NCBI GenBank assembly: GCA_964430265.1
Contig: CAYSEI010000002.1
Span: 20,769 to 84,768, forward strand
DNA: 64,000 nucleotides
Origin: an uncultured Pseudomonadales bacterium
GTDB taxonomy: Bacteria; Patescibacteriota; Microgenomatia; UBA1400; CAYXSR01
Direction: 5' to 3'
In this document: positions 1 through 64,000 of the stretch, one piece after another
How positions within the stretch are numbered: the stretch's first letter is position 1
How the letters are laid out: every line of letters begins with the position of its first letter
Program-made: the position numbers and the translations under genes
Notes under the pieces: model-generated
The model's input: only the letters and a program-made list of their open reading frames with translations
What the model was told of the DNA's origin: nothing
Databases searched by the model: none

Positions 1-156
1 TTTCCTGTAATGGAGTAATAAAGGATGAGTAAATTCATCTATTTTACTCTAGCATAAATATAAAAAAAACAACAGCATTACTTTTATTAAAAAGTTGTTT
101 CTAAAAAAAGAATATTTTTCCGTTATTGAAATAAGCTGTCTTTTTTAATAATTTAG

Positions 157-336
157 TTATTCTGTTTCAGTATTGTTTGTTTCCTTAGGTTGATTTTCCC
201 ACTCTCTGTTTTCCCAAGCTTTGATGTCTTTCTCTCTTTCTTCTTTTCTTTCATGTTCTTTTCTTTCATGTTCTTTTCTTTCATGTTCTTTTTTTTCTTC
301 AATATGACGGTCTAGTTCGGAGCCTATTAATGGCAT
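157..336 (-). CDS. Small (59 aa) highly charged protein containing three tandem EHERK repeats. It is absent from the ORF track because it is shorter than 60 aa.
   Basis: Hand translation of the minus strand gives MPLIGSELDRHIEEKK(EHERK)x3EEREKDIKAWENREWENQPKETNNTETE. A strong Shine-Dalgarno AAAGGAGAAAAAT lies directly upstream of the ATG. The repeat is coded by the 15-bp tandem DNA repeat at 239-293. Confidence 0.3.
   Translation of the reverse strand: MPLIGSELDRHIEEKKEHERKEHERKEHERKEEREKDIKAWENREWENQPKETNNTETE
239..293. repeat. 15-bp tandem direct repeat (ttcttttctttcatg, about 3.6 copies). It is not a CRISPR array.
   Basis: Three perfect consecutive copies plus a partial copy are visible in the sequence. 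There are no spacers. The repeat lies inside the small minus-strand ORF, where it encodes the EHERK repeats. Confidence 0.7.
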
Positions 337-492
337 ATTTTTCTCCTTTTTAAATTTTGTATATATATTATCCAGTTTAACAGAAATATTTTTTTGTTAA
401 AATACCAAAGATTTTTACTGGTTTTATTGTTTCTTTTAATTATGAATTTCTGTTAGGATAAAAATAATTAAATATAAAGGAGGTGAATTAAT

Positions 493-639
493 TTGAAAAA
501 ATATGAAGGTTTATCAGGATTAGAAAATTTCTTTTATTATCTTTTTGTTTTTTTGTCATTAGGGGCATTGTGGCTGTACAAAGTTGCTTGTAAAAAGGCG
601 GTTGCGGAAGTATTAAATCAGGAACAGGGAAGTAATTGA
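493..639 (+). CDS. Small (48 aa) putative single-TM membrane protein with a TTG start.
   Basis: A near-perfect SD AAAGGAGGTG lies 7-8 nt upstream of the TTG. The translation is (M)KKYEGLSGLENFFYYLFVFLSLGALWLYKVACKKAVAEVLNQEQGSN, with a hydrophobic core and a positively charged C-terminus. It is shorter than 60 aa and so not in the track. Confidence 0.25.
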   Translation: MKKYEGLSGLENFFYYLFVFLSLGALWLYKVACKKAVAEVLNQEQGSN

Positions 640-776
640 AAGAAAAAAGAATAAAGATTGTAAAATACTATAATAATAAAAACATGTCAAATTGACAGCA
701 GTGAAAAGAGCTAGATATTAGAGAAGTTAGTTTAAATAATTAGAATAAATAAAGAAAACTAGCTAAAACAAAAAAC

Positions 777-805
777 TTGACTATCTGTTTGTTTTAAACT
801 AATCT
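777..805 (+). promoter_or_regulatory. Putative sigma70-like promoter for the 813 ORF, implying a leaderless or near-leaderless mRNA: TTGACT-17-TAATCT, with the -10 element ending about 7 nt before the ATG.
   Basis: The hexamers are seen directly in the sequence. The spacing is 17 nt. Confidence 0.25.
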
Positions 806-812
806 ATGGTTA

Positions 813-2936
813 ATGGAAGTACCTAAAAAAGAATCTGATACAAAACACATTAATCAAGAAAGCAATTCTAAAAAATTTTCAAAAAAGATAAATGTTTTTA
901 AAAACATTTATTGGTTTTTTGTTTCATTACCTCTTTTGTTGGTGATTATTTTTGTTATTTACAGTTTATTTTCTGATCCAGTTCCCGGACCTGGACCAAA
1001 AGCTTCACTAAAGCCGCCGGATAAATCTAAGTTTAATTTATCAATGAAGAAATTTACCTCTTTAGAAGAAATGAAAGCATACTTGGAGGAAGCATCTGCG
1101 GCTGAAGATTTAGGTTTTTATTCAATAATTACTCCAAGAAGTATGGAAACATTTGATATTAATTCTTCCCAGTCAGACATTAATGTTGAGGCTCCTATTA
1201 TGGGGATTCCTGAGGCAGGTGGTGGAAGAGCAGAAAGAGTTTCTGAAACCAATGTTCAAGTAGTAGGAATTGATGAGCCGGATATTGTTAAGACAGATGG
1301 AAAAGAAATATATTATTCACAAGCTGGCTACTACCAATATTTTTCAACACCGACCATAGATAGATCAGATGGGGTTGTTATGAATCAAGAAGAAAAAGAC
1401 ACAAGAGTACCTTCTAAGCCAGAATATCTTACCAGGATAATCAGGGGATTTCCTCCGGAAGATTTAAAAGAATACAGTAGTATTGATAAAACAGGAGACT
1501 TACTTTTGGTTGATAATATGCTACTTGTTTTTCCAAGCGGGTCTTACTACGGATCCAACAGTTCCCAGACAATTAACGGATTTGACGTTTCGGACCCGAC
1601 AAATGCAAAAGAAGAATGGGATATAGAACTGGATAGCCGGGTGACAATAGTGGATGCCAGACTTTACAAAGACAAAATATATTTGGTAACTCAGCAAAGG
1701 ATAAACAGAAATAAACCTTGTCCAATAAAACCGATGTTGGTAAACGGAAGAGAAATAGTGATGGAATGCAATGACATTTATTATCCCGGAGTCAATGCAC
1801 CTGCAGATGTAACTTTTAATGTGATGAAGATTAATCCCCAGAACGGAGAAATTGAAGAAAAGTCTTCATTTATTGGTTCATCCGGAATGTCTATTGTATA
1901 TATGTCTCCCAATGCCATATATACAACCTACACTTATTACAACAGTATTTTTGATTTTCTCTATGGTTTTTTTGCGGAAAATGCAGGAGATTTAATTCCC
2001 GAGTCAATTGTAGAAGATATGAAAAGAGTTAAAGAGTATGATCTTAGTGATGCAGCTAAAATGACTGAGTTTGAGAATATAATTGTGGAATGGATGGATG
2101 GTTTAAGCGAAGACGAAATGCTTAGGGTTGAAAACGAATTAACAGATAAAATGGAAAACTATGCCCAAGAAAAAGGAAGGGATTTGGAAAGTACGGGAAT
2201 AGCAAAAATTAATTTGCAAAATCTGGAAGTAGATTCAACAGGAGTTGTTCCCGGGCATCCTTTGAATCAGTTTGCTTTGGATGAGTATAAAGATAATCTA
2301 AGAATTGCAGTAACAATAAACAATGATCTGGGTGGTGAAAGCGCAAATGATGTATATGTTTTAGATTCCAGTTTGAACGAAGTGGGTTCAGTTAAAAACT
2401 TAGGATTGGACGAAAGCATTTATTCAGTCAGGTTTATTAAAGACCAAGGATATCTGGTTACTTTTAAACAAATAGATCCTTTTTATGTATTGGATCTGTC
2501 TGATCCTACAAATCCTCAAATGACTGGGGAGCTAAAAATACCTGGTTATTCTTCATATTTACATCCTTTGACTGAAGAGATGATTTTAGGAATTGGCAAG
2601 GAAGAAGGAAAAGTAAAACTTGCAGTCTTTGACGTTTCTGATCCGTCTGATCCCAAGGAAAAAGACAAGTATATGTTGGATGAATACTGGTCAGATATTT
2701 TAGATACGCACCATGCATTTTTACTTGATTCTAAACATGAGATTTTCTTTCTTCCAGGAAATAAAGGCGGATATGTTTTTTCATATGATGAAGGTAATCT
2801 TTCTTTAGAAAAAGCGGTTAAAGACGTCCAAGCAGCTAGGGCAATCTATTTAGAAGACTACTTGTATATTTTAGGCAGAGAAATAACGGTTCTGAATGAG
2901 AACGACTGGACTGAAGTTAATTCCTTAAGTTTTTAA
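813..2936 (+). CDS. Secreted or membrane-anchored beta-propeller domain protein (Beta_propel-like, about 707 aa).
   Basis: There is an N-terminal TM anchor followed by a Pro/Gly linker. Motifs such as DPFYVLDLSDPTNPQMTGELKIPGYSSYLHPL and HAFLLDSKHEIFFLPG are typical of the secreted beta-propeller family found in Bacteria and Archaea. Confidence 0.55.
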   Translation: MEVPKKESDTKHINQESNSKKFSKKINVFKNIYWFFVSLPLLLVIIFVIYSLFSDPVPGPGPKASLKPPDKSKFNLSMKKFTSLEEMKAYLEEASAAEDLGFYSIITPRSMETFDINSSQSDINVEAPIMGIPEAGGGRAERVSETNVQVVGIDEPDIVKTDGKEIYYSQAGYYQYFSTPTIDRSDGVVMNQEEKDTRVPSKPEYLTRIIRGFPPEDLKEYSSIDKTGDLLLVDNMLLVFPSGSYYGSNSSQTINGFDVSDPTNAKEEWDIELDSRVTIVDARLYKDKIYLVTQQRINRNKPCPIKPMLVNGREIVMECNDIYYPGVNAPADVTFNVMKINPQNGEIEEKSSFIGSSGMSIVYMSPNAIYTTYTYYNSIFDFLYGFFAENAGDLIPESIVEDMKRVKEYDLSDAAKMTEFENIIVEWMDGLSEDEMLRVENELTDKMENYAQEKGRDLESTGIAKINLQNLEVDSTGVVPGHPLNQFALDEYKDNLRIAVTINNDLGGESANDVYVLDSSLNEVGSVKNLGLDESIYSVRFIKDQGYLVTFKQIDPFYVLDLSDPTNPQMTGELKIPGYSSYLHPLTEEMILGIGKEEGKVKLAVFDVSDPSDPKEKDKYMLDEYWSDILDTHHAFLLDSKHEIFFLPGNKGGYVFSYDEGNLSLEKAVKDVQAARAIYLEDYLYILGREITVLNENDWTEVNSLSF

Positions 2937-2953
2937 ACATTTAAAGTGTTTAA

Positions 2954-3403
2954 ATGAAGAAAAAAGATTTACTGCCACCGCAGATTTTAATAATATTTAT
3001 GGCGGGCATGGTTTTTTTTCATTTTGTCTTTCCCATTAATAAGATTGTTTTCTATCCTTTAACATTTTTGGGTTTGGCTATTTTTTTATTAGGTATGGCT
3101 TTTAGTATTTGGACAGACAGTTTTTTTAATAAATATAAAACAACAATTAAGCCTTTTGAAGAACCGACTTCTTTAATTACGGAAGGGCCTTTTTTATTTA
3201 GTCGTCACCCGATGTATTTAAGTTTTATTTTTATCCTTATTGGGTTGGCAGTTATGTTGGGTAGTCTAACTCCGTTTGTATTTCCCCTATTACTTTTTTT
3301 AGTTCTGGAGTTTATTTATGTAAAAAAAGAAGAAGAACATATGAAAGAAAATTTTGGACAGAAATATTTAGACTACAAAAAAAGAGTCAGAAAGTGGATA
3401 TAG
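2954..3403 (+). CDS. Isoprenylcysteine carboxyl methyltransferase / phospholipid methyltransferase family membrane protein.
   Basis: The protein has multiple TM segments and an RHPMY motif. The C-terminal EEEHMKENFGQKYLDYKKRV signature is characteristic of ICMT/PEMT-family methyltransferases. Confidence 0.65.
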   Translation: MKKKDLLPPQILIIFMAGMVFFHFVFPINKIVFYPLTFLGLAIFLLGMAFSIWTDSFFNKYKTTIKPFEEPTSLITEGPFLFSRHPMYLSFIFILIGLAVMLGSLTPFVFPLLLFLVLEFIYVKKEEEHMKENFGQKYLDYKKRVRKWI

Positions 3404-3464
3404 TTTCTTTTTGATTCTCCTCCTTTTATCCTTAATGGGTTCGTAATAAAATTACTTTAGAAAT

Positions 3465-4139
3465 ATGGAAATAAAAAGAATAATTCGTTCTAAACGTAGA
3501 AGTATTGGTTTGCAAATTAATTCTAGAGGAGAGCTTATTATTCGTGCACCTAAAAGAATATCTATAAAAAAAATAAATAGGGTTATTGAAAAACATAGTA
3601 ACTGGATTAGAAAAAAAATAATCCAAGCAAAAAAGCAAAAAAGTGAAGTTCCGCAAAAGAAATTTGTCCAAGGGGAAGAATTTCTTTTTCTGGGCTTAAA
3701 ATATTGGTTGGATTTTAGAAAACAAAATAAAAAAATAGTTTTAGACAAAAAAAATTCCCTAATTTGTATAAGTGATAAAAACAAAAAACAAACTAAAAAA
3801 ATAATAAAAGAATGGTACCAAAACAAAGCTGAAGAACTATTGATTAATAAAACAAATAAATTTGCTAAAGAAAAAGATTTGAAAATAAACAAAGCCAAAA
3901 TATCTTGGGCAAAAAAGCGCTGGGGATCCTACAGTAATAAGAGTAGAAATATAAATTATAACTGGAGACTAATTATGGCACCGGAGTTTGTCATAGACTA
4001 TGTGGTAATTCATGAATTGGTCCATTCAAAACAATCTAATCACTCTCAAAAATTTTGGAAAAAAGTTGAACAAATGTATCCGGAATATAAAAAGGCTAAA
4101 AAATGGCTAAAACAAAAAGGTCATTTGTTAAAACTATGA
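3465..4139 (+). CDS. YgjP-like metal-dependent hydrolase (DUF45 / M48-like, HEXXH).
   Basis: A C-terminal HELVH zinc-binding motif sits in the typical WxxY...VIHELVH context. The basic N-terminus is characteristic of the family. Confidence 0.8.
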   Translation: MEIKRIIRSKRRSIGLQINSRGELIIRAPKRISIKKINRVIEKHSNWIRKKIIQAKKQKSEVPQKKFVQGEEFLFLGLKYWLDFRKQNKKIVLDKKNSLICISDKNKKQTKKIIKEWYQNKAEELLINKTNKFAKEKDLKINKAKISWAKKRWGSYSNKSRNINYNWRLIMAPEFVIDYVVIHELVHSKQSNHSQKFWKKVEQMYPEYKKAKKWLKQKGHLLKL

Positions 4140-4194
4140 TAAAGAATTAAATCAGGCTAAAAAAACACCCCACTTTTATATATAATAAAGTAAG

Positions 4195-4593
4195 ATGAAA
4201 AATATTCAAATTCAGAGTGATAAATCAGATCAAATTATTGATATTACAAGTAAAATAAACAAATTTTTAGACGAAGCAAAAGCTGATACTGGTCTATGTG
4301 TAGTAACAACAGCACACACTACATGTTGTTTAACCACAGCAGATTTAGATCCCGGTACTGGCAAAGATCTATTAGAAGCTTTAAGAAAAATGTTTCCTAA
4401 AGGAAACTACCGCCATCCCCATAATCCTGAACATGTAGGAGACCATATTCTTTCTTCAATTATTGGGCCATCAATCAGTTTATCAGTTAAACAAGGTGAG
4501 CTTGTTTTAGGAACTTGGCAAAAAGCAATATTGGTTGAACTGAATGGGCCCAGAAAAAGGGAACTCAATCTCTGTTTTTTGACAGAGAAATAA
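4195..4593 (+). CDS. yjbQ: YjbQ/UPF0047 family protein (secondary thiamine-phosphate synthase-like).
   Basis: TTAHTTCCLT, HxGDH and GTWQ...L.E..GPR motifs match YjbQ along the full 132-aa length. Confidence 0.85.
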   Translation: MKNIQIQSDKSDQIIDITSKINKFLDEAKADTGLCVVTTAHTTCCLTTADLDPGTGKDLLEALRKMFPKGNYRHPHNPEHVGDHILSSIIGPSISLSVKQGELVLGTWQKAILVELNGPRKRELNLCFLTEK

Positions 4594-4613
4594 TTAAGTG
4601 CTATGCTTAAATT

Positions 4614-5093
4614 GTGAAAAGGATACTGCCCTTAACTATCTTATTGTTTCTAATATTTACTTCTGTATCTTTTGCTGCCGGGTTTAGTTTAAAATCAATT
4701 AATGGTGTAAGTACGGACGGAACCTGGTCATCTCAATGGTATCATACTGACTTACAGCCGACACTTAGCGGAGATGCACCAGCAGAAACTGAATTAAAAA
4801 TTCTAGTTGACGGTCAGGAATACACAACTACAGCTACAGATGAGGGTCAATGGTCCTGGACGGCACCTGAGTCTCTTTCTGCGGGAGATCATAATATGGT
4901 TTTACAAAACAGCGGAGGAGAAATTAGTTTTACCTTAACGCTGGGTGAAGAAAATGTAGATACAAATAAGTTTGCTTCAGGTAGTGGTAGTAAAATGCCT
5001 ACTGTGGGTATAGTCAGTCCTACTTTTTTTCTTTTAGGAGCAGGGACAATTCTATTGTTAATGCCCAAATTAAAAGAAGTTCTTCTTAAATAA
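4614..5093 (+). CDS. Small secreted Ig-like surface protein with a C-terminal sorting signal (MPTVG-IVSPT + TM + basic tail). GTG start.
   Basis: A signal peptide is present. The C-terminus KMPTVGIVSPTFFLLGAGTILLLMPKLKEVLLK carries the same motif seen in the ORFs ending at 34411 and 37543. Confidence 0.55.
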   Translation: MKRILPLTILLFLIFTSVSFAAGFSLKSINGVSTDGTWSSQWYHTDLQPTLSGDAPAETELKILVDGQEYTTTATDEGQWSWTAPESLSAGDHNMVLQNSGGEISFTLTLGEENVDTNKFASGSGSKMPTVGIVSPTFFLLGAGTILLLMPKLKEVLLK

Positions 5094-5122
5094 ATAACAT
5101 TTCCTGATAAAATAAAGGGGAA

Positions 5123-5926
5123 ATGTTTAGATTTTTTAAAAAATACCAAGCTACTTTTAATACCCAAATCAAAAATACCTTTGTTTACAGAGGAATGCTA
5201 ATAATTTGGATGATTGGTTGGTTATTATCTTTTTTAACTTCTGTCTTTCTCTGGAATTCTGCCCAAACAAAAGGAAGTTTAGCCGGTTTTACTAAGGACC
5301 AAATTATAAGTTATTATTTTATTGGTATGTTTGTCTGGCAGGTAGTTGGATGGTTTCCGTTTTATACAATAATAGAGAAAATAAGAAACGGAGAAATATC
5401 TAATATGGTTATAAAACCAATCAATTTTTATTGGTATATGTTTGTTCAAGAGCTTGCTTGGCACGTAGTTAATACTTTTATTTTTTCTTTATTGTTGTTT
5501 TTTATCTTTTTTTTAGTTAGAGCTAATCTTTTTTTGCAGTTTCAATTATCTAGTGTTTTCCTCTTTATCTTAGCTTTAGCAATTGCTGCTTTTATTGTTT
5601 TTGGGATGTCTATGATTTTAAGCACACTGGCTTTTTGGTTAATTCGTGCACAAGGAGTGGCTTCTTTATTTTGGATTCTTTTGTCCCTTTTAGGAGGGCA
5701 AATGCTTCCATTACGTTTTTTTCCCAGCCAATATCAGACTTTTATCAATATTACTCCTTTTAGGTTCATGTATTCTTTCCCTATTGAAATTCTCTTGGAA
5801 GATATGGGTAAAAATGAACTAATTTATTCTTTTTCCTTGGGAATTTTTTGGGTAATATTTTTTTACTGGCTTTTTCATTTATTATGGCAAAGAGGATTAA
5901 AAAATTTTACTGCCTGGGGAAGTTAA
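5123..5926 (+). CDS. ABC-2 family transporter permease (ABC2_membrane_6-like).
   Basis: Six TM segments. The N-terminus FKKY...NTFVYRG and overall architecture resemble ABC-2 permeases. No ATPase is adjacent. Confidence 0.55.
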   Translation: MFRFFKKYQATFNTQIKNTFVYRGMLIIWMIGWLLSFLTSVFLWNSAQTKGSLAGFTKDQIISYYFIGMFVWQVVGWFPFYTIIEKIRNGEISNMVIKPINFYWYMFVQELAWHVVNTFIFSLLLFFIFFLVRANLFLQFQLSSVFLFILALAIAAFIVFGMSMILSTLAFWLIRAQGVASLFWILLSLLGGQMLPLRFFPSQYQTFINITPFRFMYSFPIEILLEDMGKNELIYSFSLGIFWVIFFYWLFHLLWQRGLKNFTAWGS

Positions 5927-6721
5927 ATGAGGATCAAAAGGTATTTAAAACTGTTTTTGGAGTTTTTTAGATTTAGTTTTAAGGCTGATATTGAATTTCG
6001 CGGTAATCTGATATTTTATACAATTGAAAATATTTTGTGGCTGATTTTAGCAGTTGTAGGTATAAACTTAATATTCGGACAGATACATTCAATTGCAGGT
6101 TGGACAAAAAATGAAGTTTTTTTAGTGTTATTTATTGGTGCATTGTTTAGTGATTTATCTTGGACTTTAATATTTCGAAATTTAAACAAGTTTTCTCAGC
6201 TAATAAGAGAAGGAACTTTAGACTATTATCTTTTGAAACCTACTAACTTGCGTTTTTTACTATCTTTTCGAATCATAGAATTTGATCACTGGATAAGAAT
6301 TGTTCTGGAATTATTTTTAATTTATAAATACACACTTTTAACTAGCGGGTATTTATCATTTTTAAACATATTGTTATTTATTTTTGTTTTTATCTGCGGT
6401 TTTATTATTTTTTATTCAATATTTTTTGCAGCAACAATAACTAATATCTGGTTTGTTAAACTGGAAAACTTGGTTCATTTGTTTCAAAATATAAAAAATA
6501 TGGGTGATCGCCCGGTATATATTTATAAAAAAGGTTTTTTATTCTTTTTTTCCTTTATTCTGCCAATTGGATATATTGCCACCTTTCCTGCTCAGGCTTT
6601 GATGGGGGAAATAAGTACAATAAAATTAATTGCTGGTCCTATTTTGGCAATATTTCTTTATTGGCTATCGCATAGATTTTTCAAATTCGCCTTAAAATAT
6701 TATTCGTCAGCTTCAAGCTAA
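5927..6721 (+). CDS. ABC-2 family transporter permease, partner of the 5123 ORF.
   Basis: The IREGTLDYYLLKP motif is a hallmark of the ABC-2 permease family. The protein is polytopic. Confidence 0.6.
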   Translation: MRIKRYLKLFLEFFRFSFKADIEFRGNLIFYTIENILWLILAVVGINLIFGQIHSIAGWTKNEVFLVLFIGALFSDLSWTLIFRNLNKFSQLIREGTLDYYLLKPTNLRFLLSFRIIEFDHWIRIVLELFLIYKYTLLTSGYLSFLNILLFIFVFICGFIIFYSIFFAATITNIWFVKLENLVHLFQNIKNMGDRPVYIYKKGFLFFFSFILPIGYIATFPAQALMGEISTIKLIAGPILAIFLYWLSHRFFKFALKYYSSASS

Positions 6722-6744
6722 AACTTAGTATTAAACCTGTTAAC

Positions 6745-6772
6745 TTGACAAAAAATAGTAAAAGAGTATAAT
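6745..6772 (+). promoter_or_regulatory. Near-consensus sigma70 promoter TTGACA-16-TATAAT upstream of the DUF134 operon.
   Basis: Both hexamers are perfect in the sequence. The promoter lies about 45 nt upstream of the 6818 start. Confidence 0.45.
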
Positions 6773-6817
6773 AAGTTATGAACCATAGTTCAAAAGTTAA
6801 TTGATTAAATTAAAAAC

Positions 6818-7327
6818 ATGGTAAGACCAAAAAAACCAAGAACAATATCGCAAAAACCAAAAAACAGGTATTTCAAGCCTCGCTCTGTCCCATTGAATAA
6901 ACTGGAGCAAATAGAGCTTAAATTTGAAGAGCTGGAAGCGATTAAACTAGCTGATTTGAAAGATATGACGCATCAACAAGCATCGAAATTAATGAATATT
7001 TCTCGGCCAACGTTTACAAGGGTATTACAGTCAGCACGTTATAAAGTTGCCAAGGCGCTTAATAATGGCCAGGCAATTGAAATTAAAGGAGGTGAATATA
7101 AAATGAGTCCAAGAGGAAGAGGGTTTGGTCCAGGAAAAAGACAAGGTAGAGGTAGAGCAGCTGGTGGAAGAGGAAGAGGTAGGATGGGAGGACCTTTTGC
7201 AGCCGGTCCAGGGGGAAAATGTGTTTGCACAAATCCGGACTGTAAAAATGAAATAGAACATTTAGTAGGACAGCCCTGTTATCAAAAAAAATGTCCTAAG
7301 TGTGGAAGTCCAATGGTAAGAGAATAA
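6818..7327 (+). CDS. DUF134/UPF0251 predicted DNA-binding protein with a C-terminal Arg/Gly-rich (RGG) tract and a four-Cys zinc-ribbon extension.
   Basis: FKPRSVP...LKFEELEAIKLADL...ISRPTFTRVLQSARYKVAKALNNGQAIEIKGG matches DUF134 end to end. The tail GRGRAAGGRGRGR...CVCTNPDCKN...CPKCGSP is an add-on. Confidence 0.8.
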   Translation: MVRPKKPRTISQKPKNRYFKPRSVPLNKLEQIELKFEELEAIKLADLKDMTHQQASKLMNISRPTFTRVLQSARYKVAKALNNGQAIEIKGGEYKMSPRGRGFGPGKRQGRGRAAGGRGRGRMGGPFAAGPGGKCVCTNPDCKNEIEHLVGQPCYQKKCPKCGSPMVRE

Positions 7328-7365
7328 GTACAATTTAATAAAATATTAAAGAAGGGATTGCTGAT

Positions 7366-7752
7366 ATGACAAAAATTGCAATTGCAGCAACTGGGAATAG
7401 TAAACAAGATCAAGTAGATTCTCATTTTGGCAGGTGTCCGTATTTTTTCTTTGTCGACACTGAAAATGAAGAATATCATGCAGTTGAAAACCAGGCACAA
7501 AAAGCTTATGGAGGTGCGGGAATTTCAGCAGCTCAATTGATTGTTGATTCAAAAGCTGAAGCAGTGATAACAAAAAATATTGGGCCCAAAGCAGTTAGTG
7601 TTTTAAGTCAAACAGATGTAGATATATATCTGGCAGAGAAAGAACAAAATATTGAGCAAGCACTTAATGCCTTTAAAAAAGGTAAACTGGAAAAAATAAT
7701 AAAAGCAAATGTAGACATGGGAAGAGGCGGAAGAAGTAGAAAAAGTATTTAA
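7366..7752 (+). CDS. NifX/NifB-like dinitrogenase FeMo-cofactor-binding domain protein (Nitro_FeMo-Co family).
   Basis: HFGRCPYFFFVD, a central GGAG and the C-terminal VITKNIGPKA are typical of this domain. Confidence 0.8.
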   Translation: MTKIAIAATGNSKQDQVDSHFGRCPYFFFVDTENEEYHAVENQAQKAYGGAGISAAQLIVDSKAEAVITKNIGPKAVSVLSQTDVDIYLAEKEQNIEQALNAFKKGKLEKIIKANVDMGRGGRSRKSI

Positions 7753-7818
7753 ATTATTAAATAGAAAATATTAAAGTTTTGTAGATTTAAAAGAACTTAA
7801 TTATCAAATAAGGGAAAA

Positions 7819-9072
7819 ATGAATAATATAATGCAACTCAAAAAAGGTGAAAAGGTAGCACGCTCAGCCTTGATTTTAGAATCAATCTTGGCTGCAAGCA
7901 AAGCTATTGTCGGATACTTAAGTGGTAGTTTGGTTTTAATATCGGATGCAGTTCACAGTGCATCTGATCTTTTGCCTATTTTTGCCAGCTATTTGGGATT
8001 AAAAATTGCACAAAAAGATCCGGATGAGAAGTTTGCTTACGGATATTATAAAGCGGAAAATATTGCTTCTGCTATGGTTTCTGTATTAGTCCTTTTTGCC
8101 GGATATAAAGTTATTAGTTCTGGAATAAATAACCTGGATAAAATATCCTCCCCTAATATTCCTTTTATTGCTATGGCGGTGTCATTAGTAGATGCAGTTG
8201 TGCTTTTCTTTTTTGGTAAGTATGAAATTAAAGTGGCGGAGGAAATTAATTCAAACAGTTTAAAAACCATGGGTAAAGAAAACCGTACTCATATTTTTAC
8301 TTCTTCTACTGTGCTTGTGGGTATTTTAGCCAGCTACTTGGGAATTCCTTATTTAGAAGGAATATTTACAATCGGAATTTCCTTTTTAATATTTGAAATT
8401 GGGTTGACTTCAGGAAAGGATGCAATATTGGCTTTAATGGATGTTGTTCCGCAAAAAGAAATTGAAGAAAAAATTGCAAAAGCAATTGCTTCAGTTCCAG
8501 GAATTGAGGAATATTATGATTTAAAATTAAGACGTTCAGGACCATATATTTTAGGTGAAACTAAGGTAGGGGTAAGAAAATCGATTGATGTTAAAAAATC
8601 TCACGAAATCTCTGAAAAAGTGGAAGAAGCTGTTAAAAAAGAAGTTCAAGTAGTAGATTCTTTTACAGTTCATGTTGAACCGTTCAAAAGTGAGTATCAA
8701 CACCTTGTTTTACCAGTTAAGAGCAAAAAGGGTTTGCAAGCAGAAATTGCTCCCCAATTCGGCAGAGCTGCGTATTTCCTTTTTGTTAATTTGAAAAAGA
8801 ATGAAGTTAAAGGACATTTTACAACTGAAAATAAATATAAAAATAAAAAGGTTAGAGCTGGATTGGAAGCTGCAAAAATGATTGTACAAAAGAAGAGTAC
8901 TGCAGTTATAACTAGTGAGATGGGTGAAATTACTTTTCATTTTCTTAGGGATAATCTTTTTGATATTTTTAAAACAAGTGATAATAAAGCAGAAGGTGCA
9001 ATTGGAAAATTTAAAAAAGGACAATTAGAAATGTTGAAGCAGCCTACTAAGAAAGCAGAAGGAAATGAATAG
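7819..9072 (+). CDS. Cation diffusion facilitator (CDF) transporter fused to a C-terminal NifX-like (Nitro_FeMo-Co) domain.
   Basis: A CDF transmembrane domain (HSASDLL, six TM) and a CDF C-terminal domain are followed by QFGRAAYFLFVN...AVITSEMGE, which resembles the 7366 ORF. Confidence 0.8.
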   Translation: MNNIMQLKKGEKVARSALILESILAASKAIVGYLSGSLVLISDAVHSASDLLPIFASYLGLKIAQKDPDEKFAYGYYKAENIASAMVSVLVLFAGYKVISSGINNLDKISSPNIPFIAMAVSLVDAVVLFFFGKYEIKVAEEINSNSLKTMGKENRTHIFTSSTVLVGILASYLGIPYLEGIFTIGISFLIFEIGLTSGKDAILALMDVVPQKEIEEKIAKAIASVPGIEEYYDLKLRRSGPYILGETKVGVRKSIDVKKSHEISEKVEEAVKKEVQVVDSFTVHVEPFKSEYQHLVLPVKSKKGLQAEIAPQFGRAAYFLFVNLKKNEVKGHFTTENKYKNKKVRAGLEAAKMIVQKKSTAVITSEMGEITFHFLRDNLFDIFKTSDNKAEGAIGKFKKGQLEMLKQPTKKAEGNE

Positions 9073-9895
9073 AAAAAAAACTAAGAAAATTGCAATTACC
9101 GGAGGAAAAGGGGGAACAGGAAAATCAACTTTTTCTGTTTTATTAGCCAACAAATTATTATCAAAAGGTAAAAAAGTTGTTTTAATAGACGCAGATATTG
9201 AATGCCCCAATGATTACTTGTTATTAGGGGTTAAACTAAAAAATTCAGTAAAAGATATTAAAGCTCAATTTCCGCAATTGAACAAAGAGCCTTGTACTAA
9301 ATGTGGTAAATGTGTTTCCCAATGTCGATCCAATGCAATATTTCAAGCTCCGGGGAAGTATCCGATTTTTATCAGGGAATTATGTTCGGGTTGTGGTTTG
9401 TGCTGGCATATTTGTCCGGAAAATGTAATTGAAGTAGAAAAGGTTGTAATCGGAAAAACTTATGTTAATAAAATAAATTCTGATTTTACTCTTGTAACCG
9501 GAAGGTCAGTAGGAGTAGTGGATGAAACCGGACCGATTGTTACCAGTGTTAGGGAATACGTAGAAAAAAATTTAGATGCAGACATTATTTTAATAGATAC
9601 TTCGGTTGGATTGCACTGCGGTGTGATTCGTGCCTTAATTAATACTGATCTTGTTTATGCTGTTACTGAACCTACTCCTTTAGGAAAGCATGATTTACAG
9701 CTTATTCTTGAGCTGATTAATAAACTTGACCTTAAAAAGAAAGTGGTTGTAAATCAGGCTGATTTAGGGGATCAAACTCTTATTGACCCATTGATAAAAA
9801 AATATCAAACAGAAATCAGTTATAAAATTCCTTACTCAAAAAAATTAGTTGGTATGTATTCTCAAGGAAAATTAGGAGATTTAAACTTTTTATGA
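9065..9895 (+). CDS. MinD/ParA-superfamily P-loop ATPase with an inserted 4Fe-4S ferredoxin domain (COG1149-like).
   Basis: Walker A GGKGGTGKST. Two CxxCxxCxxxCP clusters (CTKCGKCVSQC, CSGCGLCWHICP). The start overlaps the upstream gene by 8 nt. Confidence 0.8.
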   Translation: MNRKKTKKIAITGGKGGTGKSTFSVLLANKLLSKGKKVVLIDADIECPNDYLLLGVKLKNSVKDIKAQFPQLNKEPCTKCGKCVSQCRSNAIFQAPGKYPIFIRELCSGCGLCWHICPENVIEVEKVVIGKTYVNKINSDFTLVTGRSVGVVDETGPIVTSVREYVEKNLDADIILIDTSVGLHCGVIRALINTDLVYAVTEPTPLGKHDLQLILELINKLDLKKKVVVNQADLGDQTLIDPLIKKYQTEISYKIPYSKKLVGMYSQGKLGDLNFL

Positions 9896-10770
9896 CAAAA
9901 AAAATAGCAGTTGCCTCTGGAAAAGGAGGAGTTGGTAAATCAATGCTAGCTTCTTCTTTGGCTTTATTACTTAGTAAGAGCAATAAAATAGTTGCTGTTG
10001 ATTGTGATGTTGATGCTCCCAATCTACATCTTTGGCTTGGGCAAAAAGAAGATTGGCAGGAAACAAAAAAAATTTCCACAAATGAAATTCCTGTAATTGA
10101 TAAAGAAAAATGTGCTTTATGCGGAAAATGTGTCTCAATTTGTGCTTTTGATAGTTTATCAATTGAAAACAAAGCTGTTAAACTGAATAAATTCTTTTGT
10201 GAGGGTTGTGGGGCTTGTGAAGCTGTGTGTCCGCAAAATGCAATTAAAATGAAAAAAATTCAAAACGCAGAAATCAGAATAAAACATGATGTTTTTGGTT
10301 TTCCTTTGGTGTCAGCCCAACTCTATCCAGGAGAAACAGGGTCAGGAAAAGTTGTTGAAGAAATAAAAGAGAAAGCAAAAAATTTTGAAAAAGAAATAAT
10401 GCTTATTGATTCTCCTGCAGGGACGGGATGCCCGGTTATAGCAGCTTTAAACGGGATAGATTTTGCAGTTTTAATAACTGAGCCAACGCCGTCAGGTCTT
10501 TCTGATCTCAGACGGGTATTACAAGTAGTCGATCATTTTAATATTCCTTTTAGAGTAGTAATCAATAAATGGGATATAAACAAACAAGTGACCAAAAAGA
10601 TTGAAAATGAATTTCAAGAAAAAATAATTGGTAAAATTTCTTATAACAAAAAATTCTTTCAAGCAATAGCCGAATTAAAACCAATAATGAAAACTAAGCT
10701 TCAGACAAAAAAGGAAATTAAATCAATATATAAAAATTTGGAGGCCTCGACCGGAATCGCACCGGTGTAA
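9892..10770 (+). CDS. Second MinD-like P-loop ATPase with a ferredoxin insert, paralog of the 9065 ORF.
   Basis: SGKGGVGKS Walker A. CALCGKCVSIC and CEGCGACEAVCP clusters. It overlaps the previous gene by 4 nt (ATGA). Confidence 0.8.
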   Translation: MTKKIAVASGKGGVGKSMLASSLALLLSKSNKIVAVDCDVDAPNLHLWLGQKEDWQETKKISTNEIPVIDKEKCALCGKCVSICAFDSLSIENKAVKLNKFFCEGCGACEAVCPQNAIKMKKIQNAEIRIKHDVFGFPLVSAQLYPGETGSGKVVEEIKEKAKNFEKEIMLIDSPAGTGCPVIAALNGIDFAVLITEPTPSGLSDLRRVLQVVDHFNIPFRVVINKWDINKQVTKKIENEFQEKIIGKISYNKKFFQAIAELKPIMKTKLQTKKEIKSIYKNLEASTGIAPV

Positions 10771-10813
10771 CTGGTTTTGCAGACCAGTGCATAAACTTCT
10801 CTGCCACGAGGCC
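10739..10813 (-). tRNA. tRNA-Cys (anticodon GCA), with U73 discriminator and an encoded CCA. The D-loop and T-loop are atypical.
   Basis: A GC-rich island sits in AT-rich DNA. On the minus strand there is a perfect 7-bp acceptor stem (GGCCTCG/CGAGGCC) and U8. The D-stem is GCAG/ATGC. The anticodon stem CTGGT/ACCAG carries loop CUGCAAA (U33, GCA, A37). The variable region is 4 nt. The T-stem is ACCGG/CCGGT with loop TGCGATT, followed by TCCA. G at position 55 and a single G in the D-loop are unusual. Coordinates are +/-2. Confidence 0.55.
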
Positions 10814-10876
10814 TTTCCTGTATATTTTATCACGCTTTCTTGTCAAGGCAAAATAACTGTGTTATTATCTATTTGA

Positions 10877-11838
10877 TGAAGCTCAGAAAGATTTTTTCTA
10901 TTTTAACCCTTTTTTTATTGACTTTCCTTCTTACGGGTTGTAATTTGCCTTTTATTGGTTCCAAAAAAAAGGCGGCACTACAAGTTATGTCTGAACCCAA
11001 AGCAACAGTATTTTTAAATGGTAATCATGTTGGTCAAACTTCATATTTTGATGAAGAACTTAAGCCTGGAGAATATACCTTAAAATTAATTCCGGAAGGT
11101 CAAGAAAACAAACAGTGGCAAAAAGATGTGCAATTAACTCCGGGCGTCTTAACAGTTGCCAATTACAATTTTAAAGAAACTGAAGAACAGTCAAATGGAT
11201 ATTTACTTAGTTTGGAACCGATTTCCCAAAAAGACAAGGCTCAACTTTCTATTATTAGTATGCCTGACGGAGCAGTTGTTTCTGTAGACGGAGAACCAAA
11301 GGGCTTTACACCTTTGTCATTGGATGAAGTAAATGAAGGGGAACACGTAATTAATATTTCCACTCCGGGATATCAAGAAACAGAAATTCAAGCAAAAACA
11401 ATAGCCGGATATAAACTCATTGCTAATGTGCAACTTGGTAGAAGTTTAGAAGAAGAAGCAACGGATTCTGCAGAAACTGATGAAGAAGCAACAGCATCAG
11501 CAGAAAAAGAGGATGCTGAAGATGAAACAATAGAAGAAAGTGACACTGAAGAAGAAACAACTACGGATACAGAAGAAACAGATACAGAGGAAGATGCACA
11601 AGTTTCTGATGAAGATATGGAAAGGCCGTATGTAGAAATAAAAGAAACTTCTACAGGTTGGTTAAATTTAAGAAGTGAACCTTCAACAGCTGAAGGAGAC
11701 GAAACAGTAATTAAAAAAATAGATCCCGGAGATAAATATCCTTTTATAGAGGTTAATGATACGGGTTGGTATAAAATAGAGTATGAAGAAGGAAAAGAAG
11801 GTTGGATTTCAGGAAAATACGCTGAATTGTACCGCTAA
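10877..11838 (+). CDS. Lipoprotein with PEGA domains, an acidic linker and a C-terminal SH3b-like domain.
   Basis: The lipobox LLTGC follows the internal Met (the track ORF starts 36 nt earlier at a TTG). PEGA-like segments (PEGQEN, MPDGAVVSVDGEPKGFTPL). A D/E/T-rich tract. A C-terminal TGWLNLRSEPS...WYKI...GWISGKY SH3b-type fold. Confidence 0.65.
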
Positions 11839-11841
11839 TAA

Positions 11842-12774
11842 TTAGCGCAGTCCGTATATAATTACAAATATAAAAAGACTCCATAAAACAACAGTTCCGA
11901 ATAAGGGTTTATCTGATATAAGAACTTCGGCTGGAGAATTACCTTCATTTTTTTGATAAATAAGCTGTAAATAGCGCATTACTCCGTATATTACTAAAGG
12001 AATTGTAATCATCATCAATTTTTCGCTGCGAAATGCTAAAGGAAGATCTCCCCAAATGTGGAGCAGCCTTCCACTAGGTTTCACCGGAGGCTGCAAAAAA
12101 GTAAATAAAGAATAAGTTAACCAAGTTGTGTTTCCAAACATAGCAATATATTGATCCAAAAGCTTTTCAGTATAGGTAAATAAGACCTTGCGGTGTTTTT
12201 CCGGTTCTTTTCCTTCAAGTAAAGTGAGTTCTGATCTTCTTTTCCCAACTGCTAAGAAAAGGGAAAAAGAAATAATACAAAGAAGTAACCATCCATTTAT
12301 ATGAGTATTAATTACTACTGCACCTGCATATACTCGTAAAATAAAACCCGAGGCTATGCTTATAACATCAAGAATCGGTACTGACTTTAAATAAACAGTA
12401 TATAAGACTTGCAGGATGAGATAAGCAAGGCAAGTAAGAAAGAAAAAAAAGTTAAGCTGTGAAGATAGGAAAAGACTGATTAAGACACCAGAAAAAGAGG
12501 CAAAAAGAGCTAAAGGAATAGGGAATTTGCCAGAAGCTATAGGTCGATGCTTTTTTAAAGGATGTTTTCTGTCCGAAGGTGCATCAACAATATCATTAAA
12601 TATATAAATAGAAGAGGTCAAAAAAGAAAATATAACAGTTGCAATAACAACAGTTAAAAATTTTTCAGGTATAAAAAGCCAACCGCTAAAAACTAATCCA
12701 GCAAATAAAGCTAGATTTTTTATCCATTGTATCGGTCTTGCTGATGTAAGGATGAGATTAAATAGTTTAACCAC
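11842..12774 (-). CDS. UbiA-family prenyltransferase resembling decaprenyl-phosphate phosphoribosyltransferase (DPPR synthase-like).
   Basis: The N-terminal RPIQWIKN and the NDIVDAPSD (NDxxDxxxD) motif. The protein is polytopic. Confidence 0.7.
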   Translation of the reverse strand: MVKLFNLILTSARPIQWIKNLALFAGLVFSGWLFIPEKFLTVVIATVIFSFLTSSIYIFNDIVDAPSDRKHPLKKHRPIASGKFPIPLALFASFSGVLISLFLSSQLNFFFFLTCLAYLILQVLYTVYLKSVPILDVISIASGFILRVYAGAVVINTHINGWLLLCIISFSLFLAVGKRRSELTLLEGKEPEKHRKVLFTYTEKLLDQYIAMFGNTTWLTYSLFTFLQPPVKPSGRLLHIWGDLPLAFRSEKLMMITIPLVIYGVMRYLQLIYQKNEGNSPAEVLISDKPLFGTVVLWSLFIFVIIYGLR

Positions 12775-13805
12775 AAAAGTATTCCTCCTAGGATAAATGT
12801 TAGTAAAATGATTGTATAAAATTTATCTCTGCTATTCAATTTGAGCGCTAAAATACCTAGTATAGCAGTAATTATCCAGTAAAAAACTGCTATTTTTCTT
12901 TTACTCCATCCAATATCAATTAATTTATGGTGTAAATGTCCACGGTCGCCCCAGACAGGAGATTTTCCTTGCGTAACTCTTCTAATGATTGAGTATACAG
13001 CATCCAACATAGGGACTCCGAGAACTAGCATTAAAGTATTTATCTTACTAGTTGAAAGTATGGAAAGTACGGCTAAGAGATATCCTGCAAGCGCACCACC
13101 CCCATATCCAGGCATAATTTTTTGGGGAAAAAAATTCCATGGTAAAAAGCCAAGAAAAGCACCAGCAGTTATAAAAGCAAAAAGAATGATTGGCCATTGG
13201 GTAATATCAGCACTATAACGCAAACTAAGAAAGCCAATGGTTAAGGCAGCAATTACTGCAATTCCGGGAAGTTGTCCGTCCAAACCTTTAGACCAATTAA
13301 CAAAATTCATGCACCAAACAATCCAGATTAAAGCTACAATATCAGAAAGTATCCAGACTGTATGCATTTTTCCAAAAAGATAAAAAGGTATTTGAGGTTG
13401 GTTTAAATGGATGATTCCATTAAAAGGGTTACTAATAAAAGCAATCCCGATACCGCCAGAGACAACAGCACCTGCAGCTAAAAAACCAGCAATTAAGCGT
13501 AAATAAGGATTTAAATCATAAAGATCATCCAAAACACCAATAATTACAATAATCAAAGCCCCTGCAAGTATTCCAATTAGATGTTTATCAATCGGAAGAA
13601 AAAAAATTACGGAAACTAGTAAAGACAGAAAAATAGGAATTCCTCCACCTCTGGGAACAGGATATTTATGGATTACTTTAGGATGATCATTTTCTTGCGG
13701 GTCATCCAACCAGTTATTTTTTTTATAAAACCAAATGGTTAACGGAGTAATAAGAAATGAAATTAAAAAAGAGACAGCCAGTGTTAAAATTAGATTGAGC
13801 TTCAT
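12720..13805 (-). CDS. Polyprenyl-phosphate N-acetylhexosamine-1-phosphate transferase (MraY/WecA/TagO-like GT4 family).
   Basis: HKYPVPRGGG, the DDLYDL Asp-rich motif, the NxxNxxDGLDG-like segment (NFVNWSKGLDGQ) and 10-11 TM segments. Confidence 0.8.
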   Translation of the reverse strand: MKLNLILTLAVSFLISFLITPLTIWFYKKNNWLDDPQENDHPKVIHKYPVPRGGGIPIFLSLLVSVIFFLPIDKHLIGILAGALIIVIIGVLDDLYDLNPYLRLIAGFLAAGAVVSGGIGIAFISNPFNGIIHLNQPQIPFYLFGKMHTVWILSDIVALIWIVWCMNFVNWSKGLDGQLPGIAVIAALTIGFLSLRYSADITQWPIILFAFITAGAFLGFLPWNFFPQKIMPGYGGGALAGYLLAVLSILSTSKINTLMLVLGVPMLDAVYSIIRRVTQGKSPVWGDRGHLHHKLIDIGWSKRKIAVFYWIITAILGILALKLNSRDKFYTIILLTFILGGILLWLNYLISSLHQQDRYNG

Positions 13806-14215
13806 TAGAAAACAGTTAGGCTAAAAATCATAAAAACATCAATAACGATTAATAGCACTATTAAGAAATTAGTCCAAATAGTAATTTGTGATAATATTTT
13901 ATTTCTTTTAAAAAAGATTGATGCTAGTCTTAGATTAATAATTACCATGATTAAGGAAGCTATAATTACTATAAGAAAAGTCTGTTTACTTACTAATTGT
14001 TCTTCTCCCCAAGGGCGATTATAAAAAAGAGGCATTTCTGGCGGCATTTGGTTATAAAAAATTAAGGTTGCTAAAAAAGTAGCTAAGATAAAGATAAGAG
14101 AAAAAATAATTGCCAGCCGAGAATTCTTCTGTGCAAACAGAGTATTAAATTCTTGCTTAGCTTTTTCCAAGGAATTGGATTGGAAAAATTTTAGTTGTTG
14201 GATGTTTTCAGCCAT
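13805..14215 (-). CDS. Small polytopic membrane protein (3 TM) of unknown function, inside the glycan operon.
   Basis: Hydrophobic profile only. It is tightly packed between the GT-C and MraY-like genes. Confidence 0.4.
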   Translation of the reverse strand: MAENIQQLKFFQSNSLEKAKQEFNTLFAQKNSRLAIIFSLIFILATFLATLIFYNQMPPEMPLFYNRPWGEEQLVSKQTFLIVIIASLIMVIINLRLASIFFKRNKILSQITIWTNFLIVLLIVIDVFMIFSLTVF

Positions 14216-15666
14216 GGTTTTCTTTTATAAATTGTGAAATTATCAAATTCTTTGATTTGAGAATATCCAGTAAGCAGCAGTTTATCCAGTTGTTCAAACT
14301 CTCTGTGTTCTTCCGTATCAGTAATAATAAGTTTGGGCGGATTATTATTTAAATCCTGGGTAGTCTCTTTGATCCCGTTAAAATCAGTGATATGAAAGTC
14401 TGTGACATATTTACCTGGAGGCAAACGGTCGGTCAATGCATATATACAGGAAGAACTATTGCTCCAGACAAAGATGTTTTCTTTTGGATTTGTAATTGAA
14501 CGAATATATCTGGCCATTTGGTATTCTAAATGAGTTTTATTTTCAAAATAATCAAAATACTGTTGGCGATTTTTTTTGCCGACTGCAAAAGAATAAAAGT
14601 TTTTGTAATAAGGAGCAACAGGATACCACCAAAACTCATACTTAAAAACTCCCCAAGACATTAATCCTATAAAAAACAAGCCTCCAGTTATTTGTACAAG
14701 TTTGTGATTAAATAAAATCTGTGTAATTAATAAAGCAATCCAAGGTGTCACTTGGATTAAATAGTGGGGATAAGGGCGTTCAGAAAGAAAAACGCCAAAT
14801 CCGCCCATTAAAGCCATCAAAAGAATCAAATAAAATTTAAAGCCAAGTTTTTTTCTAAAGATGTAAACAGCAATTAAAGAAGCAAGTAAAATAAGTGCCC
14901 GATAATATAGTTCGCTACCACTACTAGTATCTCCGCTCCAAGAAGAGATGTAACCAATATTTTGTAAAAGAGCAGAACGAATATAAGGTTCTGCAGCTCC
15001 ATGAAACCAATAGTATATTATTGATACTAAAATGGGAGTAAAAAAACCGATTAAAAGAAGATATATTTTTTTATTTTTGAAAATGGAAAGAAATTCTTTA
15101 ATACTTTTTTTTCTATAAAGAAAAAATGCTAAGCAAAGACCGGCAAATTCAAGTGCGATTGGTGGTTTATACAAAAACGCAATACTGAAGCTTAAGCCAA
15201 CCCAAGCCCAAAGATTAGGCTTTTGCAATTTTTCTGCTTTTAAAGCCAGGTAAAGTCCCAAAGTAGCAGGCATAATCATAAACAATTCGCCATTGGAAAC
15301 CCAACCCTCAGGAAGAAATGAAAAAACAGCAAAAAGAAAAGCTGCAATCAAACCTGCTGTCTTTCTTTGCTTTTTAACTAACATTTCTCCAACCTTGTAT
15401 ACCAAATAAACGTTAATCAAATTCCAAATGAGGCCAAATGCTCGGAAATAAGTAATTTTTCCTTGAGCTAGAGCTGTAGTTAAGAATATCAATGGTGGTT
15501 TATGGTCAAATATACGTTTATAAAAAACAAAACCTTTATTAAATGCCTGACCTAGGGTAATATAAATACATTCGTCTCCGTAATATAGCGGTTCAAACAA
15601 AGAAGGAATTCTTATTAAGAAAGTAAATAAAATAATCAGAAGCAAAATAAGTTTATACTTTTTCAT
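14191..15666 (-). CDS. GT-C fold glycosyltransferase (ArnT/PMT_2-like polyprenyl-phosphate-sugar dependent transferase).
   Basis: The N-terminal FLIRIPSLFEPLYYGDECIYITLGQAF loop with a DE motif, more than 10 TM segments and a C-terminal soluble domain. Confidence 0.65.
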   Translation of the reverse strand: MKKYKLILLLIILFTFLIRIPSLFEPLYYGDECIYITLGQAFNKGFVFYKRIFDHKPPLIFLTTALAQGKITYFRAFGLIWNLINVYLVYKVGEMLVKKQRKTAGLIAAFLFAVFSFLPEGWVSNGELFMIMPATLGLYLALKAEKLQKPNLWAWVGLSFSIAFLYKPPIALEFAGLCLAFFLYRKKSIKEFLSIFKNKKIYLLLIGFFTPILVSIIYYWFHGAAEPYIRSALLQNIGYISSWSGDTSSGSELYYRALILLASLIAVYIFRKKLGFKFYLILLMALMGGFGVFLSERPYPHYLIQVTPWIALLITQILFNHKLVQITGGLFFIGLMSWGVFKYEFWWYPVAPYYKNFYSFAVGKKNRQQYFDYFENKTHLEYQMARYIRSITNPKENIFVWSNSSSCIYALTDRLPPGKYVTDFHITDFNGIKETTQDLNNNPPKLIITDTEEHREFEQLDKLLLTGYSQIKEFDNFTIYKRKPWLKTSNN

Positions 15667-15673
15667 AAATTCA

Positions 15674-17161
15674 TTATACTTTTTCTGTTACTCGGTATTC
15701 AATATATTTGCCTAGCATTAATCTAGTATGGGCATCCAAGCCTGGCAAAGCTGAGAAAAAGAAACCAGCAACCGGTAATAATATTAATTCTATTGGTGTA
15801 ACAATCCAACGCCATAAAGGAATTTCTTTTTTCTTTGGACGCTGTTTTAAATCAACAAATACAATAAAAAGCATGGAAAGTAATGAAAAAGTTAAGATTG
15901 TGGAAGACACTTGGGGTAAAGTTTTTCCTAACACAGTTTGATTAAACTCTTGGTTTAAAAGGGGAGGAAGTGAAGCACCAATAGTAATTGCAAACCAATA
16001 TACGGGCCACAAAAAATGGTCCTCAATAACTCGGAGAACTTTGACTGTTTTTTTCCAAAAAGGTAAGTTTGGTACAGTTAGCCAATTTTTGATGATGTAT
16101 GCGTCATCTGCAGTTCCCCAAGCCCAGCGCTTAACTTGTTCATATTGATTAACTAAAGTTTTCCATAAAGTAGTTGATTGGGCGGCATCTTCATAAACTG
16201 GAAGGTAGATAGGATGGACTTCAAGTTCACCTTCAAGCTTAAAAAAGCTTTTAAAAAAGAGGCGGTAGTCTTCCGGTATAACATCTGTGTCCCAGTAGCC
16301 GATTTTATCAATCATTTTTAAAGAAGATGAATAGGTTGAGAAATTAATTAACCTATCTTTTCGGTAAAGCAGACCTAATTGGAATACACTAGAGTTTGCA
16401 TTAAAAACACGGGTTAAAATTGGAACTTCCCAGATATTATTATAAAAAAGAATTGCAGGCTGAAAAATCCGTCGGTATCTGTCAGGATCATCTAAAAATT
16501 TAAAGGTTAAACAAGAAAAGTAGTCTTTATGAAGAATTGCATCTGCATCTTCACTGGTTATTGTTATATAGTCTATGTTCCATCCATCTTCGTCCACTAT
16601 TTTTTTCTTAGCGATTTTTGCTGCCCAAGAAGTATTTGAAGACTTACCTTTTACCTCTCCGGGTAAATCAGGGTGAAAAGTAGTAATAAAATAGCCAAAT
16701 TTATCTTTAAATTCCTTTTTCAATTGTTCTGCTTTTTCAAAAGCATCTTTTCCCTCCCTTTTTTCAAAGGCCAAAACAACAGCAATGCGCTTATTGGGAA
16801 AACTTTGTTTAGTCAACTTACTTAAAGTTCTACGAAGAATATAGTCAGGTTCTTTATAAGTAGGTATGATAGTTATATGTAAGACTTTTTCCCAACCCGG
16901 AAAACTTTTGATTTCTCCTAACCAATCAAAATTTTGATATGCTTTAAGTTTAAAGTGTGCAAGTAAAGCACATAAAGCAATTGATATTGATCGATAAAAC
17001 CAGTAAACATCAAAAGCCAAAATATAATAAGCAACTGCAGTAGGAATAACAAAAGATCCCCAAAAGGGAAACAAGATTAATGACCAGGATACAAAACCCG
17101 GCAAGATTTCCAAAAATCTATTAACTCTTTTTTCGTTGTTTTCTACAAACTTTTTAATCAT
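15674..17161 (-). CDS. Processive family-2 glycosyltransferase (cellulose/chitin synthase-like) with flanking TM segments.
   Basis: DxD (DADAILHKD) and the QxxRW motif (QYEQVKRWAWG). TM helices at both the N- and C-terminus. Confidence 0.75.
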   Translation of the reverse strand: MIKKFVENNEKRVNRFLEILPGFVSWSLILFPFWGSFVIPTAVAYYILAFDVYWFYRSISIALCALLAHFKLKAYQNFDWLGEIKSFPGWEKVLHITIIPTYKEPDYILRRTLSKLTKQSFPNKRIAVVLAFEKREGKDAFEKAEQLKKEFKDKFGYFITTFHPDLPGEVKGKSSNTSWAAKIAKKKIVDEDGWNIDYITITSEDADAILHKDYFSCLTFKFLDDPDRYRRIFQPAILFYNNIWEVPILTRVFNANSSVFQLGLLYRKDRLINFSTYSSSLKMIDKIGYWDTDVIPEDYRLFFKSFFKLEGELEVHPIYLPVYEDAAQSTTLWKTLVNQYEQVKRWAWGTADDAYIIKNWLTVPNLPFWKKTVKVLRVIEDHFLWPVYWFAITIGASLPPLLNQEFNQTVLGKTLPQVSSTILTFSLLSMLFIVFVDLKQRPKKKEIPLWRWIVTPIELILLPVAGFFFSALPGLDAHTRLMLGKYIEYRVTEKV

Positions 17162-17963
17162 TTACTTTAAATAATTGAATAGTGTTTTTTGTTGTGATAT
17201 CTTCTACTTTAGATAAGGAAAGTCGTTTTATGTCGGCAATAGTTTGAGCCACAATTTTAACATTTTCAGGCTTATTTGGAAAGCGCTTTTCTTGACGTAT
17301 GGGTTCGGGTGTCAAATACGGAGCATCGGTTTCAATTAAAAGTTTCTCAATAGGGGTCATTGAAACGACTTCTTGCATCTGCTTACTAAATGTAACTATG
17401 CCTGTAATTCCAATATAAAAATCATTATTAAATGCCCATTTTAAAAGAGACTTTCTGCCTTGAAAACAATGGATAACTCCAAAGTGTCCAATTTCTTTTA
17501 ATGACTCCAACAGATCTACGCTTGCATCCCGGTTATGCACAATTAATGGCAGGTGGTGCTTTTTAGCCAATTCAATTTGTGCGCTAAAGAGTTTTTTTTG
17601 ATTTTGTTTGAATTTAGGGGTTATTTGATAATCATTGTATTTTGTTTTTTGGTAGCGATAATAATCTAGACCGCATTCACCAACTGCAACAGGATTGTAT
17701 TTTTTAATTAATTCAGTTAACTGATCAACTATTTTATTTAGTCCCGTACTTTCGATTAATGCAGTATGATGCGGATGTATGCCCACAGAAGCATAAATTT
17801 CCGGATATTTTTCTGCCAAAAAAACAGCTTGTTTGCTTGTTTTTAAATTTGATCCGGGAACAATAATTTTTTCAATGCCTTGCTGAACTGCACTGGTAAT
17901 AATTTTATTTCTCTGATTCTTGAAAGCTTTAAAATTAAGATGGCAGTGAGTATCAATCAACAT
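17154..17963 (-). CDS. tatD: TatD-family metal-dependent hydrolase/DNase.
   Basis: MLIDTHCHLNF start and conserved His/Glu/Asp positions (GIHPHH, GECGLDY, ETDAPYL). Confidence 0.85.
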   Translation of the reverse strand: MLIDTHCHLNFKAFKNQRNKIITSAVQQGIEKIIVPGSNLKTSKQAVFLAEKYPEIYASVGIHPHHTALIESTGLNKIVDQLTELIKKYNPVAVGECGLDYYRYQKTKYNDYQITPKFKQNQKKLFSAQIELAKKHHLPLIVHNRDASVDLLESLKEIGHFGVIHCFQGRKSLLKWAFNNDFYIGITGIVTFSKQMQEVVSMTPIEKLLIETDAPYLTPEPIRQEKRFPNKPENVKIVAQTIADIKRLSLSKVEDITTKNTIQLFKVND

Positions 17964-17982
17964 ATTTTTTTCATTTTAGCAT

Positions 17983-19413
17983 TTAAGAGATACGTGGGAA
18001 AAGAGGCTTTTCAGGAGACTTTATTTGTTTTCCTGTAAACACTTTTACAATTTTTTCTGCTGTTTCAGGAAGAAAAATTTTTATTGCGGAGCTTAATTTT
18101 AGGATTTCTTCACTTAAAGATAATAACAATGTCTTCAACTCTTTTCCTTCTTTTTCCCATGGTTTTTGTTTGTCAATTCTTTTATCCAGTTTTTTTACAA
18201 TTTTCCAGGTTTCTGTAATGGCCTTGTTAAATTCATAACTTTCAATGTATTTTGAAACCTTATTTTCTGTAGTGTAATAATTATAAACTGGATCAATTCC
18301 CTTTAGTTTTGCAATCTGACAAAGTTTGGCAGTTCTTTGAACCAGGTTACCCAATCCATTGGCAAGATCGGCATTATATACTTCTTCAAAATGTTGATAT
18401 GTAAAATCTCCGTCCCTTGTAGGAGGAATTTCTTTAAGAAAATAATAGCGAACTGCGTCAGTTCCATATTTATCTACTAATTCTTTAGGACTAATCACGT
18501 TTCCCAAAGATTTACTCATTTTTTGTCCGTTTGAGTTAATGAATCCGTGAATTAGTATTTGTTTAGAATTCTTTAATCCGGCTGACATTAGCATTGCCTG
18601 CCAAATTGCGGATTGCTGTCTGAGATTGTCTTTTCCTGCAACTTGAAAAGCAGGCCACCATTTATTAAATTTATCCATATTTTCAGGCCAACCAATAGTG
18701 GAAATGTAGTTTACTAGTGCATCAAACCAGACATACATAACATGTTTAGGATCACCGGGGACCTCTATTCCCCAAGGCATTTTTTCTTTTAGGCGGGAGA
18801 TGGAAAAATCTTTTAACCCGGATTTTACAAATTTCGTAATCTCTTTTAAACGGTGTTGAGGAACCACAAATTCAGGATTTTCTTTATATAGTTCTAAAAG
18901 TTTATCTTCGTACTTTGAGAAGCGAAAAAAATAGTTTTCTTCTTTATAAATTTCAATTTCTTTATTAGGATGAAGAGGACAGCGCCCGTTTTTAAGTTCA
19001 GATTCTGTTTTTTCCATTTCACAGCCGACACAGTATTTAATTTTTTGTTTTGCTTTGTAAATATCACCTCTTTTTTTACAGATTTTCCAAAATTTTTTGG
19101 CAGCTTTTATGTGTTGTTTTTGTGTTGTTCTTATAAAATTATTAAAATCCAGATTAAGAAGCTTTTTTAGTTCTTTAAATTTTTGTGAATATTGGTCTAC
19201 AAATTCCTGCGGAGTCTGGTTTGCTTTTTCTGCTTTCCGAGTTATTTTAAGTCCGTGTTCGTCAGTTCCCGTATTAAAAAACACATTATTACCTTTTTCT
19301 TTATGGTATCTTGCCAGGACATCCGCTTGGATGATTTCTAGGGCAAAACCAATGTGGGGTTCTGCATTTACATAAGGAAGGGTAGTAGTAATATAATAAT
19401 TATTTTTACTCAT
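17983..19413 (-). CDS. metG: Methionine--tRNA ligase.
   Basis: HIGH-like PHIGFALE and KMSKSLGN motifs. The CxxC...C knuckle CVGCEME...CPLH. Confidence 0.9.
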   Translation of the reverse strand: MSKNNYYITTTLPYVNAEPHIGFALEIIQADVLARYHKEKGNNVFFNTGTDEHGLKITRKAEKANQTPQEFVDQYSQKFKELKKLLNLDFNNFIRTTQKQHIKAAKKFWKICKKRGDIYKAKQKIKYCVGCEMEKTESELKNGRCPLHPNKEIEIYKEENYFFRFSKYEDKLLELYKENPEFVVPQHRLKEITKFVKSGLKDFSISRLKEKMPWGIEVPGDPKHVMYVWFDALVNYISTIGWPENMDKFNKWWPAFQVAGKDNLRQQSAIWQAMLMSAGLKNSKQILIHGFINSNGQKMSKSLGNVISPKELVDKYGTDAVRYYFLKEIPPTRDGDFTYQHFEEVYNADLANGLGNLVQRTAKLCQIAKLKGIDPVYNYYTTENKVSKYIESYEFNKAITETWKIVKKLDKRIDKQKPWEKEGKELKTLLLSLSEEILKLSSAIKIFLPETAEKIVKVFTGKQIKSPEKPLFPRIS

Positions 19414-19781
19414 TTGTCTCTTTTTACTATTTTATCAACTGTTTTAGTAATTTTCTTAGCCCATTCTTCTGCCCAACGTTCTGTTCTGATTTTATCAATA
19501 GCTAATTGAAAGCCTTTTTCTTTTCTGATTTTTTCCACATTGGCAATTGTAGCGCTGGAAACCTTAAGTTCTTCTTCTATTTTTTCATAAGATGCATTGT
19601 TTTCCAAATAAACTGCTATTGCCAGTCTTTTTGCGAGATTTAAAAGTTCGGTCTCAGTAAAAAAAGACTGCATGAATTTTTTTGCTTCAATGGATGAATT
19701 TAAGTCCGCTATTAACTGAAAAAGGGTATGATAAATGTAATCTTTAGTTTGTTGATCAACCTTTTTTTTAGAAATTTGCAT
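19410..19781 (-). CDS. TrpR-like (YerC/YecD family) small DNA-binding protein.
   Basis: Its length (123 aa) and the helix-turn-helix region LKVSSATIANVEKIRKE resemble Trp-repressor-family YerC proteins. It overlaps the metG start by 4 nt. Confidence 0.45.
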   Translation of the reverse strand: MQISKKKVDQQTKDYIYHTLFQLIADLNSSIEAKKFMQSFFTETELLNLAKRLAIAVYLENNASYEKIEEELKVSSATIANVEKIRKEKGFQLAIDKIRTERWAEEWAKKITKTVDKIVKRDK

Positions 19782-19880
19782 AAAAACCTCCCCAACGGAC
19801 AGGCTTTAAATAAATAAACAGAAAACTTTAATTATTTAAATTAATTTATCAAAATATTACTTTAATTTCAATCTAGATAC

Positions 19881-20219
19881 TTAGTTATTTGTTTGATTAA
19901 AGTAGACTTCCAAAGCAATTATTGCGGCCAATATTAAAATTAAATTGAGAGGATTTCCCAATCCTTGACTTTGTAATACTAGATAAAAGATTATACCGCT
20001 GGTAATAATTAGACTGTGTTTTGAATCAGCCAAAATAATAGCAATTGTGAAAAAAAGAGCCAAAAAAAGATTGAGAAAAAATAAAAAGTAGGAATTTGGC
20101 AGAATCAGATTTTTTATAGTTTCTGGTTCTACAAAAAAAATCATAAAAACCTGTAAAGTCCAAAAAAGAAGAATTAAAATTAGTGTTCCTAAAAAATTCT
20201 TTCTTTTTGTATTACGCAT
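19881..20219 (-). CDS. Small membrane protein (3 TM), unknown function.
   Basis: Hydrophobicity only. Confidence 0.35.
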   Translation of the reverse strand: MRNTKRKNFLGTLILILLFWTLQVFMIFFVEPETIKNLILPNSYFLFFLNLFLALFFTIAIILADSKHSLIITSGIIFYLVLQSQGLGNPLNLILILAAIIALEVYFNQTNN

Positions 20220-21266
20220 TTAATTAATAAAAGGGATTTTCTTTTTTAGGTCCAGCCATTTCCAACGCAAATTGTTGAGGGTTGTATAAATTTGGTATTT
20301 TGCCGGGTCCAAAATTAGGTCATAAGTACCCACAAATTCAATTAATTGAGGCTGATAGCCTTCTTTAAAACGGTGAAACCCATACCATGGATGGTCAGGG
20401 TCGGGATTAGGTCCAAGACTGCCCCACATGTCAAAGGTATGGCAGCCGATCTTTTTACCATATTTTATTACTTCCCACATCATTAGGTTAGACGGCATTT
20501 TTTTTCTATGTTTTCTGGAAGAGGCTCCATAAGGATAATAAATTACATTATTAAAAACAAAAATAACCCAAGTAACAACAGTTTCCCCTTCACATACTGC
20601 TTTAAAAAGTCGAGCAATTCCTTTTGGTTGTAATGTTTCCCACATTTGTTTATGATATTTTTGATTGTGAGCATAAAAACCTTGTCTGGATGTAGTTTTG
20701 CCCATTAGTTTTAAATATTCTTCAAAGGCTTGATCTGAATTATCTTCAACAATCTTAACACCGTTTCTTTTGGCATAGCGGACGTTGTAGCGTGTTTTTG
20801 ATTTCATATCCATCAAAATTTCTTCTTTGTCTTTAGTTAAATCAATTTGGAAAGTATAGTGTGTAAAATGAGGTCTGCCTTTTACAGCTCCTTGTTTCTT
20901 AAAAAATTTTTGGGTTTCTTCGAATTCAGGATTTGTTTGTTTTTGATCAGCAGGCTTGCCTATGTTTGGTTCAAATTTATAAAAAATACAACTTTCCTCA
21001 TTGCCTATTTTTTTTAATGCATTGATAAAATTTTCATTTATGGCATTGCATTTAGGAACATAAGCGATCTGATAATCAACTTTTGGTAGCGGGTGTAATG
21101 TAAACTGCAAACCATTTACGATTTTATCGTTTTCAAAAGCACCCAGTCTAATTGGCATAACACCGGTCTTTTTCCTGAATTCACCCCATTCCCAAGTTTG
21201 CAATGGATGATTAACAGTTTGATTAAAAGCTTCTTTTTCTTCTGGATAAATTTTGCGGACAATCAT
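20220..21266 (-). CDS. FemAB-family aminoacyltransferase (peptidoglycan interpeptide bridge formation).
   Basis: The N-terminal Q.WEWGEFRK and the C-terminal YYPYGASSRKHRK...MWEVIKYGKKIGCHTFDMWG match FemABX signatures. Confidence 0.65.
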   Translation of the reverse strand: MIVRKIYPEEKEAFNQTVNHPLQTWEWGEFRKKTGVMPIRLGAFENDKIVNGLQFTLHPLPKVDYQIAYVPKCNAINENFINALKKIGNEESCIFYKFEPNIGKPADQKQTNPEFEETQKFFKKQGAVKGRPHFTHYTFQIDLTKDKEEILMDMKSKTRYNVRYAKRNGVKIVEDNSDQAFEEYLKLMGKTTSRQGFYAHNQKYHKQMWETLQPKGIARLFKAVCEGETVVTWVIFVFNNVIYYPYGASSRKHRKKMPSNLMMWEVIKYGKKIGCHTFDMWGSLGPNPDPDHPWYGFHRFKEGYQPQLIEFVGTYDLILDPAKYQIYTTLNNLRWKWLDLKKKIPFIN

Positions 21267-21288
21267 ATTTATTTGATTTTAACAAGCT

Positions 21289-23106
21289 TTAAAAAAGAAA
21301 ACTAGGGTTTTCCGCCAGTTCCAGTAATTCGGGAGGTATTTCGCTGACAAACCTTGAGATTTGATTATATGTGCGGGAGCCGAAATATAGACGGTTTTGA
21401 GTATAGGTCAAAAATAGTTTTTTTCTGGCTCTAGTCATTCCTACATAACAAAGCCTTCTTTCTTCTTCGAGTTCCTCTTTATTTTTCATTGAACGTGAAT
21501 GGGGAAAAAGTCCTTCTTCCATTCCAACAATAAAAACAATATCAAATTCCAAGCCTTTAGCTGAATGCAGGGTCATTAACTTAATAGGCTCTTCTTTTTC
21601 GTTATGTTTGTCTGGAAAATATTGATTTTGTACTAAAGAAACATTTTCCAGAAAACTTTGTAGATCCGGAAATTCTATTGCTACAGATAGAAGTTCTTTA
21701 ATATTTTCAATACGAGAGTAATCTTCACTATCTTCAGGATCATATAAATCCCAATAACCGGATTTTTTCAAAACTTGATCCAGTATCTGATAAGTTTCAA
21801 TTTCTTTGTCATTGTCAATCAATTGCTTGCGAAACTTCTTGAATTTTTTAAATCTTCTTTTACCAAGTTTTTCAATTCGTTCATGCGAAACTGTATCTTT
21901 TGGATTAGCTATCAAGCGCAAATAGGCAATACAATCTTTTATTTCTTTTCTTTCATAAAAGCCGAAGCCGCCTACTAAAGAATAAGGGATGCTGTAGCGC
22001 AAGAAAGCTTCTTCTAAAGGTCGAGATTGAGCATTTGTTCGATAAAGAATTGCAATGGAAGGTTGATTATGAGTCTCACGTAATCTGTTTATTTTTTGAA
22101 TTATGAACTCTGCTTCTTTTTTTTCATTGCGTGCTTCATGGAGTTTGATCTTTTCACCGGTATTTTTATTGGTCCAAAGTTTTAAAATTGGATGTGTAGT
22201 GTTTTTATTGATTACTGCATAGGCAGCATCCAAAATGTTTTGTGTAGAACGGTAATTTCTTTCTAAATTGATTGTTTCCAAATTGGGAAAGTCTTTGTGT
22301 AATCTATTTAAATTTCGGTAATCAGCTCCGCGCCAGGCATAAATTGATTGGGAAGCATCTCCTACAACCGTGAGATTTTTCCATTTTTTTGCCAGAAGCT
22401 TTGTTAGACGGTATTGTGCTTGATTTGTGTCTTGATATTCATCAACTAAAATCCAGCGATATTGATTTTGGTATTTTCTTAGAACCTGGTCTTTTTGCTG
22501 AAAAAGTTTGACAGTTTTAAAAAGTAAATCACCAAAATCAAGCGCATTACTTTTTTTTAGTGCTTTTTGATATTGAAGGTATATTTTTGCAACTTCCTCT
22601 TCAAAGCCGGAAGAGACAAATTGTGGATATTCAAGTTCGGAAACTAATTCATTTTTGGCGGCGTTTATCATATACAAGATTTTTGAAGGGTTGTATTTTC
22701 TGGTAGAAAGATCCATTTGCTTAATAATTTGTTTCATCAATGCTTTTTGGTCATTGGTATCATAAATTACAAAGGAAGGTGGAATATCAATATTTTTTCC
22801 GTCTTTTCTCAAAATTCTTGCACCTAAGGCATGAAAAGTAGAAGCCAAGGGTGGTTTTTTTACCTTTTCTTTAACAATAATTCTTTTAATGCGTTCCTTC
22901 ATTTCACCCGCAGCTTTATTAGTAAAAGTTACCAAAAGAATTTGATTAGGATTGATTTCTTTTTCCAACACAAGCCAGACTGCACGATAAGTTAAAGTAC
23001 GGGTTTTGCCGCTACCGGCGCCTGCAAGAATAGAAAGAGGACCTTCACCGTAGGTGACTGCTTTTTTCTGTTCTTGGTTCAATTCTTTCAAAAGGTCTAG
23101 GGCCAT
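21289..23106 (-). CDS. uvrD: UvrD/PcrA/Rep-family SF1 DNA helicase (compact, 605 aa).
   Basis: Walker A GAGSGKTRTL. DEYQDTN, VGDASQSIYAWRGA, YRST and VGMTRARKKL motifs. Confidence 0.85.
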   Translation of the reverse strand: MALDLLKELNQEQKKAVTYGEGPLSILAGAGSGKTRTLTYRAVWLVLEKEINPNQILLVTFTNKAAGEMKERIKRIIVKEKVKKPPLASTFHALGARILRKDGKNIDIPPSFVIYDTNDQKALMKQIIKQMDLSTRKYNPSKILYMINAAKNELVSELEYPQFVSSGFEEEVAKIYLQYQKALKKSNALDFGDLLFKTVKLFQQKDQVLRKYQNQYRWILVDEYQDTNQAQYRLTKLLAKKWKNLTVVGDASQSIYAWRGADYRNLNRLHKDFPNLETINLERNYRSTQNILDAAYAVINKNTTHPILKLWTNKNTGEKIKLHEARNEKKEAEFIIQKINRLRETHNQPSIAILYRTNAQSRPLEEAFLRYSIPYSLVGGFGFYERKEIKDCIAYLRLIANPKDTVSHERIEKLGKRRFKKFKKFRKQLIDNDKEIETYQILDQVLKKSGYWDLYDPEDSEDYSRIENIKELLSVAIEFPDLQSFLENVSLVQNQYFPDKHNEKEEPIKLMTLHSAKGLEFDIVFIVGMEEGLFPHSRSMKNKEELEEERRLCYVGMTRARKKLFLTYTQNRLYFGSRTYNQISRFVSEIPPELLELAENPSFLF

Positions 23107-23146
23107 GTTAAAATCATAACGTAAAAGAATTAATCACTCAACAACA

Positions 23147-24175
23147 ATGTTTGGTAAAAAAAATAAAAGTTTAATTTATATTATCTTAGCAATTATCCTC
23201 ATCCCTCTTTTCTATTTAGGAGGACGTTTTTTATACAAAAAAATAAAAGCACCACAATTGGCTTATTCAATCATCTCTGCTGATACTTCTGTTTTGGCAT
23301 CTGACGATAACCATACTAATTTTTTAATTTTAGGCACAGGCGGAGAAAATCATACATCGGGTGATTTAACAGACACTATTATTTTTACATCGATAAATAT
23401 TAAAACAGCAGATGTTGTGATGTTATCAATTCCTCGAGATATATGGTTAAAATCTTTGAAAGCAAAAATTAATACTGCTTATCATTATGGAAATGAAAGA
23501 GGTGAGGGATTTGAATTAATAAAAGAATCCATAAAAGAAATTACGGGACAGCCTGTTCATTATTCGGTTTTAATTGATTTTCAAGGGTTTGTTGAATTAA
23601 TAGATTTATTAAATGGGATTGAAGTTGACGTGGAAAACAGCTTTGACGACTACAAATATCCAGTTCCGGGAAAAGAAAATGCGGACTGTAACGGTGATCC
23701 GGAGTATCAGTGTCGCTATCAACACCTGCATTTTGAAAAAGGATTACAGCATATGGATGGTAAAAGAGCGCTGAAGTTTGTACGTTCGCGCAATGCAGAA
23801 GGAGATGAAGGGACAGATTTTGCCCGCAGTAAAAGGCAGCAAAAAGTAATGCTGGCAATCAAAAAGAAAATCTTGTCCTATAAAACTTTATTAAATCCAC
23901 AAAAGCTTTTGGAAATCAAAAAGAATTATGAAAAAAACGTCAAAATAGAACCACAACTAGATGAAAAGGAAATGGGTGCTTTAGTATCTCTTTTTAGAAA
24001 ATTTACCAAAGAGAATAAAGACTTGCAAACAGTAAACTTAGATACAGGAACGGAAGAGAATCCGGGCTTTTTAATCAATCCTCCAATTGAAGAATATGAA
24101 CAATGGGTTTTGGTTCCCCGCAGTGGAAATTGGAAAAATTTTCATCGAGAAATAGAAGAAAAAATTTTTCAGTAG
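23147..24175 (+). CDS. LytR-CpsA-Psr (LCP) family cell-wall glycopolymer phosphotransferase.
   Basis: An N-terminal TM anchor. DTIIFTSIN...VMLSIPRD...VHYSVLIDFQGF...ALKFVRSR motifs. Confidence 0.8.
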   Translation: MFGKKNKSLIYIILAIILIPLFYLGGRFLYKKIKAPQLAYSIISADTSVLASDDNHTNFLILGTGGENHTSGDLTDTIIFTSINIKTADVVMLSIPRDIWLKSLKAKINTAYHYGNERGEGFELIKESIKEITGQPVHYSVLIDFQGFVELIDLLNGIEVDVENSFDDYKYPVPGKENADCNGDPEYQCRYQHLHFEKGLQHMDGKRALKFVRSRNAEGDEGTDFARSKRQQKVMLAIKKKILSYKTLLNPQKLLEIKKNYEKNVKIEPQLDEKEMGALVSLFRKFTKENKDLQTVNLDTGTEENPGFLINPPIEEYEQWVLVPRSGNWKNFHREIEEKIFQ

Positions 24176-24193
24176 AGAAAAACAAAATTACAA

Positions 24194-25129
24194 ATGGCGA
24201 AAAACAAAAGAAAAATAGATTTTATTGGAATTGGTGCGCCGCGCAGTGGTTCTACATGGCTGGCTCAATGCTTATATGAACATCCAGAGATTGAATTTCC
24301 CGGCAAAAATACTGCAAAAAAACTGCATCCTTTTGATAAGGAAATAAATTTTTTTTGTGAAACTCTTTTAAGAAGCAGTTATTCACAGAAAAATCGTTAT
24401 TCAAAAGGAATTGATTGGTATCTTAATTTATTTGATTGGAAAAATACTGAAAGAATAAGGGGAGAGTTTAGTGTAGGGTACTTTGCTGATAAAAAAGCTC
24501 CTAAAAGAATAAAAAAGCATTTTCCTAAAATTAAACTAATAGCTATTTTGAGAAATCCCGTTGAAATGGTGTATTCAATTTATCATCATCTTTGTGCTTT
24601 AGTACACACAGAAATGCCTAAGAATTTTGAAACAGCTCTAGAGCAAGAAAAATATAAAAAATTACGTCTGCATTGGGGATTGTATTACAAACAACTTTCA
24701 TATTATTTAAAGTTTTTTGACCAAGATCAGTTTTGTATTGTTTTATTGGATGACGTGAAAAAAAGTCCTAAAAAAGTTGTGCAGCAAGTATATTCATTTT
24801 TAAACGTTGAATCTGATTTTCAACCTTCGGTTTTAACGCAAAAAGAAAATCAAGCTGTGAGGCCTAATTCAAAAATCTTACAAAGAGTTGGTTATAAAAT
24901 GCTAAAAGCTACAGAGAAGCTAGGGTTTAAAAGTGTTCACAACGAATTAAGCAGAAATAGGTTTCTTAAATACATTTACAACAGATATAATCTTAAAAAA
25001 CACAAATATCCTCATTTAAAATTTCAAACAAGAAAAAAACTTTTTAAATACTATAAAAAAGATATTGAAAAACTTGAAGTATTATTAGATCGTTCGTTAA
25101 ACGATTGGCTAAAATATAAAACAAATTAG
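24194..25129 (+). CDS. PAPS-dependent sulfotransferase family protein.
   Basis: 5'-PSB motif GAPRSGSTWL. 3'-PB-like LRNPVEMVYSIYHH. Confidence 0.8.
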   Translation: MAKNKRKIDFIGIGAPRSGSTWLAQCLYEHPEIEFPGKNTAKKLHPFDKEINFFCETLLRSSYSQKNRYSKGIDWYLNLFDWKNTERIRGEFSVGYFADKKAPKRIKKHFPKIKLIAILRNPVEMVYSIYHHLCALVHTEMPKNFETALEQEKYKKLRLHWGLYYKQLSYYLKFFDQDQFCIVLLDDVKKSPKKVVQQVYSFLNVESDFQPSVLTQKENQAVRPNSKILQRVGYKMLKATEKLGFKSVHNELSRNRFLKYIYNRYNLKKHKYPHLKFQTRKKLFKYYKKDIEKLEVLLDRSLNDWLKYKTN

Positions 25130-25139
25130 AAAGGGAAAT

Positions 25140-26333
25140 TTGTTTGCAGAAATAATAATATTTATAAGCGTCTTTTTTATTTATTATATTTTAGGCAATA
25201 ATATTAATACAGGCCACGATTTTTTTGTTCCTCTTGCAGAGGCTTTTTTAAAAGGACGGCTTTATGTTAATAAAATGGCTTATGAGTTACACGAAATGGT
25301 CTCACTGGAGGAAGTAAAAACAGGGATATATAAACAGGTTGCTGACGGAAGCAAAGGAATTTTTTATGTTATTTATCCGCCAATGCCGGCAATTTTATTG
25401 ATGCCTCTTGTTTTAATTTGGGGTCAAGATTTTAACCAAAGCCTTTTTTCCATGCTTATTTGTTCTTTGAGTTCAGTTTTTGCTTTTAGACTTTTTAAAT
25501 CACTCAATTTAAGCATAAAAAAAAGCTTTTGGCTCTTAGCTCTTTTAGTCTTTGGATCAATGCAGTGGTATCACGGAACAATAGGATCCTCTTGGTATCT
25601 TTCTTTGGCATGCGCAATGCTTTTTTTATGGATAGCAATTAGTCTGACCCTAAAAAATAAATCACTTATTTTAATTGGTTTATTTTTAGGATTTGCATAT
25701 TTATCTAGGTTTTCCGTTATATTAAGCTTTCCTTTTTTCTTGATTAACACTCAAAAATTTTGGTTTAAGAAAAAAGGATTTAAAATTAAGCCATTACTTA
25801 TGTTTTTTTCGGGAATATTTTTATGTTTAGCTATTTCTTTTTTATACAATTATTTGCGTTATGGAACAATCTGGCATATTGGATATCACTTACTTGAAAA
25901 ACGTTGGTACAATATTGCAAATGAATATGCAGACGGTTCATATAGTCTGAGTTATTGGCCTCGTCACATCAAAGCTTTATTCTGGAGTTTTCCGCATAAA
26001 ATTAATGGATTTCCCTTTTTTGAACCCAATTATCATTCAATGGCAATTTGGATAGTTATGCCGGCTGTGATTTTGGCATTTTGGGCTCCCTTTAAGAAAA
26101 AGATTGTTTGGAGTAGCTGGTTAGTAATTATTTTAATTGCCTTATCACATTTTTTTCACGGCGGAGTTGGTGCAACTCAATTTGGATATCGATATGCAAT
26201 GGATTACTTTCCATTTTTATTCATTCTTTTTGTGCAGGCAATAAAAAAGAAATTTTACTGGTGGCAAAAAGTATTGATTATATTGAGTATTATTATTAAT
26301 TTGTGGGGCGTATATTTTAGTTTCTGGAGATGA
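25140..26333 (+). CDS. Polytopic membrane protein, probable GT-C-like glycosyltransferase or accessory protein.
   Basis: About 10 TM segments. It sits in the GT-C array. No diagnostic motif was recognised. Confidence 0.4.
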   Translation: MFAEIIIFISVFFIYYILGNNINTGHDFFVPLAEAFLKGRLYVNKMAYELHEMVSLEEVKTGIYKQVADGSKGIFYVIYPPMPAILLMPLVLIWGQDFNQSLFSMLICSLSSVFAFRLFKSLNLSIKKSFWLLALLVFGSMQWYHGTIGSSWYLSLACAMLFLWIAISLTLKNKSLILIGLFLGFAYLSRFSVILSFPFFLINTQKFWFKKKGFKIKPLLMFFSGIFLCLAISFLYNYLRYGTIWHIGYHLLEKRWYNIANEYADGSYSLSYWPRHIKALFWSFPHKINGFPFFEPNYHSMAIWIVMPAVILAFWAPFKKKIVWSSWLVIILIALSHFFHGGVGATQFGYRYAMDYFPFLFILFVQAIKKKFYWWQKVLIILSIIINLWGVYFSFWR

Positions 26334-27835
26334 AAATAAACTACAAATATTTAACTTTTGAAGTGCTAATTCTAATTTTAATTCTTGGATTACCTTTGTT
26401 GCTAATGTATCAGAGTATAGGCAAAAAAGGACCAACAATTGATGAACAAAATACATATATTCCAATAGTAGAAAATTTAATTCAAGGAAATAAATATTAA
26501 AATATATCCAAGAGCTATTTTCATCCACCATTGTCTTTTTATATTTCCTCTTTGACCTCTAAAATTTTTAAAACAAAAACATCTAGAATTACAATGTTGT
26601 CTGTTTTTATAACATTAGGAGTATTTTTTTTCTATGTTTCTAAGGCTAGCTTTAATAAGCTAACGGCTTTTTTATTATTGTTAATATATGCTTGGTTTCC
26701 GGAAATTTTAGCTCATTCTCGCTTAATAACGCCTGATATGACATTAGCATGTACGACTTTTATTTATCTTTATTTCTTATATTTGCTTTTGCAAAAGCAA
26801 AACTGGAAAAGAACTTTGTTTACGGGGCTAAGTTTAGGACTGGCTTTTATAAGTAAATATACAGCTTTAATGTTGATCCCTATCTCTTTATTATTACTTT
26901 TTGTAAATTTAATAAAACCCAAAAACAATATAAAAATGAAAATTTTTAGTTTGTTTGTAGTAATAATAACTGCTTTGTTTGTTATTAATTTCAGTTATAA
27001 TTTTCAGCAAAGTTTTTCTTTACCTGAATTTGAAAGTAGAACTTTTCAAAGATTAGAATCAAATCTTATAACTAATAAATTATTAAAAACAACACCATCT
27101 TTATATTTAAAAGGCTTAGATTTTCAACTTTATCAGTCAAGTTTGGATAATAGAAGAAATTTTTTTATGCAGCAAAGATCGTCCAAAGGAATTCCTCAAT
27201 ATTTTATTGGAACTTTTTTATTTAAAACTCCTTTACCGCTGTTAATTTTATTCTCAGCTAATATTTTATTTATAATTTTTATAAGTAAGGAAAAAAACTC
27301 TTTGCATTTTTTAATTCCGGTTTTGTTCTTTTTTGTTTACTTTAGTTTTTTTAATAATTTAAATATTGGTTTTCGTTACTTACTGATGATTTATCCATTA
27401 CTTATTTTTAGTTTAGGGGAATTTTTTGATTACATTTGCAAACAAAAAAAACAAATTTTTAAAATTATTCTTTTTTTATTGATAGCTTGGAATATATTAG
27501 AAACAATCAAAATACACCCTCATTATTTAGCTTATGCTAATCAATTAGCAGGAGGACCTCAAAATGGATATAAAATTTGGGCAGATTCTTCATTAGACTG
27601 GTTTCAAGACAATGATGCTTTTGGTAGATATTTAGACAAGAAACAGATTGATATCCCAATTGATCCACAACATCCTATTTTAGGAAAATTTGCTGTAAGT
27701 GTTTTTTCAATGAATAAAGAGAATTATTACGAATATCAGTGGTTAAGAGATTTAGAAAAAAAGCCTGTTGATCAATATGGATATACATGGTTAATTTTTG
27801 ATATAACAAAAGAAGATTTAGGGAAAATAGATTAA
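26330..27835 (+). pseudogene. GT-C (ArnT/PMT_2-like) glycosyltransferase gene interrupted by a single in-frame TAA at 26498-26500. It is either a pseudogene, a sequencing error or a recoding site.
   Basis: A 56-aa upstream ORF (MKINYKYLTFEVLILILILGLPLLLMYQSIGKKGPTIDEQNTYIPIVENLIQGNKY) lies in the same frame as the 26531 ORF. Reading through the TAA gives ...GNKY*NISKSYFHPPLSFY..., which restores the canonical TM1, DE-loop and HPPL N-terminus of GT-C enzymes. The ATG at 26330 overlaps the upstream TGA stop (ATGA). Confidence 0.55.
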
Positions 27836-27849
27836 ATAAATACTAATAA

Positions 27850-29502
27850 ATGAATAAGAAAATAAGAATACTGATACTTTTAATTTTTTTTACTTTAGGT
27901 TTAGTTTTAAGATTGTATAAATTAGGGTTAATACCGCCCGGTACTAATTGGGATGAAACAGTCGTTGGTTATACCGGTTATTCAATTCTAAAAACTGGGA
28001 AAGATGAATGGGGGAAAAAAATACCTATTTTTACTAAAGGTTTTGGTGATTATCGTTCCGCGGTATATTCTTATCTAACGACTGTTCCTATTAAGATATT
28101 TGGATTAACGCCTTTTGCTATACGGTTTCCTGCAGCTGTTTTAGGTTCAACCGGAATAATTGCCTTTTATTTTTTAATAAAAAATTTATTTGAATTTTAT
28201 AACTTAAAGGGGAAATCAAAGAATATCGCTGTTATTGGTGCGTTTTTATTTACAATTAATCCTTGGAACTTCTTTTTTAGCCGTTATGGCTTTGATGTGA
28301 GTAGTTGTTTTATATTTGGATTGTTCTCACTGACGTTTGTTTTTTTATTTTTAAACAAAAAAAAATATCTGCATTTATTTTTTTCAATTATTTTTGCTTG
28401 TTTAAGCATATATAGCTATCATAATGCAAGAATTGTGATTCCTTTTGTTTTTTTATTTTTATTTGTACAGAATTTTTCTATATTTATTAAAAATAGAAAG
28501 CAAATAGCATTAGTTTTTTTAACGGGTATTCTTTTATTTTTGCCTTTTTTGATATATGTAAAAACAGGCTTTCTATCAATAAGAACAAAAGAGCTTTCAA
28601 TATTTTCTAATTATTGGAAAAAACATGAATTAGAAAAATTACTAGTAAAAAGCACATTTTTAAGAAGTTTTGCTTTTTTTTATAAATATTTTTTTTACTT
28701 TCAGGAAATATTTAAAAATATCTTAAGAAATCTTTCTTTAAAATTTCTTTTCTTAGGAGAGGATTTACATTATCGTTTTGGAATTAAATACTACGGAAGG
28801 TTTTTATATCCTAGTTTAATTTTTTTGTTTTTAGGACTTTTCAAAATATGGACCAGGAATAAAAAATTGTTTGCTTTTTTAACATCTTTTATTTTAGTAT
28901 CTACGTTGCCAGCGGCATTAACAGTAGACAGCCCTCATCCTTTAAGAGTATATTTTCTTTTAATTCCTTTATTAATAATCATAACTTTTGGTATTTATTA
29001 TTCATTTAAAGGAAAAGCTATTAAATTTAAGCGCAGATTCTTAACAGGTGCTTTTATAGTCTATATGTTGTTTTTATCTTTATATATAAATGCTTACTTT
29101 AATTTTTTTAATGAGGAAGCGGATCAAAATTGGCAGTATTTTTATAGAGAATTAGTAGAATCTATAGATAATCAGTATAAAGATTATAATAGGATTTTAT
29201 TTGATATTCATTGGGGACAACCACATATATTTATGTTTTTTTATCAAAAAATAGATCCTTTAATTGTACAAAAAGAAATGAACAGAAAGGATCAGCTTAG
29301 CGAATCTCGTGGGGTTGTTAGCAGATTTCAAAATATTCATTTCAAAGATGTCCATGAGAGTGATATATTAAATTGTCATAATTGTTTAATAATTGAAGAT
29401 GAAAAGAGAACAAAGTTAGAGAAAAATAAAGTTGTAAAGGAATTAGAAAACATAAAACTGAATAACGGAAATACTATTTTTTGGATATATAAAACGATAT
29501 GA
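27850..29502 (+). CDS. GT-C fold glycosyltransferase, family 39/83-like (ArnT/PMT_2).
   Basis: The first loop NWDETVVGYTGYSILKTGKDEWGKKIPIF, a polytopic N-terminal half and a C-terminal soluble region. Confidence 0.7.
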   Translation: MNKKIRILILLIFFTLGLVLRLYKLGLIPPGTNWDETVVGYTGYSILKTGKDEWGKKIPIFTKGFGDYRSAVYSYLTTVPIKIFGLTPFAIRFPAAVLGSTGIIAFYFLIKNLFEFYNLKGKSKNIAVIGAFLFTINPWNFFFSRYGFDVSSCFIFGLFSLTFVFLFLNKKKYLHLFFSIIFACLSIYSYHNARIVIPFVFLFLFVQNFSIFIKNRKQIALVFLTGILLFLPFLIYVKTGFLSIRTKELSIFSNYWKKHELEKLLVKSTFLRSFAFFYKYFFYFQEIFKNILRNLSLKFLFLGEDLHYRFGIKYYGRFLYPSLIFLFLGLFKIWTRNKKLFAFLTSFILVSTLPAALTVDSPHPLRVYFLLIPLLIIITFGIYYSFKGKAIKFKRRFLTGAFIVYMLFLSLYINAYFNFFNEEADQNWQYFYRELVESIDNQYKDYNRILFDIHWGQPHIFMFFYQKIDPLIVQKEMNRKDQLSESRGVVSRFQNIHFKDVHESDILNCHNCLIIEDEKRTKLEKNKVVKELENIKLNNGNTIFWIYKTI

Positions 29503-30743
29503 AAATTTGGATAAAAACTCTAGTTGTATTTGGAATTTGTTTGCTAAGTTTATTATTGCGTTTTAAAGTCTTTCCATACAAAACTCATTGGTCGGACATG
29601 TTTTTTTGGAAGGACTGGGGAAGAGGAATACTTGAATATGGTACTAAAGGTTTTTATAAACAATTCGGCTCAGATTATCTACCATTTTATCCGCTTGTTT
29701 TGGGTGTAGTTAAAACAATTTATAATTATACACACGAACTTCTTAATATAAAAGATATTTATTACTACAAATTTCCCGCGGCAATTTCCGATATTTTTTT
29801 TGGTTATTTAATTTTTAGATTTTTAAAGGAAGTAAAGAATTATAAAGCCGGAATTTTAGGAATGATTTTATTTCTTTTTAATCCCGCTGTATTTGCAAAC
29901 TCAAGTATGTGGGGGCAAGTGGATGTGATAGGTACTTTATTTTTATTTGCCGGTTTTTATCTTTTATATAAGAAGAAATATTGGGTATCCGGATTGTTTT
30001 TGGGGTTATCTTTAGTTACTAAAGCCTTGTATTTAATAGCTATCCCGTATTTATTTTTACTATTTTTTAGAAAAGAGGATTTTTACATAAATATACATAG
30101 GAAAATTCTTAAAAAATGTTTCTTAGTTTTTCTGGGAATATTAGTTTCAATAATAGTTATTACTTTGCCTTTTGTAGAAGGTGGTCTTTTTGCAGTTTTT
30201 AAGTTTTTGTTTGAACGCTATAAGATTATTAGTGAAAGATATCCTTATACTTCAGTAAATGCATTTAATTTTTGGGGATTGGTGGAAAAAGAATTCTGGC
30301 TTTCTGATAAAAGAGGACCTTCCTTTTTGACTTATAACAAATGGGGAACACTAATTACTCTTTTATTGATTGCAGCTGTTTATATAAAAGGTTTTTTAAA
30401 TGCAATAAGAAAAAAATGGTTTTATTCTTTAGTTTTGGGGATATCTTTATTATTTTATTCCAGTTTTTTATTTTTGACCCGGATGCATGAACGGCACTTT
30501 TTTTATGTTATTCCCTTTTTAGCAGTTGCTGCGGTTATTAAGCACAGATTAATAATTGCTTATTTAATTACTAGTTTAACTTACTTATTAAGTTTGCACT
30601 TTGCTCTGGAATATTATTATCAGGCCAAAGCATATGTTTTTTCGTCTTTGCAGATCAATTTAATCAGCGGAGCCAATGTACTAGTGTTTTTTTGGTTATT
30701 GTTTGAGTTTTTACTTTTGACAAAAAATGAAAAAAAAATATAA
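29499..30743 (+). CDS. GT-C-like polytopic membrane protein, paralog A of a three-member tandem family.
   Basis: Shares YKFPAAISDIFFG, YPYTSVNAFNFW and LFLTRMHERHFFY motifs with the next two ORFs. Confidence 0.6.
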   Translation: MKIWIKTLVVFGICLLSLLLRFKVFPYKTHWSDMFFWKDWGRGILEYGTKGFYKQFGSDYLPFYPLVLGVVKTIYNYTHELLNIKDIYYYKFPAAISDIFFGYLIFRFLKEVKNYKAGILGMILFLFNPAVFANSSMWGQVDVIGTLFLFAGFYLLYKKKYWVSGLFLGLSLVTKALYLIAIPYLFLLFFRKEDFYINIHRKILKKCFLVFLGILVSIIVITLPFVEGGLFAVFKFLFERYKIISERYPYTSVNAFNFWGLVEKEFWLSDKRGPSFLTYNKWGTLITLLLIAAVYIKGFLNAIRKKWFYSLVLGISLLFYSSFLFLTRMHERHFFYVIPFLAVAAVIKHRLIIAYLITSLTYLLSLHFALEYYYQAKAYVFSSLQINLISGANVLVFFWLLFEFLLLTKNEKKI

Positions 30744-31938
30744 AAAACTTCTTATTTATTTAATAGTTGGATCAGTTATTTTAGTTATCCGCTATATTCT
30801 CAGTTTAAGAAAATATAATCTAGACATCTTAAATCATGCAGTTTGGACAGAAAAAGCCTTAGCTGATGGATTAAAAGGGTATTATAAAAGAATATATTCT
30901 CCCTATGCAGAAGCAAACTATCCGCCTTTTGCAAACCTGCTTTTTTATTTGTCACATAAAACTTATAGGATGCTAGGTTATTCCGGAGGTTTGAATAATC
31001 TTTTGGCTGCTTTTTATAAAATTCCTTTGATAATTGCTGATTTAATAATTGTTTTTTTATTGTTTAATATTTTTAAAAATAAAAAGAAAAAATTTAAAAA
31101 ATATTTTTATCCTTTCTTTTTTTTAATTAATATTGCTTTAGTTTATAACAGTGTTTACTGGGGGCAGTTGGAAAGTGTGATAACCCTGTTTTGTATGCTT
31201 TCCTTATATTTTCTTTTTAAAGAACCCAATTTATTAGCCTATGTTTTTTTTGCTTTGGCAGTTCTGACAAAACAGACAGCACTGGTTTTAACGCCGCTGT
31301 TTTTTTTACTCAGCTTAAAAAAACTTAATATAAAAAAAACAATTGTAGGAATGGGAATAATATATTTGATCATTTTTATCTTTTTTATTCCTTTTACAGG
31401 CAAAATTGATTTTTTTTATCCAGTGAGATTTTATTTGCAAACTTCAGGCGGACAACTTCACCAGAATCAAGCGACCGTAAATGCTTTTAATTTCTGGTTT
31501 TTATTAGGACAAAACAAAATTTCAGACAGCACCACCCTTTGGAAGTTGATTGATTATCGTCTGGTTTCAATTCTGATATGTTTATTATTTTTCTTGCCGA
31601 TATTAATAAAAGTATATAATAAAAAGCCTAAAATAATTTCAGTTTTTAAAGCTGCAGGACTTTTATTTTACATAGTCTTTCTTTTTTTAACCCGGATGCA
31701 TGAAAGGCATCTTTATCCTGCATTAGCGTTTTTAATTCCCGGTTTAAATTCAATTATTAGTCTATTATTGTATGTTATAATTTCATTTATACATTTTTTT
31801 AATATGGATTTTGTTTGGCAGGAAATGATGGCAGATCCTATACCTTCAACAATTTTTAAAGGTAAAATAATGGCAGGGATTCTTTTAGCAATGTTCGTTT
31901 ATTTTTATACAAATTTTTTGATAAGAAAAGAAAAATGA
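30727..31938 (+). CDS. GT-C-like polytopic membrane protein, paralog B.
   Basis: FYKIPLIIADL, QATVNAFNFW and LFLTRMHERHLYPAL motifs. Confidence 0.6.
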   Translation: MKKKYKKLLIYLIVGSVILVIRYILSLRKYNLDILNHAVWTEKALADGLKGYYKRIYSPYAEANYPPFANLLFYLSHKTYRMLGYSGGLNNLLAAFYKIPLIIADLIIVFLLFNIFKNKKKKFKKYFYPFFFLINIALVYNSVYWGQLESVITLFCMLSLYFLFKEPNLLAYVFFALAVLTKQTALVLTPLFFLLSLKKLNIKKTIVGMGIIYLIIFIFFIPFTGKIDFFYPVRFYLQTSGGQLHQNQATVNAFNFWFLLGQNKISDSTTLWKLIDYRLVSILICLLFFLPILIKVYNKKPKIISVFKAAGLLFYIVFLFLTRMHERHLYPALAFLIPGLNSIISLLLYVIISFIHFFNMDFVWQEMMADPIPSTIFKGKIMAGILLAMFVYFYTNFLIRKEK

Positions 31939-34406
31939 TCTTATGGGTTTTAGGTATTAGCTTCTTATTTCGTTTGTTTATTGCTCAATATGGCACTTTG
32001 CAACTGGATATGAATGCTTTTATTTATTGGAGCAACCGTCTGATTCAAGTAAATTGGACTAGTTTTTATGAAGTCTGGTGTGATTATTTACCTACGTATT
32101 TATATATTCTTGCAGGTTTAGGCTATTTAAAGAATTTTTTCGTTTCCGTTGGAATTAATCTACCGGAATTTGTAATTTATAAATTGCCTTCGATTTTTGC
32201 AGACATCGGTATGGGTTGGATGATTCATAAAATATTTAAGCAAAATAATAAAAAAAAGCTGGGAATAATTGCTGCGCTTGTTTATTTGCTAAACCCGGCT
32301 ATATTTGGCAATTCAACTTTATGGGGACAAGCAGATAGTTTATTTGCTTTTGCAACTCTATTAAGTTTTTATCTTTATTATAAAAAAAATTATTTATCTG
32401 CCAGTATGTTATTGGCGGCTACAAGTTTACTTAAACCTTTAGGATTTTTATTGGTACCAGTTTTTGTTTTTGATCTTTGGAAAAAAGAGAAAATAAAAGA
32501 AATAATCTATTCCGGTACAGTTTTTATTCTTTTTTCTTTTCTGCTTTTTTTGCCTTTTTCCAGTGGAAACATGTTAAATTTTATAATTTCTAGATTTTCA
32601 CAAACCTTTAACCAGTACCCTTATACTACTCTTAATGCTTTTAATTTCTGGCAGTTTCTTGATATGAACTGGGTTAAAGACTCGCTTAAGTTTATTGCGA
32701 TGAGCTATCAAAACTGGGGGATAATATTGTTTGCGCCTTTTTATTTTACTTTTTTAAAGCAGTTTTCCCAACAAAAAAGTATTTTTAAAAAGAGTTTAAT
32801 AATCGGTTTGGTTTTCTATTTTAATTTTTTGTTTACCACCCGAATGCATGAAAGACACTTGTTTACTGCCCTGCCTTTTTTACTGCTAGGAATGGGAGAA
32901 GATAAAACAATCGGATTTTTTTATGTTTTAGCTTCTTTAACTTACAGTTTGAACCTTTATTATGCCTGGCGTTCAATTGAAAAAAGGAATTTTGTTTTAA
33001 GCAGTTTTTTAATTAAAACACTTTCTTTAACAAACATTTTAAACGCAATGGCTTTATTTTTAAAAAATTCATTTGCTTTTATTAAAAACAATTGTGAAAA
33101 TTTATGCAGTAAAATATCTATTCTAGTACAGAGAATTGGATTAAAATCCAAACAAAAAAAATTAAATTATGAGAATATATTTTTATTAATTTTTGTTTTG
33201 TTTATTTTGTTTACCCGCTTTTATCAACTGGGTTATCCGCAAGACTATATTTATGATGAGGTTTATCATGCATTTACTGCCGGAGAAATGGCGGAAGGCA
33301 ATGTTAAAGCATGGGAATGGTGGAATAATGCACCGGAAGGCTTTGCATATGAATGGACCCATCCTCATCTTGCTAAGATTCTTATGTCTTTAGGAATCAA
33401 GGTTTTTGGTAATAATTCGTTCGGATGGCGGTTTGGTTCTGCTGTTTTTGGAACCGGAGTAATATTATTAACCTATTTGTTAGGTAAAGAAATATTTAAA
33501 AACAAAAAAATTGCTGTTGTTGCTGCTGTTCTGTTTTCTTTGGACGGAATGCTTTTAACAATGTCAAGAATTGGAATGACTGACGTTTATCTGGTATTTT
33601 TTATCCTTTTGACAATTTTATTATCCCTTAAAAAAAGAATATTTTTAGCATCCGTCAGTTTGGGAATGACAATCGGAGCCAAATGGACAGGGATTTATTT
33701 AATTCCCATAATAGGGTTAATATTAATTTGGAAGCAAGAAAAACATGACATCTTCAGTAAAAGCCTTTTAAAAAACATTTTGACATTTGTGTTTATAACA
33801 CCACTGGTTTATACAGCAACATACTTGCCTTTTTTTCTTACAGAACACACATTAACTCAGTTTTTTGAATTACAAAAAAGCATGTGGGGATATCATACAA
33901 AGCTAAAAGCAACCCACGGGTTTCAATCAGAAGCATATACTTGGCCGTTTATGATCAGACCTGTCTGGTTTTGGGTAGATTATCAAAAAAATAAAATAGC
34001 CAATATTTATAATTTAGGTAATCCTTTACTTTGGTGGAGTAGTTTAACAATTTTGCCAATATATATTTATCGTAGTATTGAAAAATATATGGAAAAAAAG
34101 AAAAAGAACATGCTTATTTTAATACCTGCATATTTTGTGTTCTGGGTTCCTTGGATTTTTTCACCCCGAGTTATGTTTTTGCATCATTATCTTCCAGCAC
34201 TGCCGTTTTTGTTTCTTATGAATGCGTGGTTTTGGGTTAAAGAGATAAAAGAATTAGTAACTGAAAATAAAACCTATTATTTAATTACCCTAACTTATTT
34301 GGCCATTATATTTATTACCTTTTTATATTTTTTACCGATTTATATAGGAATTCCTCTGCCAAAAAATCGCCTTGATTGGTGGTTTTGGTTTTCAACTTGG
34401 AAGTAA
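31935..34406 (+). CDS. Fusion protein: an N-terminal paralog-C GT-C domain fused to a C-terminal PMT-family (GT39) protein O-mannosyltransferase-like domain.
   Basis: The N-terminal half has IYKLPSIFADIG, YPYTTLNAFNFW and LFTTRMHERHLF. The C-terminal half has DEVYHAF...THPHLAKIL...FSLDGMLLTMSRIGMTD, typical of the PMT family, and a PMT_4TMC-like tail YHTKLKATHGFQSEAYTWPF. Confidence 0.75.
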   Translation: MILWVLGISFLFRLFIAQYGTLQLDMNAFIYWSNRLIQVNWTSFYEVWCDYLPTYLYILAGLGYLKNFFVSVGINLPEFVIYKLPSIFADIGMGWMIHKIFKQNNKKKLGIIAALVYLLNPAIFGNSTLWGQADSLFAFATLLSFYLYYKKNYLSASMLLAATSLLKPLGFLLVPVFVFDLWKKEKIKEIIYSGTVFILFSFLLFLPFSSGNMLNFIISRFSQTFNQYPYTTLNAFNFWQFLDMNWVKDSLKFIAMSYQNWGIILFAPFYFTFLKQFSQQKSIFKKSLIIGLVFYFNFLFTTRMHERHLFTALPFLLLGMGEDKTIGFFYVLASLTYSLNLYYAWRSIEKRNFVLSSFLIKTLSLTNILNAMALFLKNSFAFIKNNCENLCSKISILVQRIGLKSKQKKLNYENIFLLIFVLFILFTRFYQLGYPQDYIYDEVYHAFTAGEMAEGNVKAWEWWNNAPEGFAYEWTHPHLAKILMSLGIKVFGNNSFGWRFGSAVFGTGVILLTYLLGKEIFKNKKIAVVAAVLFSLDGMLLTMSRIGMTDVYLVFFILLTILLSLKKRIFLASVSLGMTIGAKWTGIYLIPIIGLILIWKQEKHDIFSKSLLKNILTFVFITPLVYTATYLPFFLTEHTLTQFFELQKSMWGYHTKLKATHGFQSEAYTWPFMIRPVWFWVDYQKNKIANIYNLGNPLLWWSSLTILPIYIYRSIEKYMEKKKKNMLILIPAYFVFWVPWIFSPRVMFLHHYLPALPFLFLMNAWFWVKEIKELVTENKTYYLITLTYLAIIFITFLYFLPIYIGIPLPKNRLDWWFWFSTWK

Positions 34407-34410
34407 AGCC

Positions 34411-35013
34411 TTAAAACATTAAACCCAGAGCCATTAATAATGCGCCACCAATAGCCAATAAAATGGTTGGTGAAACAATGCCTGCTTCCGGCATTTCTTG
34501 CTGCGGTTCTACAAACTCGGGAGAAGGAGAAGCTTGAGCAATAAATACGCTTTCTTCCGGTGTTGGTTCAGGAGTTGGAGAAGGGCTTGGGTTTGGTTCC
34601 TCTGACGGTGATAAACTGGGTGATGAAGAGGGGGATATGTTTGGCGAAGGTGTTGGTGATGGACTTGGAGAGGGGGATGGCGACGGAGAAGGATTTAATG
34701 ATGGGATTGGACTCGGTGATGGTGATGGAGAGGGGGTTAATGAGGGACTTGGATTGGGTGAAATAGATGGAGAAGGTGATGGAAGAAGAGAAGGTGAGGG
34801 GTTGGGTTGACCGACTGTAAAAGATATTTCGCAGGTTCCGTCAGCTTGGTAAAATGTTTCCGGTTCTTTGGGTGCTTCACTGACTGCTGGCTTTGGTGAT
34901 TCTTCCGGAAGTTTCTTTGATTGATAAAGTTTAAAAGCAGTATAAGCAGCAACAACTGCTAAAACAATAGTTACTGTAATAATACTAATACTTAATACTT
35001 TGTTTTTATTCAT
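34411..35013 (-). CDS. Ser/Pro-rich repeat surface protein with a C-terminal sorting signal (MPEAG-IVSPT + TM).
   Basis: An N-terminal signal anchor. A tract of about 90 aa made of (N)PSPSxS repeats. The C-terminus EMPEAGIVSPTILLAIGGALLMALGLMF. Confidence 0.65.
   Translation of the reverse strand: MNKNKVLSISIITVTIVLAVVAAYTAFKLYQSKKLPEESPKPAVSEAPKEPETFYQADGTCEISFTVGQPNPSPSLLPSPSPSISPNPSPSLTPSPSPSPSPIPSLNPSPSPSPSPSPSPTPSPNISPSSSPSLSPSEEPNPSPSPTPEPTPEESVFIAQASPSPEFVEPQQEMPEAGIVSPTILLAIGGALLMALGLMF
34560..34800. repeat. Degenerate short tandem repeats encoding the (PSPS)n tract.
   Basis: Repeated ggtgatgg/ggagaggg-type units on the plus strand. The region lies inside the 34411-35013 CDS. Confidence 0.55.
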
Positions 35014-35015
35014 AT

Positions 35016-36359
35016 TTAATTACCCGATTTACTATTCCAGCCACCTGCCTTACCCCAATCTGTGCATAGAGGAAATCCTTCAGTTGCACAAGCTCTGCAC
35101 TGAACAACATATTCACCTGCTCTTGACGGCACTGTTAAAGTGGCAGGAACACTTTGTCCTAGATTATCACTGTCTTCAGCAATATCTGTGGCAAATTCAA
35201 CTGTTTGTGTATTTCCTTCTTCAGTAATAAAATAACGGAAATCATAAACATTTGTAGCGTTGTAGGATACATTTAATGAATTGTGTTTACAAACCAGTTC
35301 AATTTCATCCCCAAACTGGTATTCTTCTTTGACCGGAGAATATTCTAAATTATCACATACAAAGTTTTGTTCTAGTTCTAAGGAGAGAGAATTACTACAG
35401 GCGGTACAAGCAGTTGTTGCTGTATTACAATGTCCCCCCGGATTACCGGTACACCATAAATTTTTCTGATCAAAGACATTAGCAATAACAGTATATGTGC
35501 CAGGCTTTAAATTGGAAGTATCCCAAGTAACTTGGTTATCAGATTCATTAGGATCAGAAATTTTCTGCCATGAAGCCTTGCAAAAATCTCCGGTATCAGT
35601 AGTGTAATGAAAAGTTGTTTTTTGCAATTGACCTTCAGGATCACTGATGGTAGCAGTAAGCAATTTTTGATTGTCTCCTTCACCTGTGTTTGTCACACTT
35701 AAGTTTGTACAGTCAGGTGGTTGATTTGCAGGAGGTTCTATCCACATCCACCAAGTTTTAAGATTTTTTTCTTGATTATGACTATGGTTAAAACTAAAGC
35801 AATCTAAATAGTTATCATCATCATTGTCTGGAGTTTCCCATCCAGGATCCCAGGAATAGTCACCTCTTTTGGCATTAAGATCACCTTCATTGTCCGCACA
35901 TAACCACCAAAATCCTTCTTCAGAGTTTTCGGCTGCTGAAGGTGGAGCATATCTGCCTATTTCAGAACGCATGGGATGAAGATAAGAGCGACTACCCCCA
36001 CAGGAAAAATCAGCATCACCATCTTCGTAAAATCTTCCATCTTCATTTGTTTGTTTTAGTTTACACCACTGGGTATCACTGCAAGCATCCTCATTTTCAT
36101 AACCGCCACAACCTCCGTCTGTATTAGTTTTATCTTTATTTAGCATCATAAACTTTTCATCAGTAATTGGAAAAAAGGTTTCTGTTGCATTATCTTTATT
36201 CTTCATTAAGTTGGTATCGCATTTGTTTACACAGTTTGCTGCTCCTTCTTTACAAATCCATGCCCATCCGGTCCATTCCCAATAAGCAAAAGCAGAATGA
36301 GGTTTAAATATGAAAAAGAAGAAGATTAAAAAAAATGGTAAGTATCTTAATTTTTTCAT
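35016..36359 (-). CDS. Secreted Cys/Trp-rich protein with an Ig-like domain. Possibly an adhesin.
   Basis: A signal peptide MKKLRYLPFFLIFFFFIFKPHSAFA. About 28 Cys residues. An Ig/PKD-like segment NLKPGTYTVIANVFD. Confidence 0.6.
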   Translation of the reverse strand: MKKLRYLPFFLIFFFFIFKPHSAFAYWEWTGWAWICKEGAANCVNKCDTNLMKNKDNATETFFPITDEKFMMLNKDKTNTDGGCGGYENEDACSDTQWCKLKQTNEDGRFYEDGDADFSCGGSRSYLHPMRSEIGRYAPPSAAENSEEGFWWLCADNEGDLNAKRGDYSWDPGWETPDNDDDNYLDCFSFNHSHNQEKNLKTWWMWIEPPANQPPDCTNLSVTNTGEGDNQKLLTATISDPEGQLQKTTFHYTTDTGDFCKASWQKISDPNESDNQVTWDTSNLKPGTYTVIANVFDQKNLWCTGNPGGHCNTATTACTACSNSLSLELEQNFVCDNLEYSPVKEEYQFGDEIELVCKHNSLNVSYNATNVYDFRYFITEEGNTQTVEFATDIAEDSDNLGQSVPATLTVPSRAGEYVVQCRACATEGFPLCTDWGKAGGWNSKSGN

Positions 36360-36360
36360 T

Positions 36361-37530
36361 TTATTTAATTCTTTTTATTAAGTAATAACAACTGATATAT
36401 ATATCATCATTCACTTCAATATCATCGTCTAAATATTCACCGTCATAAACAGGAGCTATTTCGTATTCACCTATATTCATTGTTTTTGCTGTGTTTTTTA
36501 ATTCTTCATTTTGGCTATTATAAGAGTCGTTCCCGATATTTTCTTCAAAAGCAACAGTATAATCACTATTTTGAGAAGTTAATTCTTGTTTTTTTTGCTC
36601 ACAAAGTTCAGAAAAGTTTTCTCTGTTTTCAGCTTTTTGTTTAATATCTTCCAATACGTTTTGAGTTTCTTGTTTTAATTGTTCTACCGGACTTATTGGT
36701 GGTTTAACGTTCCAAAAGCATATTCGACATTGATCTACCCAGGCAGAGCTTTCATCAACAGTTTTTGTTTTGATTAAAGCTGGATCGGCTTGAGATATTG
36801 GTTTTACTTGCTTTTCACTTTCTTGTTCTTGTTGAGAGTCTTCTTTTTGTTCTAAAGTATTATTCTGATTTTTATTCTGAGTTTCTTGAATATAATTTTC
36901 ATTTTTACTGAATAAGAAAGAGAAATTCATTTTGTTTTTTAAAATAAAGAAAAAAATTGCAATTAAAATAAGAGTTATTAGTAAGGGTAATAGAAAAATA
37001 ATTTTAGGTATACCTTTTGATTTTTGTTTTTCAGGTGTTTTAATATCATTTGGGGAAGTGTTATCGTTGTTCTGAATTTTGTGTGGTTTCTGAGGTGTTT
37101 CTAATTCCTTGTCTTGATTACTTTGTTTATCAGGTGATATTTTGTCATTTTGTATATTGTTTGATTCTGTTTTTGAGGTTTCCGGATTTTCCTTTGGAAC
37201 AGTAGAATCAATTCCTTCTTTTTCAATTTGTTTATCTACAAAGTTATTAGATACACTTTTATTATTAATAGGTTTTGTTACTGGTTCTGAGTTTTTTTTG
37301 CTCTTGTTTGATTTTTTTTTATTATGCCCTTCCGATGTTTCAGAGTCGGTTTTATTAGTAGAATTATCAAATGTATTTTCCATATTTTTATTCATAGGCT
37401 TAGGAGGCTCTGTTATTTTTTGCCCATTATCTGGGTTAGATTTTAGACTTGAATTTATTGCTTTCTGTGCCTGCTCTTCAAGATTAGATAATGAGTTATT
37501 TGAATTATTTGTTTCTTTTTGTTTATTCAT
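36361..37530 (-). CDS. Low-complexity N/K/Q/S/E-rich protein with a single central TM helix.
   Basis: A central IPKIIFLLPLLITLILIAIFFFILK helix. The compositional bias creates an antisense ORF, which is rejected. Confidence 0.5.
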   Translation of the reverse strand: MNKQKETNNSNNSLSNLEEQAQKAINSSLKSNPDNGQKITEPPKPMNKNMENTFDNSTNKTDSETSEGHNKKKSNKSKKNSEPVTKPINNKSVSNNFVDKQIEKEGIDSTVPKENPETSKTESNNIQNDKISPDKQSNQDKELETPQKPHKIQNNDNTSPNDIKTPEKQKSKGIPKIIFLLPLLITLILIAIFFFILKNKMNFSFLFSKNENYIQETQNKNQNNTLEQKEDSQQEQESEKQVKPISQADPALIKTKTVDESSAWVDQCRICFWNVKPPISPVEQLKQETQNVLEDIKQKAENRENFSELCEQKKQELTSQNSDYTVAFEENIGNDSYNSQNEELKNTAKTMNIGEYEIAPVYDGEYLDDDIEVNDDIYISCYYLIKRIK

Positions 37531-37542
37531 TATTTAGCTTAA

Positions 37543-38976
37543 TTATTGCTTTTTATAACTTTGCTTGTCAATTGAAAAAGATATAAATGACCCTCCTGCA
37601 AGTAAAATTAATCCAAAGATCAGTGTAAAAAATGTAGGACCAACAATTCCAGTTTCTGGAACACCACTATCTGTTGCAGGCATAGTGGCTCTGCTATCTG
37701 GTGATGGAGAGGGTGAAGGCTGAGGACTAGGTGATGTTTGAGCAGATGGGGTAGCTGTAAACTCGGGTTCATTTTCGGATGTTTCTAATATTTCAAAACT
37801 ACGGCTAATATTTTTTTGTGATCCACTATCGTCAATATATGTAATAGAAACACTATTCCTTCCGGTTGTAAGATTTTGACTTGGCTGAAACTCCCAATTC
37901 TTCTCTTCATTAATAGTTACAGTTTTAACAATTTCAGGGTCTTCAATTTCAACTGTTAAGACTTTTCCGACTGGTCCAGTCCCTCTAAATCTGGGTTTTT
38001 GCGTTGATAATTTTTGATTTGCTTCCGGATAAGTTATTTTTACTGAATTAATTGTCTCCCCTGAGTTATCAACGGGATCTAGAGGAAAGCTTTCAGGGGT
38101 TTGTCCTCCAGTTTCTGGTTGTTCCTGCTCTGATTCACTGGGAACAACGTTCTCTTCGTTTTCGTTTGGCTTAGCTGCTAGTTGATTGTTCTCATCAGAT
38201 TCCGGAGTTTCTGTAAAATTATAAGAAGCTTGTGCAAGGTTTATTACTTGAGGTAAAGGGGAAATATTTCCAGAACTTGCAATTATATCCGTTTTTTGTT
38301 CTCCGCCAAAAACCTCTATACTAATAGTAGTGTTTTTTTCATCTATTATTGCCCAACTGCCTAAATCTTTGCTGCGGCTTTTATTAAGCATAAGTACCCA
38401 TCCACCTTGTTTGTCACTTAAGGTTGCTTGTGGTGCGCTGTTAGGAGTAGTTAAAACAACAATTGCTCCTTCAGCAGGAGATTTGTCTTGATTAATAATA
38501 GTTCCGCTTGCCATTTGTGCTTTTCCCGGACTTCCTAAGGACGGACCGGTAACAATTTCATATGAAGATCCTTCATTATCATATAAGTTTTCTTTGATCC
38601 CTGTTCCTGCTCCAATTTTAAAATAATATTTTTTTTCCGGTTCCAAGTTTTTAATAGTTGCCAGATGGGTTTTAAACTCACTTTTTTCTCCGCTTTGTTC
38701 ATCACGATTATCGTTTGCAACTTGATCCAGTTTTGACGGGCTCTCGCCGTATTTGATAAACCCGACTTCAGGCTTATCTGTTGTCCAGCTAACGGTAAAT
38801 TCATTATCAGTAACTGAACTTATACGAATGTTTTTAGGAGATGAGGTTGTGGTTGGGGTAATATTTTTTAAAAAAGAATTCTTTCCCAAGATAAAAACTG
38901 CAACTGCAATACCAGCAGCTAAAATTGAAAGCCCAATAAGAGTGGGAATTCTTTTTTCAAAAAAACTTTTATTCAT
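37543..38976 (-). CDS. FN3-domain surface protein with a C-terminal sorting signal (VPETG-IVGPT + TM + KKQ tail).
   Basis: The start is taken at MNKSFFEKRI (internal Met, 8-nt overlap with the upstream gene). An FN3-like block ISSVTDNEFTVSWTT...YYFKIGAG. A PSPQPSPSPSP linker. The C-terminus GVPETGIVGPTFFTLIFGLILLAGGSF...KQSYKKQ. Confidence 0.65.
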   Translation of the reverse strand: MNKSFFEKRIPTLIGLSILAAGIAVAVFILGKNSFLKNITPTTTSSPKNIRISSVTDNEFTVSWTTDKPEVGFIKYGESPSKLDQVANDNRDEQSGEKSEFKTHLATIKNLEPEKKYYFKIGAGTGIKENLYDNEGSSYEIVTGPSLGSPGKAQMASGTIINQDKSPAEGAIVVLTTPNSAPQATLSDKQGGWVLMLNKSRSKDLGSWAIIDEKNTTISIEVFGGEQKTDIIASSGNISPLPQVINLAQASYNFTETPESDENNQLAAKPNENEENVVPSESEQEQPETGGQTPESFPLDPVDNSGETINSVKITYPEANQKLSTQKPRFRGTGPVGKVLTVEIEDPEIVKTVTINEEKNWEFQPSQNLTTGRNSVSITYIDDSGSQKNISRSFEILETSENEPEFTATPSAQTSPSPQPSPSPSPDSRATMPATDSGVPETGIVGPTFFTLIFGLILLAGGSFISFSIDKQSYKKQ

Positions 38977-39436
38977 TTTGATCTTCGCTTTCTGTTTCTT
39001 GTTCAGTATTTGATTCGTTAGTCTCTTCAGTCTCATTTTGATTTTCCGTGTCTTCCTCTGCTAGTGTTTCCTCTTCTCCTTCTTGTTGATTGTTTTCTGT
39101 TTCTGCTTCTGCTTTGTTGTTTTGTTCTGCACTTGGAGAAGAACTAAGATCTATAAATTCGCTTGAGGCAGTAGATTCCTCATTACTGAGTTCCAGGTTT
39201 TCTATGGAAACAAGCTGTTTTACTGTATCCAATTTACCTTCGGTGATATGTCTTTTTTGTTTAAGTGTGTCAATTGTTGTTGTACTGAGTTTGGGATCTA
39301 TGGGTTTAATTAATTTTTCCACATCTTCTGGTATTTCAGGATTTGTCAAAGTAATATAAATTTCCAATCCAACCCAGATGAAAATTGTGATAAAGGTTAG
39401 GATAGCAGCAGTAATTATTTTCTTATTTTTTTTCAT
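38969..39436 (-). CDS. Bitopic protein with an N-terminal TM helix and an acidic low-complexity ectodomain. Possibly a PilP-like pilus accessory protein.
   Basis: An N-terminal TM anchor. An E/T/N-rich C-terminus. A 4-nt overlap with the PilO-like gene. Confidence 0.45.
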   Translation of the reverse strand: MKKNKKIITAAILTFITIFIWVGLEIYITLTNPEIPEDVEKLIKPIDPKLSTTTIDTLKQKRHITEGKLDTVKQLVSIENLELSNEESTASSEFIDLSSSPSAEQNNKAEAETENNQQEGEEETLAEEDTENQNETEETNESNTEQETESEDQNE

Positions 39437-40053
39437 TTTTCATACCAATATAAGTAACCGGTTATATTTAATTTTAGTATATTTTGATCAGAAGTGTCTT
39501 TTGAAGAAAAAGAAAAACTTTCTAATTGATAAATTCGTCGTAAATTTTCAATTTCGGAAATAAAATTTACCAGGTTTTGATATTCACCACTAGCTATGAA
39601 AGTATAACTAAGTTTATTGAGTTTAGATTCTGTTTGTTCTATATTAGAAGATTGAATTGCCTGAAATCCTTCTGTTGATCCAGTTTCTAATGCTACACTT
39701 TGTTCTTTTGCTAAAAGTGCGATTTTTTTTAAAGCAGAAATAAAATAGATTTTTTCGGGCAAGGCTTCGTTTAAATAAATAAAGTTTGGTTTTAATAAAT
39801 TATAATTTTTTTCAGCCTCTTCCAATTGACTAATTTTTGTACTAAATTTCTGACTGATTTCTTGCTTTCTTTTTATTTTGTTTTGCAGATCAGCAATTGT
39901 TCTAACAGTCGGTCTAATGGCGACTAAAGTGAAAAAAGAAATTACAAATAGGGTTAAAGCGATTTCCAATGTTGCTTTAGTAATCGGGTTTTCATAAACT
40001 CGACTTATTTTATCTAAATATCCTTGTGTGTATTTTTTGTAATCCCAGTCCAT
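39433..40053 (-). CDS. PilO-like type IV pilus assembly protein.
   Basis: A short cytoplasmic N-terminus, a single TM, a coiled-coil segment and then an alpha/beta domain. It lies immediately downstream of a PilN-like gene. Confidence 0.45.
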   Translation of the reverse strand: MDWDYKKYTQGYLDKISRVYENPITKATLEIALTLFVISFFTLVAIRPTVRTIADLQNKIKRKQEISQKFSTKISQLEEAEKNYNLLKPNFIYLNEALPEKIYFISALKKIALLAKEQSVALETGSTEGFQAIQSSNIEQTESKLNKLSYTFIASGEYQNLVNFISEIENLRRIYQLESFSFSSKDTSDQNILKLNITGYLYWYEK

Positions 40054-40054
40054 T

Positions 40055-40639
40055 CTATTCTTTTAAGTTTTTACTTTCTAAGTTTATATTAATAATAAAG
40101 TTAATTTTAGGGTCTTTTTTACCGCCAGAAGTAATATTTTCTAAACTGATTTCTTTAAATTGTTCTTGCTGTTTAAGTCCTTCAAGAAAAATCTTTAGTC
40201 CTTGTGTAGAAAAAGAATACCCGTTAATAATAATAGTATCAGCTTTTTTTTGCAGGTCTGTAAATACGATATCTTTGGGAGTTACCTTTGCAACTTCTTG
40301 AGGAAGTAAAGAAAGGTGCAAGTAATTAGAGTGTAGATTTTCGATTTCTTCAACTCTTTTCTGAGTATTCAGAAATTCCTTTTCAAAGTCTGCATAGGCA
40401 ATTACTGTTTCTTTTTTTGATTTAATTATTTGGTTAAGTTCTTTGTGTTCCAAATCTAATTTGAAACGGAACAAAAAACAGGCTACAGCTACTAACTCTG
40501 TAAATATAATAATATAGCGACCAATTTGAATTGCCCACTTTATTATTCTTCCACCTAAGGTTTTATCCAAACCTGTTTTTGGTACTAGATTGATTTCTTT
40601 ATTTCGGGCAGTATTCACATCTCTAGTATAAGGAGTCAA
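40055..40639 (-). CDS. PilN-like type IV pilus assembly protein.
   Basis: An N-terminal EINLVP motif (PilM-binding INLLP-like), a TM helix and a periplasmic coiled-coil with a C-terminal domain. Confidence 0.5.
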   Translation of the reverse strand: MTPYTRDVNTARNKEINLVPKTGLDKTLGGRIIKWAIQIGRYIIIFTELVAVACFLFRFKLDLEHKELNQIIKSKKETVIAYADFEKEFLNTQKRVEEIENLHSNYLHLSLLPQEVAKVTPKDIVFTDLQKKADTIIINGYSFSTQGLKIFLEGLKQQEQFKEISLENITSGGKKDPKINFIININLESKNLKE

Positions 40640-40670
40640 AATTGGTTTGTAAAGAAGAAGTGATAGAAGA

Positions 40671-40907
40671 TTACTTCTTTAATTTTTTAGCGAGTTTAGC
40701 TTTTAATCTTCCAGCCTTATTTTTGTGGATTACTTTCTTTTTAGCTGCTTTATCGATTTCCGAGTATGCAGCTTGTAGGGTTTTTTTTGTTGGTTTCTCT
40801 TCAAAGTTTTTTATTGCTTGACGGTGGGTTTTCTTGACTTTGATATTTTGTTTTTCCCGTCTTTTGTCTCTTCTTAGTGCTTTTTTTGCTGAACTAGTAA
40901 TTGGCAT
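40671..40907 (-). CDS. rpsT: 30S ribosomal protein S20.
   Basis: SAKKALRRDKRREKQN...HRQAIKN is typical of S20. The protein is 78 aa and basic. Confidence 0.85.
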   Translation of the reverse strand: MPITSSAKKALRRDKRREKQNIKVKKTHRQAIKNFEEKPTKKTLQAAYSEIDKAAKKKVIHKNKAGRLKAKLAKKLKK

Positions 40908-40993
40908 TTTGTATCTTGAATTTGGTATTATACATCCTGTATATTAACATTTCTATCTTTAAAATACAACCAGGATAATTTATCATATACAAT

Positions 40994-42697
40994 ATGGTAC
41001 TTAAATTTTTTAAAAAGACGTTTTTACCATTTTGGAAGAACGGAAAAGCACTATTAATAAGAAGACAAAATAATATCCTTTCTGCGGCAATGGTTTTAAT
41101 GGTAATGATCTTTTCCTCCGGAATTTTGGGATTATTAAGGGATCGCTTGCTTGCTGGATATTTCTTTGCGCAAGGTGAACAATGGAAGCTTGATATATAT
41201 TTTGCTGCATTTCGTCTACCGGATATGCTTTTTCAGATTCTAGTACTTTCTGCATTATCTGCTGCTTTTATTCCTGTTTTTAGCGAATATTTGACAAAAG
41301 ACAAAAAAGAAGCAAACTATTTTGCTTCTTTGGTCTTAAACATTGGAACAATTTTGTTTTTGTTTGTTGCTGCACTAGTGTTTATATTTTCTAACTTTTT
41401 AAACGGACTGATTACTCACGGATTTGAACCAGAGCAAATGCAGGTTCTTAACCAATTAACCAGAATGCTTTTAGGAGCACAGTTTTTCTTTTTGCTTTCC
41501 AATTTCCTGAGTGGAATACTCCAATCAAACCAGAGATTTTTAATGCCGGCCTTTTCTTCTGTTTTGTATAATCTGGGAATCATATTGGGAATAGTTTTTT
41601 TAACTCCTCCAATGGGAATTTATGGACCTGTTTTAGGCGTTATTTTTGGTTCATTTCTTCATTTTATTATTCAGCTTCCGATTGCAAAAAGATTAGGATT
41701 TAATTATCAGTTTGTATTTAATTGGAATCACCCGGGTGTAAAAAAAGTAGGTCGTTTAATGCTTCCCAGGGTTATTTCTTTTACTGTTAACCAGCTGCGG
41801 TTAAATGTGATTGTTTATTTGGCAACTACTTTAAGTTCTGGTTCATTGGCAATGTATAATTTCGCGCAACATTTAAATTCATTACCTGTTAGTTTGTTTG
41901 GTTTAACAATTGGTCAAGCTGCACTTCCTACACTTTCTCGGGAGATAAAAAATAATCTAAAGAATTTTTCTGATTTATTTCTTTCTTCTCTTTTACAGAT
42001 AATATATTTTGCTTTTCCTGTGGGAATAATCCTGTTAGTTTTAAGAGTTCCAATGGTCAGATTAGCTTTTGGAGCTAAAAATTTTCCTTGGGAGGCGACC
42101 CTAACAACTGCCAAAGTTGTGGGTGTTCTGTCAATCTTTTTAGTTGCTAAAAGTACAACTCAGCTTCTAATTAGAACTTTTTATGCAATTCAGGATACAG
42201 TTATTCCTCTACTTTTAAGAGTAATTAATGTTTTGATCAATATTGTACTGGCTCTTGTATTTATCTATTCAATGGATATGGGTATTGTAGGCTTGGCGCT
42301 TGCTGAGGGAATTGCAGAAGTGGTGTTTGCTCTTACACTATTTTTACTTTTACATGTTAAAGTTGGCGGATTAATAAAAAGGGATTTTTTGCTTTCTTTG
42401 GGAAAGATAGTTTTAGGAGTATTTTTAACAGCCTTGTTTTTATGGATTCCAATGCGGATTTTAGACCGTTTTGTTTTTGATACTACTCTTACCTTAAATC
42501 TAATTCTTTTAACAATAATAACCTTATTAATTGGTGGAGGAGTATATGTTTTCTTTTCCTTCATACTGGATATTTCACAATTTAAAAGTTTGCTTGCGGT
42601 ATTAAAAAGATTTGGCAAGTGGAAAGAAATATTGGCAGAATCAGGAGAAGTTTTTGAAACCAGTCAGCCAGCCTCATTGCCACCGGAAAAAGATTAA
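40994..42697 (+). CDS. murJ: Lipid II flippase MurJ (MviN).
   Basis: 14 TM segments and N-terminal motifs (LLGLLRDRLLAGYF, DIYFAAFRLPDMLF). Confidence 0.85.
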   Translation: MVLKFFKKTFLPFWKNGKALLIRRQNNILSAAMVLMVMIFSSGILGLLRDRLLAGYFFAQGEQWKLDIYFAAFRLPDMLFQILVLSALSAAFIPVFSEYLTKDKKEANYFASLVLNIGTILFLFVAALVFIFSNFLNGLITHGFEPEQMQVLNQLTRMLLGAQFFFLLSNFLSGILQSNQRFLMPAFSSVLYNLGIILGIVFLTPPMGIYGPVLGVIFGSFLHFIIQLPIAKRLGFNYQFVFNWNHPGVKKVGRLMLPRVISFTVNQLRLNVIVYLATTLSSGSLAMYNFAQHLNSLPVSLFGLTIGQAALPTLSREIKNNLKNFSDLFLSSLLQIIYFAFPVGIILLVLRVPMVRLAFGAKNFPWEATLTTAKVVGVLSIFLVAKSTTQLLIRTFYAIQDTVIPLLLRVINVLINIVLALVFIYSMDMGIVGLALAEGIAEVVFALTLFLLLHVKVGGLIKRDFLLSLGKIVLGVFLTALFLWIPMRILDRFVFDTTLTLNLILLTIITLLIGGGVYVFFSFILDISQFKSLLAVLKRFGKWKEILAESGEVFETSQPASLPPEKD

Positions 42698-42698
42698 T

Positions 42699-44522
42699 AT
42701 GAAAAAAGACAGGATTCGCAATTTTTGTATTGTGAGCCATATTGACCATGGGAAAACTACTTTAACAGACCGTTTTTTAGAAGAGACAAAAACAATCGGT
42801 AAAAGAGACATGAAACAAAGAATTTTAGATTCACATCCGATTGCACAAGAAAAAGGTGTTACCATTAAACTTGCTCCTGTTAGAATGATTCATCCACTTC
42901 CAAGTGTGCATGAAGAATTATTTGGTTTTTCTGAAGCAATTTACAATCTTATAGACACCCCGGGACACGTGGATTTCTCTTATGAGGTTTCTCGTTCGCT
43001 TGCAGCTTGCGAGGGGGCAATTCTTTTAGTTGATGCTTCGCAAGGAATTGAAGCGCAAACCATGGCTACTGCAAGAGAAGCAATCAAACATAATTTGTTA
43101 ATGATTCCGGTAATAAACAAGATTGATTTGGATGAAGCACAAATTAAGGATACGGAAAGACAAATAGAGGATGCATTTGGCTTTAATAAGGAAGAAATAA
43201 TAAAAGTTTCGGCTAAATCAGGTGAGAATGTTACTAAATTGCTCAATGAAATAGTAATAAGAATTCCTCCGCCAAAAGGAGAGTTGAAAAAACCTTTTAA
43301 AAGTTTAGTGTTTAGTTCTGTTTATAGTCTTCATCAGGGAGTTATAGCTTATATTCGAGTTTTTCAGGGTCAAATAAAAAAAGGAGATAAGATAAGATTG
43401 CTTGCTTCGGAAGCAGAAAAAGAAATTGTTGACCTTGGCTATTTTGTTCCCCAGATGAAATCAACTGAAGTATTAGAAGCAGGAGAAGTTGGATGGATAG
43501 CTACTGGGCTAAAGGATGTCTCTCTCTGTCGTGTAGGTGATACGATTGTTAAAGCAGAGGATTACCAACAAGAAAAAATCCAGCCGCTCCCCGGATATAA
43601 AGAACCACAGCCAATGGTGTTTATTGATTTTTATCCTACGGATGATGAACGTTATGAAAGATTATTAAAAGCAGTGCGTAAACTTAAGTTAAATGACGCG
43701 GCTTTATATTACAAAGGAATTCATTCACCTCTTTTTGGACAAGGATTACAAATGGGGTTTTTGGGTGTTTTTCATGCAGAAGTTGTCCAGGAACGCTTGG
43801 AAAGGGATTTTGATATATCAGTTATTGCTACTACACCATCGGTTGGTTATAAGATTGTAACCCAGGATGATGAGGAAAAACTTATTTATTCTGCACAAAA
43901 ATGTCCACCTATGTATCAGATTAAAAAAGTGCTTGAACCTTATGCAAAAGTATCAATTTTTACACCGGTTGAATATATTGGCGGAATTTTACAGATCTGT
44001 CAAAGACACAGGGCTGAGATGATTGAACAGAAATCATTTGGTAAAAGAACACAAATTACTTATGAAATGCCCTTAATGGAAATGGTTTCCGGTTTTTATG
44101 ACCAGTTAAAGTCGGTCTCTTCTGGTTACGCAAGTATGGATTGGGAGCCTATTGATTTTAAAGAATTAAATGCAGCGCTTCTGGAAATATTAGTCAATCA
44201 GAATAAAATACCACCTTTAACTTTTATTGTTCCCAAAGAAAAAGCACAGGACAAAGCAAAAAAAATGGTTAAAAAACTAAAAAAAGAAATACCCCGCCAA
44301 CTATTTGAGGTAAATATACAAGGTTCAGTTGACGGTAGGATCATCTCTAAAGAACGTATTCCGCCTTTCAGAAAAAACGTAACTGCAAAACTGTATGGTG
44401 GTGATCAGACAAGAAAAGACAAACTCTTAAAAAAGCAGAAAAAAGGCAAAAAAAGAATGAAAGCTGTAGGGGAAGTGAATATTCCTCAGGAAGCTTTTAT
44501 GGAAGTCTTTAAAGAAGAATAA
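42699..44522 (+). CDS. lepA: Elongation factor 4 (LepA).
   Basis: IRNFCIVSHIDHGKTTL G1 motif, DTPGHVDF and NKID. The LepA-specific C-terminal domain ends the protein. The start is placed at the internal ATG (MKKDRIRNF) rather than the 42612 track start. Confidence 0.9.
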   Translation: MKKDRIRNFCIVSHIDHGKTTLTDRFLEETKTIGKRDMKQRILDSHPIAQEKGVTIKLAPVRMIHPLPSVHEELFGFSEAIYNLIDTPGHVDFSYEVSRSLAACEGAILLVDASQGIEAQTMATAREAIKHNLLMIPVINKIDLDEAQIKDTERQIEDAFGFNKEEIIKVSAKSGENVTKLLNEIVIRIPPPKGELKKPFKSLVFSSVYSLHQGVIAYIRVFQGQIKKGDKIRLLASEAEKEIVDLGYFVPQMKSTEVLEAGEVGWIATGLKDVSLCRVGDTIVKAEDYQQEKIQPLPGYKEPQPMVFIDFYPTDDERYERLLKAVRKLKLNDAALYYKGIHSPLFGQGLQMGFLGVFHAEVVQERLERDFDISVIATTPSVGYKIVTQDDEEKLIYSAQKCPPMYQIKKVLEPYAKVSIFTPVEYIGGILQICQRHRAEMIEQKSFGKRTQITYEMPLMEMVSGFYDQLKSVSSGYASMDWEPIDFKELNAALLEILVNQNKIPPLTFIVPKEKAQDKAKKMVKKLKKEIPRQLFEVNIQGSVDGRIISKERIPPFRKNVTAKLYGGDQTRKDKLLKKQKKGKKRMKAVGEVNIPQEAFMEVFKEE

Positions 44523-44527
44523 TAACC

Positions 44528-44565
44528 TTGACAAATAATTAGCACTCGTGTTATCCTTTTGCTAA
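44528..44565 (+). promoter_or_regulatory. CIRCE-like HrcA operator (TTAGCACTC-N9-TTTTGCTAA, arms TTAGCA/TGCTAA) overlapping a TTGACA -35 box upstream of hrcA.
   Basis: A perfect left CIRCE half. The right half matches 6 of 9 positions with a perfect 6-bp inverted arm. TTGACA lies 5 nt upstream. Confidence 0.5.
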
Positions 44566-44589
44566 GTATGTTTAAAATTTTCAATAAAA

Positions 44590-45321
44590 ATGATTGATCT
44601 TAATGACAGGCAAGTTCAAATACTTAAAGCGATTGTTCAGGAATATATTGAAACCGCAGAGCCGGTTGGTTCTGAAACTTTAGAAAAAAAGTATGGAGTG
44701 GGTGTATCACCGGCAACAATTAGAAATGAAATGGCAGTACTGGCAAGAGAAGGATTGCTGAATAAACCACATCCTTCAGCAGGAAGAATTCCTACACCTA
44801 TGGCTCTCAAGTTCTACATCAATCAGTTAATGGAGGAAAGAGAACTTTCTGTTTCCGAAGAAGTTGCAGTAAAGGAAAGAATCTGGGATTACCGCCACAA
44901 AATGCGTCGTTTGCTCAGAGAAGCAGCAAGGGTTTTAGCAGAACAATCTAAAACCTTAGCTTTAGTAACCACAAATAAAGGGAATATATACCACTCGGGT
45001 TATGCAAATATCTTAAATGCGCCGGAATTTTATGATATTGATGTTACCCGGGAAGTTCTAAGACTTATAGATGATGTTAATAGAATCAATAAATTGTTTT
45101 CCAAAACGTTTACTGAAAGATCGGTTCACATTTTGTTGGGGGAAGAATTGGAAGATCAGTATTTACGTTCTTGCGGAGTAGTTTTTACTGAATTCAAAGC
45201 AGGAAAAGACACAACAGGATACGTAGGTATAATTGGACCTTGCAGACTTAATTATTCACAAACAATTCCGACTGTCAGGTATTTGGGCAATTTGATTGAG
45301 GAAGTAATTGGAGGATGGTAA
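44590..45321 (+). CDS. hrcA: Heat-inducible transcription repressor HrcA (compact form).
   Basis: RQVQILKAIVQEYIETAEPVGSETL...VSPATIRNEM...GLL.KPHPSAGRIPT is the HrcA N-terminal wHTH signature. Confidence 0.8.
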   Translation: MIDLNDRQVQILKAIVQEYIETAEPVGSETLEKKYGVGVSPATIRNEMAVLAREGLLNKPHPSAGRIPTPMALKFYINQLMEERELSVSEEVAVKERIWDYRHKMRRLLREAARVLAEQSKTLALVTTNKGNIYHSGYANILNAPEFYDIDVTREVLRLIDDVNRINKLFSKTFTERSVHILLGEELEDQYLRSCGVVFTEFKAGKDTTGYVGIIGPCRLNYSQTIPTVRYLGNLIEEVIGGW

Positions 45322-45324
45322 GAG

Positions 45325-45777
45325 ATGGTTATTAAAAAGGGAAATGAAAATTCAAAAGAAAATATTAGAAACCTAAAAGCTAAAGTTGAAGAGCTGACAG
45401 ATAAATGGAAAAGGGCTTTGGCAGACTACCAAAACCTGGAAAAAAGAGTTGAAAGAGAAAAAAAAGAATTCGTAAAATTCTCAAATGCATCATTGCTTGA
45501 TAAACTTCTGGGTGTATTGGATGATCTGGAAAGAGCAGACAAACATTTGGATGATGAAGGTTTAAGCTTAGCAGTTAAGCAGTTTCATTCAATATTGGAA
45601 ACTGAAGGAGTTGAAGAAATTAAAGCAGAAGGAAAAGAGTTCGATCCAGAAATAATGGATTGCTCAGAACTTGTGCCCGGAGGTAAAAACAAAGTAGTTG
45701 AAGTTGTTCAAAAAGGATATTTATTAAATAACAAAGTTTTAAGACCAGCAAAAGTTAAAGTTGGCAAAGGAGGCTAA
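45325..45777 (+). CDS. grpE: Nucleotide exchange factor GrpE.
   Basis: [17 protein letters not shown] and the C-terminal [13 protein letters not shown]. An SD GGAGGA lies upstream. Confidence 0.85.
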
Positions 45778-45778
45778 A

Positions 45779-47671
45779 ATGGGAAAAATTATTGGAATTG
45801 ATTTAGGAACCACAAACTCGTGTGTGGCAGTTATGGAAGGGGGAAAACCCAAGGTTGTTCCTACTTCTGAAGGTGGAAGGTTAATCCCTTCAGTTGTAGA
45901 ACCGGAAAAGAATTTGGTTGGTGAAGTAGCTAAAAGGCAGATGGTTCTCAATCCGGAAAGCACAATATACAGTATTAAAAGATTAATGGGAAGAAGAATT
46001 GAAGATAAACAGGTAGAAAAAACAAAAAAAATGGTTTCGTATGAAATCAAAGCAGGTAAAAATGATATAGCAGTTGTGGAAGTTGAAGGTGAAGAGTATA
46101 CACCGCAGGAAATATCAGCAAAGATACTGCAAAAAGCAAAAGCAGATGCAAAAGACTATCTTGACGAAGAGATTGAAGAAGCAGTAATTACGGTTCCTGC
46201 ATATTTTGATGATGCACAACGACAGGCAACAAAGCAAGCAGGTAAAATAGCTGGATTAAAAGTAAAAAGAATATTAAATGAGCCAACTGCAGCAGCACTT
46301 GCTTATGGACTGGAAAAAAAAGAAGCAGAAAAGATTGCTGTGTATGATTTAGGCGGCGGAACATTTGATATTTCAGTTTTGGAACTAGGAGACGGAGTTT
46401 ATGAGGTAAAAGCTACAAATGGAGATACTTTTTTAGGCGGTGACGATTTTGACCAGAGGATTATCGATTGGATAGCAAAAGAGTTTAAAAAAGAACACGG
46501 TGTTGATCTGCGTAAAGATAAAGAAGCTTTACAAAGGCTTAAAGATGCTGCTGAAAAAGCCAAAATTGAATTGTCTTCTAAGCAGGAAACAGAAATTAAT
46601 CTGCCATATATAACGCAGGGAGAAAATAAGCAGCCGGTTCATTTAACGCAAAAATTAAGCCGTGCCAAACTGGAAAAACTTGTTGATGATTTGATTGATA
46701 AAACAATGGATCCGGTTAAATCTTGTTTAAAAGACGCGGATTTAGATCCTAAGGATATTGATGAGGTTATTTTAGTCGGGGGTCAAACAAGAATGCCTAA
46801 AATTCAGGAAAAAGTTAAAGAATATTTTGGCAAAGAACCAAATAAAACAGTTAATCCGGATGAAGTAGTCGCTATAGGTGCAGCTGTACAAGCAGGTGTT
46901 TTGTCAGGAGAAGTAAAAGATGTTCTTCTTTTGGATGTTACACCTTTAACACTAGGTGTTGAGACACTTGGTGGAGTAATGACTCCTTTGATTGAGAGAA
47001 ACACAACAGTGCCTACCAGCAAGTCAAAAGTATTTTCTACTGCTGAAGCAAACCAGACTCAAGTGGAAATTCATGTTTTGCAGGGTGAAAGACCAATGGC
47101 AAAAGACAATAAGTCCCTTGGCAGGTTTGTTCTTGACGGCATTCCACCAGCACCCAGAGGCATACCCAAGATTGAAGTAACTTTTGATATTGATGCTAAT
47201 GGTATTTTGACTGTAACTGCTGAAGATAAAGCAACTGGGAAGAAACAGGATATTATTATCAAAGACTCAACTGACCTGTCAGAAGATGAGGTTGAAAAGA
47301 TGAAAAAAGAGGCAGAAAAACATGCAGAAGAAGACAAGAGGAAAGAGGAATTGGTTAAAGTAAGAAACCAAGCAGACAGTTTAACTTTTCAAGCAGAAAA
47401 AACCTTGGATGAAGCAGGAGATAAAATAAGCAAAGACAAAAAAGAAGAAATGCAAAAAGAGATAGACAAAGTTAAAAAACTTTTAAAAGAAGAAGATATA
47501 AGCAAAGATAAGATTGAATCAGCAACAGAATCCTTATCGGAAAAACTGCAAAAAGTGGGAGCAGAAATGTATCAAGCACAGCAGGCAGAAGAATCAGAAA
47601 GTAAAGGAAAAAAAGAAGAGAAAGGTAAAAAGGAAGGAGATGTTGAAGAAGGGGAAGTAGTTGAAGAATAA
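45779..47671 (+). CDS. dnaK: Chaperone DnaK (Hsp70).
   Basis: [17 protein letters not shown] and [11 protein letters not shown] motifs. The start is chosen at MGKIIGID, with a perfect SD AAGGAGG 5 nt upstream. Confidence 0.95.
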
Positions 47672-47731
47672 TAGAGATTAAGAAACAGCGGACTTGTTAG
47701 ATTGTTAGACATTAATTTAGTAAACTAGTAG

Positions 47732-47760
47732 GGGACGCAGATTTGCGTCCCTTACAATTT
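47732..47760 (+). terminator. Rho-independent terminator after dnaK (GGGACGCA-gatt-TGCGTCCC followed by a T-rich tract).
   Basis: A perfect 8-bp GC-rich stem, a 4-nt loop and a downstream TTACAATTTTAATTTTT tract. Confidence 0.6.
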
Positions 47761-47783
47761 TAATTTTTAAATTGAAATAAAAT

Positions 47784-48656
47784 ATGGCAGACGAAAAAGA
47801 CTATTACCAAATCTTGGGAGTTTCAAAAAATGCAAGCAAAGATGATCTGAAAAAAGCTTATAGAAAGTTAGCGCTTAAATGGCATCCGGACAAAAACGAC
47901 TCCAAAGAAGCGGAAAAAAAGTTTAAGCAGATTAACGAGGCATACGAAATTCTTTCCGATCCGGAAAAAAGAAAAATGTATGATCAGTTTGGTCATACAG
48001 CTTTTGATCAAAGTCAAGGTTTTGGAGGTGCGCAATCAGGTGGAGGCCCTTTTACCTGGACTTACCGCTATTCAACCGGAGAAGGTCCACAGCAAGCAGG
48101 TTATCAAGATTTTGGCGGTTTTAGTGATCCATTTGAAATTTTTAGGGAGTTTTTTGGTGGTGGAAGTCCATTTGGTGGTGCAGCAAGACGGCAGCCAAGA
48201 CCGGGATACCAGTTGGAAATTGATTTTAAGGAGGCAGTAGAAGGAATAGAGAAAACTCTTGTTCACAGGGGAGAAGAAAAAAAGATCAAGATACCAGCAG
48301 GTATAAAATCTGGTTCAAGGATTAGATTTGAGGATTTCTATGTACGAATTAAAGTTAAGCCAGATAAAATATTTAAAAGAGAAGGAGACGATGTTATTGT
48401 GGAAAAGAAAATTTCTTTAACAACCGCTGTTTTAGGTGGGAGAGTAGAAGTTCCCACATTAGAAAATAAGGTAAAAATCAAAATCAGACCGGGAACCAAA
48501 ACAGGCACATTAATTCGTTTAAAAAATAGGGGAATTCCTCATTTAAGAGGCAGAGGCAAGGGAGATCAGTACGTAAAGATAGATGTTAATATACCCGAAA
48601 AATTAAACAAAGAACAGGAAAAAATTTTTAAAAAACTTCAGGATAGCGGATTATAA
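47784..48656 (+). CDS. dnaJ: DnaJ-family co-chaperone lacking the zinc-finger domain (CbpA/type-II-like).
   Basis: A J-domain (DYYQILGV...HPDKN), a G/F-rich region and C-terminal beta domains. There is no CxxCxGxG repeat. Confidence 0.8.
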
Positions 48657-48700
48657 TATTGTTTCTGGACAGAACGCGGAAAATATGCGAGAATTAAAAT

Positions 48701-49774
48701 ATGTTCCGTCCGAAATACAATATCTCCAATCAGATCTTAAAAAATGTATCTGCAATTGAAGCAGGCCGTGAAGTAATTGAACGTGCTCCCTTAATACCTG
48801 CATGGGAAGCCAAATTTAAAAAAGATGCCCAATTAAGAAGTATCCACTATGGAACACACATTGAAGGAAATAAGCTTTCTTTTTCCCAAGCCAAAAAAGT
48901 AGTGGAAGGAGAAGAAATAATTGGGAGAGAAAGAGATATACAAGAGGTAATTAACTACCGCAATGTTTTGGAATATATTGATAAACAAGGTGAAAAGAAA
49001 GCAGAGGGATTTAAAAAAGACAATAAAGTAAAGTATCAAGAGAAAACCCTTAAAAAAATACACAAGCTGACATTAGAAAAAATTTTAGACAAAGGTGAAT
49101 CTGGTAAATATCGCAAGAAAAAAGTAGTTATTCGTAACGGTAGTACAGGAAAAATTGCTTTTTCCCCTCCTCTTCCGCTGGAAGTTCCTTATCAGGTAGA
49201 AGATTTTTTAAAATGGCTAAATTCAGATATTAGTCAAAATATACATTCAGTACTCCGTGCAGGTATAACACATTATGAATTAGTCAGAATTCATCCCTTT
49301 ATTGACGGAAACGGACGTGTAGCAAGAGCTTGGGCAACATATATTTTATTTGTAGAAGGATATGATATAAAGAAACTTTTTTCTTTAGAAGAACATTTTG
49401 ATACAGATGCGCCCGCATATTATCAGGCATTACAGTCGGTTTCTAATATGGACGGAGATTTAACCAGTTGGCTGGAATATTTTACTCAAGTTCTAGCAGT
49501 TGAATTGGAACGCGTAAAAAGCAAGATAGAAGAACTATCATTGGATAAAAGGTTTAAAGACAAATTAGGTAGGCAGATTGCGCTTTCAGATAGGCAAATA
49601 AAGTTAGTGGAATATTTAAAAGATCATCAAAATCTACGTATGAATAAAGCAACGGAGTTATTGTCCATGGTTTCTGAAGATACAATTCTTAGAGATTTGA
49701 AGGACTTAATAAAAAAAGGTATAGTTAAAAAGAAAGGTAAAACAAAAGGAGCTCGATATTTGTTAGCTCAATGA
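48701..49774 (+). CDS. Fic-family protein (AMPylator) with a C-terminal winged-helix domain.
   Basis: The Fic motif HPFIDGNGRVARA. Confidence 0.85.
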   Translation: MFRPKYNISNQILKNVSAIEAGREVIERAPLIPAWEAKFKKDAQLRSIHYGTHIEGNKLSFSQAKKVVEGEEIIGRERDIQEVINYRNVLEYIDKQGEKKAEGFKKDNKVKYQEKTLKKIHKLTLEKILDKGESGKYRKKKVVIRNGSTGKIAFSPPLPLEVPYQVEDFLKWLNSDISQNIHSVLRAGITHYELVRIHPFIDGNGRVARAWATYILFVEGYDIKKLFSLEEHFDTDAPAYYQALQSVSNMDGDLTSWLEYFTQVLAVELERVKSKIEELSLDKRFKDKLGRQIALSDRQIKLVEYLKDHQNLRMNKATELLSMVSEDTILRDLKDLIKKGIVKKKGKTKGARYLLAQ

Positions 49775-49959
49775 ATACGGAAAGTACAGAATTTTTATTT
49801 ATGTCTTTAATACTTCCAAGTTTGTTTGGTTTGACTTTAATTGGAGAGGGACTTAATAAAATTCTTAAGAGTGAAGTAGCTGGATGGGTAAGCGTTATTA
49901 TGGGGATATTATTTATCATTGTGGTTATGTTTGCTTACAATATGATCACTCATATATAA
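49771..49959 (+). CDS. Small two-TM membrane protein (62 aa).
   Basis: Hydrophobic helices. A 4-nt overlap with the Fic stop. Confidence 0.3.
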   Translation: MNTESTEFLFMSLILPSLFGLTLIGEGLNKILKSEVAGWVSVIMGILFIIVVMFAYNMITHI

Positions 49960-49986
49960 CATATATAAAATAAGACGAAATTAAAT

Positions 49987-51750
49987 ATGAAATTTTCAGA
50001 ATTTTCCCGGTATTTACAGAATCTGGAAAATACAACATCCCGCAACAAGATGACTAATATACTTGGGGAGATGTTTAATAACCTTTCTTCAGAAGAAATT
50101 GAAAAAGCTTGCTATTTATCTCTGGGAAGACTAGCTCCAAAATATGAAGGTTTAAGACTTGATATGGCAGAAAAATTAATGATTAGGGCGATTGCACAAG
50201 CATTAAATATTAGTGAAGAAAAGATAGACCGAGAATACAAAAAAATAGGAGATCTAGGAGATACAATCTTTGAGTTAAAGAAGAAAAATAATAACAAAGA
50301 GAATAAAAAAATTACAGTTGCAGATGTCTATGCAATTTTACTTGAAATAGCAGAAGAAGAAGGAATTGGTAGTCAGGAAAGAAAAATTAACAGGATGGCG
50401 GTACTTATTCAAAACTTGGATAAATTAGGTGCAAAATATTTAGTAAGAATTCCGTTAGAAAAATTAAGACTAGGATTTTCAGATGTTACTGTTTTGGATG
50501 CTTTATCTTGGATGGAAAAAGAAAATAAATCTTTGCGACCAGAACTGGAAAGAGCTTTTAATGTTTTGGCAGATATTGGCAAGATTGCCAGTATTTTTAA
50601 AGAGTATGGAATTGAAAAAATAAAGGAAGTTAAGAGTGAAGTTGGCATTCCGATTAGAGCAGCTTTAGCAGAAAGACTTAATACGCCTGAAGAAATTTTG
50701 GAAAAGATGGACGGAAAATGTGCTCTGGAACCCAAATATGACGGGTTTAGGGTACAGATCCATTTTGATAAAAATAAAAAGCACAAAATTAAAAGAAAAG
50801 ACCAGAAAAGTCTTTTCAAAATAAATGAAGAAAAGCAATTTGTCAAAGTTTTTTCTCGTAATTTAGATGATACTACTCACATGTTTCCGGAGATTGTTGA
50901 AGCTGTACAAAAACTACCAGTTGAATCAATAATTTTGGATGGTGAGGCAATTGCATATAACGAAGAAACCGGAGAATTTTTGTCTTTTCAAAAAACGGTG
51001 CAAAGAAAGCGCAAATACGATATTAAACAAAAAGCAAAAGAATTACCTTTAAAAGTTTTTGTATTTGACGTATTGTATTTAAATGGAAAACCACAGCTTA
51101 ATAAAAGTTTTAAAAAGAGAAGAAAGGTTTTAGAAGATATATTGGATATAAAAAAAGACACGATTCTTTTAACAAAACAAAAAATTGTTAATAAAAAAGA
51201 ACAATTTAAAGAATTTTTTAATGCGGTTGTAAGTGAAGGATTGGAAGGATTAATGGCAAAAAAAATTCAAGCAGAATATCAAGCTGGAGCACGTAATTAC
51301 ACTTGGGTAAAGTACAAAGCAGCCATGCAGTCAGAATTAGCTGATACAGTTGATTGTGTTGTAATGGGATATTATCGAGGAAAGGGGAAGCGGTCTAAAT
51401 TTGGAATCGGTGCATTTTTAGTCGGAGTAAAACAAAAAGAAAAGTTTTTAACTGTTTCAAAAATAGGTACCGGAGTTACTGATGAACAATGGGAAGATAT
51501 TTACAAAAGACTTGAAAAAATTAAAACTGAAAAAAAACCCAAACAATATAAATTAGACAAAAATATTACTCCTGATGTTTGGTGTGCTCCCGAATTAGTA
51601 ATGGAAATTGAAGCTGATGAAATAACAGAATCTCCTTTGCATACTGCAGGTTTAGCATTGCGTTTTCCACGTTTGAAAAAAATTCGTGATGATAAAGATC
51701 CGGACCAGATAACAACAAAAAGTGAACTAAAAAAATTATATAATTTATAA
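49987..51750 (+). CDS. lig: ATP-dependent DNA ligase (archaeal/eukaryotic-type).
   Basis: The adenylation motif I EPKYDGFR (KxDG). The overall N-terminal DBD, NTase and OB architecture. Confidence 0.85.
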   Translation: MKFSEFSRYLQNLENTTSRNKMTNILGEMFNNLSSEEIEKACYLSLGRLAPKYEGLRLDMAEKLMIRAIAQALNISEEKIDREYKKIGDLGDTIFELKKKNNNKENKKITVADVYAILLEIAEEEGIGSQERKINRMAVLIQNLDKLGAKYLVRIPLEKLRLGFSDVTVLDALSWMEKENKSLRPELERAFNVLADIGKIASIFKEYGIEKIKEVKSEVGIPIRAALAERLNTPEEILEKMDGKCALEPKYDGFRVQIHFDKNKKHKIKRKDQKSLFKINEEKQFVKVFSRNLDDTTHMFPEIVEAVQKLPVESIILDGEAIAYNEETGEFLSFQKTVQRKRKYDIKQKAKELPLKVFVFDVLYLNGKPQLNKSFKKRRKVLEDILDIKKDTILLTKQKIVNKKEQFKEFFNAVVSEGLEGLMAKKIQAEYQAGARNYTWVKYKAAMQSELADTVDCVVMGYYRGKGKRSKFGIGAFLVGVKQKEKFLTVSKIGTGVTDEQWEDIYKRLEKIKTEKKPKQYKLDKNITPDVWCAPELVMEIEADEITESPLHTAGLALRFPRLKKIRDDKDPDQITTKSELKKLYNL

Positions 51751-51763
51751 TAGAATTGTATTT

Positions 51764-54274
51764 ATGACTGCCCTAGATAAAGGACTTACACAGCAAGAAG
51801 CAGAAAAAAAGTTGCAAGAATATGGTTTTAATCAAATACAAAAAAAGAAAAGAATTTCTGTTTTAAAATTAATTTGGGATCAGTTGAAGTCTCCATTAAT
51901 ATATATTTTAATTTTTGCAGGAGTTATTACTCTTTTTCTTCATGAATATAGTGATGCAATTGTAATTTTTCTAGCTGTGGGAATAAATGTTATTTTAGGA
52001 TTTATCCAGGAGTTTAAAGCGGAAAAGTCTTTGCAGGCTCTAAGAAAAATGGTTGTACCGCATGCTAAGGTGATTAGAAGTGGAAAAAGAAAAAAAATCG
52101 AGGCCAAGCATATTGTTCCCGGAGATGTTGTAATTGTAAATGCAGGAGACAGAATTCCTGCTGACGGAATATTGTTGGAATGTGTTGAAATGCAAGTAAA
52201 TGAAGCTATTTTGACGGGAGAATCCCGGCCCGTAGAAAAAAAAGTTTATGATAAAAAAAAAGATTATGATCAAATAGAAGATAGACACAAGGTTTTTATG
52301 GGAACAGCTGTAGTGGCAGGGAGGGGTAAAATTTTAATTAAAAGAACTGGGAAAAATACAAAAATGGGCAGAATTGCTAAAAAACTTGTACAAACAGCTG
52401 ACGAAGATACTCCTTTACGCAGAAGAATTAAATCTTTTTCTCAATTACTGACTTTTGTGTTTGTCGGTGCATGTACTGTGATTTTTATTGGTGGGCTTTT
52501 AAGAGGAGAAAGTCTAATTGAGATCTTTGAACTTTCAGTAGCAATTGCAGTAGCAGCAATTCCAGAGGGTTTGGCAATATCTTTGACTGTTATTTTGACT
52601 TTGGGTATGCGCAGGATTTTAAAAAGAAAAGGATTAGTCAGAAGGTTGTTAGCAGCAGAAACCTTGGGTTCAGTGGATGTAATTTGTGCAGATAAAACAG
52701 GGACATTAACACAAGGAAAAATGCAGTTGGTGGATATTGATACAGGAGAAAATAACAAAAAAGAAGTAATGCTACAGGCTGCAATACTTTGTAATAACCA
52801 AGATAATCATTTAGCTAGTGCAATGCTAGATTGGGTAAAAAAGGAAGGGCAAGATACTAAGAAAATTAACCAAGAATTTCCTCGTGAAATGGAAGTCCCT
52901 TTTTCTTCCCAAAGAAAATTTATCTCAGTTTTGGTTAAAGAAAACGAACAAGAAGGCAGAATAATATTAGGAGGAGCTCCAGAAAAAGTATTAAAAATGG
53001 CAAACGTAGCCGAAAAGGAATACTGGCACAAAAAATTGGAAGAATATACAAGCAAGGGGTTAAGATTAATTGCTTTTGCGCAGAAAAAAGATGAACTTGA
53101 AAACCTAAAAGAAAAGTTTAAACAAAATATAAAAAAAGGAAAAGCAATAGATATGGAATTTTTAGGGTTATTATTGTTTGAAGATCCTGTGCGTTTAGAA
53201 GTTAAAAATGCCTTAAAAGAGACGAAAAAAGCAGGTATTGATCTAAAAGTAATTACTGGCGACTACCAAAATACAGCAGAAGTAGTTTTAGAAAAGCTAG
53301 ACATTGTTGGAAGAAAATTAAAAGAAGAAGAAATGATGTCGGGTAATGAGTTAAAAGAAATTTCTCAAGATGAATTAAGAAAAGATATAAAGAAAATTAT
53401 TCTTTTTTACAGGACTACTCCGGAACAAAAGATACGTATTGTTGAAGCTTTACAAAGTTTAGACCATATAGTGGCAATGATGGGAGACGGTGTAAACGAC
53501 TCACTGGCTTTAAAAAAAGCAGATATTGGAGTGGTGGTTGGGGAAGCGTCAGAAGTTTCCAAAGAAACGGCGGATATGGTTTTATTGGATTCTAATTTTC
53601 AAACCATTATTGCTGCGATTGAAGAAGGCAGGGGGATTTTCAACAATTTAAGAAAAGTAGTTTTGTACCTTCTTTCGGATAGCTTTACTGAAGTTGTTTT
53701 GATCGGGGGTAGTTTGTTACTTGGATTACCTATGCCAATACTTCCGGCACAGATATTGTGGATAAATCTGGTTGAAGACAGTTTACCGGGACTGGCATTG
53801 GCATTTGAACCCAAAGAAGAAGGGCTGATGCAGGAAAAGCCTCGTAAAAAGGATGCACCCATTATTGACCAGGAAGTAAAAGATATTATTTTAATTGTGG
53901 GAGGAATAACAAATATTTTGTTATTTGCATTTTTTTATTATCTCTTAGGGCAAAATTTGGCAATAGAAAAAATTCGAAGTTTAATGTTTGCTTCATTTGC
54001 AATTGATTCTATACTTTACTTGTTTTCCTGCAAAACTTTAAAAAAGAATTTATGGGAAGACGATCTTTTGGATAACAAATTTTTGCTTGTTAGTGCTGTA
54101 ATTTCTTTCGGATTACTTTTAATAGGAATTTATCTGCCTTTTTTCAACTATTTATTAGGAAGTGTTCCTTTTGAAATTTATTACTGGCTTCTGATTTTTG
54201 CCATTGGTATTATTGGAGTAATTGGTATTGAATTTATCAAATGGATATTTAAAACTAAAAGTAGAAGAGTTTAA
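51764..54274 (+). CDS. P-type cation-transporting ATPase, probably Ca2+ (type II).
   Basis: DKTGTLTQ phosphorylation motif, TGES, MMGDGVNDSLALKKADIG and 10 TM segments. Confidence 0.9.
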   Translation: MTALDKGLTQQEAEKKLQEYGFNQIQKKKRISVLKLIWDQLKSPLIYILIFAGVITLFLHEYSDAIVIFLAVGINVILGFIQEFKAEKSLQALRKMVVPHAKVIRSGKRKKIEAKHIVPGDVVIVNAGDRIPADGILLECVEMQVNEAILTGESRPVEKKVYDKKKDYDQIEDRHKVFMGTAVVAGRGKILIKRTGKNTKMGRIAKKLVQTADEDTPLRRRIKSFSQLLTFVFVGACTVIFIGGLLRGESLIEIFELSVAIAVAAIPEGLAISLTVILTLGMRRILKRKGLVRRLLAAETLGSVDVICADKTGTLTQGKMQLVDIDTGENNKKEVMLQAAILCNNQDNHLASAMLDWVKKEGQDTKKINQEFPREMEVPFSSQRKFISVLVKENEQEGRIILGGAPEKVLKMANVAEKEYWHKKLEEYTSKGLRLIAFAQKKDELENLKEKFKQNIKKGKAIDMEFLGLLLFEDPVRLEVKNALKETKKAGIDLKVITGDYQNTAEVVLEKLDIVGRKLKEEEMMSGNELKEISQDELRKDIKKIILFYRTTPEQKIRIVEALQSLDHIVAMMGDGVNDSLALKKADIGVVVGEASEVSKETADMVLLDSNFQTIIAAIEEGRGIFNNLRKVVLYLLSDSFTEVVLIGGSLLLGLPMPILPAQILWINLVEDSLPGLALAFEPKEEGLMQEKPRKKDAPIIDQEVKDIILIVGGITNILLFAFFYYLLGQNLAIEKIRSLMFASFAIDSILYLFSCKTLKKNLWEDDLLDNKFLLVSAVISFGLLLIGIYLPFFNYLLGSVPFEIYYWLLIFAIGIIGVIGIEFIKWIFKTKSRRV

Positions 54275-54297
54275 AAAGCTATGTTATATTTAAAATT

Positions 54298-55299
54298 ATG
54301 ATTTTAATATTTTATCTAATCCTTTTAATCTTTTTCTCTTTTCTGCTTATTAAAGCAACAGAAATACTTATTGAGGCCTTAAATAGACTTTCCCGGATTT
54401 CTCAAATTAGACAATTTGCTTTGACTTCCTTTCTTTTGGCTTTAGCAACTTCTTTACCAGAAATTTTTGTGGGAGTTACTTCCGCTCTTGAAGGAAAACC
54501 AAGTTTATCTTTAGGGAATGTATTAGGTTCTAATATTGCAAATTTATCTTTGGTAATTGGAGGTTCTGCAGTGATTGGAGGAACTTTAAGTGTTGCGGGT
54601 GAGTTCTTAACCAAGGATGTTTTTTATGGATTTATAGCAGGAACTTTACCTCTTGTTCTTTTACTGGATGACAAACTGACTCAACCCGAAGGCTTGTTTT
54701 TAATATTGGTATACGGAATCTATAATTTTACGGTTTTAAAAGGCAAAAGAAGATTAAATCAAAAAGGATTTTTAAAAAGGATAGTTAAAAAATTGCAGCA
54801 TAAAGAAATGGATCGGCATATTGCCTGGGTTTTTGCAGGCGCAGCTTTACTGGTTTTTAGTGCAGATGGCCTTGTCAGGGTTTCGACAGCAATTGCCAAG
54901 AGTTTTAATGTTCCTATACTTTTGATTGGTTTGTTTTTGGTGTCAGTCGGGACAAGCTTGCCGGAGCTTTCTTTTGGACTTAAAGCAATTTCAAAAAAAC
55001 AGGTGGGCATGGTTTTTGGAAATCTTTTAGGCAGTATTGTTGCAAATTCAACCATTGTTTTAGGAATAACTGCTTTAATTGAACCAATATTTTTGGACGG
55101 GGGATTTCAAGTATATTTAACTGCCAGTTTAGTATTTGTTATGGTATTTTTCTTGTTCTGGTTTTTTGTTAGAACCAAGAAAAAACTGGAACGCTGGGAA
55201 GGTCTAGTTTTGTTTATACTCTATATCCTTTTTGTAATTTTTGAGTTTATGCGGGTGAGCGGAAACATTCCTCAATTACCGATTAGTGTTAAGCATTAA
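54298..55299 (+). CDS. CaCA-family Na+/Ca2+ exchanger (YrbG-like).
   Basis: Two alpha-repeats (GNVLGSNIANLSLVIGGSA and GTSLPELSFG...GNLLGSIVANSTIVLG). Confidence 0.8.
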   Translation: MILIFYLILLIFFSFLLIKATEILIEALNRLSRISQIRQFALTSFLLALATSLPEIFVGVTSALEGKPSLSLGNVLGSNIANLSLVIGGSAVIGGTLSVAGEFLTKDVFYGFIAGTLPLVLLLDDKLTQPEGLFLILVYGIYNFTVLKGKRRLNQKGFLKRIVKKLQHKEMDRHIAWVFAGAALLVFSADGLVRVSTAIAKSFNVPILLIGLFLVSVGTSLPELSFGLKAISKKQVGMVFGNLLGSIVANSTIVLGITALIEPIFLDGGFQVYLTASLVFVMVFFLFWFFVRTKKKLERWEGLVLFILYILFVIFEFMRVSGNIPQLPISVKH

Positions 55300-56443
55300 T
55301 AAGAGTACAAACCTTTTTCAAAAGTCTCATTTCTGCTTTTTGATTGTATTCTTTTTGTTTTTTTAAAGGCTTTTTAAAATTCTCAAGTTGTTGAGGATTT
55401 CTAATAATATTTTTTATTAATTTATTTGCTTTAAGCGGATTTTCTTGGACATAACCTAATTTTTTTTCTTTAATAATATCCAAATTTCCATCTTCCTGTC
55501 CGCTGATATGAGTAATTGCAAAAAAGGGTTTTTTACAGGCAACTGTTTCAAATAGTAAGTTTGGTCCGGCCTTTCCCACAACAATATCGGAAACATTAAT
55601 TAATTGAGGCATTTGGTTTGTGAATTGAAATATTTTTAGTTTTAAACGGTTATTAATGTTTTTTAAATGCTTGATGTCCAAGTTTTTAAATTTATTTAAC
55701 AAATTTTTAAAAGAATTAGCTGCTTTATATAATTCATTGTTGTTCCCGCATATAATAATTAATTGCATTTTTTTGTCCATTGAAAGTAAACTAGGCAGAA
55801 TTTTTAAAATCATGCTGGTACCCTCGCTACCGCCGCAAATCAAGGCAGTAAAACATTTTGGATCAAATCCAAGTTGATTGTTTATTTTCTCAATTTCATG
55901 GTTCTTGTAAAATTGTTTGCGTACAAACCATCCGCCAGCAAAAAGTTTTTCTTTTTTGAGTCCAAACTTATTTCCCAGTTCTAATGCTTTTGAATCATAA
56001 ACCCAGTTTAAATCTGCTTTAGAAGAAAATTCTAAAGGGTGTAAAACCCAAGTATTTGCAAGAATATTTATGAACGGAATAGGGTGAGTTTGAAAATTAT
56101 TTATTTTTTCAATTACGGGATTATAAAGAAAATATGTGGAAATAATTAAATCAGGTTTAAATGATTTAATTACTTTAATAGTCTCTTCTTTTAACCGATT
56201 GGTCATTAACTTATTAACAGCTTTTTGAATGTGGTCTTTTTTGGCAAGGTTATAGGGAAATTTAACCAAGTTGGGAAAATAACGGTATAAGGTAGTGTAA
56301 AAATCAAAAATTTTAAAATCATAAGGATTAGTTATTTTAACCTCGTAATCTTTATCAAGAATTTGCTTAACTGCTTTTGCTATACTTACATGTCCTTGTA
56401 CGGCTGTGAAAATTAATATTTTTTTCATCTGATTATCTCCCAT
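55289..56443 (-). CDS. GT28-family glycosyltransferase (MGDG synthase / UgtP-like diacylglycerol glycosyltransferase), paralog 1.
   Basis: The C-terminal DIVVGKAGPNLLFETVACKKPFFAITHISGQEDGN is the MGDG_synth/GT28_C signature. A paralog is at 57190-58326. Confidence 0.75.
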   Translation of the reverse strand: MGDNQMKKILIFTAVQGHVSIAKAVKQILDKDYEVKITNPYDFKIFDFYTTLYRYFPNLVKFPYNLAKKDHIQKAVNKLMTNRLKEETIKVIKSFKPDLIISTYFLYNPVIEKINNFQTHPIPFINILANTWVLHPLEFSSKADLNWVYDSKALELGNKFGLKKEKLFAGGWFVRKQFYKNHEIEKINNQLGFDPKCFTALICGGSEGTSMILKILPSLLSMDKKMQLIIICGNNNELYKAANSFKNLLNKFKNLDIKHLKNINNRLKLKIFQFTNQMPQLINVSDIVVGKAGPNLLFETVACKKPFFAITHISGQEDGNLDIIKEKKLGYVQENPLKANKLIKNIIRNPQQLENFKKPLKKQKEYNQKAEMRLLKKVCTLINA

Positions 56444-57186
56444 TCACCCAAGTTTTTCCCGGTAATTTTGACCCACAAATTATTTATAACATACAAAAAA
56501 ACAACTTCCTTAATAATCCATTTTAAAAATCTTCCCTTGGTTCTGCGCGGAGAGGAAACAACCTCCAATTTAGGGTCAAGAACTGATTTTCCACCAATTT
56601 TATTTAATTTTTTTAAAATTGACAGCTGGTCAGTGTGGTAGCGCAAATCATAACCGCCGATTTTAATAAAGGCGGACTTTTTGATTGCGACGTTTCCGCC
56701 GTAATAAGCAGGTGGTTTTTTAAAAATATTTTGCCAGTTTAAAATAATTTTGGTAAGAAACTTGTTCCAGTTATCTTTTTCTTCTTTTTTTGAAATACAA
56801 CGGTACGGTCCGGTAACCAAAGCTATTTTTTCATCATTTTTAAAATGAGAGTAAATATTTTGCAGCCAATTTTTGGGCACTAAACAATCAGCATCTAAAT
56901 TAATAAAATATTTACCTTTTGATTTTTTAAACCCAGCATTGCGTGCATATAGCAAACCTTTCCTTGACTCGTCAATCAATTTTACAGGAAATTTTTTGGC
57001 TATTTCAGCACTATTATCAGTTGAGTTATTATTAACTACAATAACTTCATAACTTTTTCGAGGAAAATCTTGATGAAAAAGATTATTTAAACAAGAAGCA
57101 AGAATCTTTTCCTCATTGTAGACCGGAATTATCACAGAAAAAAGCAGAGACTTTTCTTTATTCATAAAAAAATTATAGCACAGCAA
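56425..57186 (-). CDS. Family-2 glycosyltransferase (DPM/DPG synthase-like).
   Basis: FSVIIPVYNEE...NNNSTDNS and the DAD motif. Confidence 0.8.
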   Translation of the reverse strand: MLCYNFFMNKEKSLLFSVIIPVYNEEKILASCLNNLFHQDFPRKSYEVIVVNNNSTDNSAEIAKKFPVKLIDESRKGLLYARNAGFKKSKGKYFINLDADCLVPKNWLQNIYSHFKNDEKIALVTGPYRCISKKEEKDNWNKFLTKIILNWQNIFKKPPAYYGGNVAIKKSAFIKIGGYDLRYHTDQLSILKKLNKIGGKSVLDPKLEVVSSPRRTKGRFLKWIIKEVVFLYVINNLWVKITGKNLGEWEIIR

Positions 57187-57189
57187 AGT

Positions 57190-58326
57190 TTAGATTAGCT
57201 GTTCAACAGTTTTCAGTAATTTTATGCCGGAAGCTAAATTGTATTGCTTTTCTTTGGCTATGCTTTTTTCAAATTTTCTTAGTTCATTTGGATTATTAAT
57301 GATTTTATTCAATAGTTTGCGTGCTTTAAGGGGATCTTCTTCAACAAATCCTAATTCCTTTTTTTGTATCAGCTCCAAATTTCCAGTTTCTTGTCCTTCA
57401 ATATGTGTAATAGCAAAAAAGGGTTTTTTTGAAACCACAGTTTCAAAAAGTAAGTTGGGACCGGCTTTACCAATAACCATATCTGCCACCTGCATTAACT
57501 GTGGTATTTTGTCAGTAAAATTTAAAATTTCCATTTTACAATTTTTAGCTATAAAGCCATTTAATTTTTTTATTAGTTCTTTAAAGGACTTTGCTGCTTT
57601 ATAAAGATCTTTGTTTTTACCACAGATGACAATAATCTGTAAAGGCTTTTCTGTTTCTAAAAAGGTAGGAAAGACTTTTAATATTTGATTTGTTCCTTGA
57701 CTCCCCCCGCAAATTAAAAATGTAGGAGTGTCTTCTTCAAATTTAAAGCGTTGATAATATTTTTTTAAATCATATTTGTTATAAAATTGATTTCTTATAA
57801 ACCAGCCGGTTTTTAATAACTTTTCCGGTTTTATCCCATATTTTTGGGCTTGTCTTATTGTCTCTTGATCATAAACTAAGTTTAAATCAGCTTTTATACT
57901 TAAACTTAAAGGATGAATTGTCCAGGGATCAGTAACAATGTTAATAAAAGGTATAGGTTGTTTTTGGTAGCTTAGAAATTCTTCAATTGCTGGATTAAGA
58001 AATAAATAAGTAGAAATAATTAAATTTGGTTTTTCTTTTTTGATAATTTTTTTAATTACTTCTAACAGCTTTTTTTTCAAAAATTTTTTAAATGCTTTTT
58101 GTAGTGAGTCTTTTTTACCCAGTTCAAATGGAATTTGTATTAGATTGGGAAAATAACGATATAAAGGAGAATAAAATTCAAACATATTTAAACTTTTACG
58201 CATGTCGATTAACCGAGTTTGATATTTTTGTTGCAGAGTCTGTTGCACAGATTTAGCAATGCTGTAATGTCCTTGTGGAGCAGTAAAAATAAGGATTTTT
58301 TTCTTAGTTGCAGGTTTTGCTTGCAT
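57190..58326 (-). CDS. GT28-family glycosyltransferase (MGDG synthase/UgtP-like), paralog 2.
   Basis: VADMVIGKAGPNLLFETVVSKKPFFAITHIEGQETGN. It is collinear with the 55289 ORF. Confidence 0.75.
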   Translation of the reverse strand: MQAKPATKKKILIFTAPQGHYSIAKSVQQTLQQKYQTRLIDMRKSLNMFEFYSPLYRYFPNLIQIPFELGKKDSLQKAFKKFLKKKLLEVIKKIIKKEKPNLIISTYLFLNPAIEEFLSYQKQPIPFINIVTDPWTIHPLSLSIKADLNLVYDQETIRQAQKYGIKPEKLLKTGWFIRNQFYNKYDLKKYYQRFKFEEDTPTFLICGGSQGTNQILKVFPTFLETEKPLQIIVICGKNKDLYKAAKSFKELIKKLNGFIAKNCKMEILNFTDKIPQLMQVADMVIGKAGPNLLFETVVSKKPFFAITHIEGQETGNLELIQKKELGFVEEDPLKARKLLNKIINNPNELRKFEKSIAKEKQYNLASGIKLLKTVEQLI

Positions 58327-58344
58327 ATGAGAAAATTATAACAT

Positions 58345-59655
58345 ATGCGAGTAGTTACAGATCTTCATATTCATTCAAAATATTCTCGTGCTGTATCGCC
58401 GAAGATGACTTTAAATGGATTGGCAGAATGGGCGGATAGGAAAGGTATTGATTTGATTGCCAGTGGAGATTGGACCCATCCTATTTGGATAAGAGAAATT
58501 AAAAGTAAGCTTGACCAAACAAGTGAAGGAATATATAGTCTTAAGCAAAGCAAAAGTAAAGCAAATTTCTTGTTGTCAACGGAAATTTCTTCTATATACA
58601 GAGAAGGAAACAAAACTCGAAAGATCCATAATCTTGTTTGGGTGCCTTCAATTGAAACAGCTCAAAAAACAAGTGAAAAGCTTTTAAAACAAGGAGTAAA
58701 TTTAATGAGCGACGGCAGACCGATTATTGGTCTGAGCTCCAAAGAATTAGCAGAACTTGTTTGGTCAGTTAATAAAAATTCAATAATTATTCCAGCGCAT
58801 ATTTGGACGCCTTGGTTTGCTATGTTCGGCTCCAAATCTGGGTTTGATTCCTTAAAGGAATGTTGGGGAGAATATGCAGAAAAAATCTATGCAGTGGAAA
58901 CCGGTTTGTCTTCAGATCCGGAAATGAATTGGAGTGTAAGTGATTTAGACAATTGCAGCTTAGTTTCTTTTTCGGATGCGCATTCTCCGTCTAAACTTGG
59001 CAGGGAATTAACAATTTTTGAACTAGAAAATTTGTCTTTTGAAAATATTTCAAAGGCGATAAATAAAAATATAAAAGATGAAAATAATAAGATTATAAGT
59101 ACAATAGAATTTTATCCTGAAGAAGGTAAATATCATCTATCCGGCCATAGAAAATGTGACATTACCTTTTCATCAAAAGACATTGAAAAAAGAGGAACTA
59201 CATGTCCGGTTTGTGGTAAAACATTGACTTTAGGTGTTGTTTACCGTGTAGCTGAGCTGGCAGATCAAGAAGTGAAAATAATGAAAAAGAAAAATGAAAA
59301 TGGTTTAATGCAGTATTTTAATGAAAATGCACAAGAAAGAGCACCTTATGTGAAACTAGTTCCTTTGGCAGAAATTCTTTCACAGGTTTTGGATGTTGGT
59401 GTTAATACAAAAACTGTAAAAACAGAGTATGACAAGCTTCTTGATAGAATTGGGTCTGAACTGAAAATATTAACCAGAAGTAAGATTAAAGATATTGTCA
59501 AAGTTTCAGGTAAAAAAATTGGCAATGCAATCAAAAAGGTTAGAGAAGGGGAAATATTTGTAAAGCCGGGATTTGATGGTGTATTCGGAGAAGTAAAAAT
59601 ATGGGCGGACGAAGAAGAAAAAAACCAAGAAGAGCAAATGTTTATGTTTTCATAA
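58345..59655 (+). CDS. Endonuclease Q-like PHP-fold nuclease with a C-terminal zinc finger.
   Basis: The N-terminal VTDLHIHSKYSRAVSPKMT...GIDLIASGDWTHPIW resembles the EndoQ family. A C-terminal CxxC...C/H cluster (TCPVCGK). Confidence 0.55.
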   Translation: MRVVTDLHIHSKYSRAVSPKMTLNGLAEWADRKGIDLIASGDWTHPIWIREIKSKLDQTSEGIYSLKQSKSKANFLLSTEISSIYREGNKTRKIHNLVWVPSIETAQKTSEKLLKQGVNLMSDGRPIIGLSSKELAELVWSVNKNSIIIPAHIWTPWFAMFGSKSGFDSLKECWGEYAEKIYAVETGLSSDPEMNWSVSDLDNCSLVSFSDAHSPSKLGRELTIFELENLSFENISKAINKNIKDENNKIISTIEFYPEEGKYHLSGHRKCDITFSSKDIEKRGTTCPVCGKTLTLGVVYRVAELADQEVKIMKKKNENGLMQYFNENAQERAPYVKLVPLAEILSQVLDVGVNTKTVKTEYDKLLDRIGSELKILTRSKIKDIVKVSGKKIGNAIKKVREGEIFVKPGFDGVFGEVKIWADEEEKNQEEQMFMFS

Positions 59656-59694
59656 AAATTATAAGCTTAAGTATAATAAATAAAAATTGAAAAT

Positions 59695-60345
59695 ATGTTT
59701 AAAAACAGAAAAGTAGCAGCACAAAAACTAGCTCAAGAAATCCAAAAACATAAGGAAATACAAAAAAAAGGAAACTTGGTTATTATGGGAATTCCTAGAG
59801 GAGGTGTAATCCTTTCGCAAGTAATAAGTCATAAGCTTAAATGTCCAATGGATGTGATTGTAGTTAAAAAAATTAACCCACCGCATAATGAGGAACTGGC
59901 AGTGGGTGCAATTGGAGAGACAAAAGGATCACAGCACTTAAATAACAGAATAATTGATGAACTAAATATAAAAAAAGAATATTTGAAAAAAGAAATTGTC
60001 AGAAAAGAAAAAGAAATAAAAAAAAGAGAAAGTTTTTATCGGCAAAAAAGAAAAGTATTGAAGTTAAAAAACAGAACAGTAATTATTGTTGATGACGGTG
60101 CTGCTACAGGAGAAACTATGATAGCTGCTGCCAGAGAAGTTTGGAACCATCAGCCGCAAAAAGTAATAGCAGCAGTTCCAGTTATATCCCGAGAGGCACT
60201 GGAAAAATTAGAAAAAGAAGTAGATGAAGTAATATATTTAAATTCACCAGAACTATTTTTTGCAGTCGGACAATTTTATAAACAATTTAATCAAATAAAC
60301 GATCCTCAGATATTAGAAATATTAGAGAAAGGTAAAGATGAGTAA
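59695..60345 (+). CDS. Phosphoribosyltransferase-family protein.
   Basis: PRPP-binding motif RTVIIVDDGAATGETM. Confidence 0.7.
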   Translation: MFKNRKVAAQKLAQEIQKHKEIQKKGNLVIMGIPRGGVILSQVISHKLKCPMDVIVVKKINPPHNEELAVGAIGETKGSQHLNNRIIDELNIKKEYLKKEIVRKEKEIKKRESFYRQKRKVLKLKNRTVIIVDDGAATGETMIAAAREVWNHQPQKVIAAVPVISREALEKLEKEVDEVIYLNSPELFFAVGQFYKQFNQINDPQILEILEKGKDE

Positions 60346-60643
60346 GAAAATTAAAGGAATGCAGTCTTTAAAAAATATATTGGATAATTATGATTATGAA
60401 GATAGTAAAAAATATATATCCCGTGAATTTCAAGATTATGGGCTAAGACTGGCAAAAGAACTGAATGATGAGCAGCATAAAAGTTTATATATAAAACTGG
60501 CAAAGGAGATATCACGGGGATTACTTGAAGAAGCAAGGACTTTTGTTAAAGATGCGTACAATGTTCGCAGTAAAGCAAAGCTTTTTATGTGGAAGTTAAA
60601 ACAACTACGTAAAGAAACAAATAAAGAAAAAGAGGAAAAATGA
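60338..60643 (+). CDS. Small K/E-rich hypothetical protein.
   Basis: ORF only. It is translationally overlapped with the genes on both sides. Confidence 0.4.
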   Translation: MSKKIKGMQSLKNILDNYDYEDSKKYISREFQDYGLRLAKELNDEQHKSLYIKLAKEISRGLLEEARTFVKDAYNVRSKAKLFMWKLKQLRKETNKEKEEK

Positions 60644-60909
60644 AAGCAGTACATGTATATGTATCTGGCAAAGTGCAGGGTGTATTTTATCGAGCAAATA
60701 CAAAAAACAAAGCAAATGAATTGGGAATAAATGGATGGATTAAAAACCGCAAAGACGGCAGGGTTGAAGCTTTTTTTGAAGGTGAAGATGAGAAAGTACA
60801 ACAAATGATAAGTTGGTGTTGGAAGGGATCGCCTATAGCGGAAGTTGATGATGTAATGGTGGAAGTATCAAAGTCTCAAAATTTGCAATCTTTTGAAATA
60901 AAAAGATGA
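60640..60909 (+). CDS. acyP: Acylphosphatase.
   Basis: VSGKVQGVFYR signature and GWIKNRKDGRVEAFFEG. Confidence 0.85.
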   Translation: MKAVHVYVSGKVQGVFYRANTKNKANELGINGWIKNRKDGRVEAFFEGEDEKVQQMISWCWKGSPIAEVDDVMVEVSKSQNLQSFEIKR

Positions 60910-61817
60910 AAAACAAAAAGTCCTTAGTTTTAACTTCAGGAGGGCTGGATTCTTTATTAGCAATAAAACTTCTCTTGTTAAGCAATGTTCAAGTAACCGG
61001 ATTAGTTTTCCGCTCCTGTTTTTTTGGTACAAAAAAAGCAGAAAAAGGCTGTCGGCAATTAAATATTGATTGTGTTATAAAAGATATTTCAGAAGAACAT
61101 CTGGAAATAGTTAAGAATCCTGTTTTTAACAAAGGCAAAGGAATAAATCCTTGTATTGACTGTCATTTATTAATGCTTAAAAAAGCCAAAAAAATTAAAA
61201 AAGAAAAAAACTTTGACTTTGTTGCAACAGGAGAAGTTTTAGGACAAAGGCCTTTTTCACAGAATAAAAAAGCCTTAGAAATTTTAAAAAATCAATCCAA
61301 TTTAGATGGATGTTTACTTAGGCCCCTTTCTGCTAAGCTTCTGCGTAAAACCATACCGGAAAAAAAAGGATGGGTAGATGAAAAAAACCTTTTAAATATC
61401 CAAGGGCGTTCAAGAAGTAGACAAATATATTTAGCAGAAAAACATCAAATTCATTATCCCCAGCCTGCTGGTGGTTGTATATTAACTGATTTACATTTTG
61501 CAACCGAATTAAAAAAAATGTTTTTAAAATGGCCGAATTGCAGATGCGAAGATATTAATCTTTTAAAACTAGGAAGACATTTTTGGGAAAGAAGAACATT
61601 AATTACTTTAGGCAGAAACGAAAAAGAAAACAAAAGACTTGAATTAATAAAAAAAGAGAAAGATAAATTTGTTGATCCCAAAAATTTTCCTGGACCTAGT
61701 GCATTGTTAAGAAATCTAGCTACAAAAGTTATTTCCAAAGATGTTAAAAAAGCCAGAAAATTAATTTTAAAATATTCAAAAGAAAACAAAATGAAATCTA
61801 ATCCTAGGTTCAAATAA
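60906..61817 (+). CDS. PP-loop ATPase related to tRNA 2-thiouridylase MnmA (truncated or divergent).
   Basis: SGGLDS PP-loop. NPCIDCH and FVATGE resemble MnmA's PNPCxxCN and ATGHY. The protein is about 60 aa shorter than MnmA. Confidence 0.5.
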   Translation: MKNKKSLVLTSGGLDSLLAIKLLLLSNVQVTGLVFRSCFFGTKKAEKGCRQLNIDCVIKDISEEHLEIVKNPVFNKGKGINPCIDCHLLMLKKAKKIKKEKNFDFVATGEVLGQRPFSQNKKALEILKNQSNLDGCLLRPLSAKLLRKTIPEKKGWVDEKNLLNIQGRSRSRQIYLAEKHQIHYPQPAGGCILTDLHFATELKKMFLKWPNCRCEDINLLKLGRHFWERRTLITLGRNEKENKRLELIKKEKDKFVDPKNFPGPSALLRNLATKVISKDVKKARKLILKYSKENKMKSNPRFK

Positions 61818-61837
61818 CTTATGTTATACTAGATTCA

Positions 61838-62395
61838 ATGAACAAAAAGAAAAAACTTTTACTTGCTTATTTGTCAATAATTTTTATTAAAATTACATTT
61901 AGTAATTTCAGTTTGAACTCAGTGCTTTCTTTATCTACAGTATATAACTTTATGGCTTGGTTTTTAGGTGGATTTATTGGTTGGAATCTTTTGCTTGTGG
62001 ACCAATTTGTTTGGGTTTATTTCACTCACCCAGAGGAAAACTTATCTTTTAATACTAAACACTTTATAGAAAAAGGAAATTATCTTAAAGCCATCAGATA
62101 TTTACTTCAAAATAAAGACAAACAAAATCATTTAGCGTTCAGAAATCTTTATTTTCAAATTGCTTGGCTAGTTTTGGCTTTATTTACAATCACAACTACA
62201 ATTACACTTTTTGGAAAGGCGCTTGTAATGGCAGTAGGTTTGCATTTACTTTTGGACCAGTGGTTTTCATACAAGGAAAAAGGTCATTTTGATTGGCTTT
62301 TCTGGCAATTGAATAAAAAATTAGCACAAGACGGTCAAAAGGCCTATCTTTACCTCATAACTAGCTTATTTGCAATTTTTTCTTTGATGCTGTGA
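61838..62395 (+). CDS. Polytopic membrane protein, unknown function.
   Basis: 4-5 TM helices. A 4-nt overlap with lgt. Confidence 0.4.
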   Translation: MNKKKKLLLAYLSIIFIKITFSNFSLNSVLSLSTVYNFMAWFLGGFIGWNLLLVDQFVWVYFTHPEENLSFNTKHFIEKGNYLKAIRYLLQNKDKQNHLAFRNLYFQIAWLVLALFTITTTITLFGKALVMAVGLHLLLDQWFSYKEKGHFDWLFWQLNKKLAQDGQKAYLYLITSLFAIFSLML

Positions 62396-63171
62396 ATTTA
62401 TACGGTTTGTTAATCGTTGCTGGGATAATTGCTTCTTTATCAGTTGCTCAAAGATTGAAACCGCAAAATATAAAAAAAATAGATTTATTCAACATCTTAC
62501 CCTACATTCTTTTACCGGCAATCATTGGTGCACGGCTTTACCATGTAATTGATTTTTTTAGTTATTACTCACAAAAGCCCTTACAAATTCTATATATTTG
62601 GCAGGGTGGCTTGGGAATTTTGGGGGCAATTCTTGGTGGAATAATTGGACTCTTTATTTATGCCAGAAAAGAAAAATTGGATGTTAAACAAAGAAAGGCT
62701 TTACTTAATTTAGTAAGTTTAGTAATGCCTTTGGGTCAGGCAATTGGCAGATTGGGCAACTATTTTAATCAAGAGCTTTATGGCAAGCCAACTCAATTAC
62801 CTTGGGGGATATATATAAATCTGGAAAACAGAGTAATGAAATTTAAAAAATTTTTGTATTTTCACCCTCTTTTCTTTTATGAAAGCCTTTTTAACTTAAT
62901 TGTTTTTGCTTTTTTAATTTGTTTATTGAAATACAAAAAAATAAAAATAAGTTCAGGTATATATTTCTATTTATATCTTTTGTTCTATTCTTTTGCTAGA
63001 TTTATGCTTGATTTTTTAAGAGTCAGAAATTGGGAAATATCATTACCATGGGTTGGTATGGTTGCAGTCAGCCAAGTAATTGCTATAGGTTTAATAGTTT
63101 TTTCTCTGACTCAAATAGTTCGTATTGTGCACAGAAATTTGCTGATTTTAGATGTTTTTGCAAAAAAGTAA
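62392..63171 (+). CDS. lgt: Prolipoprotein diacylglyceryl transferase.
   Basis: Lgt signature GRLGNYFNQELYG and WQGGLGILGAILGG. Confidence 0.85.
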   Translation: MNLYGLLIVAGIIASLSVAQRLKPQNIKKIDLFNILPYILLPAIIGARLYHVIDFFSYYSQKPLQILYIWQGGLGILGAILGGIIGLFIYARKEKLDVKQRKALLNLVSLVMPLGQAIGRLGNYFNQELYGKPTQLPWGIYINLENRVMKFKKFLYFHPLFFYESLFNLIVFAFLICLLKYKKIKISSGIYFYLYLLFYSFARFMLDFLRVRNWEISLPWVGMVAVSQVIAIGLIVFSLTQIVRIVHRNLLILDVFAKK

Positions 63172-63913
63172 AATCTATAGTAGAATAAACAACGGTATGC
63201 CTAAGCCTAAATATAAACGAATCTTACTCAAACTTTCTGGAGAAACCTTTTTAGGAAACCGAGAATACGGTATTGACCCTAATTTTGTAATATCCTTAGC
63301 TAAAAGAATTAAAGCAATTCAAGACCTAGGTATAGAAGTTGCAATTGTAGTAGGCGGCGGCAATATTTTCCGAGGGCTAGCAGGTGCAAAAAAAGGGATG
63401 GATAGGGTTACAGCTGACTATATGGGTATGTTGGCAACGATTTTAAACGCTTTGTCTTTAAGGTCTGCTTTTGACAATTTAAATATAGAAAATAGGGTAA
63501 TGACTGCAATTGAGATGCGTGCAGTTGCTGAACCGTATATTTATTTACGTGCAATCAGACATATGGAAAAAGGTAGAATTGTGATACTTGGAGGCGGTAG
63601 TGGACTTCCATATATGACTTCGGATACACCGGCGGTTCTAAGAGCATTAGAATTAAAATGCGATTTAATTTTAAAGGCTACGAAAGTAAATGGTGTTTAT
63701 GATAAGGATCCGGAAAAATATCCGGAAGCAAAAAAATATGCAGAAATCTCACATATTGATGCTTTAAATAATCAGGATATTACAGTAATGGATGCTTCAG
63801 CAATTTCTTTATGTATGGAAAATGATCTACCCGTAATTGTATTTAACCTATTAAAAGAAGGAAATATTAAGAGAGTTGTAATGGGAGAAGACGTAGGAAC
63901 GATAATCAAATAA
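63152..63913 (+). CDS. pyrH: UMP kinase.
   Basis: KRILLKLSGE and VVGGGNIFRG. An alternative start is the ATG at about 63197 (MPKPKYKRILL), which would remove the overlap with lgt. Confidence 0.9.
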   Translation: MFLQKSKIYSRINNGMPKPKYKRILLKLSGETFLGNREYGIDPNFVISLAKRIKAIQDLGIEVAIVVGGGNIFRGLAGAKKGMDRVTADYMGMLATILNALSLRSAFDNLNIENRVMTAIEMRAVAEPYIYLRAIRHMEKGRIVILGGGSGLPYMTSDTPAVLRALELKCDLILKATKVNGVYDKDPEKYPEAKKYAEISHIDALNNQDITVMDASAISLCMENDLPVIVFNLLKEGNIKRVVMGEDVGTIIK

Positions 63914-63943
63914 TTAAAAATATTCTGATTAACAAAGAAAATA

Positions 63944-63966
63944 GCCCCGAAAGCGGGGTTTTTTTA
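63944..63966 (+). terminator. Rho-independent terminator after pyrH (CCCCG-aaag-CGGGG followed by T7).
   Basis: A GC stem followed by a 7-T run, visible in the sequence. Confidence 0.6.
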
Positions 63967-64000
63967 ATATGAAAACATTTAAAATTATTACCTTTGGCTG

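Follow-up and report, generated by a model that had tools for sequence, protein, structure and literature searches.

A predicted extracytoplasmic glycosylation operon encoding a fused ALG6-like and PMT-type GT-C enzyme in a CPR bacterium

CPR bacteria are uncultivated episymbionts and little is known of their surface chemistry. The window analysed here, a 64,000-nucleotide stretch of contig CAYSEI010000002.1 from a small-genome bacterium of the Microgenomates, contains a run of polytopic GT-C enzymes behind an LCP ligase. What do these enzymes build, and onto which acceptor is the product placed?

An operon headed by an LCP ligase

The eight forward-strand genes between 23147 and 34406 are those of the LCP ligase and a sulfotransferase, together with six ORFs in which seven GT-C modules are encoded. 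The ORF coordinates and strand given in the preliminary description were reproduced; the dense GT-C run behind the LCP gene stands, but its tally of seven or more enzymes is corrected to these six ORFs. From the LCP gene to the terminal fusion gene, neighbouring genes overlap or lie no more than 18 bp apart, and we therefore treat the genes as one operon of 11.3 kb. A promoter and terminator scan found such sites to be no more common than in shuffled sequence, so internal transcription units lack support. Horizontal acquisition of the whole island was considered in view of its low GC content (26–28% versus about 31–33%). This was rejected, as the core of the operon is syntenic in relatives and membrane proteins rich in Phe, Ile and Lys are expected to use AT-rich codons.

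The first gene (23147–24175) encodes a glycopolymer transferase of the LCP (LytR-CpsA-Psr) family (PF03816, E = 2e-34, 119.3 bits; TIGR00350, E = 3.5e-26, 92.3 bits against a cut-off of 62.3). It is followed by a cytoplasmic PAPS-type sulfotransferase (24194–25129; PF00685, E = 1e-21, 77.6 bits; PF13469, E = 1e-15) with the 5'-PSB motif PRSGSTW and the 3'-PB motif RNPVEMVYS, whose sequence contains neither a signal peptide nor a TM segment. Other CPR lineages and Nanoarchaeota also have homologs. The PAPS-synthesis genes cysC and cysN/cysD are absent from the window ORFs scanned, and the sole pointer to a possible sulfation step is the presence of this cytoplasmic enzyme.

The third gene (25140–26333) encodes a polytopic protein of 397 amino acids with no match in Pfam, and its family profile gives only chance matches against the PDB. 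In hhalign the family aligns with that of the paralogs described below (probability 96.3%, E = 1.7e-9, 262 columns), and on this remote profile match alone we count the protein as a probable GT-C enzyme of the same clan.

Two PMT_2-type GT-C genes follow. The first (26330–27835) carries an in-frame TAA at 26498–26500; its true start is the ATG at 26330, which overlaps the upstream stop codon. The truncated ORF (26531–27835) matches PMT_2 from its residue 1 onwards (E = 2e-15, 57.6 bits), and the reconstructed product is colinear with an intact 523-residue homolog (L046:4952–6523; 40% identity, E = 8e-109) in an alignment that includes the loop with the acidic TIDEQN motif and places the TAA opposite an Asp. 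Programmed recoding of the TAA was considered and is unsupported, the rest of the window reading cleanly in code 11. The second gene (27850–29502) encodes a 550-residue protein with a PMT_2 match (E = 4e-8, 34 bits), a weak Agl23/TIGR03663 match and NWDETV as its acidic first-loop motif; it is missing in the closest relatives, L001–L003.

Three GT-C paralogs and a PMT fusion

The operon ends with paralog 1 (29499–30743), paralog 2 (30727–31938) and a fusion gene (31935–34406) whose N-terminal module (residues 1 to about 401; 31935–33137) is the third member of the set. The three share 29–31% identity. NAFNFW and TRMHERH are invariant across them, whereas two further blocks thought to be common to all hold only in part: YPYT is lost in paralog 2, and SD replaces AD in paralog 1. 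Although the genes are consecutive, the phylogeny resolves three old lineages, each 45–50% identical to its own orthologs, and not recent tandem duplicates. Paralog 2, for example, forms a separate deep clade in the tree and has its own orthologs in L001–L003 (45–46% identity).

The preliminary description could not assign these proteins to a named GT family. Profile and fold comparisons now place them in the GT57/GT50/GT87 clan, where they lie closest to yeast ALG6, to GPI mannosyltransferase I (PIG-M/Gpi14) and to PimE. The AlphaFold2 model of paralog 1 (pLDDT 94.9) has ALG6 as its top Foldseek match in the PDB (6snh_X, E = 1.1e-5, TMq 0.69), and Gpi14 (9wno_A, TMq 0.66) is matched as well; a fold match to PimE (9dm7_A, E = 2.2e-3, TMt 0.67) comes from the N-terminal module of the fusion. 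The family profile aligns with ALG6 over its full length (E = 1.5e-10) and with PIG-M over profile positions 84–254 only (E = 2.6e-14), while no PimE chain of the PDB is found at E values up to 10. All PDB sequence matches came through the family profile; a single-sequence search with paralog 1 returned none. In Pfam, paralog 2 reaches 29.5 bits against GT87 (PF09594, gathering score 25), the fusion N-module stays below that cut-off with 19.1 bits and paralog 1 has no match; about half of the family (25 of 48 members at E ≤ 0.01) matches this model weakly. Alg6_Alg8 (PF03155) is matched by four of the 48 members at E ≤ 0.01, but by none of the three window paralogs.

Asp33 of paralog 1 falls in the column of ALG6 Asp69 in the profile alignment, and HER in that of HEK. 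Asp69 (ALG6) and Asp39 are catalytic bases (PMC12653191). The aligned Asp, a residue of the first external loop, does not vary among the three paralogs and is at least 90% conserved in the 48 family members; it corresponds to Asp25 in 38 fusions, where Trp32, Arg303, His305, Glu306 and Arg307 are likewise invariant. In the paralogs its context is sDm, lDi or lDm, and a second Asp at +2 is absent, so these proteins have a single Asp in place of the DxD of PIG-M. They also differ from ALG6 and PIG-M in being bacterial and in having about 12 predicted helices compared with 14 in ALG6, and from Gpi14/PIG-M in the lack of a Pbn1-like partner here. Like PimE of mycobacteria, the paralogs are bacterial, and they would share its dependence on polyprenyl-phosphate-mannose. 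Together with the conserved catalytic Asp, the matches to ALG6, PIG-M and PimE speak against membership in a non-glycosyltransferase family, and the GT-like nature suspected earlier is upheld.

The C-terminal part of the fusion (residues 410–823; 33162–34406) is a GT39 PMT module. The full PMT domain recognized here in the preliminary description is borne out by Pfam, with PMT at residues 419–601 (PF02366, E = 8.6e-17, 61.9 bits against a cut-off of 22.7) and PMT_4TMC at residues 640–822 (PF16192, E = 8.1e-32, 110.8 bits against 32.4). Pfam finds no MIR domain in the fusion, and only about 40 residues separate the two matches; bacterial Pmt is also without a MIR domain. In Foldseek the module matches CtPmt4 (9i5k, E = 1.8e-11, TMt 0.68). 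The score against the NCBIfam Pmt equivalog (PrMnsylTfPmt) is 92.9 bits, far under its cut-off of 800. Arg428, Asp441, Glu442 and Arg499 are invariant in 38 relatives. Loss of the catalytic DE motif in related sequences, which the preliminary description named as grounds for doubting the PMT domain, is therefore not seen. By alignment, Arg499 occupies the column of Pmt1 Arg138 and Asp441–Glu442 that of the DE motif of CtPmt4; from its position in TM1, we take Arg428 to be the equivalent of Pmt1 Arg64. The module therefore shares with yeast Pmt1/2/4 and Mycobacterium tuberculosis Rv1002c the PMT and PMT_4TMC domains, the DE motif of the first outward loop, the conserved Arg and the fold. It differs from them in being fused or adjacent to a GT-C module of another family, and from bacterial Pmt in occurring in CPR and Phycisphaerae instead of Actinobacteria.

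The N-terminal module has the folds of ALG6, Gpi14 and PimE as its matches (TMt 0.60–0.67). The two halves are joined by a disordered basic linker (residues 402–409; 33138–33161), the sole segment of the model with pLDDT below 50. The stretch 370–408 contains seven Lys or Arg compared with one Asp or Glu, and the DE-containing loop after it is acidic. Judged by the charge bias of linker and DE loop only, this is consistent with outward-facing active sites in both modules. The fusion model (pTM 0.62) leaves it uncertain how the two modules are positioned relative to each other.

Distribution and gene neighbourhood

At least 579 species genomes encode both the ALG6-like module and the PMT module, either fused or as adjacent genes, and the ALG6-like one invariably comes first. 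Woesebacteria-type lineages have the fused form and Daviesbacteria and Levybacteria a pair of adjacent genes, and the two states are intermingled across the tree. By a Rosetta-stone argument, this fixed pairing points to one functional unit. Phycisphaerae also carry the pair, with neither an LCP gene nor other glycan genes nearby, which suggests that it can act as a unit by itself. No paper found in our literature search describes the fusion, and a search for PMT/GT39 enzymes or sulfotransferases in CPR returned nothing relevant. The fusion is widespread yet unstudied; the kinds of enzyme it combines are already known.

In most CPR loci an LCP gene lies immediately 5' of the fusion or gene pair, and in about 40 loci an ortholog of the 397-residue protein adjoins the LCP gene or the fusion. 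None of the 87 loci retrieved and scanned has the sulfotransferase gene or either PMT_2 gene, and these three are lineage-specific additions. What was described as an island is accordingly composite: the conserved core comprises the LCP gene, the 397-residue ORF, the paralogs and the fusion, and the other three genes lie outside it.

Downstream of the fusion and convergent to it, a gene on the reverse strand (34411–35013) encodes a TM-anchored protein of 200 residues that consists almost entirely of an (S/P)n tract and ends in an MPEAG motif and a hydrophobic tail. The product of a second gene (37543–39036, reverse strand) is an fn3/Big_13 surface protein that has an SPSPQPSPSPSP tract and, ahead of a TM tail, a VPETG motif; the gene keeps its downstream position in nearly all CPR loci. 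Both proteins are candidate acceptors. Many CPR loci have genes for Ser/Pro/Thr-rich proteins with an LPxxG-type tail in the directly downstream position. In 30 of 72 related loci the product of the first gene 3' of the PMT module is rich in Ser, Pro and Thr, compared with six of 781 other genes, counts that do not represent independent events. Since these genomes share their gene order all the way from UvrD to DnaK, the adjacency may reflect slow rearrangement and not function. Neither a sortase nor a polyprenyl-phosphate-mannose synthase was identified in the window. A GT2 gene at 56425–57186 is unspecific.

Proposed function and alternatives

The most likely role of the operon, to which we would give about an even chance, is a two-step or multi-step O-glycosylation of proteins with polyprenyl-phosphate-linked sugars on the outer face of the cytoplasmic membrane. 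The GT39 PMT module would transfer the first hexose, probably mannose, to Ser or Thr of exported proteins that are rich in Ser, Pro and Thr and have an LPxxG-type tail, for example the products of the genes immediately downstream. The fused ALG6/PIG-M/PimE-like module would then attach the next sugar. Further residues would come from the two free-standing paralogs, and probably also from the 397-residue GT-C protein, with one linkage per enzyme, and the LCP enzyme would couple glycosylation to the wall. What we observe are the identities of the domains, their folds, the conservation of catalytic residues, the structure of the operon, synteny and the fused or split distribution; which sugar is donated, which protein receives it, the order in which the enzymes act and a possible sulfation are inferred.

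The acceptor could instead be a wall glycopolymer, a reading that we regard as the main, though tentative, alternative. A polyprenyl-pyrophosphate primer made by the WecA-like enzyme (12720–13805) would be extended outside the membrane by all GT-C modules, including the PMT-like one, with lipid-linked sugars as donors, and ligated to peptidoglycan by the LCP enzyme, as for mycobacterial arabinogalactan. The position of the LCP gene, at the head of the operon and directly 5' of the pair in most CPR loci, agrees with this, as do the FemAB and MurJ genes that flank the locus and the WecA/MraY-like GT4, a UbiA enzyme and additional GT-C genes of the window. In a separate upstream cluster (11842–17161), the UbiA-type phosphoribosyltransferase, which scores 228.9 bits against the decaprenyl-phosphate phosphoribosyltransferase model (cut-off 234), adjoins a PMT_2 GT-C gene. 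The logic of a lipid-linked donor and a GT-C enzyme is that of mycobacterial arabinan and of the pentofuranose systems that combine a polyprenyl-phosphoribose synthase, a flippase and a GT-C enzyme (PMC11127046), but about 7 kb separate the cluster, which is on the opposite strand, from the operon, and neither an epimerase nor a MATE flippase was identified in it. An LCP ligase, a WecA-like primase and a polyprenyl-phosphoribose synthase fit a wall polymer as well as they fit protein glycosylation. Against a wall polymer stand the Phycisphaerae, which have the pair without an LCP gene, and the conserved downstream neighbours, which are Ser/Pro-rich LPxxG proteins. Moreover, to our knowledge every characterized GT39 enzyme is a protein O-mannosyltransferase.

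Glycan and protein could also meet in a different way. In Actinomyces oris, LcpA glycosylates the LPXTG protein GspA (PMC6381275), and there, as here, an LCP enzyme is found beside glycan-building enzymes and LPxxG-type proteins. By analogy, the GT-C enzymes would assemble a glycan on polyprenyl pyrophosphate and the LCP enzyme would move it en bloc to the neighbouring sortase substrate. The adjoining LCP, GT-C and Ser/Pro-rich LPxxG genes would suit such a scheme. We nevertheless consider it unlikely: it leaves the intact and conserved PMT catalytic site unexplained, no sortase gene was found in the window, and the link between LCP and acceptor genes is one of synteny only. The glycan enzymes here are, in addition, of extracytoplasmic GT-C and PMT types.

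A role of the fusion N-module as a non-catalytic scaffold or pseudo-dimer partner of the PMT module has precedents in PIG-U of the GPI transamidase and in the need of yeast PMTs to dimerize. PIG-U has the same fold (Foldseek matches 8imx_U and 7wld_U), two of the 48 family members match Pfam PIG-U, and PMTs function as dimers (6p25 and 9i5k). Such a role seems highly improbable, as the equivalent of ALG6 Asp69 and the R-H-E-R block are invariant in the 38 fusions and in the free-standing paralogs, whereas PIG-U has lost its acidic motif and has SSW in its place (PMC12653191).

Under protein O-glycosylation, a conserved predicted bifunctional GT-C enzyme encoded between genes for an LCP ligase and Ser/Pro-rich wall-anchored proteins is a testable candidate for surface glycosylation in CPR, and PMT-type O-glycosylation would reach beyond Actinobacteria. 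A bolder version is doubtful in our view: the ALG6-like and PMT unit would be a self-contained two-step protein O-glycosylation machine, near-universal in Microgenomates, and its ALG6-like module would stand as prokaryotic sister group to the GT-C enzymes of the eukaryotic ER lumen (ALG6/ALG8 and PIG-M). If so, enzymes long thought to be specific to eukaryotes would have arisen from a PMT-coupled bacterial enzyme. The family is nearer in sequence to the ER-lumen enzymes than to PimE and therefore also bears on how the eukaryotic N-glycan and GPI pathways arose (compare PMC4973528). It comprises 18,292 representative clusters at 50% identity, and its members are labelled in databases only as 'glycosyltransferase family 39 protein' or 'Gpi18-like'.

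Organization of the operon

Eight ORFs on the plus strand form a single block (23147–34406) that is divergent from a UvrD-type helicase gene and convergent with a minus-strand gene 4 bp away. Junctions overlap through ATGA at 26330/26333, 29499/29502 and 31935/31938 and by 17 bp at 30727/30743, and the others are gaps of 10–18 bp. An LCP gene (23147–24175; Pfam PF03816, 2e-34) is followed by a sulfotransferase gene (24194–25129; PF00685, 1e-21), a gene for a 397-aa protein without a Pfam match (25140–26333) and two genes that Pfam assigns to PMT_2 (26531–27835, the frame of which opens at 26330, and 27850–29502). The block ends with paralog 1 (29499–30743; weak or no Pfam match), paralog 2 (30727–31938; GT87, 29.5 bits) and an 823-aa fusion (31935–34406) that matches PMT at residues 419–601 and PMT_4TMC at residues 640–822 (8e-32). 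The family of the 397-aa protein (32 relatives aligned) matches the paralog family in hhalign (96.3% probability, E 1.7e-9, 262 columns). The region thus holds six ORFs with seven GT-C modules, of which one is interrupted, so that the seven or more GT-C membrane enzymes of the preliminary description hold, by Pfam and hhalign, as modules and not as separate proteins.

The interruption lies in the first PMT_2 gene. The Pfam match of the 26531 ORF starts at residue 1, and its N-terminus was therefore suspected to be missing. An ATG at 26330, sharing bases with the stop codon of the gene before it, opens a stretch of 56 codons in the same frame that terminates at a TAA (26498–26500), 3' of which 434 codons remain open. 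The reconstructed 501-aa protein is colinear with an intact 523-aa homolog (L046:4952–6523; residues 11–497, 40% identity, E 8e-109), the alignment includes the first-loop motif TIDEQN/TIDEHN, and the TAA lies opposite an Asp of the homolog. The gene at 26330–27835 is therefore interrupted by a single nonsense codon; it may have become a pseudogene recently, or the codon may be a variant within the population or an artefact of the assembly.

Both PMT_2 genes and the sulfotransferase gene are missing from the closest relatives (L001–L003), and the 'island' thus combines a conserved core (LCP, 397-aa GT-C protein, paralogs and fusion) with lineage-specific insertions. Its low GC content of 26–28% is as expected of AT-rich membrane-protein genes in any case.

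The PAPS-binding motifs of the sulfotransferase are intact, and as the enzyme lacks an export signal it would need a cytoplasmic intermediate as its substrate. Its gene is missing from all 87 loci scanned; Nanoarchaeota and further CPR lineages have relatives of it. Downstream of two close homologs (52–54% identity; L085:8001–10305 and L086:8001–10338), and overlapping them, lies in each case a gene for a 462–476-aa polytopic membrane protein, for which we found neither a Pfam match nor a homolog within the window. The L086 pair lies near a cluster (DUF134, FeMo-cofactor-like, cation-efflux and CbiA/Fer4 ATPase genes) that corresponds to the cluster at 6818–10770 of the window. No PAPS-synthesis gene is present within the 64 kb window, and sulfation is no more than a possibility.

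The ALG6-like family and its fusion to PMT

The likeness between the three consecutive genes reported in the preliminary description is real: their products share 29–31% mutual identity, and NAFNFW and TRMHERH are invariant in all three. The other proposed signature blocks are less general, as YPYT is missing from paralog 2 and the AD of the others is SD in paralog 1. The genes are consecutive and related, as the term 'tandem paralogs' implies, and they are old lineages. Each has its own ortholog (45–50% identity, same gene order) in L001–L003, and in a rough neighbour-joining tree the three fall into separate clades. More distant genomes carry the fusion or a split pair alone, without the other paralogs.

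A single-sequence search of the PDB with paralog 1 gave no match. A 48-sequence profile of the family matched GPI mannosyltransferase I (PIG-M/Gpi14; 2.6e-14) and, over almost the full length, yeast ALG6 (1.5e-10). In the profile alignment the nearly invariant Asp33 and Trp40 coincide with Asp69 and Trp76 of ALG6, NAFNFW with its NFW and the RMHER block with its VHEK. For ALG6 and Gpi14, Asp69 and Asp39, respectively, have been proposed as the catalytic base (PMC12653191). AlphaFold2 models paralog 1 with confidence (pLDDT 94.9, pTM 0.93), and the top PDB matches of this model are ALG6 (TM 0.69) and Gpi14 (TM 0.66), followed by STT3, ALG3 and PIG-U; the N-terminal half of the fusion model also resembles PimE (TMt 0.67). 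Across the 48 family members, Pfam (E ≤ 0.01) finds GT87 in 25, PMT_2 in eight, Alg6_Alg8 in four and PIG-U in two, and the JGI label on relatives is 'Gpi18-like mannosyltransferase'. The genes, which the preliminary description could not assign to a named GT family, are placed by profile, fold and Pfam matches within the GT57/GT50/GT87 clan, yet the family is a clean member of none of these.

The family is large: it comprises 18,292 representative clusters at E ≤ 0.001 and 3,843 at E ≤ 1e-30, and occurs as free-standing proteins of about 400 aa, as tandem double modules and as module–PMT fusions. In all PMT fusions examined the module is N-terminal to PMT. Further architectures are seen in P0309, P0311 and P0313 (878–1161 aa) and in P0381 and P0410 (1271–1288 aa). 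P0313 has two GT-C-type regions, with an Alg6_Alg8-type match at 76–220 and GT87 at 557–797. P0309 and P0311 carry the module in their C-terminal part, the remaining regions being mostly without assignment, and P0381 and P0410 have an extra N-terminal segment of about 250 aa before the module–PMT arrangement.

The PMT half bears out the fusion as originally described. Arg428, Asp441, Glu442 and Arg499 are invariant in 38 full-length relatives, and the DE motif, the loss of which from relatives the preliminary description named as a refutation, is thus lost in none of these. In alignments it matches the DE of Chaetomium Pmt4, and Arg499 matches Arg138 of yeast Pmt1. The fusion model (pLDDT 88.8) matches CtPmt4 with E 1.8e-11 and TMt 0.68. 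A MIR domain is absent from the PMT half; bacterial Pmt enzymes likewise lack it. Residues 402–409 are the sole disordered stretch of the model. The linker around them is strongly basic while the next loop, which contains the DE motif, is acidic, a charge pattern consistent with a linker in the cytoplasm and two outward-facing active sites. With a pTM of 0.62, the mutual orientation of the two modules in the model is unreliable.

Fused and split forms

Full-length relatives of the fusion (about 780–880 aa) number 857 matches. The best 120 of the 857 cover 92–100% of the query (nearly all at least 97%), and their named sources are Woesebacteria, Microgenomates and the Patescibacteria group. With one genome per species, at least 579 genomes encode a relative of the fusion, including Woesebacteria, Daviesbacteria, Levybacteria and Blackburnbacteria. 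Phycisphaerae/Planctomycetota also have full-length relatives, with 31–33% identity, on contigs of 1.3 and 5.4 Mb.

The 87 retrieved loci were surveyed by ORF and HMM scans, and 84 contain the fusion or a gene pair. Woesebacteria-type genomes encode the two modules as a fusion; in Daviesbacteria, Levybacteria, HR37 and one Phycisphaerae genome they come from neighbouring genes that often overlap and keep the order of the fusion. Fused and split forms are intermixed in a rough neighbour-joining tree. This distribution is the classic Rosetta-stone pattern of two cooperating proteins. At the two loci examined, the Phycisphaerae pair is surrounded by unrelated genes and lacks a nearby LCP gene, and the ALG6-like and PMT pair is therefore the unit. 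Outside CPR, the fusion or adjacent pair (31–37% identity) is seen at L038, L039, L041, L047 and L054 (Phycisphaerae/Planctomycetota) and L068 (bacterium HR37). This occurrence reflects either ancient inheritance or inter-phylum transfer.

These are enzymes of known kinds that databases already tag as GT39. Lombard described the prokaryotic relatives of the ER-lumen GT-C enzymes as only very distant, with PMT or DUF2029 domains (PMC4973528). The ALG6-like family belongs to this grey zone and stands out by the unusually strong matches of its profile to PIG-M and ALG6 and by its physical coupling to PMT. A literature search for PMT/GT39 or a module–PMT fusion in CPR found no paper.

Genomic neighbourhood and possible function

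The gene order in CPR is UvrD / LCP / (397-aa GT-C) / fusion / small protein / fn3-Big_13 / PilO-PilN / MurJ / HrcA-GrpE-DnaK. A FemAB-type peptidyltransferase (20220–21266, minus strand) and a MurJ flippase (40994–42697, plus strand) flank the locus here and in relatives, which places the operon within a conserved cell-wall neighbourhood. Downstream, a minus-strand run (34411–40639) encodes an (S/P)n-MPEAG protein, a Cys-rich 447-aa secreted protein, an N/K/Q/E-rich low-complexity protein of 389 aa, an fn3/Big_13-VPETG protein, PilO and PilN. In the small protein of this run (34411–35013), an N-terminal TM anchor precedes about 100 residues made up almost purely of Ser/Pro repeats, and the C-terminus carries MPEAG and a hydrophobic tail. 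The C-terminus of the fn3/Big_13 protein (37543–39036) reads SPSPQPSPSPSP...VPETG, followed by a TM segment and KKQ. The first gene 3' of the PMT module is S/P/T-rich at 30 of 72 related loci (six of 781 other genes) and also has an LPxxG tail at 23 of 72 (one of 781), counts that reflect conserved adjacency and not independent events as the 72 loci are syntenic relatives. Across the 64 kb window, no sortase gene was recognised.

We favour, with roughly even confidence, protein O-glycosylation as the function of the operon. Exported S/P-rich proteins whose tails are of the LPxxG (sortase-like) type would be primed on Ser/Thr by the PMT module. A second sugar would come from the ALG6-like module fused to it, and the chain would be extended by the free-standing paralogs together with the 397-aa GT-C protein. 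The main rival, which we consider rather unlikely, is a wall polysaccharide ligated by the LCP protein. It draws on the position of the LCP gene as the first of the operon and on a WecA/MraY-like GT4 and a UbiA protein encoded in the window. These two belong to a second glycan cluster (11842–17161, minus strand), which also encodes a 136-aa membrane protein, a PMT_2 GT-C protein and a membrane protein of 495 aa that has no Pfam match. Against the decaprenyl-phosphate phosphoribosyltransferase model, the UbiA protein reaches 228.9 bits where the cut-off is 234. The cluster resembles lipid-linked pentofuranose 'three-component' systems (PMC11127046) as well as mycobacterial arabinan logic. We give smaller weight to a route of the Actinomyces LcpA–GspA type (PMC6381275), and likewise to a non-catalytic, PIG-U-like role of the N-terminal module, against which the conserved Asp speaks.

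In addition to those of the operon, two GT-C-type genes lie upstream at 14191–17161, within the span of the second glycan cluster. An apparent glycolipid cluster is found at 55289–58326 (minus strand), where a 253-aa GT2, for which no assignment as a polyprenyl-phosphate-sugar synthase was reached, is placed between two MGDG-synthase/GT28-type genes. The best NCBIfam match of the latter is diglucosyl-diacylglycerol synthase.

Follow-up and report, generated by a model that had tools for sequence, protein, structure and literature searches.

A GT-C glycosyltransferase gene split by a single in-frame TAA in an uncultured Patescibacteria bacterium

The closest described systems to the locus analyzed here are ArnT and the PMTs. 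ArnT is the undecaprenyl-phosphate-L-Ara4N:lipid A transferase of family GT83 (structures 5f15 and 5ezm), while the PMTs (protein O-mannosyltransferases) belong to family GT39 and include Pmt1-Pmt2 (6p25), Pmt4 (9i5k), and S. coelicolor Pmt. A DE motif is a hallmark of GT-C enzymes and is treated as catalytic. In Pmt1, Mtb Pmt, and ArnT, activity is lost or lowered when the motif is mutated (PMC8698208). Two further systems concern glycosyltransferase alleles that have lost function within surface-glycan loci. Pneumococcal capsule type 33E is reported to arise from inactivation of wciE (PMC10462825), and allele diversity of pgl is reported in Neisseria (PMC6959607).

The gene discussed here is found at 26330-27835 on the forward strand of a 64,000-nucleotide stretch of DNA (the window), and one in-frame TAA interrupts it. 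The host is an uncultured bacterium of the Patescibacteria (CPR, Microgenomates-like), and the gene appears to be part of an operon for envelope glycosylation. All features described below are on the forward strand.

Structure and family of the split gene

The interrupted gene can be read in a single frame. From the ATG at 26330 there are 56 sense codons, a TAA at 26498-26500, 444 further sense codons, and the natural terminator, also TAA, at 27833-27835. The first-pass annotation had reported two ORFs with the in-frame TAA as their sole separator; the sequence, the ORF list, and the translation bear this out, and the translation is identical to the string it gave. The listed 434-aa ORF starts, as reported, at 26531, where the TTG is the leucine codon of the HPPL motif. 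This is the only case in the window of a short open segment abutting a long one across a single stop to form one gene. Other same-frame neighbours in the window are separate complete genes according to a frame scan and Pfam. The possibility that in-frame stops are common in this genome was rejected, since a six-frame scan of the window found no second split gene.

The gene overlaps its upstream neighbour, and here too the earlier description is correct. The upstream gene (25140..26333) encodes a 397-aa polytopic membrane protein with about ten hydrophobic segments, as judged from the ORF list and hydropathy, and this protein has no Pfam match. Its TGA at 26331-26333 overlaps the ATG at 26330 to give ATGA. 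The same overlap is present in a contig from a sister strain (L162).

The two pieces carry complementary parts of a GT-C enzyme. The N-terminal profile described below and an alignment of homologs show that the first 56 codons (26330..26497) encode TM1 (approximately residues 9-31) and, following it, the beginning of extracytoplasmic loop 1 with its acidic DE motif, the arrangement of the GT-C/PMT_2 type. The motif consists of D38 and E39 (codons GAT GAA, 26441..26446) in the context T36-I-D38-E39. An alignment of 54 sequences has E39 throughout and D38 in at least 90% of them. The remaining 444 codons and the natural TAA (26501..27835) are fully open and, based on Pfam and the homolog alignment, include TM2 onward, the PMT_2 domain, and a C-terminal periplasmic domain. 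PMT_2 (PF13231) matches residues 65-218 (26522-26983) with 66.6 bits against a cutoff of 26.1 and an E value of 3e-18; the match covers profile positions 2-155 of 160 and starts at HPPL. PMT (PF02366) also matches, with 31.3 bits against a cutoff of 22.7 (E 2e-7).

Gene callers start the protein at the ATG at 26594..26596, which encodes M89 at the beginning of TM3. Their 413-aa product (P0001) is 100% identical to the window, and its PMT_2 match begins at profile position 36 of 160. The leader of this ATG is A-rich and in this respect similar to the leaders of other genes in the genome, where a Shine-Dalgarno sequence is mostly missing. From these features the ATG is a possible restart site, and its product would be without TM1, the DE loop, and TM2. 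The conserved methionine is present in intact homologs as well.

Homologs connect the two pieces across the stop. A profile of the N-terminal module was built from 53 homologs, with the window sequence excluded, and searched against 897 open segments. It matches the segment 26321-26497 with an E value of 2.7e-8, and the runner-up, the N-terminus of a neighbouring PMT_2 gene, has an E value of 0.037. In tblastn searches with full-length homologs the alignments run straight across the stop (for example residues 8-511 of P0013, E 2.5e-75). The full-length homologs have 498-535 aa, typically about 512, and align across codon 57 and on to the C-terminus. The alternative that the small and large ORFs belong to unrelated families is contradicted by the profile match and by these alignments, and the claim of a single gene holds.

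The fold was checked on P0003, a full-length homolog with 43% identity that stands in for the window protein. Its model has a pLDDT of 94.5, and its best PDB match is ArnT (5f15; Foldseek E 1.8e-8). There are 25 PDB matches with E values of 0.001 or less, and besides ArnT these are OST (STT3/AglB/PglB), Pmt, ALG9/ALG12, and AftB. The homolog model places the predicted gene product in the GT-C fold. The description of a textbook GT-C N-terminus is confirmed as to family by the PMT_2 score, the conserved D38 and E39, and the ArnT-like homolog model. When the two parts are read together, 26330-27835 is by homology one complete predicted GT-C glycosyltransferase gene of the PMT_2/ArnT type. The frame is not continuous, as the TAA separates D38-E39 from the PMT_2 domain. 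The locus is a GT-C family member by descent and, as it reads here, a disrupted copy. The normal role of the gene would be extracytoplasmic glycosylation of an envelope component, dependent on a lipid-linked sugar.

The gene is followed by a run of four polytopic GT-C-like genes (27850..34406), recognized by Pfam, pairwise blastp, hydropathy, and synteny with a related locus (L001). They form the operon context and are a PMT_2 gene (27850-29502), a polytopic GT-C-like gene (29499-30743), a GT87 gene (30727-31938), and a gene for a fused protein with a GT87-like part, PMT, and PMT_4TMC (31935-34406). The locus had been called a paralog-rich array. GT-C-like neighbours are indeed present, but they are only distant paralogs, with at most 31% identity over partial alignments.

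Sister and related loci

The sister strain has a sense codon in place of the stop. L162, a Logan contig (SRR15425353), was found through the upstream gene as a relative with at least 90% identity. It is colinear with positions 22410-26579 of the window, with 93.7% nucleotide identity over 4.2 kb and 256 differing positions, and it covers the first 83 codons of the GT-C gene, to the contig end. The DNA alignment shows CAA (Gln) at codon 57, where the window has TAA (26498..26500), a difference of a single C>T at 26498, and the L162 frame is open through that point (L162:3920-4168). This suggests that the lesion is a single C>T change that arose after the two strains had separated. A comparison with the locus in a sister genome had been proposed along with the option of a recent nonsense mutation, and the CAA codon and open frame of L162 favour that option. 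At the amino acid level 57 of the 82 shared sense codons (70%) are identical. The dN/dS ratio over these 82 codons is 0.36 with a dS of 0.33, suggesting that constraint acted on the N-terminal region during most of the time in which the strains diverged.

There is little sign of decay in the gene. The 444 downstream codons have about 86 one-step paths to a stop, and they contain no second lesion, neither an additional stop nor a frameshift; the dN/dS of the 82 N-terminal codons is likewise not near 1. With that number of paths, a neutral ORF would have a 5% chance of remaining open at a divergence of 0.035. If the gene is a pseudogene, it is a young one. The intact 444 codons fit a very young lesion, and they fit continued selection on a truncated product equally well. 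Compared with most close homologs, the window protein has somewhat more departures from residues conserved in the family. These departures may reflect an earlier relaxation of constraint or simply a long branch.

The locus as a whole is variable between the sister strains. Its dS is 0.17-0.33, compared to 0.035 for the flanking uvrD. L162 has a lesion of its own here, as its sulfotransferase gene has lost 1 nt, suggesting that inactivating changes in this cluster are not unusual.

Among 161 related loci, N-terminal in-frame stops are found only in the window and in L001, and at different positions. L001 (JGI sample 3300009788) is a syntenic ortholog locus with approximately 48% amino acid identity. 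It has two in-frame stops, TAG at 71-73 and TAA at 110-112 of the contig, in its first 37 visible codons, upstream of the same internal methionine, and they lie within 112 nt of the contig end. The placement of the stops upstream of a shared methionine seems more regular than random pseudogenization predicts. A split or truncated form conserved within the family was rejected as an explanation, with N-terminal internal stops in only these two of the 161 loci. Two apparent short family members were also rejected: P0051 has a miscalled start with an intact upstream frame, and P0091 has a frameshift in a high-GC genome. Scans of genome and metagenome contigs found no relatives of the gene body above 46-49% identity, and a search with the first 140 residues gave a single weak match. 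No contig matched P0001 or the 56-aa ORF in an exact look-up, and the 83-aa fragment of the sister is absent from the protein collection.

Explanations for the in-frame stop

The split gene is probably an ordinary nonsense, loss-of-function allele, a young pseudogene that arose after the split from the sister strain. A single C>T transition would have turned codon 57 from CAA (Gln) into TAA. Translation from the ATGA-coupled ATG at 26330 would then end after 56 residues and yield a fragment with TM1, D38-E39, and the first helix of the loop. What follows in the enzyme would either not be made or be made from the ATG at 26594 as the 413-aa protein. Without TM1, loop 1, and TM2 that protein should be catalytically dead; it would not have the D38-E39 motif and is probably inactive.

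Two alternatives deny that the gene is interrupted in effect. In one, the organism really has CAA or another sense codon, and the T is an assembly or base-calling error or a base that entered the metagenomic consensus from a minor strain, so that the gene is intact. The 258,766-bp contig that holds the window is of metagenome style, the stop is a single base away from the sense codon of the sister, and the other 444 codons are perfectly intact, as expected of a functional gene. On the other hand, with 256 differences between the window and the sister over 4.2 kb, true substitutions far outnumber plausible consensus errors, and genuine mutations in AT-rich genomes are most often C>T. Position 26498 is outside any long homopolymer, with no more than four identical bases, and the independent lesion in the sister shows that real inactivating changes happen in this locus. 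A sequencing error is possible but less likely than a recent nonsense mutation; we consider this alternative unlikely and infer that the T at 26498 is a real mutation. In the other alternative, an amino acid is inserted at the TAA of codon 57 often enough to be of use, which would make the full-length enzyme a regulated product. The reading frame is kept, the sequence on either side of the stop is conserved, and near-cognate misreading of TAA by tRNA-Gln would insert glutamine and restore the ancestral residue. Against this, the stop is CAA in L162, no other of the 161 related loci has a stop at this position (L001 stops elsewhere), and TAA is the normal terminator of 44 of the 60 genes in the window, a count that also led to the rejection of codon reassignment. 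A stretch of 121 nt that includes the stop and continues beyond it has no better fold than its shuffled versions (z = +0.58). An Rfam search of the window found tRNA only, and the sole tRNA there is a tRNA-Cys, with no suppressor tRNA within the window. Programmed readthrough, which had been listed as an option, is left unsupported by the unconserved stop, the role of TAA as main terminator, and the lack of downstream structure, and it is extremely improbable.

The last alternative accepts the stop but not the death of the gene. The 413-aa protein from the ATG at 26594 could be kept as a non-catalytic partner or scaffold, or the stops could be recurrent on/off alleles that vary a surface glycan. 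All three premature stops of the ortholog group (codon 57 in the window and two in the syntenic ortholog locus L001, at about 48% amino acid identity) are upstream of the same conserved methionine, and the 420-444 codons downstream stay open in both loci. A K/R-rich stretch precedes M89, where TM3 begins, and loss of both TM1 and TM2 keeps the membrane topology. The A-rich leader resembles those of genuine starts in this mostly Shine-Dalgarno-less genome, and the raised dS of the locus relative to uvrD is what diversifying pressure on a surface-glycan locus would be expected to produce. However, the truncated product has neither the DE motif nor 35 positions of PMT_2, and the stop is missing in the closest relative, L162. 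The stops in L001 are near a contig end, where assembly errors concentrate. The methionine is conserved in intact homologs too, hence it gives no evidence of a dedicated start, and the other short family members are the miscalled start and the frameshift mentioned above. The placement statistic is post hoc and is based on two loci. This alternative is improbable, and we would give similarly little weight to the idea that N-terminal knock-out of the operon's first GT-C gene is a recurrent, selected event in these Patescibacteria. If it were, the stops could switch off surface-glycan decoration, for example to evade phage or host, or they could yield a topologically sound, non-catalytic GT-C pseudoenzyme working within a multi-enzyme glycosylation machinery.

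The nonsense allele has consequences for annotation and for the study of CPR envelopes. The CDS calls of 56 aa (P0121) and 413 aa (P0001) should be joined into a single GT-C gene that is annotated as disrupted; it would be wrong to count one small protein and one truncated transferase. The locus is a concrete example of how CPR envelope-glycosylation clusters vary between near-identical strains through elevated divergence and single inactivating lesions. If such alleles segregate or recur, this could be a sign that glycan variation is adaptive in these episymbiont-type bacteria.

Comparison with known systems

ArnT, the best structural match of the homolog model, shares the most features with the gene. 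Both have TM1, loop 1 with an acidic catalytic motif, a TM2 that starts with a PPL-type sequence, many TMs, and a C-terminal periplasmic domain, and both fall under Pfam PMT_2. They share just 12-14% sequence identity, and the gene described here belongs to a Patescibacteria host and is interrupted. Searching PDB sequences with a profile gave no match to ArnT; the sole match, which is marginal, was to Pmt4 (E 0.025). Lipid A is probably not the acceptor for the enzyme of this gene, because the host belongs to the Patescibacteria.

The PMTs resemble the gene in the match to the PMT model (2e-7) and have the DE motif of loop 1 in common with it (PMC8698208). In contrast to them, the split gene has no MIR domain and no PMT_4TMC, which is found in the neighbour at 31935-34406. 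Its C-terminal domain is of another kind, and the similarity is far below that of orthologs.

For capsule type 33E and Neisseria pgl, a change in the glycan phenotype is demonstrated, whereas the change described here is one of sequence. The likeness to wciE and pgl is that a single inactivating change affects one transferase of a multi-gene glycan locus and that close strains differ. It extends to the divergence of the locus, which is here much greater than that of its flanks.

Reading frame and family of the interrupted gene

The reading frame at 26330-27835 (+) encodes a GT-C glycosyltransferase cut by one in-frame TAA, as the first-pass annotation had proposed. A 56-codon ORF runs from ATG 26330 to TAA 26498-26500, and past this stop another 444 codons are open in the same frame, up to TAA 27833-27835; the sequence, the ORF list, and the translation agree on both pieces. 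The sequence also bears out the ATGA in which ATG 26330 overlaps TGA, the stop codon of the preceding ORF (25140-26333). The TTG at 26531, listed as the start of a 434-aa ORF, is the leucine codon of the HPPL motif and an artefact of ORF listing. In a six-frame scan of the 64 kb, no other gene was found split into short and long open segments across one stop; the other same-frame neighbours are distinct genes with differing domains.

Sequence conservation across the stop joins the two pieces. The downstream piece matches Pfam PMT_2 (3e-18) and also Pfam PMT. The PMT_2 match in the split gene opens at HPPL (residue 65, profile position 2), while the called 413-aa product from ATG 26594 (P0001) enters the profile only at position 36 of 160. 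Full-length homologs of 498-535 aa (32-43% identity) align continuously over the stop position. Among 54 aligned sequences E39 is invariant, and T36, D38, Y43, and H65-P-P-L68 are at least 90% conserved. The N-terminal module was also profiled from 53 homologs, with the window sequences left out, and this profile was searched against 897 open segments. Its top match was segment 26321-26497 (E 2.7e-8), followed by the N-terminus of the adjacent PMT_2 gene (E 0.037).

Origin and age of the stop

Comparison with a sister strain, which the first-pass annotation had called for, suggests that the stop is younger than the split between the two strains. Exact-sequence look-up of the upstream 397-aa protein led to a relative with at least 90% identity in a Logan assembly, on contig L162 (SRR15425353_14815, 4169 bp). 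L162:1-4169 and window 22410-26579 are colinear, with 93.7% of nucleotides identical. L162 has the same ATGA-coupled start, followed by 83 open codons to the contig end (MKRNYKYL...TIDEHNTYIPIVEKLTKGYKYQNIPKSYYHPPLSFY...), and in the DNA alignment CAA stands opposite the TAA, which points to a single C>T transition. Over the 82 shared sense codons dS is 0.33 and dN/dS is 0.36, compared with dN/dS of 0.05-0.17 in neighbouring genes (Nei-Gojobori), indicating that the N-terminus was under purifying selection through most of the divergence, less tightly than its neighbours.

The body of the gene carries no second lesion in 444 codons. These codons offer the equivalent of 85.7 single-substitution routes to a stop. 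Under neutrality they would have a 50% chance of remaining open after 0.008 substitutions per site and a 5% chance after 0.035, distances about one tenth or less of the window-sister divergence at this locus. Either the stop is very young or the downstream body is still under selection. The CAA in L162 favours a recent nonsense mutation, one of the first-pass options.

The stop is probably a real mutation, and an error in the consensus or assembly is unlikely. Window and L162 differ at 256 positions in 4.2 kb, well above plausible consensus errors, and C>T is the commonest mutation type in AT-rich genomes such as this one. The site has no long homopolymer (four identical bases at most), and at this locus the sulfotransferase gene of L162 has an independent lesion, the deletion of 1 nt. 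Reassignment of TAA is ruled out because it closes 44 of the 60 gene-sized ORFs in the ORF list (TGA 11, TAG 5). Programmed readthrough, another first-pass option, was not upheld: L162 does not share the stop, folding of the 121 nt that span and follow it is no stronger than in shuffles (z = +0.58), and the window contains no suppressor tRNA. Only background near-cognate misreading is expected, and this would by chance restore Gln.

Selection for N-terminal truncation, or on/off glycan variation, is an alternative of low probability. The homolog closest to the gene body, P0002 (49% identity), is encoded on L001 (JGI 3300009788, Ga0114923_10005191), a contig that opens inside the GT-C gene. The genes that come after it on L001 correspond to window 29499-30743, 30727-31938, and both halves of 31935-34406 at 46-48% identity, marking L001, by gene order, as a syntenic ortholog locus. 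Upstream of the called start of P0002 (L001:1-262) are two in-frame stops, TAG 71-73 and TAA 110-112 (...SLS*TDFTIDERNIYL*IGKEL...HPPLSFY), and the TIDE and HPPL motifs can still be made out there. All three premature stops of the ortholog group thus precede one shared internal Met, with the bodies open, and under uniform stops weighted by nonsense-target size this placement has a chance of ~0.12-0.16 in the window and ~0.005 in L001. However, the statistic is post hoc and covers two loci, both L001 stops are no more than 112 nt from where the contig ends, and assembly errors concentrate at contig ends. Two other short family members are not truncations of this kind: P0051 has a miscalled start and P0091 a frameshift. 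If true, recurrent selected knock-outs would be the one small chance of wider significance for the split gene. Overall the gene is a young pseudogene or loss-of-function allele of an ordinary kind, with a consensus error as the alternative, and is not a case of programmed recoding.

The surrounding glycan locus and its host

The envelope-glycan locus looks like a hotspot of recombination or diversification inside one species-level lineage. Window-L162 synonymous divergence climbs steeply along 22410-26579: it is 0.035 in the uvrD part and 0.17 in a LytR-family gene, the sulfotransferase and the 397-aa membrane protein both reach 0.29, and the GT-C N-terminus has 0.33. A Logan LepA protein (P0129) is 99% identical to that of the window and may come from the L162 strain. 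The L162 sulfotransferase (L162:1785-2707) is split by its deletion, which maps near window 24440, into 87-aa and 226-aa calls, while the window copy (24194-25129) is intact at 311 aa. With the lesions at separate sites, either each strain has its own inactivating lesion in one cluster or each assembly its own error. Two independent metagenome assemblies break in the first ~250 nt of the GT-C gene (window 26330-26580), where L001 starts and L162 ends, which hints at strain-level heterogeneity there.

GC is 26-28% across the GT-C gene run (26000-32000) and 31-38% on both sides; membrane-protein amino-acid composition or foreign origin of the cluster could be the cause. The 823-aa protein of window 31935-34406 carries both a GT87-like and a PMT/PMT_4TMC module, while in L001:3998-7290 they are two genes with a GT2-family gene in between; either the genes fused in the window lineage, or L001 underwent a fission and an insertion. 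In the distant, high-GC homolog P0091 (L163:2640-4398, ENA ERZ25039492 contig_580), the N-terminal DE/PPL module is out of frame with the body, through either a frameshift or an indel error in the 2.57-Mb contig. Elsewhere, 55289-56443 (-) and 57190-58326 (-) are paralogous (50.7% identity over 377 aa), with a third ORF (56425-57186) between them.

The LepA relatives, the 31% GC of the window, and a short MetRS place the host in a deep Microgenomates-like CPR lineage. The best named relatives of LepA are Patescibacteria at ~50% identity (Beckwithbacteria, Woykebacteria, Cerribacteria). The LepA ORF as mechanically listed (42612-44522) has TTG 42612 as its start, which gives it an 86-nt overlap with the MurJ gene (40994-42697); since near-identical database proteins have 607 aa, the true start is probably ~29 codons downstream. 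In most window genes the leader is A/T-rich and has no recognisable Shine-Dalgarno sequence, so start calls, including a restart at 26594, cannot be judged by ribosome-binding-site strength.

Predicted consequences for the enzyme

The modelled structure of a homolog places the stop within the GT-C fold. The AlphaFold2 model of P0003 (pLDDT 94.5, pTM 0.93) has ArnT (5f15) as its best match (E 1.8e-8). The 25 matches at E <= 0.001 are OST subunits (STT3/AglB/PglB), Pmt1/2/4, ALG9/ALG12, and AftB, with AftA, AftD, and Emb at weaker E-values; all listed matches are GT-C enzymes. The stop-equivalent position in the model lies in the first extracytoplasmic loop, after the first loop helix and before TM2.

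The 56-aa product retains TM1 and D38-E39 and nothing more. Restart at ATG 26594 (M89, at the start of TM3) would lose TM1, loop 1, and TM2, giving a product that keeps its membrane topology without the DE motif. A two-piece enzyme is unlikely because the only start codon between the stop and TM2 is the TTG within HPPL, and the M89 product would lack residues 58-88. The loop-1 DE motif is described as a hallmark of GT-C enzymes: when it is mutated, yeast Pmt1 has no in vitro activity, M. tuberculosis Pmt is less active, and ArnT loses its function (PMC8698208). By comparison with these enzymes, any truncated product of the split gene would be catalytically inactive.

Follow-up and report, generated by a model that had tools for sequence, protein, structure and literature searches.

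Gene organization of the locus

The window (the whole 64,000-nucleotide stretch of DNA that was analysed) derives from an uncultured, ultra-small CPR (Woesebacteria-type Microgenomates) bacterium, with a GC content of roughly 31%, and not from an actinobacterium. On its forward strand, an overlapping GT-C glycosyltransferase operon with an LCP gene at its head ends in a two-module fusion gene, which converges on a reverse-strand run of genes encoding surface proteins. The features considered here are the following.

23147-24175, + strand: LytR-CpsA-Psr (LCP) family protein, head of the envelope gene run (Pfam LytR_cpsA_psr, E 2e-34)
25140-26333, + strand: polytopic membrane protein, 'YPPMPAIL' motif in a loop (no Pfam match)
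26531-27835, + strand: PMT_2-type GT-C glycosyltransferase (Pfam PMT_2, E 2e-15)
27850-29502, + strand: PMT_2-type GT-C glycosyltransferase (Pfam PMT_2, 34 bits)
29499-30743, + strand: stand-alone paralogue of the fusion's N-terminal module, 30% identical to it (no Pfam match)
30727-31938, + strand: second stand-alone N-module paralogue, GT87-like (Pfam GT87, 29.5 bits, cut-off 25)
31935-34406, + strand: fusion gene with two GT-C modules, a single ORF of 823 aa
31935-33134, + strand: N-terminal GT-C module (N module, aa 1-400), GT87/PIG-M/ALG6-like
33135-33179, + strand: inter-module linker (aa 401-415), basic, predicted cytoplasmic
33180-34406, + strand: C-terminal GT39 (PMT) module (aa 416-823), Pfam PMT and PMT_4TMC above cut-off
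34411-35013, - strand: 'stalk' protein, 200 aa, with N-terminal TM segment, Pro/Ser (PS) tract, MPEAG and C-terminal TM segment
35016-36359, - strand: Cys-rich secreted protein, 447 aa, signal-peptide-like N-terminus (no Pfam match)
36361-37530, - strand: single-TM protein, 389 aa, long low-complexity N-terminal region (ORF translation)
37543-38976, - strand: FN3/Big_13 surface protein with PS linker, VPETG, TM segment and basic tail
38969-39436, - strand: TM protein, 155 aa, acidic tail (ORF translation)
39433-40053, - strand: pilO (Pfam PilO, E 6e-10)
40055-40639, - strand: pilN (Pfam PilN, E 7e-11)
40671-40907, - strand: rpsT (Pfam Ribosomal_S20p)
56425-57186, - strand: GT2, 253 aa (Pfam Glycos_transf_2)

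The locus has up to six consecutive GT-C genes, with femAB and murJ nearby. The product of 25140-26333 is probably another GT-C, and in 52 of 80 related loci its homologues, encoded there on the opposite strand, lie between the LCP gene and the fusion; an LCP homologue is found upstream of the fusion in 65 of them. The gene at 27850-29502 is the first of four with overlapping start and stop codons, sharing 4 nt with the next ORF, and 30727-31938 overlaps both of its neighbours. The two stand-alone paralogues resemble the N module of the fusion, the first sharing its DYLP and TRMHERH motifs and the second being 27% identical to it. Neither a clear polyprenyl-P-mannose synthase nor a sortase gene was found in the 64-kb window; sortase is near-ubiquitous across Microgenomates (PMC6744442). 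The GT2 at 56425-57186, with generic GT2 matches that include the archaeal Dol-P-Man synthase 5mlz (E 1e-11), is a weak candidate for a polyprenyl-phosphate-hexose donor synthase.

The PS-tract genes are part of a pilN-pilO surface-protein operon; pilN and pilO, present in 60-61 of the 80 loci, form with rpsT the upstream part of the reverse-strand run. A preliminary description of this DNA had the fusion converging on a gene for about 90 residues of PS repeats, and this arrangement is confirmed: the fusion stops at 34406 and the opposing ORF at 34411, leaving a 4-bp gap, and the tract spans 87 residues (aa 69-155, nt 34549-34809), 34 of them Pro and 30 Ser. Part of the tract is underlain by a weak 42-nt tandem periodicity, and a set of 2000 random 200-mers with the amino-acid composition of the window contained no comparable one. 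The MPEAG motif of this protein (nt 34480-34494) is followed by a TM segment. The PS linker that had been ascribed to the FN3 protein was located as TSPSPQPSPSPSPDS at aa 424-455 of a 497-aa ORF (nt 37672-37767), with VPETG at nt 37648-37662, and the start at 38976 (MNKSFFEKRIPTLIG) fits the N-termini of homologues (MKK..IPTILG) better than the longest-ORF start at 39036. This product matches Pfam fn3, Pur_ac_phosph_N and Big_13, and has homologues in 63 of the 80 loci. Only these two ORFs in the window contain a PS tract, and both end in a sortase-type sorting signal (MPEAG or VPETG plus a TM segment). In PS-tract proteins of this kind the tract stops a median of 13 residues short of the sorting motif. 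Among the remaining genes of the run, the 447-aa protein shares its C-terminal CRxC...WG motif with relatives at two related loci (L003 and L007), the 389-aa protein occupies the position held in related loci by 'middle' proteins of 340-570 aa, and small proteins are found in such loci at the position of the 155-aa protein.

A GT87-like and a GT39 module in one polypeptide

The fusion gene combines a GT87/PIG-M/ALG6-like GT-C module and a GT39 module in a single polypeptide, and its identity as an enzyme is solid. The ORF is present as first described, and its C-terminal half, which had been called PMT-like, is a genuine GT39: aa 419-822 score 61.9 bits against Pfam PMT (cut-off 22.7) and 110.8 bits against PMT_4TMC (cut-off 32.4), the module aligns with yeast Pmt1 (E 1.6e-17), and the best Foldseek matches of the AF2 model are Pmt4 (E 1e-12) and Pmt1/Pmt2 (E ~1e-9). 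Across 120 full-length homologues there is no variation in the DE motif (D441-E442, nt 33255-33260), in R499, equivalent to yeast Pmt1 R138, or in K583. Also conserved is an EL4-equivalent beta-hairpin at residues 677-693, together with the flanking residues P676, Y692 and P697; in MtPMT, the EL4 beta-hairpin selects Pro-rich S/T peptides (PMC12331936). As in other bacterial PMTs, a MIR domain is absent, and the NCBIfam actinobacterial Pmt equivalog model scores only 92.9 bits against a cut-off of 800.

The GT87 match of the N module (aa 99-216) is sub-threshold at 19.1 bits (Pfam cut-off 25), the family being recognized above cut-off in the stand-alone paralogue at 30727-31938 and in one relative (P0182). 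The AF2 model of the module (pLDDT 94.8, pTM 0.91) is closest in fold to ALG6 (Foldseek TMq 0.71), GPI-MT-I (0.68) and PimE (0.62), all users of polyprenyl-P-hexose donors, and its profile retrieves GPI mannosyltransferase 1 from PDB sequences (E 2.7e-7). Its invariant residues are D25, K83, D90, W130, G131, K167, R303, H305, E306 and R307, of which D25, D90, K167 and the R303-H305-E306-R307 stretch are invariant in fused, split and stand-alone forms. The linker is poorly modelled (residues 397-410, pLDDT <50) and carries four K/R and no D/E at residues 401-412. Together with the approximately 12 TM segments predicted for the N module, this K/R-rich linker would place both catalytic loops outside. 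The whole-fusion model has a pLDDT of 92.6; the packing between the two modules is not confidently predicted (pTM 0.59).

Distribution and conserved genomic context

Full-length fusion homologues number at least 855, and the fusion is present in 315 species-level genome loci. In L074 and L079 the two modules are encoded by separate adjacent genes. Neither this type of enzyme nor its fusion is new among bacteria: in mycobacteria a GT87-like protein is recovered with Pmt in pull-downs, and Paenibacillus has translational fusions of GT87 with GT39 (bioRxiv 10.64898/2026.07.15.738315), the latter (UniProt V9WAU2) being, by description, of the same kind. The same module order, GT87-like then GT39, occurs in proteins of other lineages, two of which carry a GT2 gene directly 3' of the fusion; at about 770-880 aa the CPR proteins are shorter than these (914-1271 aa) and, unlike those of the other lineages sampled, reside in a distinct conserved context with PS-stalk proteins.

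Co-occurrence of the fusion with PS-rich proteins, which the preliminary description had put forward as a check, was assessed in 80 related genome loci (~77 for PS-tract counts), which are not independent of one another, and proved positive. Of the 280 ORFs lying between the fusion and pilO, 149 have PS tracts, against 3 of 907 elsewhere, and 132 have sorting signals, against 17 of 1089. In 63 of 77 loci the start of a PS-tract gene lies no more than 1.5 kb downstream of the fusion, and in most related loci proteins with the architecture of the 200-aa stalk protein lie directly downstream; this architecture is conserved across relatives, the tract sequences are not. The region is, however, generally syntenic in the clade, including the functionally unrelated uvrD, rpsT, hrcA, murJ and lepA, so that the conserved adjacency may be inherited gene order, and the convergent orientation implies that fusion and PS genes do not share a transcript. 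The adjacency is absent in the Daviesbacteria-type relatives L074, L075 and L079, and five other lineages that carry a fusion of this kind likewise have no PS genes beside it.

Putative function and substrates of the fusion

The proposal of a protein O-glycosylation system with mucin-like substrates thus gains a GT39 enzyme, a positive co-occurrence and precedents in the literature, while the link between the fusion and the neighbouring PS proteins stays plausible but unproven. We consider the best explanation, with a probability of about 0.5, to be a two-module protein O-glycosyltransferase acting on the neighbouring Pro/Ser stalk proteins. Working on the outward-facing side of the membrane, the GT39 module would take a hexose (probably mannose) from a polyprenyl-phosphate donor and attach it to Ser/Thr where exported proteins are unfolded and rich in Pro. 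The N module, from a class using polyprenyl-monophosphate-hexose donors, would pack against it as a built-in partner, much as in the mycobacterial pair of Pmt and GT87-like protein and in yeast Pmt1-Pmt2. Further extension of the glycan may fall to the stand-alone paralogues and PMT_2 enzymes encoded just upstream in the fusion's own overlapping operon. The likeliest acceptors would be the Pro/Ser/Thr-rich stalks encoded in the convergent operon: that of the 200-aa protein, which comprises little beyond a membrane anchor, the 87-residue stalk and a sortase-type signal, and that of the FN3/Ig-like protein, whose linker lies just ahead of its sorting signal.

GT39 action on Pro-rich Ser/Thr linkers has precedents (PMC12331936, PMC11727336, PMC6151902), with actinobacterial enzymes placing up to 65 hexoses on S/T linkers (PMC11727336). 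The actinobacterial Pmt system (M. tuberculosis Rv1002c, PimE, Rv0051-type) likewise has a MIR-less GT39 with DE motif and EL4 beta-hairpin, paired with a GT87-like GT-C, and its preference for Pro-rich Ser/Thr segments matches the PS stalks found here. The CPR system, which scores far below the cut-off of the equivalog model, differs in that one polypeptide carries the GT87-like module first and the GT39 second, and no beta-propeller or DivIVA-like partner was identified beside the fusion. In Caldicellulosiruptor bescii, a non-actinobacterial GT39, Cbes_1864, is encoded beside its secreted Pro-rich Ser/Thr-linker substrates (PMC6151902); unlike the fusion, it is a 556-aa single-module enzyme, and its substrates are cellulases (CelA) rather than stalk proteins with sorting signals. 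Yeast Pmt1-Pmt2 and Pmt4, which of all solved structures come nearest to the C-terminal module, also place two GT-C units side by side in the case of Pmt1-Pmt2 and act on small, Ser/Thr-rich wall mannoproteins that are heavily O-mannosylated and stalk-like (a Pmt4-Ccw5 entry is among the structure matches), but the eukaryotic enzymes have MIR domains and both partners are GT39, whereas the partner here is GT87/PIG-M/ALG6-like.

The role of the N module admits two readings. Since none of the invariant polar residues of the stand-alone paralogues is missing from it, the module is itself probably the enzyme that attaches the next sugar. PimE (GT87) reportedly elongates mycobacterial O-mannose chains (PMC12757957). 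The mycobacterial GT87-like partner has been described as catalytically dead, so that the N module may lack enzymatic activity and instead serve, like Pmt2, as a structural partner in holding or presenting the acceptor polypeptide, the role proposed for Rv0051/ML2687c; the products would then be single hexoses, or chains that other enzymes build. The sub-threshold GT87 score agrees with this second reading, as do the pull-down by Pmt of a GT87-like protein without catalytic residues and the interpretation of the Paenibacillus fusion as a sign of obligatory dimerisation (bioRxiv 10.64898/2026.07.15.738315). Unlike that reportedly inactive partner, however, the N module here retains its conserved polar residues, its acidic and basic invariants lie in predicted outward loops, which argues for retained ligand binding or catalysis, and its closest folds are active enzymes; we regard a purely structural role as possible but the less favoured of the two.

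It is somewhat unlikely, though to be taken seriously, that the fusion is a protein O-glycosyltransferase for which the neighbouring PS proteins are not particular substrates, its real targets being encoded elsewhere (e.g. lipoproteins or wall hydrolases, as in mycobacteria) and the adjacency being inherited in a slowly rearranging CPR region. The tracts sit at the classical position of wall-spanning spacers before sortase signals and would be expected there even without glycosylation; the convergent orientation, the equal synteny of uvrD, rpsT and hrcA and the absence of the adjacency from L074, L075 and L079 and from five other fusion-bearing lineages point the same way. Yet all bacterial GT39s studied prefer acceptors of just this sort, disordered Pro-rich Ser/Thr tracts outside the cytoplasm, which would be hard to keep unmodified by an active enzyme, and since PS-tract proteins are otherwise rare in the sampled flanks, few other acceptors of the kind can be seen. 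Quite improbable is a third account, in which the GT-C operon and the LCP protein build a wall- or lipid-linked non-protein glycopolymer, comparable to lipomannan or teichoic-acid-like polymers, the GT39-type module acting on a glycan or lipid, or in which LCP attaches a surface-protein glycan as for GspA. The conserved LCP gene at the cluster head, the row of GT-C genes and the proximity of femAB and murJ would suit it, as would the Actinomyces oris GspA/LcpA/sortase pathway, where a sortase-signal surface protein is glycosylated before wall anchoring with LCP involvement (PMC6381275); in A. oris, however, the glycan is transferred by LCP and not by a GT39, characterised GT39 enzymes are all protein O-glycosyltransferases, and the PMT-specific PMT_4TMC domain, DE motif and EL4 hairpin are all conserved here. 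If the fusion does act as a two-module O-glycosyltransferase on its neighbours, the stalk proteins, once glycosylated and anchored to the wall, would give this bacterium a mucin- or mannoprotein-like surface layer.

The fusion protein and its two modules

The fusion is present in the window as an open reading frame (31935-34406, + strand) encoding 823 aa, with a GT87/PIG-M/ALG6-like N-terminal module (residues 1-400) and a GT39/PMT C-terminal module (residues 416-823). A database search yielded at least 855 homologues at E<=1e-10, and the best 120 of these are all 769-882 aa long with a query coverage of 92-100%, so the fusion represents a conserved protein family rather than an assembly artefact. 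In an exact-sequence look-up, the cluster containing the fusion carried neither name nor accession, and the 200-aa protein encoded next to it was absent from the collection.

The C-terminal half matches the Pfam families PMT (PF02366; 61.9 bits against a cut-off of 22.7, residues 419-601) and PMT_4TMC (PF16192; 110.8 bits against a cut-off of 32.4, residues 640-822), the latter over the full model length, and aligns with yeast Pmt1 at an E-value of 1.6e-17. Residues D441-E442 (the catalytic Asp-Glu or DE motif, which in PMTs belongs to the first extracytoplasmic loop), R499, K583, H654, H661, R745 and H751 are invariant in 120 homologues; D441-E442 and R499 lie in register with the FDEVHF and MRFFSA segments of Pmt1, with R499 equivalent to Pmt1 R138. 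The best structural matches returned by Foldseek are Pmt4 (9i5k, E 1e-12) and Pmt1/Pmt2 (6p25, E 8e-10 and 2e-9). Membership of this half in the GT39 family is very probable. Its score against the actinobacterial Pmt equivalog NF058602 (92.9 bits) falls far under the cut-off of 800, identifying it as a GT39 family member and not as an orthologue of the studied enzymes. Pfam detected no MIR domain in the fusion, and the alignment skips Pmt1 residues ~290-474. In this respect the module resembles bacterial PMTs and differs from eukaryotic Pmt1/2/4, which carry a lumenal MIR domain in loop 5.

Modelled alone, the N-terminal module reaches a pLDDT of 94.8 and a pTM of 0.91, and its Foldseek neighbours are ALG6 (TMq 0.71), GPI-MT-I (0.68) and PimE (0.62), in a search that cannot separate GT57, GT50 and GT87. 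These three enzymes are all hexose transferases with a polyprenyl-monophosphate donor, and the modelled fold is that of the GT-C class using polyprenyl-monophosphate-hexose donors. Placement in a single CAZy family was rejected, with Pfam pointing weakly to GT87, the sequence profile to GT50 and the nearest fold to GT57 (ALG6). The module scores 19.1 bits against Pfam GT87 (PF09594), under the cut-off of 25, and the stand-alone paralogue at 30727-31938 scores 29.5 bits, over it; the relative P0182 reaches 39.4 bits and other fusions ~23 bits. Against PDB sequences, the module profile matched GPI-MT-I (GT50) at E 2.7e-7 and did not match PimE, and a phmmer search with a GT87-scoring relative gave no match. 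The assignment of the enzyme as a GT39 protein with a fused GT87/PIG-M/ALG6-like partner is solid.

The AlphaFold2 (AF2) model of the whole fusion has a pLDDT of 92.6 and good per-domain confidence, with low confidence in the relative orientation of the two modules (pTM 0.59) and a disordered linker at residues 397-410. From helix positions and charge distribution we infer ~12 transmembrane (TM) segments in the N-terminal module and a K/R-rich, cytoplasmic linker; the predicted catalytic loops of both modules would therefore face outward. The two modules are encoded by separate adjacent genes in two of the related loci, L074 (Daviesbacteria) and L079, which places fused and split forms in a Rosetta-stone relation.

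Bacterial O-mannosylation by GT39 enzymes has been studied almost only in Actinobacteria, where its purpose has been called enigmatic (PMC12757957, PMC11727336). In mycobacteria, O-mannose chains are begun by the GT39 enzyme Pmt and reportedly elongated by the GT87 enzyme PimE (PMC12757957). According to a July 2026 preprint, a GT87-like protein, the homologue of Rv0051, is recovered in pull-downs with M. smegmatis Pmt; the pair is modelled as a heterodimer of the Pmt1-Pmt2 kind whose GT87-like member is devoid of catalytic residues, and GT39s of Paenibacillus form translational fusions with a GT87 enzyme (10.64898/2026.07.15.738315), so this type of fusion has already been noticed. Our literature search returned no paper tying GT39 to Patescibacteria. 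What is known, then, is GT39/GT87 protein O-mannosylation in bacteria and the Paenibacillus fusions; what is new is an unstudied phylum and unusually simple candidate substrates. The same preprint positions a periplasmic beta-propeller (ML0810c/Rv3212) on top of the mycobacterial Pmt active site (10.64898/2026.07.15.738315). In the window, a Beta_propel domain (PF09826, E 4e-108) occurs in a 707-aa protein encoded at 813-2936 (+).

By analogy with the modelled M. smegmatis complex (10.64898/2026.07.15.738315), the N-terminal module might be a structural partner of the GT39 half and not a second transferase, a reading to which we give slightly less than an even chance. The module belongs to a family of 3700 representative clusters, found either on its own (~400 aa) or in front of GT39 in longer proteins (800-1270 aa). 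Invariant positions in the N-terminal half of the 120 homologues comprise Y51, P53, K83, D90, N126, W130-G131-Q132, D134, K167 and R303-H305-E306-R307, and in its predicted first outer loop D25 is invariant and D50 nearly so, which makes them candidates for the catalytic Asp of GT87-type enzymes. Unlike the Rv0051-type partner, in which catalytic residues are reportedly missing, the modules of these CPR bacteria keep every invariant polar residue of the stand-alone paralogues and split forms. Because of this retention we lean slightly towards an active second transferase.

Genomic context of the fusion

Gene content and homologues place the window, which has ~31% GC, in a CPR/Patescibacteria genome of the Woesebacteria/Microgenomates type. 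Five GT-C genes follow one another on its + strand, with the fusion at the end of the row. The surroundings of the fusion include the following features:

24194-25129, + strand: sulfotransferase
25140-26333, + strand: polytopic membrane protein with a YPPMPAIL loop motif
27850-29502, + strand: GT-C gene
29499-30743, + strand: GT-C gene
30727-31938, + strand: GT-C gene, stand-alone paralogue of the N-terminal module
31935-34406, + strand: fusion gene
34411-35013, - strand: 200-aa Pro/Ser (PS) stalk protein
37543-38976, - strand: FN3/Big_13 protein with a PS linker

Start and stop codons overlap in the last four GT-C genes, which therefore form an operon. The four GT-C companions of the fusion comprise two PMT_2-type genes and two stand-alone paralogues of the N-terminal module, the latter sharing 27-30% identity and the DYLP and TRMHERH motifs with it. 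Upstream lie the polytopic membrane protein, the sulfotransferase and an LCP (LytR-CpsA-Psr) gene. The - strand run consists, in order, of rpsT, pilN, pilO, a small acidic TM protein, the FN3 protein, a low-complexity TM protein, a Cys-rich secreted protein and the PS stalk protein, and femAB, uvrD, murJ, lepA and hrcA flank the locus on either side. We considered the CPR Pam pilus system for this run and rejected it: the Pam context differs (ATP synthase, corB), and the paper describing that pilus names neither glycosylation nor PilO.

A genome scan with the single sequence found no related loci, and an alignment was needed as query; with it, fusion relatives were located in at least 315 species-level genome loci, of which 80 were retrieved and their gene order determined by ORF calling and BLAST. 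The conserved order runs femAB-femAB-uvrD / LCP-(membrane protein)-(GT-C)-fusion, continues to the right with a small PS protein, a 340-570 aa protein, the FN3 protein, a small protein and pilO, and extends beyond pilO to pilN-rpsT / murJ-hrcA. Of the 280 ORFs between fusion and pilO, 149 contain a PS tract of 20 aa or more, against 3 of 907 elsewhere in the loci, which confirms within the Woesebacteria-type clade the co-occurrence of PMT homologues and PS-rich proteins that the preliminary description had proposed to look for. Sorting-type signals follow the same distribution (132/280 against 17/1089), and in 63 of 77 loci the first 1.5 kb downstream of the fusion includes the start of a PS-tract gene. 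Loci L074, L075 and L079 carry the fusion or the split pair in other contexts, with no PS neighbours. None of six further GT87-like-GT39 fusions from other lineages, most on short contigs, has a PS-tract neighbour, which counts against PS adjacency as a general rule; two of the six have a GT2 gene directly downstream, and one has the same kind of GT-C array upstream.

Several loci show features of their own. In L042, PS-rich LPxAG proteins lie on both sides of the fusion (upstream, 450 aa with a 131-aa tract; downstream, 382 aa with a 105-aa tract), suggesting a local duplication kept beside it. A GT2 gene of ~312 aa immediately follows the fusion in the other-lineage loci L083 (3137-4078) and L087 (10286-11224), the arrangement expected for a donor (polyprenyl-phosphate-sugar) synthase and a GT-C enzyme. 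The sulfotransferase at 24194-25129 has a homologue in 0 of the 80 related loci and looks like a lineage-specific insertion into an envelope locus. The YPPMPAIL protein matches no Pfam or NCBIfam family and has homologues in 52 of the 80 loci, always between LCP and fusion, on the opposite strand in relatives and on the same strand in the window. Many MAG records among the 80 loci are labelled 'uncultured Gammaproteobacteria' or 'Pseudomonadales'; their gene order and fusion are of Woesebacteria type, and the labels are probably wrong.

PMTs take mannose from polyprenyl-phosphate-mannose and attach it to protein Ser/Thr residues; the window contains no clear synthase for that donor, only a generic GT2 gene. 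At 55289-58326 (-), a 253-aa GT2 gene sits between two MGDG-synthase/GT28-like genes, in what could be a glycolipid cluster or include a polyprenyl-phosphate-sugar synthase. A second polyprenyl-linked glycan cluster (11842-17161, -) encodes a UbiA-family prenyltransferase, a GT4 (MraY/WecA-like) transferase, a small membrane protein, a PMT_2 GT-C and a 495-aa membrane protein outside any Pfam family. The region at 6818-10770 (+) encodes a DUF134 protein, a Nitro_FeMo-Co (NifX/NifB-like) protein, a cation-efflux protein fused to a Nitro_FeMo-Co domain and two tandem MinD/ParA-type ATPases with 4Fe-4S ferredoxin inserts, an unusual content for a reduced genome. The hrcA-grpE-dnaK-dnaJ genes are followed directly, at 48701-51750 (+), by genes for a Fic/DOC protein carrying a DeoR-type HTH and then for an ATP-dependent (archaeal/eukaryotic-type) DNA ligase.

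Pro/Ser stalk proteins as candidate substrates

ORF analysis, Pfam and tract composition bear out the arrangement first noted, in which the PMT fusion converges on a PS-repeat gene near an FN3 protein with a PS linker. The fusion and the stalk gene are separated by 4 bp. The 200-aa stalk protein consists of an N-terminal TM segment, an 87-residue PS tract (nt 34549-34809; 34 Pro and 30 Ser) and MPEAG followed by a C-terminal hydrophobic segment; a comparable tract occurred in 0 of 2000 composition-matched random sequences. In the FN3 protein, the PS linker is followed by VPETG, a TM segment and a basic tail (...KQSYKKQ) 12 residues later, so that all three elements of a sorting signal are present; the 200-aa protein has MPEAG and the TM segment and no basic tail. 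These are the only two proteins with PS tracts in the 64-kb window. An NCBIfam scan of both whole proteins matched no sorting-signal family at E <= 0.01; relatives have LPx[A/S]G and [V/L/I]Px[T/S]G in the corresponding place. Among relatives, the small PS proteins make up one family, in which a conserved N-terminal anchor (LAGVAIFTAxRLYQLRQ) precedes a P/S/T tract; the tract is hypervariable, 20-131 aa long and built with Ser or with Thr depending on the genome, and LPx[A/S]G plus a TM segment end the protein. No sortase gene was found in the window by a motif search or by Pfam scans covering nearly every ORF of 120 aa or longer; sortase is reported to be near-ubiquitous in Microgenomates (PMC6744442). 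Type IV pilins were also considered and rejected for the PS proteins, whose N-termini have no G/FTLIE-type prepilin signal.

The proposal that these proteins are substrates of the fusion is plausible on biochemical grounds. MtPMT selects Pro-rich S/T peptides via its EL4 hairpin (PMC12331936), the equivalent of which in the fusion (residues 677-693), with flanking P676, Y692 and P697, is conserved among homologues; Cellulomonas-type linkers are loaded with up to 65 hexoses (PMC11727336); and in C. bescii a GT39 gene lies near the gene for its Thr/Pro-linker substrate (PMC6151902). Pro-rich S/T segments such as the PS tracts are precisely the kind favoured by bacterial GT39s. The co-occurrence within the clade stands, and the step from neighbour to substrate remains inferential, with a synteny basis that is not independent: the 80 loci are related and the syntenic block includes uvrD, rpsT and hrcA, so adjacency alone does not prove functional coupling. 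The fusion and PS genes are moreover convergent and hence not co-transcribed. The tracts may instead be wall-spanning spacers that carry no glycan, an explanation made available by their position, a median of 13 residues before the sorting motif, where Gram-positive surface proteins normally have their wall-spanning region. Two minor alternatives are an LCP-based route of the kind described for A. oris GspA (PMC6381275) and synthesis of a non-protein glycopolymer by the GT-C locus. We put the probability that the neighbouring PS-stalk, sortase-signal proteins are substrates of the fusion at about 0.5.

Implications for the cell surface

A broader reading, which we consider unlikely, is that Woesebacteria-type CPR bacteria build a yeast-like mannoprotein coat. 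The stalk-only proteins, with membrane anchor, hypervariable Pro/Ser/Thr tract and sortase signal, would carry O-glycan chains made by a self-contained initiator-plus-elongator GT-C fusion and its operon paralogues; the glycoproteins would be linked by sortase to peptidoglycan, beside type IV pilus machinery, and would form the outermost layer of these episymbionts, the one in contact with the host.

Throughout a large clade of uncultured CPR bacteria with reduced genomes, GT39 is kept covalently joined to a GT87-like partner, in independent support of a recently proposed mode of action in which bacterial PMTs function as pairs of GT39 and GT87. The candidate substrates are very simple, an almost pure Pro/Ser stalk, and suited to existing heterologous systems. 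If the substrate link is false, the locus is an ordinary envelope gene neighbourhood; if it is true, it would open a first route to studying surface glycoproteins in organisms whose way of life depends on cell-to-cell attachment.
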